A stretch of DNA of 64,000 nucleotides, from positions 62,001 to 126,000 of the forward strand of contig JBMGUZ010000005.1 in the NCBI GenBank assembly GCA_051530055.1. Direction: 5' to 3'. The notes under the pieces are model-generated. The model made no database searches, had not been told where the DNA came from, and saw only the letters and a program-made list of their open reading frames with translations. This stretch comes from Neoechinorhynchus agilis. Taxonomy: Eukaryota; Animalia; Acanthocephala. Below, piece by piece: positions 1 to 64,000 of this stretch (the stretch's first letter is position 1; every line of letters begins with the position of its first letter). Position numbers and translations under genes: made by a program.

Positions 1-1702
1 CATTAGCCATAGCAATAACCTGCATGAAATCGGACGGATCCCTGTGAGCCTCAAAACGAAGACAAAACTTCTCGATTAATCCGTGCTGATTTGTTGCAAC
101 CCACGAGAAGCAATTCGGTCGCTTTTCACGTGCTACGAACTTAACGCTCGAATCAATTGCATGATTGACTATGATTTGTCGATCATTTTCTTTTTTAAAA
201 ATAAGTCGGTATATCTTATCCTTGTCAGTACTCAATGTAACAATTCCACGTCCGCACTCTTTCCATTCTGCTTTGAGAGATCCATCGAATCTATATAATA
301 TGCTGCATTGGCTCTTAAAAAGTATGTCGTCGATATCATCGTCGGTAGATTTTGCAGGTTCATATAATGGCTTGAGATCGGAACTAGGCATAGAAAAGTC
401 TTTTTCTCTTTGCGAAATCGAGTTCGGTTGATTGGCTGATAATTTATTGCTCGCGAGGCACTTTTGCTTAATATCTTCTTCAACGGTGTCCTCATCAACA
501 GAGCTTGCTACCTGGTTTCCAGTAACCGAGCTAGAACTTGATTTAGTATCAAATTGCCTTTGAAAGGCATTGAACGGCGGCAATGAAATCGATTCTTCAG
601 CTAGAGATTCATGACTGAGCTCGGATTGATCATGATTCACGTCCGTGCGAAAATCCAATGAGCTACTTCTAATGGAAACTGGAGCAGATTTCAGATCGGT
701 CTTTTTGGGTTCTTGATCAATGATTGTGGGTTCAAAACATCTATGATTAGATTTCACAATGGGTTTTATCGTCACCTCCTCGGCGACTGAATTTTCTACA
801 CATGATATTTTATACACTTTAGACGAATTCTCCTCTGTTGCATTCGATTGCTCCGATGATACCAATTGTTCGTCACTTTCACGTTCAGGGATTCCATTGT
901 CATTATGATTTTCAATCAATAGATCCTCGGTTTCAGTTGAGACGTCATGTTTGATCATTTCCCAACCTCCACCGGCCTTAGGCTTAATTATATGTGCGAA
1001 CGGCATCGTTGCGTTGATTACTTCATTCGTAGAAGAGTATTGATTAAAACTCATTAACGGTTGATTATCCTGTGGATGCGATGGTGGAAGAAGACTATCA
1101 GGGACCAAAAAGGGCAAATCATTTTCCGTTGGTTGCAATGGTTGACAAAATGGCATCGTGGTTTGGTAGAAATAATTCGGTGGATTAGTCGCCATACAGA
1201 ATGGAGGAGGCGGATGTGCATTCGGTTGTTCGTACGTTGCTGGAATAGAAAGATTAGTCAATGCATAATCGATTTCTCGGACCTTCAACGTCATTTGATC
1301 GTAGATTGAATTTAAGTTCACTTTACGCTCATACGATTTCATTCGATCCATAAACGACGTATTTGCCATTGATTGCATAGCTCGCTGATTCGAGACCGAT
1401 TCAAACCGCATATCACTCAATAGAGTCGTTATTCGACGAACTGAATTTGTGAACGACGATATGGATGCTCCAATCTGATTGCCCAGTACGTCCGTGAATT
1501 GGTCCAATTTATAGTTGATATCGTCCATGAAGTAAGCCATCGATCGGTTGGACGTCTTATTGTAGGTGGTGTTAAAATAATCAACTTGCGGAACATCGCC
1601 ATCATCATCATCATCATTGCCGTGCCATGCTTCGGGCGCTTGGTTGGATCGCTGTTGGCTGTCCGGACCAAAATAATAAGTTTTGTGTTCATTGGAAGCC
1701 AT
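1..1702 (-). CDS. Protein with C-terminal divergent Ran-binding domain (RanBP1-like fold), RanBP2/Nup358-like; 3' end lies outside the window
   Basis: Hand translation of the minus strand is stop-free from ATG at 1702 to base 2 (567 codons). The ORF track omits it because no stop lies inside the window. The last ~110 aa (DDILFKSQCSILYRFDGSLKAEWKECGRGIVTL...RLIFKKE...IVNHAI...FSWV...KFCLRF) follow the RanBD pattern LF..RAKLYRFD..WKERG.G..RL.MR..NH..W..RF. The upstream part is Ser/Pro/acidic low complexity with poly-Asp at ~1600-1617. Confidence 0.8.
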   Translation of the reverse strand, partial: MASNEHKTYYFGPDSQQRSNQAPEAWHGNDDDDDGDVPQVDYFNTTYNKTSNRSMAYFMDDINYKLDQFTDVLGNQIGASISSFTNSVRRITTLLSDMRFESVSNQRAMQSMANTSFMDRMKSYERKVNLNSIYDQMTLKVREIDYALTNLSIPATYEQPNAHPPPPFCMATNPPNYFYQTTMPFCQPLQPTENDLPFLVPDSLLPPSHPQDNQPLMSFNQYSSTNEVINATMPFAHIIKPKAGGGWEMIKHDVSTETEDLLIENHNDNGIPERESDEQLVSSEQSNATEENSSKVYKISCVENSVAEEVTIKPIVKSNHRCFEPTIIDQEPKKTDLKSAPVSIRSSSLDFRTDVNHDQSELSHESLAEESISLPPFNAFQRQFDTKSSSSSVTGNQVASSVDEDTVEEDIKQKCLASNKLSANQPNSISQREKDFSMPSSDLKPLYEPAKSTDDDIDDILFKSQCSILYRFDGSLKAEWKECGRGIVTLSTDKDKIYRLIFKKENDRQIIVNHAIDSSVKFVAREKRPNCFSWVATNQHGLIEKFCLRFEAHRDPSDFMQVIAMAN

Positions 1703-1737
1703 CTGAAAAGTTGAGAAAATCTCATAAGAAAACTCAC
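1703..1737 (-). other. Candidate 35-nt intron directly upstream of the RanBD ORF ATG
   Basis: Minus strand reads GTGAGTTTTC...CAACTTTTCAG, followed immediately by ATG. A second TTTTCAG acceptor lies ~28 nt further upstream. Confidence 0.4.
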
Positions 1738-1889
1738 AATTGAGACCGACGGAAAGGCGCGGCATCTGAAAAGATCGGGCGCGTGCCTCGCTCATTCAAC
1801 GGACACATCTACCAAAAATGAAGATGCGCGCCGTCAGAAACGAGTGGACAGTGCGCGCGCACAAAGTCGAGTGGTGCTTCATCCGACGA

Positions 1890-2089
1890 TGACGTCACTC
1901 GGAAAAATACGTACTCATTTGTTAAACGGCGCCCACAATCAACGTTGGTTGGAAAGGTAATTAAGAAAACCAATTAATGGAAAACTAAGAAGTGAGCTAG
2001 AATGAAGAATTCTTAGAATTCCTGAAAATGCCGTTTTAGTTTAATGAACAAGAACCTGAGATATCCATTCTTAGCAGCCAGTGACGTCA
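1890..2089. promoter_or_regulatory. Two TGACGTCA (ATF/CREB-type) palindromes upstream of the RanBD gene
   Basis: TGACGTCA at 1890-1897 and 2082-2089. Their 12-nt contexts (GATGACGTCACT and AGTGACGTCATC) are reverse complements. Function is only inferred. Confidence 0.2.
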
Positions 2090-2619
2090 TCAGGAATCCC
2101 ACAATGGAAAAAGAGCACAGAATTCACGGAGTGCGCAATGAAACTTTTTTTCGAAGAAAGTCATTGGGTTACACAGAGGATCCATTTGTCCGTTTCATGA
2201 TCCGGGAAAGTTGCACCACTTTAATGCGTTGAGGTCCAGGTCGTTTGCCGGGGGGAGTTTTCTCGGAGCTCTCGGAAAGGTTCGTAGGAAATCGGGACGT
2301 TGTTCAGGTGGACGGCTTTGGAGTTAAAAATCGAGATTAGATATAACCCATAAATTCCAAATGGATTTAAAATCTTTAGTTTGTATGGCGAGTTGACCTA
2401 TTTCTTGAGTTTCTTCATAACGCCTTTAATGTTTAAGTTTTTAGTGAGTGTTTACGCAGGAATTTCTATTTTGGACGATTACCTCATCGAGGTTGTAAAA
2501 TTCTCTTATCTTACGTTTTCCAAAAAGTGGAACGAGAGTTTAAAATGAACTTAGTTTTCTGGCATCAAAGTTTAACCTTATTTGAGGTAGGTGATTATTT
2601 AAAAAATAAGCAACGATCA

Positions 2620-2915
2620 TAAACAAGCTCTTGCCGTGATGTGGCTTGAATTACACTATCGGCGTATAATGTGATTTCTTTGAATACTCCATAATTCTAC
2701 ACCATAAATTGTTTGGCCCAACAAATAGTATAGGTGAAAGACGAGTTCCCTGGGCACTCCAAGGACGGAAAATATTTAATTCTGTCAAGGTCATCTTAAG
2801 AATAGAAAAATTTGGATTTTAGAGTATTATTCAGGATATCTTTATATCAAAGTATATGTTAATATTATCAAGGGCTATTGAAATATCCAAAGCAATCAAG
2901 ATATTCATCGATTTG
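2620..2915 (-). mobile_element. Decayed LINE reverse-transcriptase fragment
   Basis: Minus strand gives KSMNILIALDISIALDN, then GVP(frameshift)QGTRLSPILF and LYADS (degenerate YADD). It is homologous to KSMNILISFDISKAFDN at 55.9 kb. Confidence 0.6.
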
Positions 2916-3125
2916 GTGCCGACTGAATTTCCAGGGAGACGAACATCTCTTGGGGAAGAAATATTCTTACTTTTTTTGTCTAACTTAGAAGATTCGCTTA
3001 GATATGTTGATACCCGACCATTTCTGAACGGGAGATGAAACCAACACGAGCGGATGCTTCCTTGGTATATGCTTATTTTTAGATTTTTAATCTAGGATGA
3101 TATCAGACACTCTTGAATTAATACG

Positions 3126-3614
3126 GCAAGGTTTACGCGCTTAACAATCAAGCTTTTCTTACAATTTCTAGAATGTCCACTACAAACGAAGCGTTTATAA
3201 CCCACCGGCCGCTTGTCGCCAGGGTAGAAAACGCTTTGGGGAACTCTTTGTATGAAATACGAAGCGAAGGAAGTTATCCGTTTCTTATCGAAGTCTAATT
3301 GATATCGTGCCCTACTCTAAACCAGTATGACCAGAAATTAGATGGAACAGCGTCTTCGATTTCCTTTACCCTCGCAAGGTTTACGCGGTTAAAAATCAAG
3401 CTTTTCTTACAATCTCTAGAATGTCCACTACAAACGAAGCGTTTATAAACCACCGGCCGCTTGTCGCCAGGGTAGAAAACGCTTTGGGGAACCCTTTGTA
3501 TGGAATACCAAGCGAAGGAAGTTATCCGTTTCTTATCGAAGTCTAATTGGAATCGTGCCCTACTCTAAACCAGTATGACCAGAAATTAGATGGAACAGCG
3601 TCTTCGATTTCTTT
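3126..3614 (+). repeat. Two-unit direct tandem duplication, 248-bp period
   Basis: GCAAGGTTTACGCG starts at 3126 and again at 3374. The units are near-identical through ATGGAACAGCGTCTTCGATTTC. Confidence 0.9.
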
Positions 3615-3960
3615 TGCTCTCATCATTTGCCTTTTTGTGTAAGTTTAGGTCACAATCTGACGACTGGGTTAAAAAGATGGATGTTTAACGAAGTGATCTT
3701 GAACGGCTTACCTAAAGTTGGTTGTGCTCGAAGTTCCATATAATCAAATCATCGTCCGTGCGAAGATAAACCACTGATTGGGTTTATACCAAAGGCTTGA
3801 GCCATCACGCTCTCGGCCTGAGGCACAGATCCAAATAAGTCGTCGAATTATACTAGGAGAAAGTGGGGTATTGAGATGAAATAATCTCGATCGAGTCATT
3901 AAACCTGATTACTCCTTTCAAACACTTTAGTGAAGGATCATTAAAGTAAACGAAGACGAA
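3590..3960 (+). mobile_element. Decayed 3' end of a LINE ORF2
   Basis: Inverted homologue of 55200-55640, whose translation (LNVLPKSWWCSKF) shares LPKSW with the 3' end of the LINE at ~10.28 kb. It is contiguous with LINE RT at 55.7-56.0 kb. Confidence 0.4.
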
Positions 3961-4019
3961 ATTTACTCTTAATCGTTTGTGGTATATGAACTTTATGAGG
4001 CCGGATCACAGAATAGCCA

Positions 4020-4980
4020 ACTATCAATGCAACCGCCATAAAATTCTGATAACTCGAAGGCTCAGTTCTCAAAGAAAATCTCGATTAAAAACAAGCCGCG
4101 AACTGCGTTCATGCCGCCTACAATCGACGCTATTGACGCAGACACCTTGAACGCGCTCAACCTGAGAAGACCTACGCTGCCGAGCTCCCATGCGTCTACT
4201 GGTGTGTGTCCGGTTTGCAATAAGTCTTTATATTAACCAATTTCAGGGTTTTGTTTGCCCATGGTCCCCGGGATTTCCGCTGTAACGAGTCTGGTTCTCC
4301 ACCACAATCAACCGATCTGTTTATGCCTGGGACTTCTCAGATCACTACTGACTATTTCGATACCTGATATCGTGCGGATTCTGCCCAAGAACGTCCTGAA
4401 ACGGATCCCACGGGGCGCACGACATAAGGTCGCCAAAACATTTACGGGATTGCTCAACGATTGCCTCCAAAAGCACTGCATGCCATCATAGACACGGTTC
4501 TTCGCTTTCCTGCGCTTAGTCCTTTGCACCAGTGATAATTCTGGGGTGTCCTTGACATCAATAAGTAAAGAAAGGGTGGCCTCTTTCGAACAGATATTTC
4601 ACAATTTCGAAATGAAATTTCGCGAGCCTCGTGCGATCCCTGACTGAACGTGTTTCTTCGAAGCATGCGGACGAAGATGTTCGGGGGGCTGTTCGGTTAT
4701 TGTCATCCTCCGACAGTTTTGCACAACGAGACAACGCGACACTACAAATACTCCGGTCAAAACACCCATGCAGTAGTGACAGTTTTGAAATTCCACCTCC
4801 GCCCATACAAAACAGGACAAACACTCAAATTTTAGAGTTAAAAAAGGCCATCTCATCTTTTGCAAATGGTTCGAGACACTGGTGAAGCAGCTCTCTCTAG
4901 AAAGAGCACTTTCTCGGTTAGTCGACCGCCTGACTGGAGAGGACCTAAATCCCGCTGCAAAAGACCTATTGTTCGGAGCG
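4020..4980 (+). mobile_element. CRE-clade non-LTR retrotransposon, 5' part (family 1), 3'-truncated
   Basis: Contains GVCPVC, VLKRIPRGARHKVA, DVRGAVRLLSSSDSF...LRSKHP, KAISSFANGS and LSRLVDRL...LLFGA, with frameshifts and stops. It is an inverted homologue of 53480-54690. Confidence 0.75.
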
Positions 4981-5341
4981 GTAGGAACTATCCACTCGGG
5001 AACGGTTCGTTCGGGTGAGGATGCGCCCGTTCGATTGAGAATATCCGGTTGGGTTGAAGGGCCCGTGTCGCTCGAAGAGTTGTCTCCTGTTTTTTCGTCT
5101 GCGTTGTTGAAGATCGCTTATTTGTTCACAATCGTAATGGTTTATAATGACACTCGTATTTTTTCCGGCGATTCGGAACAAATGGAGCGAACGCACTTCA
5201 TAACGGACATTGAAGACGATTTATATGGTGAAAGGATATCTCTAAGAAAACGGCAAGCTCATGTTAGTAGAAGTCGTTTTTAAAGCCCTAAAGTAATTAG
5301 GAGAGATGAAAGGAATGCAAGTTTTTAGCTTTCAGGGTTTT

Positions 5342-5417
5342 TAAATAAAGGATTTTTTATTTTACAATGAAGAGTGCAGAGCAATCCTCGCGCTTGACAG
5401 GCAGAAAATCGCTTCAG
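5342..5417 (+). repeat. 76-bp dispersed repeat, inverted partner of 13178-13253
   Basis: 69 of 76 bases match the reverse complement of 13178-13253, with no gaps. Confidence 0.85.
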
Positions 5418-6455
5418 CTAAAAAATCTTAATGAGTGCAATACTTATTTTTATTTAATCCGAGAAATCTGGAAATTGATCGCCAAGGCGCTTTTAACGCA
5501 TCGACGATTTTATTTCAGATTTTTAAATATTTTTTGCACGTAATCTCGTATTAAATTTGGGGATCCGTTCACGTTTTCGGGCGGGATTTTTTGCAACGAC
5601 CACACAAAAACAAAAGTTTTCTAAGCTTTAGTCTAATGCTTGGAGAAAATACTTATTGCCACTAAATGAGTATCAGAGAAATGTCGCATTTGATCGCTAA
5701 TGCGGTGTTCTAAAAAAATGTGGACATTCTACCATTTGACGGAGTACACCGAGTATTGCGAGTGTTTAAAGACGTGATTTCAGGTTAATGAGGTTCAGTA
5801 AGTTCATTCCTTTTTGTCTGAGTACCTTCGCTATCTCAGGCCACGTAACAGTTCTGTCGCTATCTCAGACCACGATGGATTGGAGGTAAATGTAATCAGT
5901 CAGGAAATCCATAATGTCTAATATAAGTCATAGGATATTGACCTCACTGATTTCCCAATGTCGTCTACGTTTCCATCATTCGCCACAGCGTTCATGTAAG
6001 CATGAGCTGAGACTTTAAGACGATGCCACGTTAAACATCAACAGATTCAATAAACTTGTTGATATCTGAAATAAAATTTTCATTATTTAGGGCACCCCAA
6101 GGGGCTTGATCCTATTAAAAACAATATTTATACTCACTTGAAATCCAATTTTGTTTGCGTAAATACAATTCTCGTTTAAAGTATGAAGATTTTGGGGAGG
6201 AAATGAAATCCAAGGATCGTGTAAGCGTGACAATGGTCTGATTTAAAGTAAAAAATACTTGAAGGATCCACTGATACTTGTGTAAGTATTTTTCATTATT
6301 ATTTATGAGTTTTGTTCATCTTCAATGAGTCTTAAAAGGGATGGAGCATGGGTACCAAGCTTAAAAGCTAATCAATAAATGGCTCTTCAAACACATCAAA
6401 TACGTTTTTTAAACTGAAAACAAAAACGAAAAACAACGGTGTGTCCATTGAATGC

Positions 6456-6728
6456 TCACAAATGTTTGAGATACGGTTTTAGGTTATCGTAGTTTTCATT
6501 CTGACAACCACCATCGTTATTATGCCGGATTTTGCATTCGTATTCCACTTGGTTTGGAATGCTTAAGCTTGATAGCCACGCGTCAGTGTTATCGTAAGAG
6601 TTCAATGTGCTCATTCCAGCACTATTTATGTTGATATCTCCAATCAAAATGCCAAGTCGATCAAAATCAGAGGATCCACGTATGCTGTGAAGTAGCCTGA
6701 GACGCTTGAATCGAGTAACGCACTGTTG
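6456..6728 (-). other. Possible terminal exon of an unidentified gene
   Basis: A pyrimidine-rich acceptor (TTTTTCCTTTATGTCGCAACAG) is followed by ~90 open codons (CVTRFKRLRLLH...KPYLKHL*). No family recognised. Confidence 0.2.
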
Positions 6729-6989
6729 CGACATAAAGGAAAAATGCAATCGCAATCGAGCTGATACTAACAACGAATAACTCTTATAAATAGCATTTTT
6801 CTAGATGCAGTGAAAAGTCGATTATCCGACCGTCGATTTTCTCGGTAAAACATGAAATATTGCATTGTCTTAGGAAAGGATAATGTAGAATATCTGTTGC
6901 ACAGCTCTATATTTTTGGAAATTCAAAAATTTCCGACGATTGGAGATCTAGTAGCGCAAAAATAAAGGGATTCAATGATAGAAAGACAA

Positions 6990-7265
6990 ATAAATGGTGA
7001 GACGTATGGAGCGCTCGGCAGCTCGGCACTCTCTCTGCTCAAGGATCTCTCGAAGAAATTGAGAGAGGCAACCGGAGACTCAAGAGCAGGCTTATTTCTT
7101 CGACAAAATATCTCGCTGGCAGTACAACGGGGCAATGCTGCCAGCGTGATGGCGACGGTCGAGGAAGGACAAAAGCTGGAATTTGGTGGGAGGTGGTGAA
7201 TGTAAAGAAAAGTAACCCAATTAGTAAATGGCGTAAAAAATAAACACGAGGAAATAAAAAAAAAA
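6990..7265 (+). mobile_element. CRE-clade element 3' end (RLE C-terminus and A-rich tail)
   Basis: GETYGALGSSALSLLKDLSKKLREATGDSRAGLFLRQNISLAVQRGNAASV, followed by AATGTAAAGAAAA and an AATAAA plus A-run. The same AATGTAAAGAAAA follows the CRE stop at 25.3 kb. Confidence 0.8.
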
Positions 7266-7581
7266 TTAACCCCTAATTTTACCTTTAAGACATCTTCAAG
7301 CCGCATATTAGGAACTTTGATATCTTTAGTCTTGCTTAAAAACGGTATACATCACATTGTGTTTTCGGTTATCCGAAACTGATCCCGTATCCGAATGGTG
7401 TTAGAGTGAAGGGTGTGAATCATAGAATTGAACAATTTGATAAAATTAAAGATATTATAATTACGTTTATCCCAGACGGGAGGACAGAAGAGTGGTCAGA
7501 GTTTGCTGGGGGGGGTATTCGTATTATGTTTCGAAACCCGCACAGCAACGTGATCAATAACCGCGGCTATTTTGTAGACTA

Positions 7582-10418
7582 ATGAGTTCGATCGGGTTGT
7601 CCAAAAAAATGCGCACCAACGTTTTGGCGGAGGGTGGCAAACGGCCACCCAATTCCTTGACGATCACTGTGCCTCCGGATCTTCGGAGACAAATCACCAA
7701 CGTCTCCAGCGCTCTCCCGTCAACGGGCGTCGATGAATCAGTTATCTCCGATTCTCCCGATAATTGCGGAGGGTCGGTACCAATCGAACATCGAGAGCAA
7801 ATGCTCTCCCATCTCAAAGCAAAAACATCTTCGTCAAATGTCTTCTCAAACATTATCAAGCTCTTCCTACCAAAAGATGGCCTTTTGTGGTCACTGTCAA
7901 ATCTAACCCCATTCTTCCAAAACAAGTCATGTTCGACAAGCTTTTTTACTCCTTGGGCTCACACATTCAATAACGATGGCATAAAACGAGTTGATAAACT
8001 ATCTTATTTCGCCGGCACCATGAGGATTTATGTTTCCAAATATGAATGGATGTCCAATCTGGTTAAATTCGCCAATTCCAATCTTCCTAATAATCTCTAC
8101 ACGGTCTCTGCAACCTCGCAAAAGGTTCAATTTCTTGTTCATGGACTCCAACCGGACATATGAAAGGAGGATAGGGATCTTTTCGAGTCTTCATTTGGCT
8201 GCACAATTAAATACTTCATCAAATCAAGAAAATCTGGACTTCCAATTTCTATTGCAGCCGTTGAGGGTATGAGACATTTGCATGATGACCTCTGCACCAG
8301 CAGACCTCAAGCCTTCAACTGCTTCTCGATCCATTTTACTTTGAAATACTTCAGTGAGCAAGATGATTATGTTTTTCCCCGCTGCAATATATGCCAGCAA
8401 TGGGGTCACTGGTGTCAAAACTGCAAAAATCAGAAGGATGCTAAATGTTGCCACTGCTCCTGCGCCGATCATACCTCAGATCGCTGCCCGACCCACTTAA
8501 GAGGCATTGCGCAAATTGTCAAGGACCTCATGCTGCTTTCTTCAAAGGCTGCCCAGAGTTTAAGCGATACTGGGCGTGGTTCAAAAATAGGGGGAATATT
8601 CCCTCTATTTCGCCGGCCCGAGGCTCCCCAAGCTCGGCTTCAGCTTCGTCTGCTCAGGTCACTTCTTCAGTCAATAACCCAACCTTCACGAATGCGAACT
8701 CGACTCCTGTCTCTTCTAACAATCAACTGGTCAACATGGAGCTGCTGGAGTGTCGCCTCGAAGAGGTATGTAACAACATGTTCACTACAATGCAAGCCCG
8801 AATCACCGAGGCTTTGATCACTTTCGAAAGGAAAGTCAGTGTATCGTTAACACGTTTATCGGAACTTCCTATTACGCTCTCCTCGTTTCTCAAACATCCA
8901 AGCTCTTCCGTTCTCAAAAGACCCATTTCTACTCAAAACGGCGAATATAACCTCGTTGACGACTGCGTAGATAGGGATTCGGAATTCGTAAATCAAATCA
9001 TTAAGGAGCAATCTGAACTAATCAATAACGGAGTTGCGGACCTTATTCCCCGTAGCAGGCCCGATCCGCAGAAAATCCAAAAAGCTCAGGTAATGGTAGA
9101 GAACTTGCGCCTGTTGCAGTGGAACTGTGGGGGGCGGCCAATCTTCCGAAAATTAATAGTCTCATATCGGGAGCTTCCATCTTACTTTTACAAGAAAGCA
9201 AGAGTATTTTTAATACCTCTCAACTTTTTAATCTCCGACCGCAGCTTGATTCTCCTGAATACAATTCCATTATCTCTGATCCATTCGAACATTCGTCTCA
9301 AGGGCTAATTTCTGTCTTCAAATCCTCTCTCAATCCCTCCTTATCATCTTCCTTCACGACAAATGAGCTATCCTACTCTATCTTTAAATTTTATTTCACT
9401 CGCCGGCCTTTCACTATTGTCAATCTGTACATACGACCCGGTTTTATTCATCGTCCGGCCGTTAAGAATGTCATTAAATGCTTTCTTCGTGCCAATATTG
9501 ACTTCATTTTTGGTGATTTTAACGATCCCTCAATGAAATGGTCCAAAGCCATAGTTAACTCCGCTAAACCTCAATACGAACTCTCCGCTCCTCTCACCCC
9601 ATCCTTTCATATTCTAACTAAAAATAACACGCATTCCTTCCTGGATCTTATCATTCACAGGAAATGCTTAAATCTGCTAGTTCAAGTAGATCGTCAATTG
9701 TCTCGCTTCCACCTAACGGGTCATGATGCTCCAATAATACACTCAGGAGAGTCCTTCATTTGCCTCCCCTGAACATCGCTTTTTTCAGAGCGATTAGCTA
9801 TTCACTTCTATCTTGTTCGGTTTTAACTAATTCTCTAAATTATTCCCTACCTCAAATTAACAGTTTTATCAATACCACCCCTAATCTGTTCCTCTATCAA
9901 CCACAAAGAACTTTTTCTAGACCTTATGAAAGAAGATCCTTCCGTTTTATTGGGCGTCAATTATATCAAGCCAAAATTCGTGGAGATACTCTTCTTGTCA
10001 AAGTGCTCTCTAGTCATTACTGAACTGCTCGATGTCGACAACAATTGGTTTCCGACCGCGCTACCCTAAAATCCTTACAACCATTCTCATCGTCCTGATG
10101 GAATATGGTCTCTGGGAAGAAGAGGTTTATCAGTTGGAGGTCGAAACTCACCTCATGGTTAAAAGCATCCTCTATGGAAGTCGTGGGCCATTTCCAGCCT
10201 AGTGTTTTTCTCAAGAGGTCGCCCTCCCGAACACAAGCCACTCTTCATTCAAGAGTTCTTCAGGCACATTGATTTGCTACCAAAATCCTGGGCTGGGTTC
10301 CTGAAGGATCTTTGCCTGCAACGGTGCAATCGTTGGACATCTTACTCACATTCCTAATTTATACTCATTGTCCATCGCACTGACTTATACTTGACTTATA
10401 CCCGATATGCTGAATAAA
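7582..10418 (+). mobile_element. APE-type LINE (I/Jockey-like) with gag-like ORF1 and endonuclease; RT internally deleted
   Basis: ORF1 has zinc knuckles CNICQQWGHWCQNC, CCHCSCADHTSDRC and CANCQGPHAAFFKGC. APE motifs are LLQWN, LLLQES, IVNLY, FGDFN and LDL. There is a stop at 8161 and frameshifts near 8.5, 9.13 and 9.77 kb. No QG or YADD motif occurs before GCTGAATAAA at ~10409-10418. Confidence 0.85.
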
Positions 10419-10439
10419 TTCTCTTTTAGTTTTTAGGGT

Positions 10440-13181
10440 TTGTGGATTTTTGTTAGGCGGTCGATACTAATAAAAAGGTACGATGGTCGAATATGGAAAC
10501 TAGACAAATCACTACATTTGCCCTTTATGTTCAACCGGACCCGAACTTCAGGGCTCAAAGTAACCAAGAGCGGTCGCAAAGAACCTGGTAATAGACAAAC
10601 TGCGATTACTAAGGAGTTCATTGGAACTAGGGATTATTCGGAAAGATCTGTTTACCGATATGAACCAGTTGTTCTACATGTTTCCAATCTGGACTATAAA
10701 ATGAGTCGAGAAGAGTGGAGTCTATATTTTCACAAATGCTTCTCACAGATAGCCAGCATCATCAAGATCGAACTACGTGATTCCAACCCGATGAACAGTA
10801 ATGAACGCACTTATCGAACAAAGTCACTCAATGGATTTATCACGGTTGCTCACGAATCTGATGCAATGCAAATCATAAGCAGATTTCATAACAAAAAAGT
10901 GGGATATCGTCGTCTACAAATCCATATATTGGCACGCAATGTTGAGCGTAACGGCCGTCAAAGTAATGTAATAGATCTTGAGCTTCTGAAAGATAGGATC
11001 TCTTTCTTACTTTCTGGTCATGATCAGATGACGCTTACGGATTTGAACAATATTTACCGTCAGCATTTCACTGATTATAATATAACGAGCACTGAGTTGC
11101 TTAAGATTCCACGGGTAGTTGACGTTATTAGTTCAACAAATAGAGGTATATCGGTAAGATTGCGTGACACTTGGGGTTCGGATTCGGATGCAAAAGTCAG
11201 CAATATTGAGCCATCTGATTGGCAACCCTTACAATTGCGAGTTACCTGTGACAATTGTCGTAGTGCTACTGTATACTCACCAATGGAAGCTACCGTTAAG
11301 GTTGAATCTCCGTCTTTGAGCACGTTCAGTGGAAACGTTCGGAGATTGTTGGAACAACACGGCGGATCGGTGGATTTATCTCGATTTGTGTCTTGCTATA
11401 ATGCTTTATTTAAACCACTGATCACGAACGCATCTTCTGGCATTTGCTTGGAACATTACATTAGCTGTGTGGAGGGCGTTACTATCATGTCTGATTCTAC
11501 CAACACCCCCCAATGTGGAGAAAAATGCGGATCCGGTTTTTCTACCCTTTCTCCGGACTACCAGATAATAAAAAGAGTATCGTTGTATGAAGTATCTAAT
11601 CGACAATCGAACAATAAACCATTATGTACGATAATTCAATCCAAGACAACACTAGAGCGTGAGATTTTGAAGATATTAGAGAACGAAACTCACTGTGTGA
11701 TACCAGCGTGTACGTTTTTGAACGCCTATCACCGTCGATTTCATAGACAACTACGAGTAGCCGACTATGGATGTCGAAAAATCAGTGAACTATTTCAATC
11801 ATTGCCCGCGTATTTACAAGTCATCGGATCATTTAATGATCAATACCTTACATTGCCTCATACCGTTCAAATGCAAAGGTTTCAATTGTCTCTAAGAAGG
11901 ATATTCAGATCGACAAACAAAGAGTCAATAAATCTTGAAACTTTACTCGATTATTGGACGCTGTTAATCGGAAAGGCTTTTGATCCATATGATTTCGGCG
12001 TTACCTCAATACTTGATTTGTTGTATTGTCTTCGATCATCCAAAGAATTTAAGATAGTCACAACATCAGTGTCTTCTACAATCTTTAGATTCGTTAAATC
12101 TAAACAATGCCTTAACTTAACCAATGATATTTTGAATATTATGATTGACAAAGGTGGACTTCAAATTCGATGTTATGACTTACTAAACGAATTAGCCAAC
12201 AGGCTAGGGAAACGATTTGCAGATTTTACAGATCTTGAATACGACTTTGATCTACTTTTAGACTATGTCGACTGTTCCTTGATTCAGTTATCAGAATGTC
12301 TCGCTACTATGGAACAGCAGGTTACAGTAAGTCAAACTGGCCTTAAACTGGTACTGGGAGCTAAACTAGTCAAATTAGTTTCTAGAGGCGGCCGAAACTC
12401 GACCAACATTTCAGATTTGAAGCATTTGTGGTTTTCGGAAGAGATTGACGCACTTGACATCAATGCCTATGGATTCATTGATTTTTCTGATATGTTGATA
12501 CACATGAAGGAGTATGTGAGTGTTCTTGGTAACGGCTATGTAGAAATATGCCCCCGTCGAATTCGCTGTATTCTTCTATCAACTATAATTGACCTATTAG
12601 ATACCCAACTCAATTACGAAGATCAAATAGAACTCGATATATACGAATTCCAATCTAGAGTTAAAAATCAGTTCAATGTCCAGGTCAGATTATGTGATAT
12701 CGCTTCTTGTCTGGGTGACGAATTAGTCTCAATAAAAATTTCATCATTCAAATCGATTGATACAGTTCGCATTTCTGGCACAAAGTGTCTTATGTTCGCC
12801 AAGGCAATATTATCAATTTTCTATGAGCGATATGATATGATCAGACTGAACAATTATCCGCCCGGATATTCTAAACCTACGAGTGAACTTTGTCTAGATG
12901 AAATAATGCACATTTATGAACGAAAATTCGGCTTACCTTTAGACCCAATCAATTATGGATGTTACTCGTATCCATCGCTTTTGTCAAGGATGCCTGACAT
13001 TATCTCATTTCGACATCTTGTTACGAATGGTGGATCGGATCTTACTTTAATTTCGTTATCCCTTGCTTTCCAGTCCCTTTATTACCATTGGGTCAATTCC
13101 GTAAAAGTTGGGAATGCGAGCCAATTGATAAGAAATAAAATAGAGCAATGCTCACCGTTAAACAAATTCGTCGACAACTGA
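10440..13181 (+). CDS. MARF1: MARF1/limkain-b1-like protein: one RRM plus about 6-8 LOTUS (OST-HTH) domains, no NYN domain visible
   Basis: 913-codon uninterrupted ORF. The RRM (VLHVSNLDYKMSREE...ISRFHNKKVGYRRL) and LOTUS segments (STFSGNVRRLLEQHGGSV..GICLEHYISCVEGV; EREILKIL..CVIP..AYHRRFHRQLRVADYG..ELFQSLPAYLQVIG; FDPYDFGVTSILDLL) match MARF1 as recalled. First ATG is at 10527. A TTTTAG acceptor ends at 10436 in phase 0, so upstream exons are possible. Confidence 0.9.
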   Translation: MWIFVRRSILIKRYDGRIWKLDKSLHLPFMFNRTRTSGLKVTKSGRKEPGNRQTAITKEFIGTRDYSERSVYRYEPVVLHVSNLDYKMSREEWSLYFHKCFSQIASIIKIELRDSNPMNSNERTYRTKSLNGFITVAHESDAMQIISRFHNKKVGYRRLQIHILARNVERNGRQSNVIDLELLKDRISFLLSGHDQMTLTDLNNIYRQHFTDYNITSTELLKIPRVVDVISSTNRGISVRLRDTWGSDSDAKVSNIEPSDWQPLQLRVTCDNCRSATVYSPMEATVKVESPSLSTFSGNVRRLLEQHGGSVDLSRFVSCYNALFKPLITNASSGICLEHYISCVEGVTIMSDSTNTPQCGEKCGSGFSTLSPDYQIIKRVSLYEVSNRQSNNKPLCTIIQSKTTLEREILKILENETHCVIPACTFLNAYHRRFHRQLRVADYGCRKISELFQSLPAYLQVIGSFNDQYLTLPHTVQMQRFQLSLRRIFRSTNKESINLETLLDYWTLLIGKAFDPYDFGVTSILDLLYCLRSSKEFKIVTTSVSSTIFRFVKSKQCLNLTNDILNIMIDKGGLQIRCYDLLNELANRLGKRFADFTDLEYDFDLLLDYVDCSLIQLSECLATMEQQVTVSQTGLKLVLGAKLVKLVSRGGRNSTNISDLKHLWFSEEIDALDINAYGFIDFSDMLIHMKEYVSVLGNGYVEICPRRIRCILLSTIIDLLDTQLNYEDQIELDIYEFQSRVKNQFNVQVRLCDIASCLGDELVSIKISSFKSIDTVRISGTKCLMFAKAILSIFYERYDMIRLNNYPPGYSKPTSELCLDEIMHIYERKFGLPLDPINYGCYSYPSLLSRMPDIISFRHLVTNGGSDLTLISLSLAFQSLYYHWVNSVKVGNASQLIRNKIEQCSPLNKFVDN

Positions 13182-13253
13182 AGCGATTTGCTGGCTGTCA
13201 ATCGCGAGGATTTCTCTGCATTCTTCATTGTAAAATAAAGAATCCTTAATTTA
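13178..13253 (-). repeat. 76-bp dispersed repeat overlapping the MARF1 stop codon, inverted partner of 5342-5417
   Basis: The MARF1 TGA (13179-13181) lies inside the inner end of the repeat; 69 of 76 bases match the partner. Confidence 0.85.
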
Positions 13254-13962
13254 GTAAAATGTCGTAGGCGGCAATTGGCTTTCACGTGAAGGCATTTAAG
13301 AGTAGTTTTTGATAATAAAACTCTTGTGGAACAAAACGACTTCATCATATACCCGGCCATTTCTGTAAAAAGCAATTCAAATACTCTTAACTTGGTCGTT
13401 AATTAAGCCGCCGCATTTCCTGGAACGTTTATTATTTCTACAAATAATGTTCTTTAGCTGTTGTGAAAAGACCCATCGACCGTAATTTGCTGCATCAAAC
13501 TATGGACTATAGCCCCTTACCGCGATTTCGTTATCCATCAAATTTTTGTGCCATAAAAACGCACTTGTTGTGTTTTATCCACTTTGACGATTACCGATTG
13601 CTAGAAAAACTGGTCGCCGATCTAATCAACGTGTTTCTTGGAAAAATAGGTAAATAATTAAGTGGCAACATTGTTTCATCTAGAAACGGATTACCCGATT
13701 GGTATAGTTTTATTCGTTATTGGCTTTTCTATACAAAAAAACCCGATTTATCTGATAATTTTAGAGTGTGGTTAGTTTATGAATTGTTATTGTGGCGTGG
13801 AAGGTTTTTTTGACAAATGGAAGAAAATCCTGGTACAAATCAGGGGCGCACTCGTGTTCTATAATCTCAAGATTTTGTGTCAAACAAGTAAACAGTTTAT
13901 AAATAAACAAACATGCAAAACAAATCATCAATAGCAGAGATCGAGATCGGAAAACGAATAAA

Positions 13963-15574
13963 TTACAGCGGATCAAGTACCTGCATCTTGGCGGTTCCCC
14001 TGTGGGCACGGTTGTTGTGGAGAATCGCAAGCTTGTAGAAGGTGGTAGTATAATTGCATGATGTGCACCGGACAGCTCCGCCTTGCAAATGCAATCCCAG
14101 ATGATCCACTTGATTCTCGAGTGCACAATCTATGCGCACTTTGCAAAAAGAGCAAATAATATTGTCTTTTTGAAGCTTCACGGTATTGGATTTCTTAAGA
14201 TGCGATTTCGAGAGCGTCTTCTTTTTGTTCGAATGAATGAAGACATCGACTTGTCGACTGATTTCCATTATTCCCTCATACCTCTCAGGGTAGTAGGCAG
14301 TGTAGATCCGGAAATAATCGAGGAACATTTGTTCAATTTGTTTTCCTTTTGAGTGTGCATTCACCTTTTGTCTCATTTCCAAAAGGCGGCCAGCGATGTG
14401 CTGCAAGAGTTGGTCGAAAGAGAGGTTTTCATAGAGAATAAATCCACACAGTGATTCAGTGTTCAAAATGGTCCCGAAAGTGCTCTCGTATAATTTTAAC
14501 GTGTTCATGGCTGTATTGTTTCCCAAATCATGATAAGACTCGTTCAATACGCCCACCGACTGATGAATCTGTGCGATGTGTTGGCGCATTGACTCCTGAC
14601 TTTCTCCGCGATAGAAGCATTTAGCGCATTTGAACTGCTTCAATGGATTGATCAAGGGCATTGAGGATGGAAGATTTGGTTCGCCAATATAAAAGCGTGG
14701 AACATCGATCGGCACTTTAGACTGGGCCACCAAATGGTTCAATTGGAACATGTCCTTATGACCTGACTCGTTTTCCATCTTTATAAACTTTTGCGGGTGC
14801 GATAGCTCGGCGGATCTATCTAGCGCGCCCGCACAAAACGGTTGACGTTTTCGTCGGTGGCTTGAGTGACGATGTCTCTCCAGGATGTACATATCGATTG
14901 TGGCCTTCGCTTCCTCCTCCGGTAAGACCTCTACAACCGCTTCGTGTGGCTCGTATTTTTTCCTGTTCCGAATGTGCTTTTGGACGTCCGACTTATAGTT
15001 CGCTCTTTGGCCACAAAATGAACATTTGAACGGTTTGAGGTTATGGTGTGCCGCCATGTGGATATAGAATTTGTCAGTTGAATAAGTCCCGAACTTGAAA
15101 CAGATATCGCACTCCATTCGACCCGCTCGTTGGCTCCTTGGACCCGGCAGTCGCACTTTCATGGACGACATCGCAGGCGTTGGCAGAACTGATTTAGCGC
15201 CCGTTGTGTCCCTACGATAGCAACCCTGTTCAAGTTTAAACCTTTCTTAAGGTGTACTCACATTATTCGACTCGTGATAGATACAACTCTAGGTTGGTCC
15301 TTATGCTTTCTGCTTTGATGCTTGCATACATCGGCCCGATATTTGGATTTGTACGGACAATAATGGCACTCATACAGTCGACATTGAATCTTTTGTCCAC
15401 TTGAGAGTGCGGACTCCGGTTTAATGGAGGTTTCCCTGGTTAAACGATTATCCGAGTACTCATTAGAAGATATGGCTAAAAGATCGAGTCAAATGTCACG
15501 CGAACTAGACACTTACCCAAGTACGCATTCAACTCAGCGTGGATTTGCTTGGGAGTAATCGCCGATAGTTCCAT
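13963..15574 (-). CDS. Multi-C2H2 zinc-finger protein, about 506 aa, 3 exons
   Basis: Exons 15517-15574, 15262-15475 and 13963-15211 join in frame across GT-AG introns of 41 nt (15476-15516) and 50 nt (15212-15261). Six CxxC..H fingers include YECHYC..KHQSRKH, FKCSFC, FKCAKC and VRCTSC. An extra 5' exon (~15760-15795) and a 3' exon (~13761-13865) are possible but weaker. Confidence 0.85.
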
Positions 15575-15598
15575 CTTTTTATAAGTATTCACCGCTAC

Positions 15599-15619
15599 CA
15601 ACAACAACAACAACAACAA
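15599..15619 (+). repeat. (CAA)7 microsatellite
   Basis: Read directly; it lies just upstream of the zinc-finger ATG. Confidence 0.9.
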
Positions 15620-16622
15620 CAGCTACAAATCAGAAACAAAAATTATATTCACAGCAGCAGCCGTCGTCGTCGGCCCAAGGTCCGTTATGATCGCAAACCT
15701 GATGTAATGCCGCCTGTGGCCCCCCATTGATTATTCATTCGGTGCCGCAGCCTTTGTACCTGCGTGTTCATCGAGTATTCATTGTTTTTGATCATTACAT
15801 CAACTAAGGCCGATCGATGCGCTCTACTTGTGCTGGACGCAACGGCAAACACGGACCCGCTAAGACGAATCTTTGTGAAATCCTAGAAGTATTTAAAGCA
15901 CAATGCCCTTGAATAAGACAAATTGGCAATTACCTTGACCAGGACCCTTCTTGTAACATGGATATATCAAATTATGAACTAATGAAGCGCTTCTATTCTT
16001 TGAAAAGCATCCTTAATTACATTCGTAATTTTTTTTGAAGAATCCGATTTCAGCCTTTGGTCAGTTTACCTAAAAATACCTACAAACGGAAGCAAAAATC
16101 CCTTCGGTCAATTTGATCGTCCAAAGACGTCAAGTCCTGTAACTCGACAAAGAATGCTTAAAATACAAGTTGGTGGATTTTCGATTAATCTCACAACCGC
16201 GTGTTATTCTTTTCGATTGTCCTTAGTCAATTTAAGCAGTTAAAAACAAATTAAGAAGTAATACGTCGAGGCAAATGCCACATTTGAGTGATATGCCGTT
16301 TTTGGACCGCAATCGTTTCTATGTTATTGGTTGTGAAATTGGAATAAAATTTTAAACAATTAGACGGCAATCATTTCTATTTTCCAAGCTGTAGAGTCTG
16401 AATAGAATTTAAAAAATCGAACAGCATGTTCCGGGTAATAATAACACATTTGATTAATGCACTCGTGTACGTCGAGTAAAATTAATTTATTTGGAAGCAA
16501 AGGTATTGTTGGAGATTAATGAAACTTGAAGATTAAATCCAGCAATCAAAGGTAAAAAAGCTAAAAAGAAGGAAATTATTGCGGGTCAGAATATTACATA
16601 TCTACCAGCGAGTCGGTCTCAC

Positions 16623-17581
16623 AGCTAAAGTTATAAAACCTTTTCGTAAATGCAAGACTTGGTTTTTGAAAATATGAATTCATTTCCTTCAGGAATGTCG
16701 ATGCTTCGCGGTCACATTGACATCTTCACTGTCCGTTTTCATCCCGAATTGTGGAATTGAAACAAACAGAAATCTTCATCGATGGATACAAAAAATTTTC
16801 TTTAATTTTTTTCGGTGCCCTCTGAAGTGTCCGAGCGGACACTGTACTCGTCATTGGGCTTTGGCCTGAGGCCGCAACTTACTGTAAATTGTTTCGAGAT
16901 AGACGTGAAAGTTAGAAAGCTGTTTTTCGCAGTGAGAGTTCGTTAGCGAAAATCGATACTCTTTTAATGTTCTTTGAAAAGTGAGCCTTACCTTAACTCA
17001 CGGAGAAAAACTTCTTGCGCTCTTCGCTATCTATGAACTCGTCAATAAACACCTTACCTTGAAAGTTGCGACGAATCCAACAGAGCTTAAAAAAAACTAA
17101 AATTATAATTAATTTTTACCTTTCAATACAAGTATATTTGAATCTTTGCTAAAAACCAGAGGGAGTGAAATATAAAAGTCGTTAAAATAGTCAAGAGTTT
17201 CCATCGCAAATTCTACTTAGTATACAACGCCTATGCTTTTTCGAGGCAATAAAAAGAGTTAACGATATTCTTCATGTCATTTCAGGCCAATGATCTTTCA
17301 AGGAAAATAACTACAAAACCGCTTTTTAGACATATCAGAATATTTCACAACGGAACACCGAAGCTTGAAAGGCTGTTTCTACAGTCGTTGGACAGCATTT
17401 TATTAAAAATACATGGAGACTTCTTGTTCGAAGAATGAAATGATGGATGAGCAATAAAAAGCTCAGGAAAATATTATTGCTACCATTAAAATTCGAATTC
17501 GATGCCCTAAAGTGTTGAATGGAGGTTTCGAGCATCGTCGTATCCGAATTTAATGGCAATAATTTAAGTGATTTTATGATC
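16623..17581 (+). repeat. Duplicated block A, copy 1
   Basis: Starts AGCTAAAGTTATAAAACC and ends GTGATTTTATGATC. It recurs at 23483, 40940 (tail only), 48054 and 58987. Confidence 0.9.
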
Positions 17582-17906
17582 TTTTTGCAATGCAAATTCT
17601 CTCTTTTAAGAATCGCTTCTACGGAACCTCATCCTATTTCTCTTCTACTCTTATCATTTGCAACTTCGTGTACACGCTTACCAACGCTCTCACTAATTCA
17701 AATTTAGAACATTGGAGGATTGGCTACCACAAATAAAGAAATAGTACGATATAAAAATCAAGTGCTCCCAAATATTTGTATGATTGTACAAGTGCTAATG
17801 AGCCAAGGCCTTGTTCGAATATGAAACATTTTTAATTTCACGAACAGTTACAAAACTATATAATAATAACACATTTTATTAATAATCGATGCTTAACTTT
17901 GAACGG

Positions 17907-18752
17907 TCAGAAAAATATCCTTCTGAAGTAGTTGAATGCCGCAACGGCCACTTGGTAGACGGCATCAATAATATTCTTTATTGTTGTCAATCCATTCCAA
18001 GGTTTCGATACGATATTCGGCTCCGTTTGCGTGCTACTTTCTTGCAAATCTATTATCTTGCACGTCGCTGGGCGTACATAACGACCTTGAGGTTCTTTTG
18101 GTTCTACTTCACTAAATAAAGTGAAAAACTCGCTGCATTTTTCGAATTCCAACGACGACTCATTAAATATATCGGTTGATTCCTGATAATCGAGAAACGA
18201 TTCGTAGTAATCTTCGTTTCCATTCCAAACGTGATTAAAGGCCGGATTCTCACAATAGAGAAGAGGTGAGCCATATTCGTCCATTCCTGATCGTGAATCG
18301 TAATAATCAAAAGTCACGTTCTCGAAACCTGGTGGAGTTGAGAAGTATCCTTCGTTTTCGGGCTCGTAATCGTAATAAGAAAATGAGCAATTTTCAAAAC
18401 CTGGTGGAGGTAAGCAATATTCTTCATTTCCAATCGATGAATGATTATTACTGAAGTCATCTATGCTTGGTGGTGACTCATTGAAAATAAAAGTGAAATC
18501 ATCAAAGCCGGGCGGAGGTGCACAATTATTTATAGTATTATCTGCGTTTTCCAAAATTTTTTCGACTTCTCGATCGAGGTAAATATCATCATCGAAGGGA
18601 TTATATATTTGGTGACCTTGGTGAATAATGTTGAACGTTGGTGGATCTGGATGACTGAAACTATTGGGTTGACCAGAGATGTGGTTCCGCAGGAATTGTG
18701 CGCTTTCCTCGATTGGTGGTGCCCTTATCCCGAATGGTTGTCTTGTCGTCAT
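17907..18752 (-). CDS. Unrecognised 281-aa acidic/Pro-rich protein with three PPGF motifs, copy 1
   Basis: Intact ATG-to-TGA ORF with motifs APPPGFDD, LPPPGFEN and STPPGFEN and a hydrophobic/amphipathic C-terminus. An intact paralogue lies at 49373-50218. Confidence 0.7.
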   Translation of the reverse strand: MTTRQPFGIRAPPIEESAQFLRNHISGQPNSFSHPDPPTFNIIHQGHQIYNPFDDDIYLDREVEKILENADNTINNCAPPPGFDDFTFIFNESPPSIDDFSNNHSSIGNEEYCLPPPGFENCSFSYYDYEPENEGYFSTPPGFENVTFDYYDSRSGMDEYGSPLLYCENPAFNHVWNGNEDYYESFLDYQESTDIFNESSLEFEKCSEFFTLFSEVEPKEPQGRYVRPATCKIIDLQESSTQTEPNIVSKPWNGLTTIKNIIDAVYQVAVAAFNYFRRIFF

Positions 18753-20220
18753 ACTTCAAATCTGTAGCTCTGAACTGTCTAAAATTAGGAAACTACGGTT
18801 AGTCGAGATTTTGGAGGCTTTACTTTCTTTATCAGGTTTTCTAATGATCCACGAAAAAGTTCAGTTACTTAACAGCAAAATGTTTCTATAAACCTGACGC
18901 AGCGCTTCGAATGGCAGGTGATTTTCAAATCATTCCAAATCAAAACTAATGCAATTTCTGCAAATTTTATGACATTTCATATCACTAAAACTCCGCTGAA
19001 TTGCAACATTCTGATTCGAAAATTCTTTACTGTATCGCTTGCGACACTTATCAAGACATTACAACGGATATCACAAACGTATTGATTGTCTACGGTTGAA
19101 ACACCGATACGTGTTAAAGAAGTCGATTTTTATCTGTCGATTGAACCGTAAAATTAATGACACACAACTAATGAGGCGTGAAAATTCGTTTCGGAACAAG
19201 CGACTTAGTTGTTGTTAATACCTTACAGTTACTTTAGCATTAAAATTCGATGCTTTTTACAAAGACAGGTAATTAGAGCATGCTGATTGGCTACTTTTCA
19301 TTGAGGAAACCATACACGTGATGTTCCGAAATATGTGGAGGGAAAAACGTTTGTGCTAATACCTCGCTATCTATTGATCGATTAACCCATTTCATCAAAT
19401 TTTACTTCCAAAAATACCCCAAAAATACAGATTCAATTCGAGATCTCATTATGTAAATTTGTCCGAAATTTCCACCCTCGATTTAATAGAAAAATTTCTT
19501 GCTTGGATTTCATTAGATTTTTGAAAGGATGCAACGCGGACGAAAATGGTCTCGAAACCGTTATCCAATATCTCTTCTCTTTTGAAGCATTTAATTTAAT
19601 TGAAACCGTTTTGTGGTCATTGAACGAAGAAAAAGATTTGAATTCAGCCCCCCTGCAGGTAAAATGCAAATATGGACGCTAATTTTGAACTTGCGGAATC
19701 GAAAACAATTCCACCAAGCTCAAAGGCCTCAATCTTATAATTCCAACTTAAAAAATGAATGAAATAGTAGGAAAAGAAGCACTAAAAACGACGATGATAG
19801 TTTCACCAATATGCTAAAATGTTTATTGTGCCAAAAAATTAATAGTATCAATACTCTCAGTGTGCATTTCGGACCATTGCATATCAATGGGAGATACAAA
19901 AGCAATCGAGAGAATTGCTATAAAATATTAAATTAAAAGCTATCTTGTGAACGTCATAGTATGAATCCAAAAGACGATATCCGTGTAGATTCTCCCAAGC
20001 TCAGGGTAGAAATGAAGTATCGAAATATAATTACACCTATGAACAAATCAACATCTAAGGAGGAAATGGATAAGCTTATTGAGATTAAATTGCCAAAAGA
20101 TGAATGTCAAATTCAAGAGTAAAGTAACTATCAAAAAGAAAGTGTCCCTTCCAATTAATAAAAGTATCCATAAAAATCAATAGGTTGTAGATTCTATCTC
20201 TTGATAAAAAAAACAGCAAT

Positions 20221-21190
20221 TGACATGTCTTAATGACAACATTTTTCCTTCCGCAATATTAAAAAGCACGTTATAAATATTGCTCACGCGCTGGAATAAT
20301 GACGTTCCTTGATCGATTTGGCATTGAGAAATATTATAGTTCTTAATAATCTTTGCATTTATTTGCATGGTATCGATGGTTATGAGGATCGGGAAATCGA
20401 GAAGTTTCAACGACCAACAGAATCAGCTGGTGGAAGTTCGAGAAAGAGGGAAATGAATAGTGATGCCTTAGCGGTCCTCAGGATCCCATTCGTTAGAGAA
20501 AAACCCAAGAGCGACATCAGGAGGCTCAAAAAGAGACAGGTCTATAAATTCCATCAGTTCACAGGAGCCCTCCGAAAAAGCATCCGGCAAGCAATGTCCA
20601 AGGACGATTGACGTCAAAAATGCCACTTTGCACGAGGAGTAATGCAAACTATTAGACTAAATGTGTTCAATGCGCACAAGAACAGATTCGAGTCGTCTAC
20701 ATTGGGAAGATGGACGTATTTGTGAACAGTTTCGTAATGCATTACCTAAAGAATGCCACTTCCTTTTCAGTTGGTTTCGCTGCTCAGTACCTTCAAGATG
20801 CATTAACCCGCTTGGTCGATCGACAGTGAGAGTGAGGGCTCAAATTCTAGATCAGATATCCATGGGACACGATCTTATTTTATTTGAATTTGGACAGTTC
20901 GATTTAAAGACTAAAGTGGTTTTCAATGACAAGACTATCATTAATTTCAAACCATCAAATAAAATCTAATCTGTATAAAATTAACTGAAATGAATAATAT
21001 TATGTCCAAGGCCCCCAATGATAACTTGGTCACCTTTTCATGTCTAAGGAAACAGAGACCCTCCAAATTAACAAATTTTCGTATGAGGTTATCAATAATC
21101 AGTGAATTGCAAGGAAACATGACCTTAAGTAAATTTTAAAAAGCAGAATTTTACAAATATCTTGCAAATGAAAATCTAGAAAGAGATGTC
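20221..21190 (+). repeat. Duplicated block B, copy 1
   Basis: Recurs at ~42076-42925 and ~51052-52020. All three copies share the same junction to a truncated CRE element. Confidence 0.9.
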
Positions 21191-22070
21191 GACAAAGATG
21201 GGTGGGTTCCAAGATGTTGGGTTAATTCGTCGTTCTCAACCCCCAAGAAATTACGCTATTGATCTCAGAATGGCGTGAGAACCTTCCTCCTGACTATTGG
21301 CAAACGAAACCGTGTCGCCCGAAAGCATCAACCAAAGACCCACATCGAAAGCGATGGGGCGTGCATATCGGGACACCAAGTCTTAAGGAAACTGCGATCC
21401 TCGTTACCTCATCAGTGAGAAGAGTTCCCAGGGATGCCAGAGGAGCAGACTCCAACCACGCCCCGATTTTCGTGTCGAAATTGCCGACAATCGAGAAACC
21501 TGAAAGTAGAGAGCTGTGAGTTCTCGCGGCGAAAGGCCTTTCCCAGATCAACTGTCTGAGGCCATTTACGGGAACATTGTTAGTTCCTGCATGCTGGTAC
21601 CATTCTTCAACTGCCACCACAAATTCTTGGTCAAGACAAAACTTTTCCCTTAGAATTTTCTTCGCCAAGAAAGGCATGACACAGGCAATGAAGATTGTCG
21701 CCACGCCTCATCTGAGAGCTGTACATTTAAAATACGCTAGAGACAAGCCCTCACCTTGTCGTCGAGCTCGGCCAATCCTTCTTTATGTTTGAAGATTGTT
21801 GCCAATAACAATTTCGGGATAAAGAGTGCGTTCTTTATCCGAAATAATGCTTCGTGAGCCGAAAGAGCGCTGACCCTATCACACAGCAACGATAGTTTCG
21901 GTATGATGCGGCCGATCTCAGCTTCCACATTTGAATCAAATGCGCAACTACCCAGGAGGCTGAGTTGCTCTGGAGGCTGAACTCTATGTCCATTCTCGAG
22001 GTCTCCCTAATCAGCGTCTCCAAATCGCGCAGTACAACGGAGGGATCACCTCCGAGCGTAGCCGAATACC
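21190..22070 (-). mobile_element. CRE-clade family 1 fragment (late RT to RLE zinc finger), truncated at both ends
   Basis: GAWLESAPLASLGTLLTDEVTRIAVSLRLGVPICTPHRFRCGSLVDAFGRHGFVCQ and LSAHEALFRIKNALFIPKLL, with stops and frameshifts. Confidence 0.85.
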
Positions 22071-22095
22071 ATAATTTGTTCAATGACTTTTACCT

Positions 22096-22481
22096 AGGCA
22101 AGGAAACTGTTTATAATGCTGGTAAGCATTCTTCAGAATGAAAGTCACAAAGAGTTTTGACCACGTTGTTGAGGCCCGAGGTTTTAATCCACGATGTGGC
22201 TGCTTGCTGCGAAGGTACGAATTTTTTCTTAGAGACAACGCGATACCATTGAGAAGAGTTGGGAAGGAGTGATTTGATCCTACCTCTATCCTTGTTCAGT
22301 TGGAAACGAGCTCTACAAGGCCAGTGTAATGCTGACCAGAATTTAATTCCTCCCGTAAAGGGAAAGAGCACGCGGGGTTTCATCGAAGCAATTAATTTGC
22401 CTAACTATAGTTAGGAGTCTACACCCGGTAAATAAGTATTTATTAAAGACGTTTCGAAGCTCGTAACTCTTCGAGCCTTGC
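22096..22481 (-). mobile_element. PLE pseudo-LTR-like fragment with truncated hammerhead remnant
   Basis: Homologous to 44349-44716. It keeps CGAGCTTCGAAACGTC followed by TTTAATAAAT but lacks the CUGANGA box present in the 44.7-kb copy. No PLE RT is attached, so the assignment is inferred. Confidence 0.4.
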
Positions 22482-23163
22482 TTCCAATGGCCAGAGGTCT
22501 TTGAGCACAATGTCCCCATTTTTGACACTTGTTGCATTTCGGATAGGTACAGTCTTGTTGTGAAATTTTGTTTATAAAGAATTTTACTTCCATAGATTGA
22601 AAAGAGCATGGAGATGTTGTTAGCTTGTCTTGAACAGCAACAGGTGTTTTAACCACTGCCCGAGGAATCAGTTTCCCACGTAGTAAAGACTTTAAGAAGA
22701 ATAACAGCTTACATCCGAACTTTTCGAAAGCGACCCTGTCTTCATTATCTATCTCCGGTGAGAGGTCGGAAACGATGAACGTAAATGTATAGCTTTAATC
22801 CGTGTATTGCAGGATAGCATCATCCTTAAATCTAGTAAGGAAAAACTCCTGAATTGTTTCTTAAATAAATCGGAGATGAAGTGAATTTTCAAAACTAAAC
22901 CATTAAGCGAAATTGACTTAATATGATTGTAATCATCTTTGAGTGATTTGAGCTACGGCGCTGCGTAAGCCTTGTTAAGGGATTCCCTGGGTTGAACGGG
23001 GTTCGTCGTTATTGAGATCCAAAATGGTCATTTTTTAACTTGGTATCGAGGTACTGTGAATCCCTTGAATTCGCACGATGTTGAGGTTTTCGTTGTATGT
23101 TCCCGAGGTGTTCATGGCTCACTCCATGAATGAAAATCCACCCATGTCTTCGTCCATATCCAT
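22482..23163 (-). mobile_element. Decayed LINE ORF1 (gag-like) fragment
   Basis: DRVAFEKFGCKLLFFLKS...TYPKCNKCQKWGH aligns by eye with DRDLFESSFGCTIKYFIKS...VFPRCNICQQWGH of the 7.6-kb LINE. A second copy lies at 47079-47734. Confidence 0.7.
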
Positions 23164-23184
23164 TGATTCCGTCACTTAGTCGTC

Positions 23185-25290
23185 TTAACGAGTTTAATTC
23201 ATTGTTTTAACATTATTTTCTGGTCGACATGAAAAAATACAAAATTAATGATTTGTTATTGATTTGGTTTCGATTTGTAGAGGGAACATAACGCGTTTTA
23301 TTAATAATGCGTTCAAATGGGCATAAATTTTTGTTCATTGGTACACTCGACAGTGTTCGACCGGTTGAGATAATACATTTTTTAAGAGCAATAAATAACC
23401 TTAGCACTGAATTGTAAAGACCTTTAGAGTTTGTTGAAGAAACAAAGTCAAATGAAACGTTAATGTAATCTTTCTGGCGAAAAGCTAAAGTTATAAAACC
23501 TTTTGCGTAAATGCTAAAATTGGTTTTTGGAAGTATGAATTCATTTCCTTCAGGATGTCAATGCTTCGCGGTCACATTGACATCTTCAATGTCCATTTTC
23601 ATCCCTAATTGTGGAATTGAAACAAACAGAAATCTTCATCGATGGTAACAAAAATTTTCTTTAATTTTTTTCGGTGCCCTCTGAAGCGTCCGAGCGGACA
23701 CTGTACTCGTCATTGGGCTTTGGCCTGAGGCCGCAACTTACTGTAAATTGTTTCGAGATAGAAGTGAAAGTTAGAAAGCTGTTTTTCGCAGTGAGAGTTC
23801 GTTAGCGAAAATCGATACTCTTTTGATGTTCTTTGCAAAGTGAGCCTTACCTTAACTCACGGAGAAAAACTTCTTGCGCTCTTCGCTATCTATGAACTCG
23901 TCAATAAACACCTTACCTTGAAAGTTGCGACGAATTCAACAGAGCTTAAAAAACTAAAATTATACTTAATTTTTACCTTTCAATACAAGTATATTTGAAT
24001 CTTTGCTAAAAACCAAAGGGAATGAAATATAAAAGTCGTTAAAATAAATCGTGCATTCAAAAATTAACTTCATTGGGGTTGAGTCAAGAGTTTTCATCGC
24101 AAATTCTACTTAGTATACAACGCCTATGCTTTTTCGAGGCAATAAAAAGAATTAACGATATTCTTCAGGTCATTTCAAGCCAATGGTCGTCTTTCAAGGA
24201 AAATAACTACAAGACCGCTTTTTTAGACATATTAGAATATTTCACAACGGAACAGCAAAGCTTGAAAATCTGTTTCTACCATCTTTGGACAGCATTTTAT
24301 TAAAAATCGATAGAGACTTCTTGTTCGAAGAATGAAATGATGGATGAGCAATAGAAAGCTCAGGAAAATATTATTGCTACCATCAAAATTCGCATTCGAT
24401 GCCCTAAAGTGTTGAATGGAGGTTTCGAGCATCGTCGTATCCGAATTTATTGGCAATACTTTAAGTGATTTAATGATCAAGAATTACCAAACGATCCGGT
24501 CATCTTTAAAAAATAATTTATATTAAATAGTTTTTATTCGACGTTTTTTAGGTTGACCATGGTATAAAATATTTGAAATATTACAATATTGTTTGTGTAA
24601 CTTTAAAAGACTGTAAAAATTATACGATCACAATTATAGTTGCAAATGATTAAAAGGTATCAAATGATAAATTAAGATGTAGAACAAAGTAATTCTAATT
24701 TACAGCTTTGTCGTGCTTTGAGAACGGCGTTACCTCTGCACAACAAAACGTGCGCGGAAGGTCAAGTAATTTAAAAATTAAATTTTTGTAGAACCGTTAG
24801 AAAATCTTGTGTCCCCTTATCATAGATATTGCAATTATTTTATTTTTTTGAAGTCTGATCAACCGGTAACTTTTATTCAGTTTCTATGTGGGGCCTTTTT
24901 ACGGTTTATATCGGTGGGCTGCGCGCCCAAGGAAAATTATCAGCCGTGAAAAAGGCTACACATAGATATTTTATTTTATATTTGAGCACTGATTTTGATC
25001 ACGGCTGTTTAAAAAGAAACTCAAATCAACAGATGAATTGATTTACTTTTTAAAATATTTTCAATTTTCCATGGTATTTATCATAAGCACTTACTTTGAA
25101 TAACTACAGTCGTAGAGATCAATAAATCGTTGTTTTGCAATCTTGTTTTACTTTATTCGATTAGAAAATAGTTTTACGCGGCCAAGTTTAATTCGAAAAT
25201 CTGATGTTTGATTTAAAGAATGCTTGCCTTCACTGGATCTTATGTCAAGCAGAATTGCAGATGAATGTAAATTCATATGTACTATATCGA
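23185..25290 (+). repeat. Duplicated block A (copy 2) followed by block C
   Basis: Matches 47760-49047 (A part), 58695-60715 (A plus C) and 40940-42030 (A tail plus C). Confidence 0.9.
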
Positions 25291-26770
25291 TTTATTTTTT
25301 CTTTACATTACATTGGGCCCATTACATGTCATCCGGACGCTGGCAGCGTTCCATCGCTGGACCGCCAGACTCAAGTTTTGTCGCAAGAAAGTGATTGACT
25401 GCGGCTCCGTCGCATTCGCGATACGTCGCCCCAGTTCATTCACGAATTCCGCTGCGGCCTTTTCAAATGCCCCGTAAGTCTCTACTCCGAAAGGCAGGAA
25501 TAAAAACTGAGAGGCTAACTCATGATACTTCGCGGTCCTACGTTCCTCCGCTCTCGTTGCCGCGGCTTCTGCGCCTAATTTAGCGGTCGTTATATTGCAG
25601 TTTGCCAGCGTATCGACGCATGTTGCGTCCCATATAAGGCATCTGCCACGTGATCGGGGAAAGATCGTTACCTCGTCAGGACGTTTCCCGTCTGGGCGGC
25701 AGAGATTTTTTGGCTCCAGGATGCAGGGCACATGAATCGATCTCAGCGCTCGACTTATGATAGCATTGATTTCAGCATGGCGGGGAAAACGTCCTGGGGA
25801 CAGTTTACATGGGAGTCCCTTGGTGTCCACTGTGACACCACATCGACATTTATGAGCGACGCAAATGTCCATTCCGAATCTGAGACAGTAAGCAATACGG
25901 AAGGTCTCATCATCCAGCAAAGTGCCCAAATTTGAGGATGGTAGAGCATCAAGCCAGGCTCCAGATTCTTTGGTCGAACAAGCAGCGAGACGGATCCCAG
26001 CCATTTTATCCATCTGGTCTTGTAATTGAGATTGAACCCGATGAACGAGTGGAGAATCCAACGCTTGCTGTTTGTTGCTTTCTCCAGGTATCTGTGTTTG
26101 CCAGCTTAATGTTGTCCAATTTCACAAAAGCTCGATCGAAATGCTCCGCGTTGACCTCATTAAAAATATTAGTTGAGTACTTAAGACTAGCACAAATGGA
26201 GGCAAGGAAAGCCGGTAAAGTGACATCTTTAGTCTGTAGTAGTCCGGAACCCCCACTTAATGTCGGTAATGTAGCTTGTCTCCATGATGTATCGTCAGAG
26301 GCGATGTTAAGCGTTTTCTCCAGCTCATCGCAAAATAGGCAGTCCAATTTATCGAGGTCGTCCGTGTTGTCGAAGGCAGGAACAGTCCTTAGTTTGTGCA
26401 GGAGCTTAGGCATGAAGAGGCAGTTCTTTATCAAGAAGATTGCTTCATGGCTCTTCAAATCCGATGTTCTCTTGCATATCAGCTTTAGCTCTGAAGCGGT
26501 CATTTCAATATCCTTTGGAAGATTCTCCTTCATCACGCAAGATCCCAATAGACGAAGCTTACTAAGATTAATGGTTTCTATTCCTAGTGCAACCGATGAA
26601 AACTCATCCAATATAATTGGCTCGTTTTTTCCCTTCATGTTTAGCAGCAGAATTTGGCACTTTGCGAAATTGAGTTGCAACCCCAGTTCTTTGGTTTTTT
26701 CTACGAGTATTTTAAAATCGTCCAGAACTATTGCTGCTACGTTTGTCGTTGTCGGACTTTACATCGTTGC
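25290..26770 (-). mobile_element. CRE-clade family 2, 5'-truncated, with complete RLE domain
   Basis: LGLQLNFAKC, HEAIFLIKNCLFMPKL, ESGAWLDALPSSNLGTLLD, HKCRCG..RHAEIN, DGKRPD..LIWDATCVDT and GVETYG..LSLAVQR, then an A-rich tail. One frameshift lies near 26.03 kb. Confidence 0.9.
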
Positions 26771-27384
26771 CGAAAACTAACTGTTAGTGAACTTTTCAAA
26801 CTTTCAGCGCTTGCTTTATTCTCAAAAATATGAATTTTGGACGCATTATCCATTTTTTATTTTTTAAAAACCTATTGTTAGTCGTCGTATGCGCTTTTGA
26901 AGAACTTCGGAATCGTTTTTAGATTCTAATAACCAAGAAATAAGCGTTTACGTTTTGGTTTTTAATTTTTTTGTCAGTTCAAACCTTAAAATAATTATGT
27001 TCTTTACGTAACATTCAGGCGCATTGCTTTTGGCTAATTTCAAAGCGATAATCGATGTTTTATTCTTTGAATGCCGAATAAGTTTAAAGGGTAAATACGG
27101 ACCGCTATGCCAAATTCGACGTTTCGGGTTTTATGGACTTTTTCTTCCCATTTACACCAGCAAATAAAATAGAACAACAGTGCAATATTCTTCGTCCGTT
27201 TAACGATCCAAAATTAATGGTGAAATCTTTTGAACCAGACAAATAATTTATTGCTTCCGGTTTTTTTATCGTTATGTTTGTTTATGGTGGAAATTGTGAA
27301 GGAGTTTTATTAAATCCCATAAAAGGAGCTCCGTTCAAAGGCCTAGATTTTTGTATCTACACGACGAAAGCTGAATCATTAGTT

Positions 27385-27840
27385 AGGTTTATCCAAGCCG
27401 TCCGAAAGCTTCTGGAGTCATTTATTCTGCAGTTCAGCAAATAGTCATCGTGTTCCCGCTTTGAACATTTAGCGAATCCGAAGTCGGTTACCTTTACTTA
27501 GCCGTTTTCTTTAACTAAAATATTCTCAGCTTTAATATCCCAGTGGGCAACCTTAATTCGATGTAAATAATCGAAAACGAGGACAATTTGAGCTCTGATA
27601 AATCTATTTTATTCTTCACTAAATCATCGTTTTGCACGCAAATGTTCATACAAATCTCCGGTTTGTATTAAATTCATCACAATGTACAAATGGCCGTTAT
27701 ACTTATACGATCCCTAGAAATCCACAATATTTGAAATGAATATATTACTCAGCATTGCCTCTTCATTAACTGTTCGCTTTGTTTGTCTAGTTTGGAAGAG
27801 ATGGAATTTTTCATGTACTTTTACTGCAAAATGATCGTGT
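27385..27840 (-). pseudogene. PKA-catalytic-subunit-like (AGC) Ser/Thr kinase pseudogene
   Basis: [84 protein letters not shown] parallels PKA ([30 protein letters not shown]). It has at least four in-frame stops, HRD changed to HWD, and a frameshift. Confidence 0.85.
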
Positions 27841-28504
27841 TGTGAGATCCATCAGAAACCTTCTTTGGATGGTCATTGAATGAAGATGGAACCCAGACAC
27901 CCTTCAAAAGAATCAATTTTTCGTTTCGTCCGAGGGACGAAAACAAAAATGAAAGAATGCTCAAGAAGTGGATTTTTATATCAACATTTAATTTTAGTTA
28001 ATTTTTGTGATCTCGCTGATTTGTTGACTTGCTTATGCGAGTTAATAAAATACCGAGATGTTCAACGTATTATGGAAAGTAGTCTTGGATAAATTAAAGG
28101 TTAGTCCAGTTTTCTATACGATTATTTATTAGTCCAACTCAAATCGATTAACTTGCTAATTCGTTGCAATCGTGGTGTTAATATATATTGATTTATTGTG
28201 TTAATATGATTATCCATTTATCCAAATATAATAAGATGCGCCAAAATTTATTTTTTGAATTTTTCGATTTACGTTTTTGAAGACTCATGGGACCTTATTC
28301 TTAACGCCGCCAAACTCAGACCGATTATCACCTTTGACTTTACCGATCACATTTGAGGATTTCGTTTTAATGGACTAGCAGGCAAATTGATCAGAAAATG
28401 CCAGTTATCATTCAATTAACCGATTTTGAGAGGTAGAGATATAAAAGTAAATTCGAGTTTGGCGATGTTTTCCCCGGATTGTTGATGGTGTTGATCATTT
28501 ATTT

Positions 28505-28544
28505 TAAAATATTTCGTAAGCATTTTGCTTACCCTTTCAGCTAT
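28505..28544 (-). ncRNA. Degenerate minimal hammerhead ribozyme motif in the PLE1 3' region
   Basis: CUGAAAG-G-GUAAGCA-AAA-UGCUUAC-GAAA-UA-UU. Helix II is a perfect 7 bp, but the core reads AAG instead of AGA. Confidence 0.45.
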
Positions 28545-29278
28545 ATCTACAAATTAAGCTACAAGTCAGAATTTGACTATAGGCGTGGATCCGCGGGTTC
28601 GCCAAGCGCCGTGACCTACATATAAGCTGCGGTGATCTAACGTTTTGTTTTGTCAAGGAGTTTCGGAATTACTAGCATATGATTCGCTTTCTTACGCTCC
28701 ATGGTTACATTCCTATGATGTATATTGCCTCCATTACCAATCTCCTCCGTAAATTAGCCTCAGGCTGTATTATTGATGCTCGTCGGAAGTCCACACGGTG
28801 TTTTTCCTTCTCCTGATGATTGGGGATCGCGGAGGAACCATCAAACCTCCTGCACGCCTGTTTGTGTTGCGCTAGTCTTTTGGACAATCCTTGCATCGTT
28901 TGCCCCACATAGATAGGATCACATTCGATGCATGGGATTTTATATACTCCTTTGTGGCATTCTCTACTGTTCTTCTTCTTGAGCAATCCCGTGGTAGTTA
29001 GACCTTTGTTGTACGAGATTCTTAGGTTCGGATATTTCCTCTTCAGACTATTTAGCTTCTTACTTGTTGTATCGCTCACGAACTTAAGAGATCCATACAT
29101 CTTGGGTTCGGCTGTCTTGGTTTCTTTTACTCATTTTGGACTGTTGATTCGTTGCGTGCCCCGCTTGATTATCAACCATTTCGATATTCTTGATTGAGTG
29201 TGCTCACTTTTGACGTTATTTGTTTGGCTCGTTGGAGGTAAGAAGTTACTGTGGATAGTTTGTGTTGCATAGGCTGGT

Positions 29279-31010
29279 AACTGGTCCATACTGGGGGTCC
29301 CCAAGTTAGGTTTATGGTACATCAACGTTTCGACTGTACCTCTTTTTGCCCGATCCATGAAGGAGATGTGACCATTTTCCTCTTGCTCAACTGACCATTG
29401 AATATCACTACTTCGCTAATGACTGGTCCATACTGGGAGTCCCGAAGGTAAGTTAGGTTTATGGTACATCAACGTTTCGACTGTGCTTCTTTTTGGCCGA
29501 TACATGAAAGAGATGTGACCATTTTCCTCTTGCTCAACCTACCATTGAATATCACTACTTCGCTAATGACTGGTCCATACTGGGAGTCCCGAAGGTAAGT
29601 TAGGTTTATGGTACATCAACGTTTCGACTGTGCTTCTTTTTGGCCGATCCATGAAAGAGATGTGACCATTTTCCTCTTTCTCGACTGACCATTGAATATC
29701 ACTACTTCGCTAATGACTGGTCCATACTGGGAGTCCCGAAGGTAAGTTAGGTTTATGGTACATCAACGTTTCGACTGTGCTTCTTTTTGGCCGATCCATG
29801 AAAGAGATGTGACCATTTTCCTCTTGCTCAACTGACCATTGAATATCACTACTTCGCTAATGACTGGTCCATACTGGGAGTCCCGAAGGTAAGTTAGGTT
29901 TATGGTACATCAACGTTTCGACTGTGCTTCTTTTTGGCCGATCCATGAAAGAGATGTGACCATTTTCTTCTTGCTCAACCTACCATTGAATATCACTACT
30001 TCGCTAATGACTGGTCCATACTGGGAGTCCCGAAGGTAAGTTAGGTTTATGGTACATCAACGTTTCGACTGTGCTTCTTTTTGCCCGATCCATGAAAGAG
30101 ATGTGACCATTTTCCTCTTGCTCAACTGACCATTGAATATCACTACTTCGCTAATGACTGGTCCATACTGGGAGTCCCGAAGGTAAGTTAGGTTTATGGT
30201 ACATCAACGTTTCGACTGTGCCTCTTTTTGCCCGATCCATGAAAGAGATGTGACCATTTTCCTCTTTCTCGACTGACCATTGAATATCACTACTTCGCTA
30301 ATGACTGGTCCATACTGGGAGTCCCGAAGGTAAGTTAGGTTTATGGTACATCAACGTTTCGACTGTGCTTCTTTTTGGCCGATCCATGAAAGAGATGTGA
30401 CCATTTTCCTCTTGCTCAACTTACCATTGAATATCACTACTTCGCTAATGACTGGTCCATACTGGGAGTCCCGAAGGTAAGTTAGGTTTATGGTACATCA
30501 ACGTTTCGACTGTGCTTCTTTTTGGCCGATACATGAAAGAGATGTGACCATTTTCCTCTTTCTCGACTGACCATTGAATATCACTACTTCGCTAATGACT
30601 GGTCCATACTGGGAGTCCCGAAGGTTAGTTAGGTTTATGGTACATCAACGTTTCGACTGTGCCTCTTTTTGCCCGATCCATGAAAGAGATGTGACCATTT
30701 TTCTCTTTCTCGACTGACCATTGAATATCACCACTTACTTCGCTGGTGACTGGTCTATACTGGGGGTCCCCAAGTTAGGCATATGGTACATCACCGTTTC
30801 GACTGTACCTCTTTTTGATCGATCCATAAAGGAGATGTGACCATTTTCCTCTTGCTCAACTGACCATTGAATATCACTACTTCGCTAATGACTGGTCCAT
30901 ACTGGGAGTCCCGAGGGTAAGTTAGGTTTATGGTACATCGACGTTTCGACTGTACCTATTTTTGCCCGATCCACCTCTTGCTCAACTGACCATTGAATAT
31001 CGCTACTTCA
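29279..31010. repeat. Tandem array of about 12 units; eight consecutive periods are exactly 147 bp
   Basis: Unit starts (GACTGGTCC) at 29421, 29568, 29715, 29862, 30009, 30156, 30303, 30450, 30597, 30748 and 30890, plus one at ~29279. The outer 142-bp units lack a 5-bp insertion. Confidence 0.97.
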
Positions 31011-32202
31011 TTTAAATCTTCCTTAAGTCTGTTATGGTCGATATTCTGGTTCGTAATGATAAACGCATCATCCACATATCTTCTCTTCAACCTATGATGT
31101 ATCGTTTGGAGGTTAGAAACTTGTCCTCCCATTTGCGCATATAAAGGTCTGCCAGGACTGGTGCTGGAGGTGATCCCATAGCCATACCATCATACTGTTC
31201 ATAATATTTGTGATTGAATTCGAATGACGTTTTACACGTACACCAACTTAGGAGGTCCAGTCCTGGTTCAGGACAATTCTGTTCTAGTAAATAAGCAGCC
31301 ATATTCATTGTCTCCACTAATGAGATGTTAGTAGATCGAGAATTAACGCCCGCTGTGAAAAATTGATGTTCGTGATGTTGTCCCTGTCTGATGAAAGCAG
31401 CGAAAGCTGGGCTATCGGCAATATACGAGGTCGCAGGTGGTTGAGATTGCCGAAGTATACTATTTATTTTCGTTGCCAATTTGGGATTGAACGAATCATA
31501 TGAAGCGATGATCTGACGGAATTGTAAACTCGGCTTATGTATTTTGGGGGATAAATATAAAGACGCGCTGGATGCGAATGTGGATTTCGTTTGCTGATGA
31601 AAGAGATTCGATATGCGCGACGAATTGACTAATTTTCTTAACATCGAGTTCAGTTCCGTCTCCCTCTTCCTTGTAGGGTCATAATGGAGTTCCTTGAATT
31701 TTTAAGACGAGAGTAGATTGTGGGCAGCTATATTGTATTCATCTAAATCGACGACGACTGTGGCTCTTCTTTTGTCTGATTTTAGTATGGCAATTGACTC
31801 GATTTTTTTATGCTGGCAAGAATCTCGTTCGCCCCTTTCTGTAATCTTCTGTTGTGGTGCCTTACGGTGATATCATATCCACTAATAGTACACAATTCAT
31901 TTGGTCAATCCTTGATTAGTAGCTCCGTATCCACGCTTATCTCTTTATCTTTCAGATTGTTAGCTGCTACATAGTCTGGACCTTTGTTCAATAACGTTTT
32001 ATCTTCTGCTCTGAAAATATAACCAGAGTAGTTGACGAAGTATTCTCTCCTCGCAGTCTGTTTGGGTCTCAATCGTTCTTATTTCTTTTGGTGTCTTGCT
32101 TTAAGATTACTAAGCGCTGCTTGATTGTTCAGCCGCATGTTTTATCTGGTGATGATTGTTTGATAGACAATCCGACTGAAAAATTGATTTTATTAAAATC
32201 TC

Positions 32203-32233
32203 AAGCTTTCGCCGTCCAACGACTTCTTCAGGG
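32203..32233 (-). ncRNA. Minimal hammerhead ribozyme motif with weak helix I
   Basis: CUGAAGA-A-GUCGU-UGG-ACGGC-GAAA-GC-UU, with a palindromic AAGCUU helix III, followed by AATAAA. Confidence 0.5.
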
Positions 32234-32609
32234 TGTAATCTGCAATGCGAGTGGAGTGGAATGGAGGTTCACAGGAGATTCATGACGGCAGACAACTCAT
32301 CCTTCTGGTTAATGAGTGTCCTACCGACCGACCGATGCCCGCTAGAGTCCTTCAGTCTATATCCTGCTACGTGTGTTGACGCAAACACTTAGCCACTTGA
32401 TGTCCTCTGAATTAAGGGTGTTGATGAGATGTTCCCATATTTTTAGCGATGATTGTTTGAGAGAAATTTGCTTAGAATTTGGCATCAATAGGGTTGCCTT
32501 GACCGTTGCCCATTGTGAAAACAAAAAAACGTATAGACAAAATCCAAAAATCATTATACTTAACCAGTTTTTTCTTGGCTAGGACACATCTAATAAACGA
32601 TGGGATCGT

Positions 32610-32681
32610 TATTGCAATACCTCTACCACCGACGACACCGATGCCGTCCCCGAGCGAAGCGGGGGGGTCCCTTCTATCTAG
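32610..32681 (+). mobile_element. Helitron/Helentron-type terminal hairpin
   Basis: CCCCG-AGCGAAG-CGGGG hairpin at 32648-32664, with CTAG 13 nt downstream at 32678-32681. The base after CTAG is C rather than the expected T. Confidence 0.35.
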
Positions 32682-32899
32682 CGTTTAAATATTGCTGGTG
32701 CTGAACTTATACTGAAGAGTAATCGGGTGTATCTAAAGAATCCTCTATTATTGGCCACCGTGAGAAATCGTCTTGATTGGTTCTCAACAGGCAGTTGTAG
32801 ATATGCATCCTTAAGATCCGGTAGCGAATACTGTTATCCGCCTGATATCTTACAAATTATTTCGCCCACGTTGGTAAAATATAACTATTTGTCGATAGG

Positions 32900-33835
32900 A
32901 GAGATAATTGAAATTAAGATTTTTATTGGATATTTCGATCCACTATCTCGGATCTTCTTCAGCGATCTAAAACACAGGGATTCTCAATTCACGCGTCACA
33001 TAACATCCGGTGGGAGTCGCATCCTTAATTTGAAATCAGATTTATTGCCCTCGAACGTTTCGAACCTATTTATATATAAGGATTCGATGATAATTCGATC
33101 GAAACGACAATCGTTGCAAACTAGTGTTGTAGCGGCACTAAAATCAATAGTGTGCCCTCTGTTTTTTGCATGGGCCACCACTGCGGAACTAATATCCGTC
33201 TTGCGAACAACTGATGATTCGTGCTCCTTCATCCGTCGGGTGAAATTGTTGGTCTGCCCCACATAGACCTGTTCGCAACCGGAGCACGGGATTTTGTAGG
33301 CCGCACCAGATGACTGTTGGCCATTCTTGGGACATATCAATCCGTGTAGATTGCGTTCCACTCTCCTGGCCTCACATCCTGATTTTATGATGCGCTCCAT
33401 AGCAAGATACGAATGATCATCAGGGAATGGCAGTTCAACGTAGATCTCTTCCTTTTTAGACTTTTCTCCCCATTGAAGGTTCGACAAGATGGAGAGAATA
33501 ACCATATCGGCCTGATATGTACTTTAGGTAACCAATCTCCTCGTTGCACAACTTGGCGTTGCTACAATGTGTAAGAGCACGGTGGATGAGTGACCTAATC
33601 CTCGAAATTTTTTGTATTTGCGAGGTTGGGCTGATGTCCATGGCACAAGGGCCACTGGTATACCTCTCTTTCGGTACACGCTGGTCGTGTAGTTTCCACT
33701 GGCTAATCGGTATATCCACACATCCAGGAACGGAAACTTACCATGGTCCTCCTCCTCGATCGTCCACTGAATATTGTCGTCCCTTCCATTCAGTTCATGT
33801 TTAAGGCGATTCATATTAGTCTCTGAAAAAATAAC
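32900..33835 (-). mobile_element. Penelope-like element 2, 5'-truncated (RT thumb plus GIY-YIG)
   Basis: IQWTIEEEDHGKFPFLDV..VYRK, IRSLIHRALTHCS and AAYKIPCSGCEQVYVGQT..RMKEH..IIESLYI. Confidence 0.9.
32925..32966 (-). ncRNA. Minimal type I hammerhead ribozyme in the PLE2 3' end
   Basis: AUCG-CUGAAGA-A-GAUCC-GAGAUAGU-GGAUC-GAAA-UA-UC-CAAU. The core is intact, helix II is 5 bp, helix III is palindromic (AUAU) and the cleavage triplet is AUC. It lies ~30 nt after the GIY-YIG stop and just before AATAAA. Confidence 0.7.
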
Positions 33836-34340
33836 TGTCGACACAAAGGTGAGGGTTTATTGTTACTCTGAAATCTCCACAAATGCGTATTCTGCCGTTT
33901 GATTTGCGGGTGATGACAAGAGGTGCTGCCCAATCAATCGTGTCTTTATTGAAATCAACTTTCTCTGATACCTTATTGTCCACTTGCCGCTGCAGCTCCT
34001 GCTCGACTTGATCCCTCATAGTTAGTGGAATTCGACGGCTATTCCAACATTTTGGTATTGCCCCCCCGGAATTAATCTCAATGATACTTCAATGTTTCAC
34101 GCCGGAGATATCGTCTTTTCGAATACCTTCTGATGCGCATCCCAGATTTCCTTTAGTCATCCGCATTTTTGCTAGTGATTGCTAAGATATCTATGCGAAC
34201 ATTATGATAACGCACACAATCGGGCCAGGGTATCTGGAAGGCGTCTACCCATGGCCGTCCGAAAAGACTATGACTACCCTTTTCGACTATCCTCGCTTCC
34301 AATAGTTTGCATTCTCCGTAGAACTTAACCGTAACCATGT
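33836..34340 (-). mobile_element. Ty3/Gypsy fragment (protease C-terminus to RT N-terminus)
   Basis: SLFGRPWVDAF and DWAAPLVITRKSNGRIRICGDFRVTINP, related to the 39.5-39.9 kb element. Confidence 0.85.
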
Positions 34341-34344
34341 ATCC

Positions 34345-34832
34345 AAGCTGTCCGAAAACTTCTGGAGCCATTTATTCTGCAGTTCCACAAATAGTCATCA
34401 TATTCCCGCTTTGAACATTTAGCGAATCCGAAGTCGGTTACTTTTACTTAGCCGTTACCTTGGACTAAAATATTCTCAGGCTTGATATCCCTGTGAGCAA
34501 CCTTAATCTGATGTAAATAATCAAAAACGAGGACAATTTGAGCTACGCGAATGTTCATACAAATCTCCGGTTTGTATTAAATTCATCACAATGTACAAAT
34601 TGCCGTTATACTTATACGATCCCTAGAAATCCACAAAATTTTAAAGAAATATATTACTCGGCATTGCCTTTTCGTTAACTGTTCGCTTTGTTTGTCTAGT
34701 TTGGAAGAGATGGAGTTTTTCAAAAATATTTACGACAAAATGATCGTGATTTTTGGTAGTAGCAACAACTTGACCAAGGCAGAAATTAAGAGATGTGAGA
34801 TACATCAAAGTTGAAGATTTCAGTATCTTCAT
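34345..34832 (-). pseudogene. Second PKA-like kinase pseudogene copy, cut by the Gypsy fragment
   Basis: Nucleotide paralogue of 27385-27830. It reads LGQVV..HDHFVVNIFEK, VTDFGFAK and TICGTAE*MAPEVFGQLGY. Confidence 0.8.
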
Positions 34833-35364
34833 TATCCCCTGGTACAGTCAAATTCGGTTTATATTTTTTGCTTCGTTAATTGTATTAATTTTCGTTCTCA
34901 ACCATTGACCTCGAGCTTATGATTTACTGATGGCAAAGTATAGATTTCGCCCAGCACTCCGAGAACGAGAGAACCATCTTTGTCTTCGATTTCACCCGTT
35001 TTGTCGAGCTTTCAGTATGAAATGCTGAGAAATGTAAGTTTCTTCAGTTTTGAAAGAAGATGAATCATCGCGGCATTAAACTTTTGCTGCCATGATGGAG
35101 GCAGATCCCTTCTCAATTTGTAGATTCGATTCGGTCAATATATTGTTTCTGTGCAGTCGTTCGTAACTTCCAAATTGAATACATTTTATCGAACAAAGTT
35201 TAAGGCATCGCTCTCGGCATTCATTTAAGCGTTCTAAACAGTTCGATTTCTCAATCATTCGGATTCCCCACATTTGCCTGTAGTTTTTGGGCAAACAAGA
35301 CGTTTATGGTTTTCTGCGTTAATTAGGTAATTGACAATCACGTTGCTTGCATGATCATTTATTG

Positions 35365-35659
35365 TTATAACCTCGCCGTAGAGGTGCTCAAAAATTTGCA
35401 GATTTTGTAAACTTTCACATTTATGAATAAATTACTTCGAATTTTCGTATTGCGTTTAAGTGATCGCAAAAAATCTCTTAATCCAATTGATTTAGCGAAG
35501 GCGTTGTGCACGAGACAATGAGTATCGTCCTTGATATTGAATGACTCCTCCTCACTATAAATAGCCATACAAAACTTAAGGTTTGGCACAAAGAACTTAC
35601 CCCAACACTGCGATTTCAAGCAAACAAAATTTTGCGATAATTTCCATCGACATGAACAT
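35365..35659 (-). other. Possible short two-exon ORF with a 46-nt intron
   Basis: GTAAGT...TTATAG intron at 35555-35600. Splicing gives 83 codons including the stop (MFMSMEIIAKFCLLEIAVLG/EEESF...). No family recognised. Confidence 0.2.
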
Positions 35660-37789
35660 CCTTCATCAAGGCCTCCATCACTGTTAATCTTTTTAGGAGA
35701 TTGACTCTGCTTATATGCGTCAGTCCCATGTTTTTCTGGCTTTCCATACATTTTGCAAGGCAATTAATTTCTCGGGTTCCTACTGTCCTCATAGATAACC
35801 TTATTAAACTATTTCCTAGCGAATGTACTAACTCGTGAAAAGGTAGGGATCACTCGCTTAGATTTTCAATCATTTTTAATTCGGGTCCGGAGCAAATTAA
35901 ATATTTTGTATCCAAAGTACATTGAGATTTAGTGTTACTACCGGAAACATTTTTGGCAAATTGTCAAGTCGTAGTCGTCCTGGGATTCACGGTACCACGT
36001 AAATGTTACCGAATGCTAAAAAAAATCGCCGTCCTGATCAACAAGTTAGTATCTCAACATAAATATGGAATTGCATTGGCCGTGAACGTATTATTACGGC
36101 GCAAATATTTTATTGTTTTCATGCCTAATTCAGATTCAATGAAATGAAGGTGCTCCACTCCCAAGTCTTGTGAAGGGTTCGGCATTAAAAATGTGACCTT
36201 TCGTGATAACGTCAGAGTAGGAGATCATTTAATCTTGAAGCATTTTGAGAAAATGGGTAAAAAGGTACCCACAGCTTCCTTTTTGGATTTTTATATTGTA
36301 TTATTCTCCTTACGAGTGGTCCTTTTAAAAATTAAACTAAACATTCGGCATAAAAGATGCACTTACACTCAAACTTTCACTGCCGCACTGGAACGAGCAA
36401 TAAAGCTCATTTACTTTGTTAAACCTTCATTTATATTGGATTTGAAGGTCTAGAATTCTCATTCGTAGTTTTTCCGAAAATTAATGCGCCTTTCGCATGT
36501 TTCAAACACTCGTTGGTTATTGTAAAAATAGGCAAAAACCCGAGGATGGAATCCATCGTCATTATGATGAAGCTCAATCTCGTGAGTGTGTTAAACTTCC
36601 GGTTATTGAGCAGGTAAGCAATATCGATCCTTTCATAATTCCGGGAGTACCACCGGGAATAACAGGCTGTTCACCGCCCTTCTCGTCCGTGCTTCTGTAA
36701 TTACTCCTAATCACCCGCTTACTTTCGAATATGTCCTTCCAAACAACCACAATCTATTTGTAAATTCACTTTCTAACTTTCGAATAATAAAGGATTCCTT
36801 CTCTACAAGTAAGGAAGTCTCAAACATCCCTTCATCTCCTATGATTAAAGTAACATTCATTCCCCCGAATATAGCCTGGGATAAGGCAGCACTCGACATT
36901 GTAAATAACAACTCACTAAGCTCTCTGCCGCATAAAAATGTGGACTCCCTTTTAACGAAAACATAGTCCCAAAAGATGCAATTGATATTCTTAGCGTAAC
37001 CACTCAAGAAGGCTCTGATCCAGCCTCGTCAAAATGGCATCTCTCCCCACACTCAACATTCGACGAATCTCTTTTGATAAAAAAAGAGTAAACCTTCATA
37101 AAAATGAATAATTTCCCAACCAATAGTAATCTAGATTTTTCATTTGTCACTTACAATGCATTTCGTCCCAATCGCTCCCCAGACTCCTTTTGCCCTTTTT
37201 CGCATTCTCAAATCCTGATCATTTATTTTTTCAAGAGACTGGGTCATGTTTACTAGTTAATACAAGTAAATATGATTCCTTGCTCTTAAATTTTAGTTCA
37301 TCACCCAATGGAAACCGCTTGGATTTCTCAAGAGGGTTACAATCCGTTCTAGGCAAAAATCGTGAGGTTAAATTACTCTTTCAAACAAAAACTCCAAAAT
37401 TTGCCAACTTCTCCAATTCGCTTACATTAACCCACGCAAGGTCTCTTTTTTATTAAAACCCAGATGATAACCCCCTTTTTGGGACACGGATATAATTATT
37501 GCAGACTTTAATAGCAAATATCTCAGGACTTTTTAACAACCATTTTCTACACCAACCAAAATTCCCATCCTTTCATAATTATACTTACTATTTAGACGGA
37601 TTTTTCCTAAAGAAAGTTTTACCCATGATCTGTTTCTCATATAATGGTATAAAGATCAGGGATAAAATCAATTTAAACGGAACATATATTAATCTCTTCA
37701 TCTATCTCATATCAAAAACTCGGTCATCATCTTCGAAGGTCTCCTGAGAAGTTTTCAATAAAATATTAATTGACGCCTCTTCTAGTCAT

Positions 37790-40700
37790 CTCATCACAAA
37801 ATCTTTTATACCAAGGAAGTTTGCGTCAAAGCAAGCCAATATGTTCTGTAGATCAGCGGCTGTGGCCGATCTGAATAACGAACACAGGTTGCGCCGGAGC
37901 TTACCGATGAGGATTTTACTATCATTTCCGATGAATACAGTTTCCAGCCAATTATATATTTTGCTCTTTATACTCTTTGAATATCGATTCGGACCACACA
38001 CATATAGATAGCGTGTGCTAGTTGGAAGACGGACTTCGAATAATAAACAAGTTGTTGTTGTATGGCTACCACAACTGGCGACGAGAGTGGTTTATTAAGA
38101 ACAAACCACAACTGGCGACGAGAGTGGTTTATTAAGAACAATTCTCCAATAACAGCAACAATTATTAGAACAGTTGCTTCCGGACGTAAGCAAGTTTGAG
38201 CTACGCCTTAAGCTTGAGTATACGCTGTAAGAATATAGTCAATCTAAAGTAAGCAGTATCCTAACCAATTTAAGCAACTTGTCCACTCTACTTAATGATA
38301 ATGTAATTTATATCATGTAAGTGAATAGAACTGAATATTGTAAAATATGGTCAAATAAATGAGTCTCTAGCCAATTCGAACACGACTGCCAGGAAGGATA
38401 ATGTGCGAGCAACGGGATTCCGGCGCTTTCTTGAGGAAAAAGAAAGCCGGCGAAGCTACAAACAACAAATCGGGTTCCACTTTGCTGCTCAAAATGTCAC
38501 CGATCGACTAATGATGAGAAACATGTTCCTATCATGGATTGGGCCCTCGGCATACCAACTACTGTCAAGTCTAAATACGGGAAAAGATGTCAACAATTAT
38601 GATTACCATGAATTAATAGAATTGCTGGATACCCATCACTCACGCCCAATCCATATCGTCGCTGCGCGTTTCGCATTTAGTCAATACGAAATGAAAAATG
38701 GTCAATCTTATGCATCATGGATTGTAGACCTACGAGAAGAAGCTGGATTGTGTCAATTTTTCAATAAATCCATCAATTCGGAAAAAGATGCGATCGATGA
38801 CCGGATCAGAGACCAGATAGCGATTGGAACGCCACACGATGAGGTGAGGAACAAAATTTTGCAAATGGCAGCACCTTCTTTGAGCGGCGTGATGAAGATT
38901 TGTGAAACGTTTGAAATGATAAAGAATACGTCGTGGAGGAAGCAGTATGTAGGTCAAGAACTTCCGAATGATTCGTACACAGCAAAATATATGCAAGACG
39001 GAAAGTTTTTTGAAATTGACATGATTCGAAAACGGCATAATACACGTGATCAGAGGGAGAAAAGACCTAAACAACGCTGTAAAAGATGTGGAATAGAGCA
39101 CGAAATATCAGTGTCCAGCAAAGAACAAGAGTTGTTTCAAACGCTAAAGGACGGGTCATTTCAGATCGTGTTGCCGATCAAGGTACCCAGTAGATCAAAT
39201 TGAAGAACTAAATACGATAATGGATGTAAACCACACAACGATAGTGGAGAATCAGATTCCAAGAATAAATGTCCAAATAAATGGGATACAAATAACGATG
39301 GAGTATGATACTGGTGCCAGTGTATCGGTGTTGACTATGACATATTGGCGTAGAATAGGCCAGCCAACTTTGAATGCTGCCAAACCCCTCAAGGCGTATG
39401 GTGGCAAACGGTTAGTAACCCTGGGAAAATGCAATATCAATGCGAGTTTGGGAGAAAGACAAAAGCAGTTAGAAGTCATGGTGGTACGAAACGGGAAGTA
39501 TAGTCTATTTGGGCGTCCTTGGATAGACGTTTTCGAAGTTCCTTGGCCTGATGTCGTATGCCACAGGCTTGATAGCCAGCAAACAGAATCAGATATCGAT
39601 TCGGTCGTTACCTCAATCGATCAGCTACTATTGAAGAATAAGTCGATTTTCGATGAATCGAATACTCCTGTCAATAATACCGAAATATCACTAGCAATAG
39701 CACCCAATGCCACACCGAGAAGATGTGCAAGTCGAAGAATTCCACTGACATTGAAGAACAAAGTAGAAAACGAGTTGATAAGGCAGTTAGAATGAGATGT
39801 GCTGGAGAAAGTGGATCTACGTAAAGACTCTATCGATTGGGCTGCGCCGATTGTGATTGCAAGGAAACCAGTGGTGATATCAGGATATGCGGAGACTTTA
39901 GAGTAACAATTAATCCACATCTAACAATCGATAACTACGCCATTCCTACATGGGAAGAGATCGTCAACCAAATAGCGGGAGGTGAGTAGTATTCAAGGCT
40001 CGATTTGAAAGATGCTTATCTACAACTACCTGCCAACGCGGACTCTAGGAAATACTTGACAATCTCGACCCATCGAGGATTTTTCCGATACAAACGACTG
40101 CCATTTGGAATCAGCTCAGCTCCGGCAGTTTTTCAACTTAGTGAGTGGTTGGCCCCTCCGGAACTACATAAATATTCGTCTCGCAGACAAGAGCTTTCAG
40201 TAGAGGACGGAGTCATCCTATGGTTGCAACGCCTTATAATCGCCCAGGCATTGAGGAATAAAGCACTTGATGTCTTACATACTGGACACCCCGGGATAAC
40301 AACAATGAAAGACCTAGCAAGGTATTATTGTTGGTGGCCATCCGTACGAGAGGACATCGAGCACAAGTTGGGAACGTGCGTGAACTGGCAGAGCAGGAGA
40401 GCAGATGCAGCAGAAACTCCGATGTACCAATGGGATGTGCCAGAGGAACCGTGGACCCAAATCCATTTGGATTTTGCGGGATCAATCAATGGACAATCGT
40501 TTCTAGTGCTTATAGACACGTATAGCCACTGGCCGGAGATTTTTCCAATACACTCAACATCTGCATTCGAAACCATCGACAAATTAAGATCCGTTTTTGC
40601 ACGATTCGGTGTCCCAGCCGAAATCATATCTGACAATGGCCCACCCTTTCAGTCCGCGCAATTTAAACAGCTTTGTTCAACAAATCGGATAAGGCATATC

Positions 40701-40943
40701 CGTTCATCTCCCTACCATCCTCAAACCAACGGTTTGGTAGAGAGATTCATCAGAACCTTCAAGAGACGAGTACACATCAAAAACGACTGGTATAAAAATA
40801 TGCTCTCAATTCACCAATTTCTTTTAACTTACCGGAATACACCACACAAAACTAGCCAAAAAGCACCAGCTGAGACATTACTTGGACGGCGGTTGAAGAC
40901 CGTATTTGATCGTATACGTCCGAATTTACGATCGACTATAAGC
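37790..40943 (+). mobile_element. Ty3/Gypsy LTR retrotransposon, internally deleted and 3'-truncated
   Basis: An LTR-like end (AATAAA, then ...CA at ~38074) precedes PBS TGGCGACGAG. Gag at 38403-39203; protease YDTGAS; RT DWAAP..CGDF..SRLDLKDAYLQ..RLPFG; then a jump straight to integrase (HTGHPG..YCWWP..IHLDFAG..SDNGPPF..SPYHPQTNGLVERF). RNase H and the 3' LTR are absent. The LTR start is uncertain. Confidence 0.9.
38068..38141 (+). repeat. 37-bp tandem duplication containing the primer-binding site
   Basis: ACCACAACTGGCGACGAGAGTGGTTTATTAAGAACAA occurs twice. TGGCGACGAG is complementary to the 3' end of metazoan tRNA-Ser(GCT) as recalled. Confidence 0.85.
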
Positions 40944-42925
40944 TTTTAGACATATTAGAATATTTCACAACGGAACACCAAAGCTTGAAAGGCTGTTTCT
41001 ACGATCGTTGGACAGCATTTTATTAAAAACGATAAAGACTTCTTATTCGAAGAATGAAATGATGGATGAGCAATAGAAAGCTCAGGAAAATATTATTGCT
41101 ACCATCAAAATTCGAATTCGGTGCCCTAAAGTGTTGAATGGAGGCTTCGAGCATCTTCGTATCCGAATTTTATGGCAATACTTTAAGTGATTTAATGATC
41201 AAGAATTACCAAACGATCCGGTCATCTTTAAAAAATAATTTATATGAAACATTTTTCTTACAAAATGTAAATAGTTTTTATTCGACGTTTTTTAGGTTGA
41301 CTATGGTATAAAATATTGAAAATATTACAATATTGTTTGTGTAACTTTAAAAGACTGTAAAAATTATACGATCACAATTATAGTTGCAAATGATTAAAAG
41401 GTATCAAATGATAAATTAAGATGTAGAACAAAGTAATTCTAATTTACAGCTTTGTCGTGCTTTGAGAACGGCGTTACCTCTGCATAACAAAACGTGCCGG
41501 AAGGTCAAGTAATTCAAAAATTAAATTTTTGTAGAACCGATGGAAAATCTTGTGTCCCCTTATCAAAGATATTGCAATTATTTTTTTTTGAAGTTTGGTC
41601 AGCCGGTAACTTTTATTCAGTTTCTATGTTGGGCCTTTTTACGGTTTATATCGGTGGGCTGCGCGCCCAAGGAAAATTATCAGTCGTGAAAAGGGCTACA
41701 CATAGATATTTTATTTTATATTTGAGCCCTGATTTTGATCACGACTGTTTAAAACGAAACTCAAATCAACAGATGAATTAATTTACTTTTTAAAATATTT
41801 TCAATTTTCCATGGTATTTATCATAAGCACTTACTTTGAATAACTACAGTCGTAGAGATCAATAAATCGTTGTTTTACAATCTTGTTTTACTTTAATCGA
41901 TTAGAAAATAGTTTTACGCAACCAATTTAATTTGACAAAATAGAATTTCCAAATCTGACGTTTGATTTGAAGAATGCTTGCCTTCATTGGATCTTATATG
42001 AAGCAGAATTGCAGATAAATATAAATCCATATTGCATCTTTGTTCAGGGAATAAACCGACTGATCGCTCAAAACGGTTATGGGTATCGGGAAATCGAGAA
42101 GTTTCAACGACCAACAGAATCAGCTGGTGGAAGTTCGAGAAAGAGGGAAATGAATAGTGATGCCTTAACGGTCCTCAGGATCCCGTTCGTTAGAGCAAAA
42201 TCCAAGAGTGGCATCAGGAGGCTCAAAAAGAGACAGGTTTTGAGATTCGATCAGCTCACAGGAGCCCTCCGGTATTACTCCGTATTCTAACAAGGAATAC
42301 GGACAACTCAAAAAGCATCCGGCAAGCAATGTCCAAGGACGATTGACGCCAAAAATGCCACTTTGCACGAGGAGTAATGCCAACTATTAGACTAAATGTG
42401 TTCAGTGCGCACAAGAACAGATTCGAGTCGTCTACATTGGGAAGATGGACGTATTTGTGAACAGTTTCGTAATGCTTTACCTAAAGAATGCCACTTCCTT
42501 TTCAGTTGGTTTCGCTGCTCAGTACCTTCAAGATGCATTAACCCGCTTGGTCGATCGACAGTGAGAGTGAGGGCTCAAATTCTAGATCAGATATCCATGG
42601 GACACGATCTTATTTTATTTGAATTTGGACAGTTCGATTTAAAGACTAAAGTGGTTTTCAATGACAAGACTATCATTAATTTCAAACCATCAAATAAAAT
42701 CTAATCTGTATAAAATTAACTGAAATGAATAATATTATGTCCAAGGCCCCCAATGATAACTTGGTCACCTTTTCATGTCTAAGGAAACAGAGACCCTCCA
42801 AATTAACAAATTTTCGTATGAGGTTATCAATAATCAGTGAATTGCAAGGAAACATGACCTTAAGTAAATTTTAAAAAGCAGAATTTTACAAATATCTTGC
42901 AAATGAAAATCTAGAAAGAGATGTC
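40940..42925 (+). repeat. Block A tail, block C and block B (recombined duplicon)
   Basis: Matches 24220-25260, then 20380-21190. It lacks the CRE family 2 insertion seen after block C elsewhere. Confidence 0.85.
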
Positions 42926-44230
42926 GACAAAGATGGGTGGGTTCCAAGATGTTGGGTTAATTCGTCGTTCTCAACCCCCAAGAAATTACGCTATTGATCT
43001 CAGAATGGCGTGAGAACCTTCCTCCTGACTATTGGCAAACGAAACCGTGTCGCCCGAAAGCATCAACCAAAGACCCACATCGAAAGCGATGGGGCGTGCA
43101 TATGGGGACACCAAGTCTTAAGGAAACTGCGATCCTCGTTACCTCATCAGTGAGAAGAGTTCCCATGGATGCCAGAGGAACAGCCTCCAAACACGCCCCC
43201 GATTTTCGTGTCGAAATTGCCGACAATCTAGCCCGGACGACCCCATCGCGAAAACCTGAAAGTAGAGAGCTGTGAGTTCTCGCGGCGAAAGGCCTTTCCC
43301 AGATCAACTGTCTGAGGCCATTTACGGGAACATTGTTAGTTCCTGCATGCTGGTACTATTCTTCAACTGCCACCACAAATTCTTGGTCAAGACAAAACTT
43401 TTCCCTTAGAATTTTCTTCGCCAAGAAAGGCATGACACAGGCAATGAAGATTGTCGCCACGCCTCATCTGAGAGCTGTACATTTAAAATACGCTAGAGAC
43501 AAGCCCTCACCTTGTCGTCGAGCTCGGCCAATCCTTCTTTATGTTTGAAGATTGTTGCCAATAACAATTTCGGGGTAAAGAGTGCGTTCAATATCAGAAA
43601 TAATGCTTCGTGAGCCGAGAGAGCGCTGACCCTATCGCACAGCAACGAAAGTTTCGGTATGATGCGGCTGATCTCAGCTTCCACATTTGAATCAAAGACG
43701 CAACTACCCAGGAGGCTGAGTTGCTCTGGAGTCTGAGCTCTATGTCCATTCTCGAGGACGAAACCCTTGCTTCGTTGGTCCTTTACGAACCTCGCGAAAT
43801 TTCATTTCGAAATTGTGAAATATCTTTTCGAAGGAGTCAAAGACACTTCAGAATCATCACTGGTGCAAAGAACTGAGCGCGGGAATGCGAAGAGCCGTGT
43901 CCATGATGGCGCACAGTTATTTTGGAGGCAATCGTTAAGGAATCCCGTAAATGTAATGGCGACCTGATGTCGTGCGCCCCTTGGGATCCATTTCAGGACG
44001 TTCCTGAGCAGAACCCGCACTATATCAGATATCTAAATAGAGTCAGTTGTGATCTGAGAGGTCCCAGGGATTGTGGTGGAGAACCAGACCCGCCACAGCG
44101 GAGATCCCGGGGACCATGAACAAACAAAACCCTAAAATATGTTAATTTAAAGACTTATCGCAAACCGGGCACACACCAATAGAGACGCGTATGAGCTCGG
44201 CAGCGTTGGTCTTCTCGGGTACGTTGACCT
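42925..44230 (-). mobile_element. CRE-clade family 1 copy with the RT core deleted
   Basis: The N-terminal VLKWIPRGARHQVA region joins the post-RT region at ~43760. The 3' truncation junction is the same as at 21190 and 52020. Confidence 0.8.
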
Positions 44231-44697
44231 TGTCGAGTACATTCGTGGCTTTCAAACATATTGATGAGCCGTTATCGAAAATCTTATCCCTTGATCTCCA
44301 CCATTGAACAATATCAGAGGCTTAAAGATCATGGCGTCTTGGTTTGACAGGCAAGGAAACTGTTTATAATGCTGGTAAGCATTCTTCAGAATGAAAGTCA
44401 CAAAGAGTTTTGACCACGTTGTTGAGGCCCGAGGTTTTAATCCACGATATAGCTGCTTGCTGCGAAGGTACGAATTTTTTCTTGGAGACAACGCGATACC
44501 ATTGAGAAGAGTATGGAAGGAGTGATTTGATCCTACCTTTATCCTTGTTCAGTTGGAAACGAGCTCTACAAGGCCAGTGTAATGCTGACCAGAATTTAAT
44601 TCCTCCCGTAAAGGGAAAGAGCACGCGGGGTTTCATCGAAGCAAATAATTTGCCTAACTATAGTTAGGAGTCTACACCCGGTAAATGAGTATTTATT

Positions 44698-44735
44698 AAA
44701 GACGTTTCGAAGCTCGTCGGGTTCATCATCAGTTT
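44698..44735 (-). ncRNA. Minimal type I hammerhead ribozyme motif
   Basis: AAA-CUGAUGA-U-GAA-CCCGACGAGC-UUC-GAAA-C-GUC-UUU. The core is intact, with a GUC triplet, palindromic ACGU helix III and 3-bp helices I and II, followed by AATAAA. Confidence 0.6.
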
Positions 44736-44749
44736 GTTAGTAATAGACG

Positions 44750-47078
44750 GCTAATCACATTCCCCGGTATCTCACATATCGACATTTTTAAGCTTAGGAT
44801 GTTCGCCGAGAACTCTACGAGCCTCTTTCACGATGATCGGACTTGATGTTACTGATTCTTGTCGGTCACGTAAAAGAAGCAGCTCCGGCGGCGTGTACCG
44901 CTCCATTGGTGATGCGGCAACGAACAGGAGCAACAAAATCCACCAGTGTAACGGGAAAAAGCGAGGGCGTCGTAGCTCTCGCCGACGACTTGAGCGTCGA
45001 AATGAGCGAAACTGTCGCTGGAGGCAACGAAAGCGTCAGTCGAAGCTCATCACCGTGGTGGGTACGGACTGTTCAGGTGGCGCTGACAGCCGTGAGCCCT
45101 TTGACCCAGCTATTTCAAACAGAAGAGGACTACGAATCAGATCCTTGAATTGTAGGAATCTGCTAGCGCAATGGCGTAGGTGAACCCTGGCCAAATTGGC
45201 AAGGGACGCCAGAATGGATCTTGTGTTTTCACAAGAATTGCGCATAAGAGGGCAATCAGACTGAGACGTAAATCAGGAGGATTTAGGAGGAGGCTGGTCA
45301 TTATCTTACCTATCTGCGGACAGTCGAGGAAATGGAGGTGTAGGCGTTTGTTTATCACCCCGTCTCCGACACTCAGCACTATGCAATATTATAACTGACC
45401 GAATCCTTCGTGTCAGCATAAAGCATCGGTCGAGAAATCTCTATGCTTTTGGCGTATATTCACCGACCTCCTCGTCGGATGATGAGGCGCTTCCAAAAGG
45501 CACAATCGTCCCAAGCACTGAGGCATACTTCACTGGACCGATTTCCGTGAAGGAAGCGATCGCTGCGGCGAAAATGATGCGTGCGGGACGTGAATCAGGC
45601 CCAGATGGGATAATGGCAGAGGTACTGAGGTTTGAATCCATTGGCAGAAAAATCATACCGATAATGAATGGTGGCTCAGTACCTCAAATCTGGCAAACGG
45701 CGCATTCAACAATGATCCCAAGAAATGCTGCTCGACAAAGGTGGAGGACTGCAGGGCTATATCCTTGATTCCAACACGGCAAAACTTTTCAGCAGCATTT
45801 TGAGACGCCGAATTCAGCCAATCCTCGAGCCGTTTCTAAGAATTGAACAGAACGGCTTCAGGATAGGTCGAGGCACCGCAGAGCACATATTTGCTTTGAG
45901 GAGGATCCTCGAGGAGGCACGAATTCATCAAACGGATGTGACGCTGGTATTTGTTTATTTCCGTCGAGCTTTCGATTCGGTAAATCGAAAGATGATTGGC
46001 GGTATCTTAAAGGAGTATGGAGTGCCGCCGATCATTGTCACATCCGCTTTGGCATTATATAAAAACACAATGTCCGCCGTCAAGACAGCTGACGGTTTGA
46101 CAGAATACTTTTCCACCACTTCAGGTGTTCTGCAGGGCGACACATTGGCTCCTTTCCTCTTCATCTTGGTGCTTGACTGGGTAATGAGATGGGCACTACC
46201 GAATGATGAAGATGGATTTCTTCTGTTTAGGAACAGAGATTGCAGGTATCCTGAGATACGTGCCTCCTACATGGCATATGCCGACGACATCGTATTGATG
46301 TCCTCAACAGTCGAAGGAGCTCAACGCATGCTAAATGGACTGCGCGAGAGGGTGAGTATGATTGGTCTGACCATCAACTCGAAAAAGACGGAATTTTTGA
46401 CGATTCCGCATGTCGCGCATACAGTCTATGGCGAAGGGCGGAATGGCGTTGAGCAATTAAAGCAGATAGAGCGGTATGCCTATCTGGGAACTGTCGTTCC
46501 TGAGGTGAGTGCGGATGTCAGCCGACGGAGAGCTATAGCTTGGAGAGCAATGGGACAACTTAAACCACTGTTTGACAGTGAGTCTTTGCCAGATGAACTC
46601 CGTTCGCAGCTGCTCATGGCTCTAATTGAGAGCATTCTCTACTACAATGCAGAGACCTGGACACTGTCACCAACGGCGACGAGGCAGTTGGACCAAAATC
46701 ATTCATCTCTCTTACGTGCGGCGTTAAAGGTCAGATGGTCAGATAAAGTGACCAACAAAGCACTGTATAAGAGAGCCGGAGTCCAACCGCCCAGTGAATA
46801 TTTTCGCCACAGACGACTGCAGTTCATGAGCAATATAATTCGGTCCGAGGCATCTTGCCCACAGGTCGTGCAACAGTTCCTTTTATGGAAGCCAACGACA
46901 TTGTATCGTAAAGGCAAAGGGAACTGTCGTACATGCGATGACCTGATTTTAAGAAACGCGAATTGCCCGCATAACAGGACTGCTGTCGTGTATTTTAGAT
47001 CCCTTGCGGAGTCTAATTCTATTTGACGGGCTTATACCTACGGTGCAACGTAGGAAAGTACCGCTGCATACAATACAA
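44750..47078 (+). mobile_element. RTE-group LINE with partial APE endonuclease and 433-codon RT, inactive
   Basis: APE N-terminus (IRSLNCRNL, FSQEL, GGVG, VYSPT), then an internal deletion. RT reads EQNGFR..FVYFRRAFDSV..GVLQGDTLAPFLF..YADD, with the motif A Asp read as Tyr. A TACAATACAAT tail ends it. Confidence 0.85.
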
Positions 47079-47734
47079 TTCCAATGGCCAGAGGTGTTTG
47101 AGCCCAATGTCCCCATTTTTGACACTTGTTGCATTTTGGATAGGTATAGTCATCTTGTTGTGAAATTTTGTTCATAAAGAATTTTACTTCCACAGATTGA
47201 AAGGAGCATGGAGATGTTGTTAGCTTGTCTTGAACATGAACAGGTGTTTTAACCACTGGCCGAGGAATCAGTTTCCCACGTAGTAAAGACTTTAAGAAGA
47301 ATAACAGCTTACATCCGAACTTTTCGAAAGCGACCCTGTCTTCATTATCTATCTCCGGTGAGAGGTCAGAAACGATGGACGTAGATGTATAGCTTGAATC
47401 CGCGTATTGCAGGCTAGCATCATCCTTAAATCTAGTAAGGAAAACTCCTGAATTGTTTCTTAAATAAATCGGAGATGAAGTGAACTTTCAAAACTCAACC
47501 ATTAAGCGAAATTGACTTAATATGACGGCGCTGCGTAAGCCTTGTTAAGGGATTCCCTGGGTTGAACGGGGTTCGTCGTTATTGAGATCGAAAATGGCCA
47601 TTTTTTAAATTGGTATCGAGGTACTGATAATCGCTTGAATTCGCACGATCTTGAGGTTTTTGTTGTATGTTCCCGAGCTGTTCATGACTCACCTCAGGAA
47701 TGAAAGGTCCACTCATGTCTTCGTCCGTATCCAT
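47079..47734 (-). mobile_element. Decayed LINE ORF1 fragment, second copy
   Basis: Paralogue of 22482-23163 (TYPKCNKCQKWGHW). Confidence 0.7.
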
Positions 47735-47759
47735 TAATTCCGTCACTTGGTCGTCTTAA

Positions 47760-50700
47760 CGAGTTTAATTCATTGTTTTAACATTATTTTCTGGTCGACA
47801 TGAAAAAATACAAAATTAATGATTTGTTATTGATTTGGTTTCGATTTGTAGAGGGAACATAACGCGTTTTATTAATAATGCGTTCAAATGGGCATAAATT
47901 TTTGTTCATTGGTACACTCGACAGTGTTCGACCGGTTGAGATAATGTATTTTTTAACAGCAATAAATAACCTTAGCACTAAATTGTTAAGACCTTTAGAG
48001 TTTGTTGAAGTAACAAAGATAAATGAAGCGTTAATGTAATCTTTCTGGCGAAAAGCTAAAGTTATAAAACCTTTTGCAAAAACGTCGAATTGGTTTTTGG
48101 AAATAATAATTCATTTCCTTCAGGATGTCGATGCTTCGCGGTCACATTGACACCTTCAATGTCTTTTTTCATCCCGAATCGTGGAATTGAAACAAACAGA
48201 AATTTTATCGATGGATACAAAAATTTTCTTTAATTTTTTTCGGTGCCCTCTGAAGCGTCCGAGCGGACACTGTACTCGTCATTGGGCTTTGGCCTGAGGC
48301 CGCAACTTACTGTAAATTGTTTCGAGATAGAAGTGAAAGTTAGAAAGTTGTTTTTCGCAGTGAGAGTTCGTTAGCGAAAATCGATACTCTTTTGATGTTC
48401 TTTGAAAAGTGAGCCTTACCTTAACTCACGGAGAAAAACTTCTTGCGCTCTTCGCTATCTATGAACTCGTCAATAAACACCTTACCTTGAAAGTTGCGAC
48501 GAATCCAACAGAGCTTAAAAGACTAAAATTATAATTAATTTTTACCTTTCAATACAAGTATATTTGAATCTTTGCCAAAAACCAGAGGGAGTGAAATATA
48601 AAAGTCGTTAAAATAAATCGTGTATTCAAAAATTAACTTCATTGGGGTTGAGTCAAGAGTTTTCATCGCAAACTCTACTTAGTATACAACGCCTATGCTT
48701 TTTCGAGGCAATAAAAAGAATTAACGATATTCTTCAGGTCATTTCAATCCAATGGTCGTCTTTCAAGGAAAATAACTACAAGACCGCTTTTTTAGACATA
48801 TTAGAATATTTCACAGCAAAACACGAAAGCTTGAAAATCTGTTTCTACGATCTTTGGACAGCATTTTATTAAAAAACGATGGAGACTTCTTGTTCGAAGA
48901 ATGAAAGGTTGGATAAGCAATAAAAAGCTCAGGAAAATATTATTGCTACCATCAAAATTCGAATTCGATGCCCTAAAGTGTTGAATGGAGGCTTCGAGCA
49001 TCTTCGTATCCGAATTTAATGGCAATACTTAAAGTGATTTAATGATCTTTTTGCAGTGCAAATTCTCTCTTTTAAGAATCGCTTCTACGGAACCTCATCC
49101 TTTTTCTCTTCTACTCTTATCATTTGCAACTTCGTGTACACGATTACCAACGCTCTCACTAATTCAAATTTAGAACATTGGAGGATTGGCTACCACAAAT
49201 AAAGAAATATTGCGATATAAAAATCAAGTGCTCCCAAATATTTGTATGATTGTACAAGTGCTAATGAGCCAAGGCCTTGTTCGAATATGAAACATCTTTA
49301 ATTTCACGAACAGTTACAAAACTATATAATAATAACACATTTTACTAATAATCGATACTAAACTTTGAACGGTCAGAAAAATATCCTTCTGAAGTAGTTG
49401 AATGCCGCAACGGCCACTTGGTAGACGGCATCAATAATATTCTTTATTGTTGTCAATCCATTCCAAGGTTTCGATACGATATTCGGCTCCGTTTGCGTGC
49501 TACTTTCTTGCAAATCTATTATCTTGCACGTCGCTGGGCGTACATAACGACCTTGAGGTTCTTTTGGCTCTACTTCACTAAATAAAGTAAAAAACTCGCT
49601 GTATTTTTCGAATTCCAACGACGACTCATTAAATATAACGGTTGATTCCTGAAAATCGAGAAACGATTCGTAGTAATCTTCGTTTCCATTCCAAACGTGA
49701 TTAAAGGCCGGATTCTCACAATAGAGAAGAGGTGAGCCATATTCGTCCATTCCTGATCGTGAATCGTAATAATCAAAAGTCACGTTCTCGAAACCTGGTG
49801 GAGTTGAGAAGTATCCTTCGTTTTCGGGCTCGTAATCGTAATAAGAAAATGAGCAATTTTCAAAACCTGGTGGAGGTAAGCAATATTCTTCATTTCCAAT
49901 CGATGAATGATTATTACTGAAGTCATCTATGCTTGGTGGTGACTCATTGAAAATAAAGGTGAAATCATCAAAGCCGGGCGGAGGTGCACAATTATTTATA
50001 GTATTATCTGCGTTTTCCAAAATTTTTTCGACTTCTCGATCGAGGTAAATATCATCATCTAAGGGATTATATATTTGGTGACCTTGGTGAATAATGTCGA
50101 ACGTTGGTGGATCTGGATGGCTGAAACTATTGGGCTGACCAGAGATGTGGTTCCGCAGGAATTGTGCGCTTTCCTCGATTGGTGGTGCCCTTATCCCGAA
50201 TGGTTGTCTTGTCGTCATACTTCAAATCTGTAGCTCCGAACTGTCTAAAATTAGGAAACTACGGTTAGTCGAGATTTTGGAGGCTTTACTTTCTTTATCA
50301 GGTTTTCTAATGATCTACCAAAAAGTTCAGTTACTTAACAGCTAAATGTTTCTATAAACCTGACGCAGCGTTTCGAATGACAGGTGATTTTCAAATCATT
50401 CCAAATTAAAACTAATGCAATTTCTGCAAATTTTATGACATTTCATATCCCTAAAACCCCGCTGAATTGCAACATTCTGATTGGGGAATTCTTTACTGTA
50501 TCGCTTTCGACACTTATCAAGACGTTACAACCGATATCACAAACGTATTGATTGTCTACGGTTGAAACTCCGATACGTGTCAAAGAGGTCGATTTTAATC
50601 TGTCGATTGAACCGTAAAATTGATGACACATCCCTAATGAGGCGTGAAAATTCGTTTCGGAACAAGCGACTTAGTTGTTGTTAATACCTTACAGCTACTT

Positions 50701-53010
50701 TAGCATTAAAATTCGATGCTTTTTACAAAGACAGGTAATTAGAGCATGCTGATTGGCTACTTTTCATTGAGGAAACCATACACGTGATGTTCCGAAATAT
50801 GTGGAGGGAAAAACGTTTGTGCTAATACCTCGCTATCTATTGATCGATTAACCCATTTCATCAAATTTTACTTCCAAAAATACGGATTCAATTTGAGATC
50901 TCATGATGTAAATTTGTCCGAAATTTCTTACCTCGATTTAATAGAAAAATTTCTTGCTAGGATTTCATTAGATTTTTGAAAGGATGCAACGAGGACGAAA
51001 ATTGTCTCGAAACCGTTATCAAATATCTCTTCTCTTTTGAAGAATTTAATTTGACATGTCTTAATGACAACATTTTTCCTTCCGCAATACTAAAAAGCAC
51101 GTTATAAATATTGTTCACGCACAGAAATAATGACATTCCTTGATCGATTTGGTATTGAGAAATATTACAGTTCTTAATAATCTTTGCATTTATTTGCATG
51201 GTATCGATGGTTATGAGGATCGGGAAATCGAGAAAGTTTCAACGACCAACAGAATCAGCTGGTGGAAGTTCGAGAAAGAGGGAAATGAATAGTGATGCCT
51301 TAGCAGTCCTCAGGATCCCATTCGTTAGAGAAAAAACCCAAGAGCGACATCAGGAGGCTCAAAAAGAGACAGGTCTATAAATTCCATCAGTTCACAGGAG
51401 CCCTCCGAAAAAGCATCCGGCAAGCAATGTCCAAGGACGATTGACGCCAAAAATGCCACTTTGCACGAGGAGTAATGCCAACTATTAGACTAAATGTGTT
51501 CAGTGCGCACAAGAACAGATTCGAGTCGTCTACATTGGGAAGATGGACGTATTTGTGAACAGTTTCGTAATGCTTTACCTAAAGAATGTGATTTCCAATT
51601 CAGTTGGTTTCGCTGCTCAGTACCTTCAAGATGCATTAACCCGCTTGGTCGATGAACAGTGAGAGTGAGGGGCTCAAATTCTAGATCAGAAATCCATGGG
51701 ACACGATCTTATTTTATTTGAATTTGGACAGTTCGATCTAAAGACTAAAGTGGTTTTCTATGACAAGACTATCATTAATTTCAAACCATCAAATAAAATC
51801 TAATCTGTATAAAATTAACTGAAATGAATGATATTATGTCCAAGGCCCCCAATGATAACTTGGTCACCTTTTCATGTCTAAGGAAACAGAGACCCTCCAA
51901 ATTAACAAATTTTCGTATGAGATTATCAATAATCAGTGAATCGCAAGGCAACATGACCTTAAGTAAATTTTAAAAAGCAGAATTTTACAAATGTCTTGCA
52001 AATGAAAATCTAGAAAGAGATGTCGACAAAGATGGGTGGGTTCCAAGATGTTGGGGAAGTTCGCCGTTCTCAACGCCCAAGAAATTACGCTATTGATCTC
52101 AGAATGGCGTGAGAACCTTCCTCCTGACTTTTGGCAAACGAAACCGTGTCGCCCGAAAGCATCAACCAAAGACCCACATCGACAGCGATGGAGCGTGTAT
52201 ATCGGGAGACCAAGTCTTAAGGAAACTGCGATCCTCGTTACCTCATCAGTGAGAAGAGTTCCCATGGATGCCAGAGGAACAGCCCCCAACCACGCTCCCG
52301 ATTTTCGTGTCGAAATTGCCGACAATCTAGCTCGGACGACCCCATCAAAAAAACCTGAAAGTAGTGAGCTGTGAGCTCTCGCGGCGAGAGGTATTTCCCA
52401 GATCAACTGTCTGACGCCATTCACGGGAACATGGTTAGCGCCTGTCTGCTGGCACCATTCTTCAACTGCCACCACAAATTCTTGGTCAAGACAAAACTTT
52501 TCCCTCAGAATTTTCTTCGCTATTGGTTGACTCCCCTCATACGATCCAAGAAAGGCTGGCAAGGCAAGGTCTAATAACGCCGGAATGCCCATTCCCTCAG
52601 ATGACACTGGCAATGAAGATTGTCGCCACTACTCATCTGAGAGCTGTAAATTAAAAATACGCTCGGGACAAGCCCTCACCTTGTCGTCGAGCTCAGCCAA
52701 TCCTTCTTTATGTTTGAAGAATGTTGCTATGCGGACCTTATATAACAATTTCGGGGTAAAGAGTGCGTTCTTTATCCGAAATAATGCTTCGTGAGCCGAA
52801 AGAGCGCTGACCCTATCACACAGCAACGAAAGTTTCGGTATGATGTGGCCGATCTCAGCGTCCACATTTGAATCAAATACGCAACTACCCAGGAGGCTGA
52901 GTTGCTCTGGAGTCTGAGCTCTATGTCCATTCTCGAGGTCTCCCTAATAAGCGTCTCCAAATCGCACAGTACAACGGAGGGATCACCTCCGAGCGTAGCC
53001 GCATCCAAAT
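47760..53010 (+). repeat. Segmental duplicate of ~16623-22070 (A, orphan ORF, B, CRE)
   Basis: Collinear match at an offset of ~31 kb. The segment 19600-20220 is absent here. Confidence 0.9.
49373..50218 (-). CDS. Unrecognised 281-aa acidic/Pro-rich protein with three PPGF motifs, copy 2
   Basis: Intact; five amino-acid differences from copy 1 (N41D, F53L, Y189F, D194V, C206Y). Confidence 0.7.
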   Translation of the reverse strand: MTTRQPFGIRAPPIEESAQFLRNHISGQPNSFSHPDPPTFDIIHQGHQIYNPLDDDIYLDREVEKILENADNTINNCAPPPGFDDFTFIFNESPPSIDDFSNNHSSIGNEEYCLPPPGFENCSFSYYDYEPENEGYFSTPPGFENVTFDYYDSRSGMDEYGSPLLYCENPAFNHVWNGNEDYYESFLDFQESTVIFNESSLEFEKYSEFFTLFSEVEPKEPQGRYVRPATCKIIDLQESSTQTEPNIVSKPWNGLTTIKNIIDAVYQVAVAAFNYFRRIFF

Positions 53011-54690
53011 ACCAAGCGCTGGAGCTGGAATGGAGAGAGTGCGCTATTGGATTTACTGTTGGGAGAATGCGATTGGACCGAGAGGATCCTTATGCTGCTC
53101 TCCTCTTTCGGACCAAATAAGGTGGTCTTCAAAAAGCAAAGGAGTCGCGGTCCCGTGAGCATTGAGAAAATACTGGAAAGCTTCTGGTGCTTGATCCCTA
53201 ATTGTACAGAACATACATTCTCTATTGAAAGAGTAAAGGGCGTTCTGAAAATCACACTTAAGAATCACGCACGGCTCTGAATTCCTCGTAGTAAAGTTTC
53301 GGAGCGCGTGGACAATAGTTTCCGCCCCACAGGATGTGCAGCAGCCCAGTTGGACTGGGCGAAGTTGCTGCCCGGTTTTCTCTTTGATACGTCTACAGAG
53401 AATTTTTCTGCAAGTCGGCGTATCGTCGAAGATACGGCGATGGGACGAATCCCGCCTTCTTTTTTTGTGAGGGCACATAATGATGCTCCGAAGAATTGGT
53501 AATTTGCAACGGAATTCAAATCCTCTACAGTCGGGCGGTCGACCACCCGAGAAAGCGCACTTTCCAGAGAGAGCTGCTTCACCAGTTATATAATAATAAC
53601 ACGTTTATTGGATACAAAGAAAGGTTTAGGAGGACCCATGTACCTTTGAGTCCTCATCCGTTAATATGGTATATGCCGTCGAGAGATGTTCGTTCGGGAG
53701 GTAATATCTGATCGGAGGGATGTCTATTCGGGTTGGAAATTTCTAGTCGGGGACGGTTCGTTCGGGTGAAAGGACATCGTGTTCTTTAGGTGCTGAGGCC
53801 TTTTCTCGTCAAGTTCATGACACGAACCATTTGCAAAAGATGAGATGGCTTTTTTAACTCTAAAATTTGAGTGGGTGTCCTGTTTTGTATGGGAGGATGT
53901 GTAATTTCAAAACTGCCACCACTGCATGGATGTTTTGACCGGAGTATTTTTAGTGTCGCGTTGTCTCATTGTGCAAAACTGTCGGAGGATGACAATAACC
54001 GAACTGCCCTCCGAGCATTTCCGTCCGTAATCTTCGAAGAAACTCGTTCAGTCAGGGATCCCTTTGAAAAACGGCAACGAAACGTGCGTCCCTCACGAAC
54101 CTCACGAAATCTCATTTCGAAATTGTGAAATATCTGTTCGAAGGAGTCAAAGACACTTCAGAATCATCACTGGTACAAAGGACTAAGCGCGGGAATGCGA
54201 AGAACCGGGTCTATGGTGGCGCACAGTTATTTTGGAGGCAATCGTTGAGGAATCCCGTAAATGTTTTGGCGACCTGATGTGGTACGCAGTTTGAGATCCG
54301 TTTCAGGATGTTCCTGAGCAGAACCCGCACTATATCAGGTATCGAGAGGTCCTAGGCATAAACAGATTGGTTTATTGTGGTGGAGAACCAGACCCGCTAC
54401 AGCGGAGATCCCTGGGAACATTGGCAAACAAAACCCTAAACTTTGTTAATTTAAGGACTTATCGCAAACCGGACACACGCCAATAGAGACGCGTGGGAGC
54501 TCGGCAGCGTTGGTCTTCTATGGTTGAGCCGATCGATAAGTGGCGCGTTCAAGGTGTCTTCGTCAGTAGCGTCGATTGTAGGCGATATGAACGCAGTTCG
54601 CTGCTTGTTTTAAGTCGAGATTTTTTTGAGAACTGAGCCTAAGAATTGTCAGAATTTTATGGCGGTTGCATTGATTGTTGGCGATTATGT
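52020..54690 (-). mobile_element. Longest CRE-clade family 1 copy (N-terminal zinc finger, RT, start of RLE), decayed
   Basis: GVCPVC..PRDLRCSGSG, RPQHLK, KKEGGIRPIAVSSTIRRL, QLGCC..GAETIVHA, LKCDFQNA, QHKDPLGP, WYLDAATLG and RHSEIN..ILEP. A ~185-bp insertion lies at ~53590-53773. Confidence 0.9.
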
Positions 54691-54843
54691 GGTCGTCGGT
54701 CCTTGAATTTCCGAATATGCAATACGCTTTTCAAATTGAGTATTTCATTGTTGCGTGGGTAACAGAGTCAGCCTATTCATTAAACGATCTCTCTCTTGTA
54801 ATTCATTATAAGATCATCGATAGAAAGTCCTTCGGGATAATAA

Positions 54844-55007
54844 AATTACACCTTCGGTGGGAATAATCCCGGTCATTACATATTTTATTAATCCGAAATA
54901 TTTCGCGAGGTATCCTCGCCTCTTCAGTCATCTAAAAGTACCTCGCGAGATATTTCGAATAAATAAAATATGTAATGACCGGGATTATTCTCACAGAAAG
55001 TGTAATT
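54844..55007. repeat. Long inverted repeat: 69-bp arms, 26-nt loop
   Basis: 54844-54912 matches the reverse complement of 54939-55007 at 63 of 69 positions with no gaps. Confidence 0.9.
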
Positions 55008-55199
55008 ATAAGATCATTTCGGGATTTCTGTTACACCCTCAGTCGCTGATGATGGTTGAATGGAATTTTATCGCTTTTCAAGCTAATGCTCAATTCCGGG
55101 CTAATCTCCCAATTAGAATCCTTCGACTTCCCATGCTTTTTATTTTGGTTCTTGTACTGTGGAAGGAACGTTTCGGTCCGCAATATCTAAATCCGGCTT

Positions 55200-56000
55200 C
55201 GTAAATTTCATATACCACAAACGAAAGAGCTCTAAAGAAATATTTTGAATTCAGGAGTAGATCTCGTCTTCGTTGACCTTAATGATCCTTCATCAAAGTG
55301 TTTGAAAGGAGTAATCAGGTCTACTGACTTGATCGATATTATTTCATCGCATTACCCCACCTTCTCCTCGAATAATTCGACGACTTATTTTGATCTGTGC
55401 CTCAGGCCGAGAGCGTGATGGCTCAAGCTTTTGGCATAAACCCAATCAGTTGTTTATCTTCGCACGGAAGATGATTTGATTATGTGGAACTTCGAGCACC
55501 ACCAACTTTTCGGTAAAACATTCAAGATCACTTGGTTAGACTTCAATCCTTTTAATCCAGTCCTCAGATTGTGATCTAAACTTTTACAAAAAAAGGCAAA
55601 TGATGAGGGTAATGGAAATCGGAGACGCTGTTGCATATCGGGTTAATTCATTGCAGACTCGGCAGTTCTTAAGCAGAAATTGGGAAGCCAATTAGAAGAG
55701 GATCAGCGAGAGCGGGGACCCTTGCGGAACTCCTTTAGTTTGATGATAAATCTTGTGAGATGTGTTATCTTGATAAAAAATTGCTCAGACTTCATAGTGT
55801 TGTGCACTCATGCAACTAGGTTATAAGGGAAGTGAAAATAACGAAGGATCTTTATTATAAAAGCGATATCAATGTTATCAAAAGCCTTAGAGATATCGAA
55901 GGAAATTAAAATGTTCATTGACTTCTTATTGGAATTAAAATCAGTGATAATTTCAGACAAAACCGTCTGAACAGATTTATGGGGTAAAAACCGTGGCATT
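55200..56000 (-). mobile_element. Decayed LINE RT and ORF2 3' end
   Basis: KSMNILISFDISKAFDNID and GVPQGSPLSLILF, then a deletion to QRLRFPLPSS..LPKSW. Confidence 0.7.
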
Positions 56001-56013
56001 CGTGGTCGAGCAA

Positions 56014-56765
56014 TTAGTGCCCGTTCGTAGATTGGACGATCAACTCTGAACAGCGGAAAGTGCCGAACAGCTCCCTGATCTCCACATTTCTTTGCTTATC
56101 CTTGAGAATGCACCCTGCTGCCCATCTCAGCATCCTCATCTCGTGCGTTTCTAATCTTCTGAGGTCGTTTTGCTTGGTCGTCCAAGTTTCTGCGCTATAT
56201 AACATGGCTGGCCGCACCACGGTCTCGAACACCCGCCCTTTCAGTTTTGGTGAGATCTTTTTGTTGCATAATACACTAGAGATCTTCCTCCAATTGAGCC
56301 ACTCCCTTTGTATATGAGCAGTTATTTCGGGTTCGGAGGAATTTGCCATATTTACTTCGCTGCCTTTATATTTCACTGTTCTTCTCATCGTCAAATCCAC
56401 ACCTTCTAATTTTAACGCTTCCGGTCCCATGCATATTGTCTTCAACCTTTTTACCTTAAGACCGGTGGCTTCCAATGCCTCACGCTACCCTTCTAGACTT
56501 CGCTGAGACCTTTCACGTGTTTCAGCTGTCACCATCAAGACATCAGCGACCAATAGTGTCCTTGGAGGCTTTCGGACGATTTGCTTAGAACCCAACACAT
56601 CCATGATCGTGATGAATAGGAATGGACTGAGGGCTGATCCATGATGCAATCCAACTGTAACCTCAAAATCGTTTGTCTCTCCAACACTGCATCTGGCACA
56701 AGTACAGGATCCTTCGTACATGATCTGGATTGCTCTCGTGTATTCACACCCAGTGAAATCAGCAA
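56014..56765 (-). mobile_element. RTE-clade LINE RT fragment
   Basis: VGLHHGSALSPFLF and LKGRVFETVVRPAMLYSAETW..EMRMLRW..RNVEIR; YADD has decayed to VADV. Confidence 0.85.
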
Positions 56766-58694
56766 TAAGCTGTTCTTTATGCTTCTTAATTCGTGGCCGG
56801 CCTCCGCAACTTATAGCCCCCGTTTTACAGGCTTTAGCTTAGAAATATAATTTAATTAAGGCTTTTCTCGAGTTCGACACAACTTTTCATAAAATTATTG
56901 GGACAAAATAAATTCCCGGTATTAAGACTGGGTCGTTCAGGAAGCCTATATCTACAAATTAAGATGCCAATATATAAACCTCATAACATAGCACGAGATA
57001 TAGTTCAAATATAGCTTAAAACAATTGTACGTGCAGTGATTGGTTTCTTCAATTACCCAAATAACAAGAACGCCGGGCAGGATTGAGAGAAAGCTGATAA
57101 AAAATTGTTAAGGAGATCCTGAAAAGGACAAATGTGGCACATTAAATATATTACAGCTTTTAGCAATGGGGAAATAGTAATCGTTTATTAAGTTCGCAGT
57201 TAACGGCAATGTAGCACACCGTTTTTGTTCTGAATGTTAAACTTTAAGATTTGAACAAAAACTCGGATCATGCGATTTAGTACTTAAGTGTCAGTATTCG
57301 ATAAGCAGTGATCAGTCGTGAATGTCATTTCGTGATTTAAAGAAATCCTTAATATTAGTCAATGGTGTATAACTCAAGAAGTGCTCGTAGTCAAATAAGG
57401 CGGAATGCAGACTAAAACTCAAGATAAAGCCACCCTTAACTACCTCTACATTTCAGCGAAGTCCGTCGAGACGGGCGAAATATTGGGAATTAATTAATCA
57501 ATCTCTATTCTTCAAATCTATAAAAAATAGTGACTAGGCAACGTTCGAGTGAGCTGGCCAAGTTATTTTATCAAGCGGCCTCGGACTGCACCAATCGACG
57601 TTGCTAGTAAGCCCTCGAAGACGGAATGGGCTCCAAGCCGTGACAGATTGCGTTCTTCGGCGCAGACTCTTAAGAGGTTGCAAGTGTGACCCAAGGAATG
57701 AGCAACACTGATTTAGCGAACCCGATAAAGATTGTCCAAGGGATTTCGTCAAGAGGGTCGTCTTTAAGGCATCGATCAAGTCTCTTAGTTTCTTTGCTAT
57801 CATAGATCTTGTTGATCGAGGGATACTCCAGATTGCGGGAACGCTTTGTGTTAGGAGGTTTTGTTGCCCATTTGTAGATTCCGGGGTAGCCGTAAGACGG
57901 CGAAAGCTCGAAAATTAACATTTTATTTTTCTTTATCACTGCAATGGCGAACCAAAGTGTCAATGGAAAACAAAACTGGATCAATAATGTGGCTGGAAAA
58001 TTAAGTAGTATTTGACAAGATTATGCCCATTGTTTTCGAAAGGAACATGCGCCGGTAATCGTCGCGGCGGTGTAAGGCAATAAAATTTTTGTTTAAGTAT
58101 TTTATACGCATTTTTAAGGATTTGCATTGATTGCCCGTAAAACTTAAGCACTTTAATATATTCTTATCTTTAGTCTGGTGGGCCGGTTAAAATTATTCTG
58201 TGTTGAAGTTGAAGCCTTTTTCACGGCTAGTTATTTTCCTTGGACATAGAACCCACCGATTTAAGTCACGGAAGCGCATTAATCACTTAATAACCTGAAC
58301 AATACCGTTATGAGTTTGTATATCCCTCGGGATCCCCAGATACCTCCAGGTGACGGGACTCATCAGTAACTTTATTCTCTTCAACGGTATTTTGTCCTCT
58401 TTCGTTATGAGTCACCGACGATAATGGGCATTGAAGCCTTTGACCCTCAACCATAGATTTGAAGCTCAAGTCCGGCCAGTTTTCGACTAAGGGAAAATAA
58501 GCCGTGTGAATGATGGCCACTTTAAATGCATTCAGGAGTAATGGCTACCCGGACACAAAATAAAATAATTAACATTGTTCATGACATTGTTTCCCAAAAC
58601 CATTCGATTTCGCGATTTTCAATAAAATCTGACTACCTCATCTGCAATAACGTTTTCCGCACTTAAAGTCGCGAAAGTGAATTCCCTAATTAAC

Positions 58695-61600
58695 GAGTTT
58701 AATTCATCGTCTGAACATTATTTTCTGATCGACATGAAAAAATGCAAAAATATTGATTTGTTATTGATTAGGTTTCGATTTGTAGTAGGACATAACGCGT
58801 TTTATTAATAATGCGATCAAATTGGCATAAATTTATGTTCATTGGTACACTCGAAAGTGTTCGACCGGTTGAGATAATGTATTTTTTAACAGCAATAAAT
58901 AACTTTAGCACTAAACTGTAAAGACCTTTAGAGTTTGTTGAAGCAACAAAGATAAATGAAGCGTTAATGTAATCTTTCTGGCGAAAAGCTAAAGTTATAA
59001 AACCTTTTGCGTAAATGCTAGAATTGGTTTTTGGAAATATGAATTCATTTCCTTCAGGATGTCGATGCTTCGCGGTCACATTGACACCTTCAATGTCCGT
59101 TTTCATCCCGAATTGTGGAATTGAAACAAACAGAAATCTTCATCGATGGATACAAAACTTTTCTTTAATTTTTTTCGTTGCCCTCTGAAGCGTCCGAGCG
59201 GACACTGTACTCGTCATTGGGCTTTGGCCTGAGGCCGCAACTTACTGTAAATTGTTTCGAGATAGAAGTGAAAGTTAGAAAGTTGTTTTTCGCAGTGAGA
59301 GTTCGTTAGCGAAAATCGATACTCTTTTGATGTTCTTTGAAAAGTGAGCCTTACCTTAACTCACGGAGAAAAACTTCTTGCGCTCTTCGCTATCTATGAA
59401 CTCGTCAATAAACACCTTACCTTGAAAGTTGCGACGAATCCAACAGAGCTTAAAAGACTAAAATTATAATTAATTTTTACCTTTCAATACAAGTATATTT
59501 GAATCTTTGCCAAAAACCAGAGGGAGTGAAATATAAAAGTCGTTAAAATAAATCGTGTATTCAAAAATTAACTTCATTGGGGTTGAGTCAAGAGTTTTCA
59601 TCGCAAATTCTACTTAGTATACAACGCCTATGCTTTTCCGAGGCAATAAAAAGAATTAACGATATTCTTCAGGTCATTTCAATCCAATGGTCGTCTTTCA
59701 AGGAAAATAACTACAAGACCGCTTTTTTAGACATATTAGAATATTTCACAGCGAAACACGAAAGCTTGAAAATCTTTTTCTACGATCGTTGGACAGCATT
59801 TTATTAAAAATCGATAGAGACTTCTTGTTCGAAGAATGAAATGATGGATAAGCAATAGAAAGCTCAGGAAAATATTATTGCTGCCATCAAAATTCGCATT
59901 CGATGCCCTAAAGTGTTGAATGGAGCTTTCGAGCATCGTCGTATCCGAATTTAATGGCAATACTTAAAGTGATTTAATGATCAAGAATTACCAAACGATC
60001 CGGTCATCTTTAAAAAATCATTTATATGAAACATTTTTCTTACAAAATGTAAATAGTTTTTATTCGACGAAATGATTAAAACGTATCAAATGATAAATTA
60101 AGATGTAGAACAAAGTAATTCTAATTTACAGCTTTGTCGGCCTTTGAGAACGGCGTTGCCTCTGCATAACAAAACGTGCGCGGAAGGTCAAGTAATTTAA
60201 AAATTAAATTTTTGTAGAACCGTTAGAAAATGTTGTGTCCCTTTATCAAAGATATTGCAATTATTTTATTTTTTTGAAGTCTGGTCAGCCGGTAAATTTT
60301 ATCCAGTTTCTACGTGGGGCCTTTTTACGGTTTATATCGGTGGGCTGCGTGCCCAAGGAAAATTATCAGCAATGAAAAAGGCTACACATAGATATTTTAT
60401 TTTATATTTGAGCACTGATTTTGATCACGGCTGTTTAAAAAGAAACTCAAATCAATAGATGAGTTGATTTACTTTTTAAAATATTTTCAATTTTCCATGG
60501 TATTTATCATAAGCACTTACTTTGAATAACTGCACTCGTAGAGATCAATAAATCGTTGTTTTACAATCTTGTTTTACTTTATTCGATTAGAAAATAGTTT
60601 TACGCGGCCAAGTTTATTTCGACAATTTGATGTTTGATTTGAAGAAGTCTTGCCTTCACTGGATCTTATGTCAAGCAGAATTGTAGATGAATGTAAATTC
60701 ATATGTACTTTATCGATTTATTTTTTCTTTACATTACATTAGGCCCATTACATGTCATCCGGACGCTGGCAGCGTTCCATCGCTGGACCGCCAGACTCAA
60801 GTTTTGTCGATAGAAAGTGATTGACTGCGGCTCCTTCGTCGCATTCGCGATACGTCGCCCCAGTTCAATCACGAATTCCGCTGCGGCCTGTCCGAATGCC
60901 CCGTAAGTCTCTACTCCGAAAGGCAGCGGCAGAGATTATTTGGCTCCAGGATGCAGAGCGCATGAATCGATCTCAGCGCTCGACTTATGATAGCATTGAT
61001 TTCAGCATGGCGGGGAAAACGTCCTGGGGACAGTTTACATGGGAGTCCCTTGGTGTCCACTGTGACACCACATCGACATTTATGAGCGACGCAAATGTCC
61101 ATTCCGAATCTGAGACAGTAAGCAATACGGAAGGTCTCATCATCCAGCAAAGTGCCCAAATTTGAGGATGGTAGAGCATCAAGCCAGGCTCCAGATTCTT
61201 TGGTCGAACAAGCAGCGAGACGGATCCCAGCCATTTTATCCATCTGGTCTTGTAATTGAGATTGAACCCGATGAACGAGTGGAGAATCCAACGCTTGCTG
61301 TTTGTTGCTTTCTCCAGGTATCTGTGTTTGCCAGCTTAATGTTGTCCAATTTCACAAAAGCTCGATCGAAATGCTCCGCGTTGACCTCATTAAAAATATT
61401 AGTTGAGTACTTAAGACTAGCACAAATGGAGGCAAGGAAAGCCGGTAAAGTGACATCTTTAGTCTGTAGTAGTCCGGAACCCCCACTTAATGTCGGTAAT
61501 GTAGCTTGTCTCCATGATGTATCGTCAGAGGCGATGTTAAGCGTTTTCTCCAGCTCATCGCAAAATAGGCAGTCCAATTTATCGAGGTCGTCCGTGTTGT

Positions 61601-62611
61601 CGAAGGCAGGAACAGTCCTTAGTTTGTGCAGGAGCTTAGGCATGAAGAGGCAGTTCTTTATCAAGAAGATTGCTTCATGGCTCTTCAAATCCGATGTTCT
61701 CTTGCATATCAGCTTTAGCTCTGAAGCGGTCATTTCAATATCCTTTGGAAGATTCTCCTTCATCACGCAAGATCCCAATAGACGAAGCTTACTAAGATTA
61801 ATGGTTTCTATTCCTAGTGCAACCGATGAAAACTCATCCAATATAATTGGCTCGTTTTTTCCCTTCATGTTTAGCAGCAGAATTTGGCACTTTGCGAAAT
61901 TGAGTTGCAACCCCAGTTCTTTGGTTTTTTCTACGAGTATTTTAAAATCGTCCAGAACTATTGCTGCTACGTTTGTCGTTGTCGGACTTTACATCGTTGC
62001 CGAAAACTAACTGTTAGTGAACTTTTCAAACTTTCAGCGCTTGCTTTATTCTCAAAAATATGAATTTTGGACGCATTATCCATTTTTTATTTTTTAAAAA
62101 CCTATTGTTAGTCGTCGTATGCGCTTTTGAAGAACTTCGGAATCGTTTTTAGATTCTAATAACCAAGAAATAAGCGTTTACGTTTTGATTTTTAATTTTT
62201 TTGTCAGTTCAAACCTTAAAATAATTATGTTCTTTACGTAACATTCAAACGCATTGCTTTTGGCTAATTTCAAAGCGATAATCGATGTTTTATTCTTTGA
62301 ATGCCGAATAAGTTTAAAGGGTAAATACGGACCGCTATGCCAAATTCGACGTTTCGGGTTTTATGGACTTTTTCTTCCCATTTACACCAGCAAATAAAAT
62401 AGAACAACAGTGCAATATTCTTCGTCCGTTTAACGATCCAAAATTAATGGTGAAATCTTTTGAACCAGACAAATAATTTATTGCTTCCGGTTTTTTTATC
62501 GTTATGTTTGTTTATGGTGGAAATTGTGAAGGAGTTTTATTAAATCCCATAAAAGGAGCTCCGTTCAAAGGCCTAGATTTTTGTATCTACACGACGAAAG
62601 CTGAATCATTA
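58695..62611 (+). repeat. Segmental duplicate of 23185-27381 (A, C, CRE family 2, kinase 3' flank)
   Basis: Collinear; the offset is exactly 35230 over the distal 1.65 kb, ending at GCTGAATCATTA. Confidence 0.95.
60715..62000 (-). mobile_element. CRE-clade family 2, duplicate copy with ~200 bp deleted from the RLE
   Basis: Same translation as 26006-26680. The segment DGKRPD..DATCVDT (about 25498-25695 in the other copy) is missing. Confidence 0.9.
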
Positions 62612-62700
62612 AGCTCCATGGTGAAGAAACGAGATGAATATGAAAGCTAACAGAATTACCCTCACGAATGTTTGCCAACCAAACAAATTTGAAAGAAGAA

Positions 62701-63408
62701 CTAAAGAACGCAAATAAGCTCTAAGGAGAGGCACCAATGCCAGTTCCGCGATGCTGAACCATTTTGAGCAACAAGGCAAGGTTCCAAGGCTGTTGGCGTC
62801 TTAGAAGCTTCAGTCGTAATTTCCATTTTCTCGATTGATACATAGGTCGTTCTTAAAGATTCGGTAGTTGTTATTTCTGTAAGCTCTAGCGAGGTCGTTT
62901 TAATTGACTCGATATCCAAACTTCAATTCGTCGTTCGGCGGTCGTCAAATATAACCTTTGGTTTCACATCGGCGCCTTTGAGTATCGATTTATGCTCTAT
63001 TCCTTCAGTCTTCGGCTGAGCAGGAATCCCAGTAATGCTCACTCCTTTGACTATATTCTTTGTGTTTTTCTGAGACGGTACCTCTGCTTTGCTGGCCTGA
63101 GATGGCAATGTTTGTGCTTCATATCCCTTGTAACTTTTATTCCACCTTGATTGATAATTTTGATTCCACCAGTTATTTCCACATGGATTTGGGCCAAAAT
63201 CGTACGACGGAGAATTTATCAATGCTGCACTTGGAGACGCCGAACTCTACTTTTTTGCCAAAGATTTAGAATCGCCAGTTGAGCTTCTCATCTCGATTGC
63301 TTCGGTTCCTAGCGAAAATCCTACTTTAATTCGCGATTCCATTCCAGGTACTGATTCACCAGACGAAGCGATCGGAGGATCCTTCTCGAGGAGAAATGTA
63401 GCTAAAAT
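62701..63408 (-). pseudogene. Interrupted reading frame for a Ser/Thr-rich, possibly GPI-anchored protein
   Basis: About 236 codons in one frame with two internal stops (TAG at 63247-63249, TGA at 62923-62925). A Thr/Glu-rich stretch is followed by NGSAS and a hydrophobic tail; an AG acceptor lies at 63409-63410. Confidence 0.35.
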
Positions 63409-63849
63409 CTTTTAAGATAACTCGATGGTCTTTTTGTGTGAGTGTTTCTTATGTCTTGAACGACATCAGCAAACAACATTTCTAAGTCGCTTTTGTTACG
63501 ATTTGCGCATTTTAAAAATTTTATTGCTTTTTAATTTTACTTTAAACAAGCCTCATACATACATTACAACAAAATTAACACACACATCGTCCTTTTTCTG
63601 ATACATTTTATAAGAATTTCCGTAAGCGTTGATCAAGGCAGAAGAGCAAGACTAAATGTTGGATTAATATCAAATCTCTCAGTGTTTCTCTGCTGTCTTT
63701 AGAAATATTTTAAGAGGGATCCAGTGCAATAAGGCTAAGAATCAAGCGCGAGACTTCTCAACTTCTCGCTTCTGATAGTCGATATGCCCGCTTCATCACT
63801 GATCAATAGTAAGTATTATCGGATTATTTATCTGTAAAAACAGCAGAGC

Positions 63850-64000
63850 CCACTTTTACATACCCTCGAGGAGGGGAAAGGAGAAGAAAGCGAGGGCGAT
63901 ATGTTCGACAAAGATAAGATGAATCAACCAAATCGATCAAAGAAGAAGAAAATGGAAATTGAAGTGAGGATCAACGGATTACGATGCACCACGCAATTCG
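63850..64000 (+). mobile_element. Probable Gypsy gag-protease junction running off the window
   Basis: MEIEVRINGLRCTTQF resembles RINVQINGIQITMEYDTG at 39.26-39.31 kb; the catalytic DTG would lie just past base 64000. Confidence 0.45.

Follow-up and report, generated by a model that had tools for sequence, protein, structure and literature searches.

A 147-bp tandem array amplified from reverse transcriptase coding sequence within a decayed Penelope-like element

When a segment of a transposable element is found in many head-to-tail copies inside the very element from which it came, it is natural to ask whether we are seeing the birth of a satellite or only the local growth of repeats in a decaying copy. 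This question is raised by an array of 147-bp units in a 64,000-nucleotide stretch of Neoechinorhynchus agilis DNA (hereafter the window), which lies on JBMGUZ010000005.1, an unplaced contig of 135.7 kb in assembly GCA_051530055.1 (record coordinates equal window coordinates plus 62000). The original prediction saw in this array an early stage of satellite formation and homogenisation, perhaps serving as a source of small RNAs. We instead consider it likely that the array is a local, probably neutral tandem amplification within one dead copy of a Penelope-like element (PLE), nested in a fragment of an LTR retrotransposon on a contig rich in transposable elements (TEs). An earlier suggestion that the locus is subtelomeric was withdrawn, given that the contig carrying the window is unplaced.

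The parent element, which we call PLE1, and the elements around it are laid out as follows.

31905 to 32072, minus strand: N-terminal PLE-type segment of PLE1, NYSGYIFRAEDKTLLNKGPDY
31055 to 31863, minus strand: reverse transcriptase (RT) core of PLE1, with a 185-aa ORF at 31644-31087, YVDD near 31060, and a frameshift between RT motif 4 and YVDD
28705 to 29280, minus strand: the part of PLE1 downstream of the array, with the RT thumb-like segment YQPMQHKLSTVTSYLQRAKQ, more frameshifts, and an intact 131-aa GIY-YIG ORF at 29100-28705
32996 to 33844, minus strand: PLE2, a 5'-truncated member of another PLE family, in which the homologous segment (NIQWTIEEEDHGKFPFLD..VYRKRGIPVALVPWTSAQP) is present only once
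32684 to 34308, minus strand: LTR-retrotransposon pol fragments, with PR and the RT N-terminus at 34308-33978 and RT at 32815-32684

Read 5' to 3' on the minus strand, PLE1 presents its N-terminal segment, the RT-core ORF, YVDD, the array, the thumb-like segment and the GIY-YIG ORF, and its 5' end falls between 32072 and 32684. The original prediction had placed the array between the RT core and the GIY-YIG domain of a single element, and the two ORFs indeed flank it on the same strand. The segment NYSGYIFRAEDKTLLNKGPDY is presumably the PLE N-terminal motif. Searching a representative library of 1.84 billion proteins with the RT-core ORF gave 2039 relatives at E<=1e-3 (best 2.8e-23), and the conceptual translation of the C-terminal part of PLE1 matches the relative P0153, which carries both RVT_1 and GIY-YIG, over 80% of the query (E=2e-11). 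Tblastn with full-length relatives places the RT (31863-31055) and endonuclease collinearly on the minus strand. Pfam RVT_1 does not match the RT-core ORF of PLE1 itself, and does match P0153; the 131-aa GIY-YIG ORF scores 21.5 bits against Pfam GIY-YIG (E=2.9e-4), slightly under the 22.6-bit cut-off. With a PLE/TERT-like RT and a downstream GIY-YIG on the same strand both found, the parent can be classed from its sequence as Penelope-like. A 5.8-billion-protein collection yielded no match to the RT core, and exact-protein look-ups with the ORFs of PLE1, PLE2 and their neighbours returned none on record.

The PLE1 copy is decayed; frameshifts occur between RT motif 4 and YVDD as well as between LNEV and SDIQW, and others follow downstream of the array. 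Since PLE2 interrupts the pol fragments of the LTR retrotransposon and PLE1 comes after, the elements are nested. PLE1 lies about 100-600 bp beyond the short stretch in which the LTR RT fragment resumes, and the two PLE insertions are clustered in one pol gene. Directly 3' of PLE1, another dispersed repeat occupies 27409-28341. A direct repeat of about 410 bp (27390-27839 versus 34340-34748, 90-92% identity, 6.95 kb apart) brackets the whole PLE1/PLE2/LTR-pol block, and a common LTR-retrotransposon region is the probable source of both copies.

The array itself is well defined. Tandem Repeats Finder, which had been proposed as a check, recovers one array at 29303-30973 with a period of 147, 11.4 copies, 94% matches and a score of 2942. 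We set the unit starts by anchoring on the motif CTGGTCCATACTGGG (starts at 29281, 29423, 29570, 29717, 29864, 30011, 30158, 30305, 30452, 30599, 30750 and 30892), and aligned the resulting units with MAFFT. The full extent is 29281-31010, or about 1.7 kb in 12 head-to-tail units, and the 64-kb window holds no other tandem array of such size. The units are numbered along the plus strand, such that PLE1, on the minus strand, reads from U12 to U1.

29281 to 31010, minus strand: tandem array U1-U12, with units of 142, 147 (eight times), 151, 142 and about 119 bp
29281 to 29422, minus strand: U1, the 142-bp edge unit facing GIY-YIG, with a frameshifting 5-bp deletion in common with U11
29423 to 30598, minus strand: homogenised core U2-U9, each unit exactly 147 bp, mean pairwise divergence 2.3%, mosaic variants
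30599 to 30749, minus strand: U10, 151 bp owing to a 4-bp insertion; TCACCAGC is preserved at its border with U11, and no stop codon occurs there
30750 to 30891, minus strand: U11, 142 bp, sister of U1; at 9.6%, it is further from the core than any other unit
30892 to 31010 (end approximate), minus strand: U12, the edge unit facing the RT, which is the original copy and adjoins the YVDD region without interruption

Successive periods measured by the same anchoring are therefore 142, 147 eight times, 151 and 142, which bears out the earlier count of eight inner periods of exactly 147 bp (U2-U9). Two features were missing from that account, namely the 151-bp U10 with its 4-bp insertion and a 21-bp deletion that is private to U12, a unit which the alignment shows to be of the 147 type at the site of the length difference. 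Each unit is a PLE RT segment of the form SDIQW..FMD..YHKPN..WTS, and one minus-strand frame of the 147-bp unit translates as SSDIQWSVEQEENGHISFMDRPKRSTVETLMYHKPNLPSGLPVWTSH followed by a stop. This segment aligns to the ..IKFT.E.E....FLD....VYRKPT....W.S..P.. region of other PLEs, and no Pfam family matches it. Unit translation and flanks thus agree with the proposal that an RT coding segment was amplified in place within its parent element. The array is closed in all six frames, also as predicted, with a longest open stretch of 54 aa.

Such an array is far beyond chance and is real as a feature of the sequence. It might nevertheless be asked whether the unit number, or even the array as a whole, was produced when noisy long reads were wrongly assembled. 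Repeats are abundant on the contig, which is unplaced and carries a 6.4-kb segment that recurs with 100% identity in two other assembly records, such that haplotig or duplicate problems exist nearby. The number of units could be wrong for these reasons. However, assembly stutter would not yield 12 units that are told apart by indels and by variants with phylogenetic structure, together with a relic junction, and we regard an assembly artefact as a very doubtful explanation.

How the first extra copy arose can be read at the unit borders. In the minus-strand reading, U1 passes into unique flank as GGACCAGTTACCAGC/CTATGC, and this flank reads GGACCAG TTACCAGC CTATGC. Where U11 meets U10 the sequence is GACCAG TCACCAGC GAAGTA, while the remaining junctions read GGACCAG TCATTAGC GAAGTAG. 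The original prediction described a short CATTAGC junction between units. That sequence does lie at the unit borders, but it is not a separate junction piece; rather, it descends from the downstream flank TTACCAGC, of which it is a mutated copy, and is not filler DNA. From the flank TTACCAGC and the junction TCACCAGC it follows that the unit ends in ..TGG ACC AGT TAC CAG C, and since TCACCAGC survives at one junction, the first duplication was in frame, 49 codons long and free of stops (..WTS[Y/H]QR SSDIQW..). The 147-bp length is simply the distance between two breakpoints, which happens to equal 49 codons. The two original breakpoints (TTTAAAT/GAAGTAG and ACCAGC/CTATGC) show no microhomology, which points to a non-homologous first duplication. 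A CC>TT change later converted the junction codon CAG to TAG, and because TAG is now present in 10 of the 11 junctions, it must have spread by homogenisation.

An in-frame duplication that was at first free of stops invites the thought that the array is a property of a PLE family, in the sense that the array or a shorter version of it was carried by a transposing master element, or was made by template jumping of the RT at insertion. There are precedents for TEs with internal tandem repeats, including Ogre LTR retrotransposons and Tetris foldback elements (PMC9659126, PMC4079207). Against this stands the frameshift between LNEV and SDIQW, which falls in the opening bases of the unit and does not vary from unit to unit; thus PLE1 was probably already non-coding when amplification began, as would be the template. 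In addition, a 49-aa duplication in the fingers/thumb region of the RT would probably inactivate the enzyme. On this evidence we judge a family-level origin to be quite improbable.

The next issue is which unit length came first. The outer units had been described as retaining a 142-bp ancestral form, with the inner units lengthened by a 5-bp insertion. Two 142-bp units, U1 and U11, are indeed present, but comparison with P0153 reverses the polarity. In the 147-bp form (AACTTACCTTCGGG at the indel site), one frame holds every conserved motif and runs into the unique downstream flank as ..PVWTSYQPMQHKLSTVTSYLQRAKQ, whereas in the 142-bp form this frame is lost between YHKPN and WTS. Aligned to P0153 by BLASTP, the 147-bp form scores 60.8 bits without gaps from YHKPNLPSGLPVWTSYQPMQHKL to YRKPTQTDNVIPMSSNHPMQHKL, with PMQHKL identical, compared with 37.4 bits for the 142-bp read-through, whose alignment ends at KP. 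The spacing of nine residues from YxK to W/F-x-S is common to PLE2 (YRKRGIPVALVPWTS), which served as the outgroup within the window for the polarity of this indel, and to many PLEs in the library. U12, the original copy, is of the 147 type at the indel site. Finally, the unit phylogeny groups U1 and U11 as a clade, defined by the 5-bp deletion together with G16, C27 and G87. Because the P0153 alignment, the YxK spacing, the type of U12 and the U1/U11 clade all agree, the 142-bp form is derived: the 147-bp form is ancestral, and the shorter one carries a frameshifting 5-bp deletion in two sister units. Since U1 and U11 sit on opposite sides of the homogenised block, their placement requires a further exchange or conversion event (one at the minimum), whose course is not uniquely reconstructable.

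This reversal also changes the meaning of a splice donor-like motif. Eight plus-strand copies of AAGGTAAGT are present, one per unit from U2 to U9, and the 64-kb window has no others. It had been predicted that the 5-bp insertion created AG/GTAAGT on this strand, and the motif is present in U2-U9 as stated. Since the 147-bp form is ancestral, however, AG/GTAAGT is not insertion-made, but is the antisense of ancestral N-L-P-S codons; specifically, the eight perfect copies of AAG/GTAAGT, found only in the array, are antisense to AAC TTA CCT TCG.

The pattern of divergence among units indicates how the array subsequently changed. U2-U9 differ from each other by a mean of 2.3%, and from this core U1 differs by 5.2%, U10 by 5.4%, U12 by 8.7% and U11 by 9.6%. 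Divergent edges are the classic edge effect of arrays that evolve by unequal exchange. The edge units have A63, C65 and C74 in common, U7 and U10 are intermediate (G63, C65, C74), and the other units carry G63 and T65, plus G74 in all except U6, which suggests that the variant now expanded in the interior was derived stepwise. Variants are also held in common by units that are not adjacent, and among U2-U10 the four-gamete test fails at six pairs of informative sites; with all four gametes present, either segments were exchanged between units or the same variants recurred. The recurrence of variants in non-adjacent units had been noticed originally, and the claim of homogenisation likewise holds, given a centre at 2.3% against edges at 5-10%, the mosaic variants and the TAG codon at 10 of 11 junctions. 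A homogenised, mosaic centre with divergent edges fits unequal exchange and gene conversion. We also evaluated a three-unit higher-order repeat of 441 bp; the similarity at lag 3 was suggestive and not significant (permutation p=0.065), and this candidate was set aside.

These observations are compatible with a simple series of events. A stretch of 147 bp (49 codons) of RT sequence, which begins immediately ahead of SDIQW and ends at the first base of the codon that follows WTSYQ, would have been duplicated once by a non-homologous route, in a PLE1 copy that was probably frameshifted already. Once two copies were present, unequal exchange between sister chromatids or alleles, replication slippage and gene conversion could have expanded and homogenised the array. 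An early lineage of units would have gained the 5-bp deletion, with U1 and U11 as its survivors, and the CC>TT change that made the junction codon TAG could then have come to occupy 10 of 11 junctions. Amplification of a derived 147-bp variant (G63, T65, G74) inside the array may then have given U2-U9. We assume that the array is neutral throughout.

It is appropriate to question this assumption, because a function could be proposed for the array in nucleosome positioning, as a small-RNA source directed against the PLE family, or as a supply of plus-strand splice donors for a host transcript. The unit length equals that of the nucleosome core, 147 bp, and the eight perfect AAG/GTAAGT motifs on the plus strand could be viewed as donors. 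The monomer, however, lacks a WW periodicity of about 10 bp (its spectral power at 9.5-11 bp is equalled by 57% of shuffles) and is not AT-rich (43.5% GC versus 40.3% for the window), so the agreement with nucleosome-core length is unsupported. The donor-like motif, as discussed above, is the antisense of ancestral N-L-P-S codons, and the array offers no ORF longer than 54 aa. The small-RNA reading likewise finds no support in the sequence, given that the array contains no inverted repeats, that RNA folding of the monomer does not exceed that of its shuffles (z = +0.44 on one strand and -0.06 on the other), and that no Rfam family, including hammerhead, matches either strand, whether across the window at gathering scores or within 27000-35000 at E<=1. 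We therefore consider a functional array to be extremely improbable. The same searches eliminated a hammerhead-bearing retrozyme derived from a PLE, with no Rfam match on either strand and folding z scores near zero. A pLTR or partial tandem ends, often with a hammerhead ribozyme, are frequent in PLEs and not obligatory, and at PLE1 the 27000-35000 interval gave no Rfam match of this kind at E<=1.

There remains the possibility raised at the outset, namely that this locus is the seed or a member of a nascent or established satellite, whose 147-bp monomer is present in other and possibly much larger arrays. The array displays concerted evolution and an edge effect, as satellites do, and transitions from TEs to satellites are well documented, including cases that began in the ORFs of retroelements such as L1 ORF2 and CR1 ORF2 (PMC9659126, PMC4079207). 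Specifically, LINE-1 ORF2 gave rise to PROsat in Phodopus and Pvc20 in Phoca, and CR1 ORF2/3'UTR to the HinfI repeat of chicken (PMC9659126). Like the PLE1 array, these satellites have head-to-tail monomers that come from the ORF of an RT-encoding retroelement and no longer code. In contrast, they are abundant genome-wide families derived from LINEs, whereas here a single 1.7-kb array in 64 kb still lies inside its parent PLE copy with both original flanks. A blastn search of the window (word size 7) with the monomer and both PLE1 flanks returned self matches only, and an invariant exact 29-mer of the monomer had no match in metagenome contigs. Protein collections searched with the C-terminal conceptual translation that includes the unit gave two distant matches only (28-31% identity) and no unit-like proteins. 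Within this window and these collections, the sequence gives the satellite-birth reading, like the nucleosome and small-RNA readings, no support, and we believe a genuine satellite to be rather unlikely.

The array can also be compared with other known systems. The Ogre 3'UTR, from which PisTR-A derives, and the Tetris foldback element of Drosophila virilis (PMC9659126, PMC4079207) resemble the PLE1 array in holding a tandem repeat within a TE, which has been proposed as the first step on the route from TE to satellite. Those repeats, however, reside in non-coding parts of many copies of a family, whereas the PLE1 array was built from coding sequence in a single decayed copy. Non-LTR retrozymes are hammerhead-bearing tandem repeats of PLE origin (PMC4209133; bioRxiv 10.64898/2026.07.22.740005), and they are like the PLE1 array in their PLE ancestry and in a size of about 150-400 bp. 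They differ in that they originate from the pLTR and carry a hammerhead, whereas the PLE1 unit originates from the RT ORF and has no Rfam match. The closest likeness is to ordinary minisatellite expansion, which also produces a homogenised centre, older and divergent edges, mosaic variants and a spreading variant comparable to the TAG junction. We see no substantial difference between the two, and this is the mechanism proposed here.

If the array is only local, which is most likely, the locus offers a clean textbook case of array growth and homogenisation and no new biology. Its value would rest on how legible it still is, with the original flanks, a relic junction, the edge effect and the sweep of a stop codon through the units all in view. 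If the monomer should prove abundant elsewhere, the locus would instead document the stepwise origin of a satellite from PLE coding sequence. We see a slim chance that the RT-derived 147-bp monomer seeds a genuine satellite family in this genome, or that a PLE variant bearing the array spreads it. If true, this would be the first satellite traced to PLE coding sequence, with the parent element and a relic junction still intact; PLEs are absent among the known satellite sources in one review (PMC9659126).

Several other features of the window were recorded along the way. An intronless 913-aa ORF at 10440-13181 on the plus strand (called as 884 aa) encodes a MARF1-like protein with OST-HTH/LOTUS domains; among named proteins, its sole relative comes from the trematode Echinostoma caproni, with 35% identity across 14% of the query. 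It belongs to a 6.4-kb MARF1-like/zinc-finger segment (10175-16618) that is 100% identical on CM121343.1 and JBMGUZ010000065.1; similarity to both stops at 16618, and neither has a counterpart of the array region. Those two copies lack a 2.58-kb insertion at 7594-10174 with LINE-like ORFs (7582-9772), and the gene model for the MARF1-like protein is extended on JBMGUZ010000005.1 (1129 residues versus 884). A haplotig could account for this difference, and so could a very recent segmental duplication in which the TE insertion is polymorphic.

Recent repeats form a mosaic in the window. Large duplications internal to it, with 95-99.6% identity, pair 17189-19597 with 48651-51052 and 25696-27381 with 60926-62611, and within duplications of this identity the segment 16623-17189 has copies at 23483, 48054 and 58987. 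The duplicated material includes two copies of a 281-aa ORF (17907-18752 and 49373-50218), which has no Pfam family on record, as well as identical LINE-like fragments. A tandem duplication of 248 bp x2 with 95% identity lies at 3126-3615. On the plus strand, 38403-40949 holds the fairly intact interior of an LTR retrotransposon with gag, protease and RT/integrase ORFs, which is a member of the family represented by the PLE-hosting fragments, and just upstream of its gag-like ORF is a perfect 37 bp x2 tandem repeat at 38068-38141.
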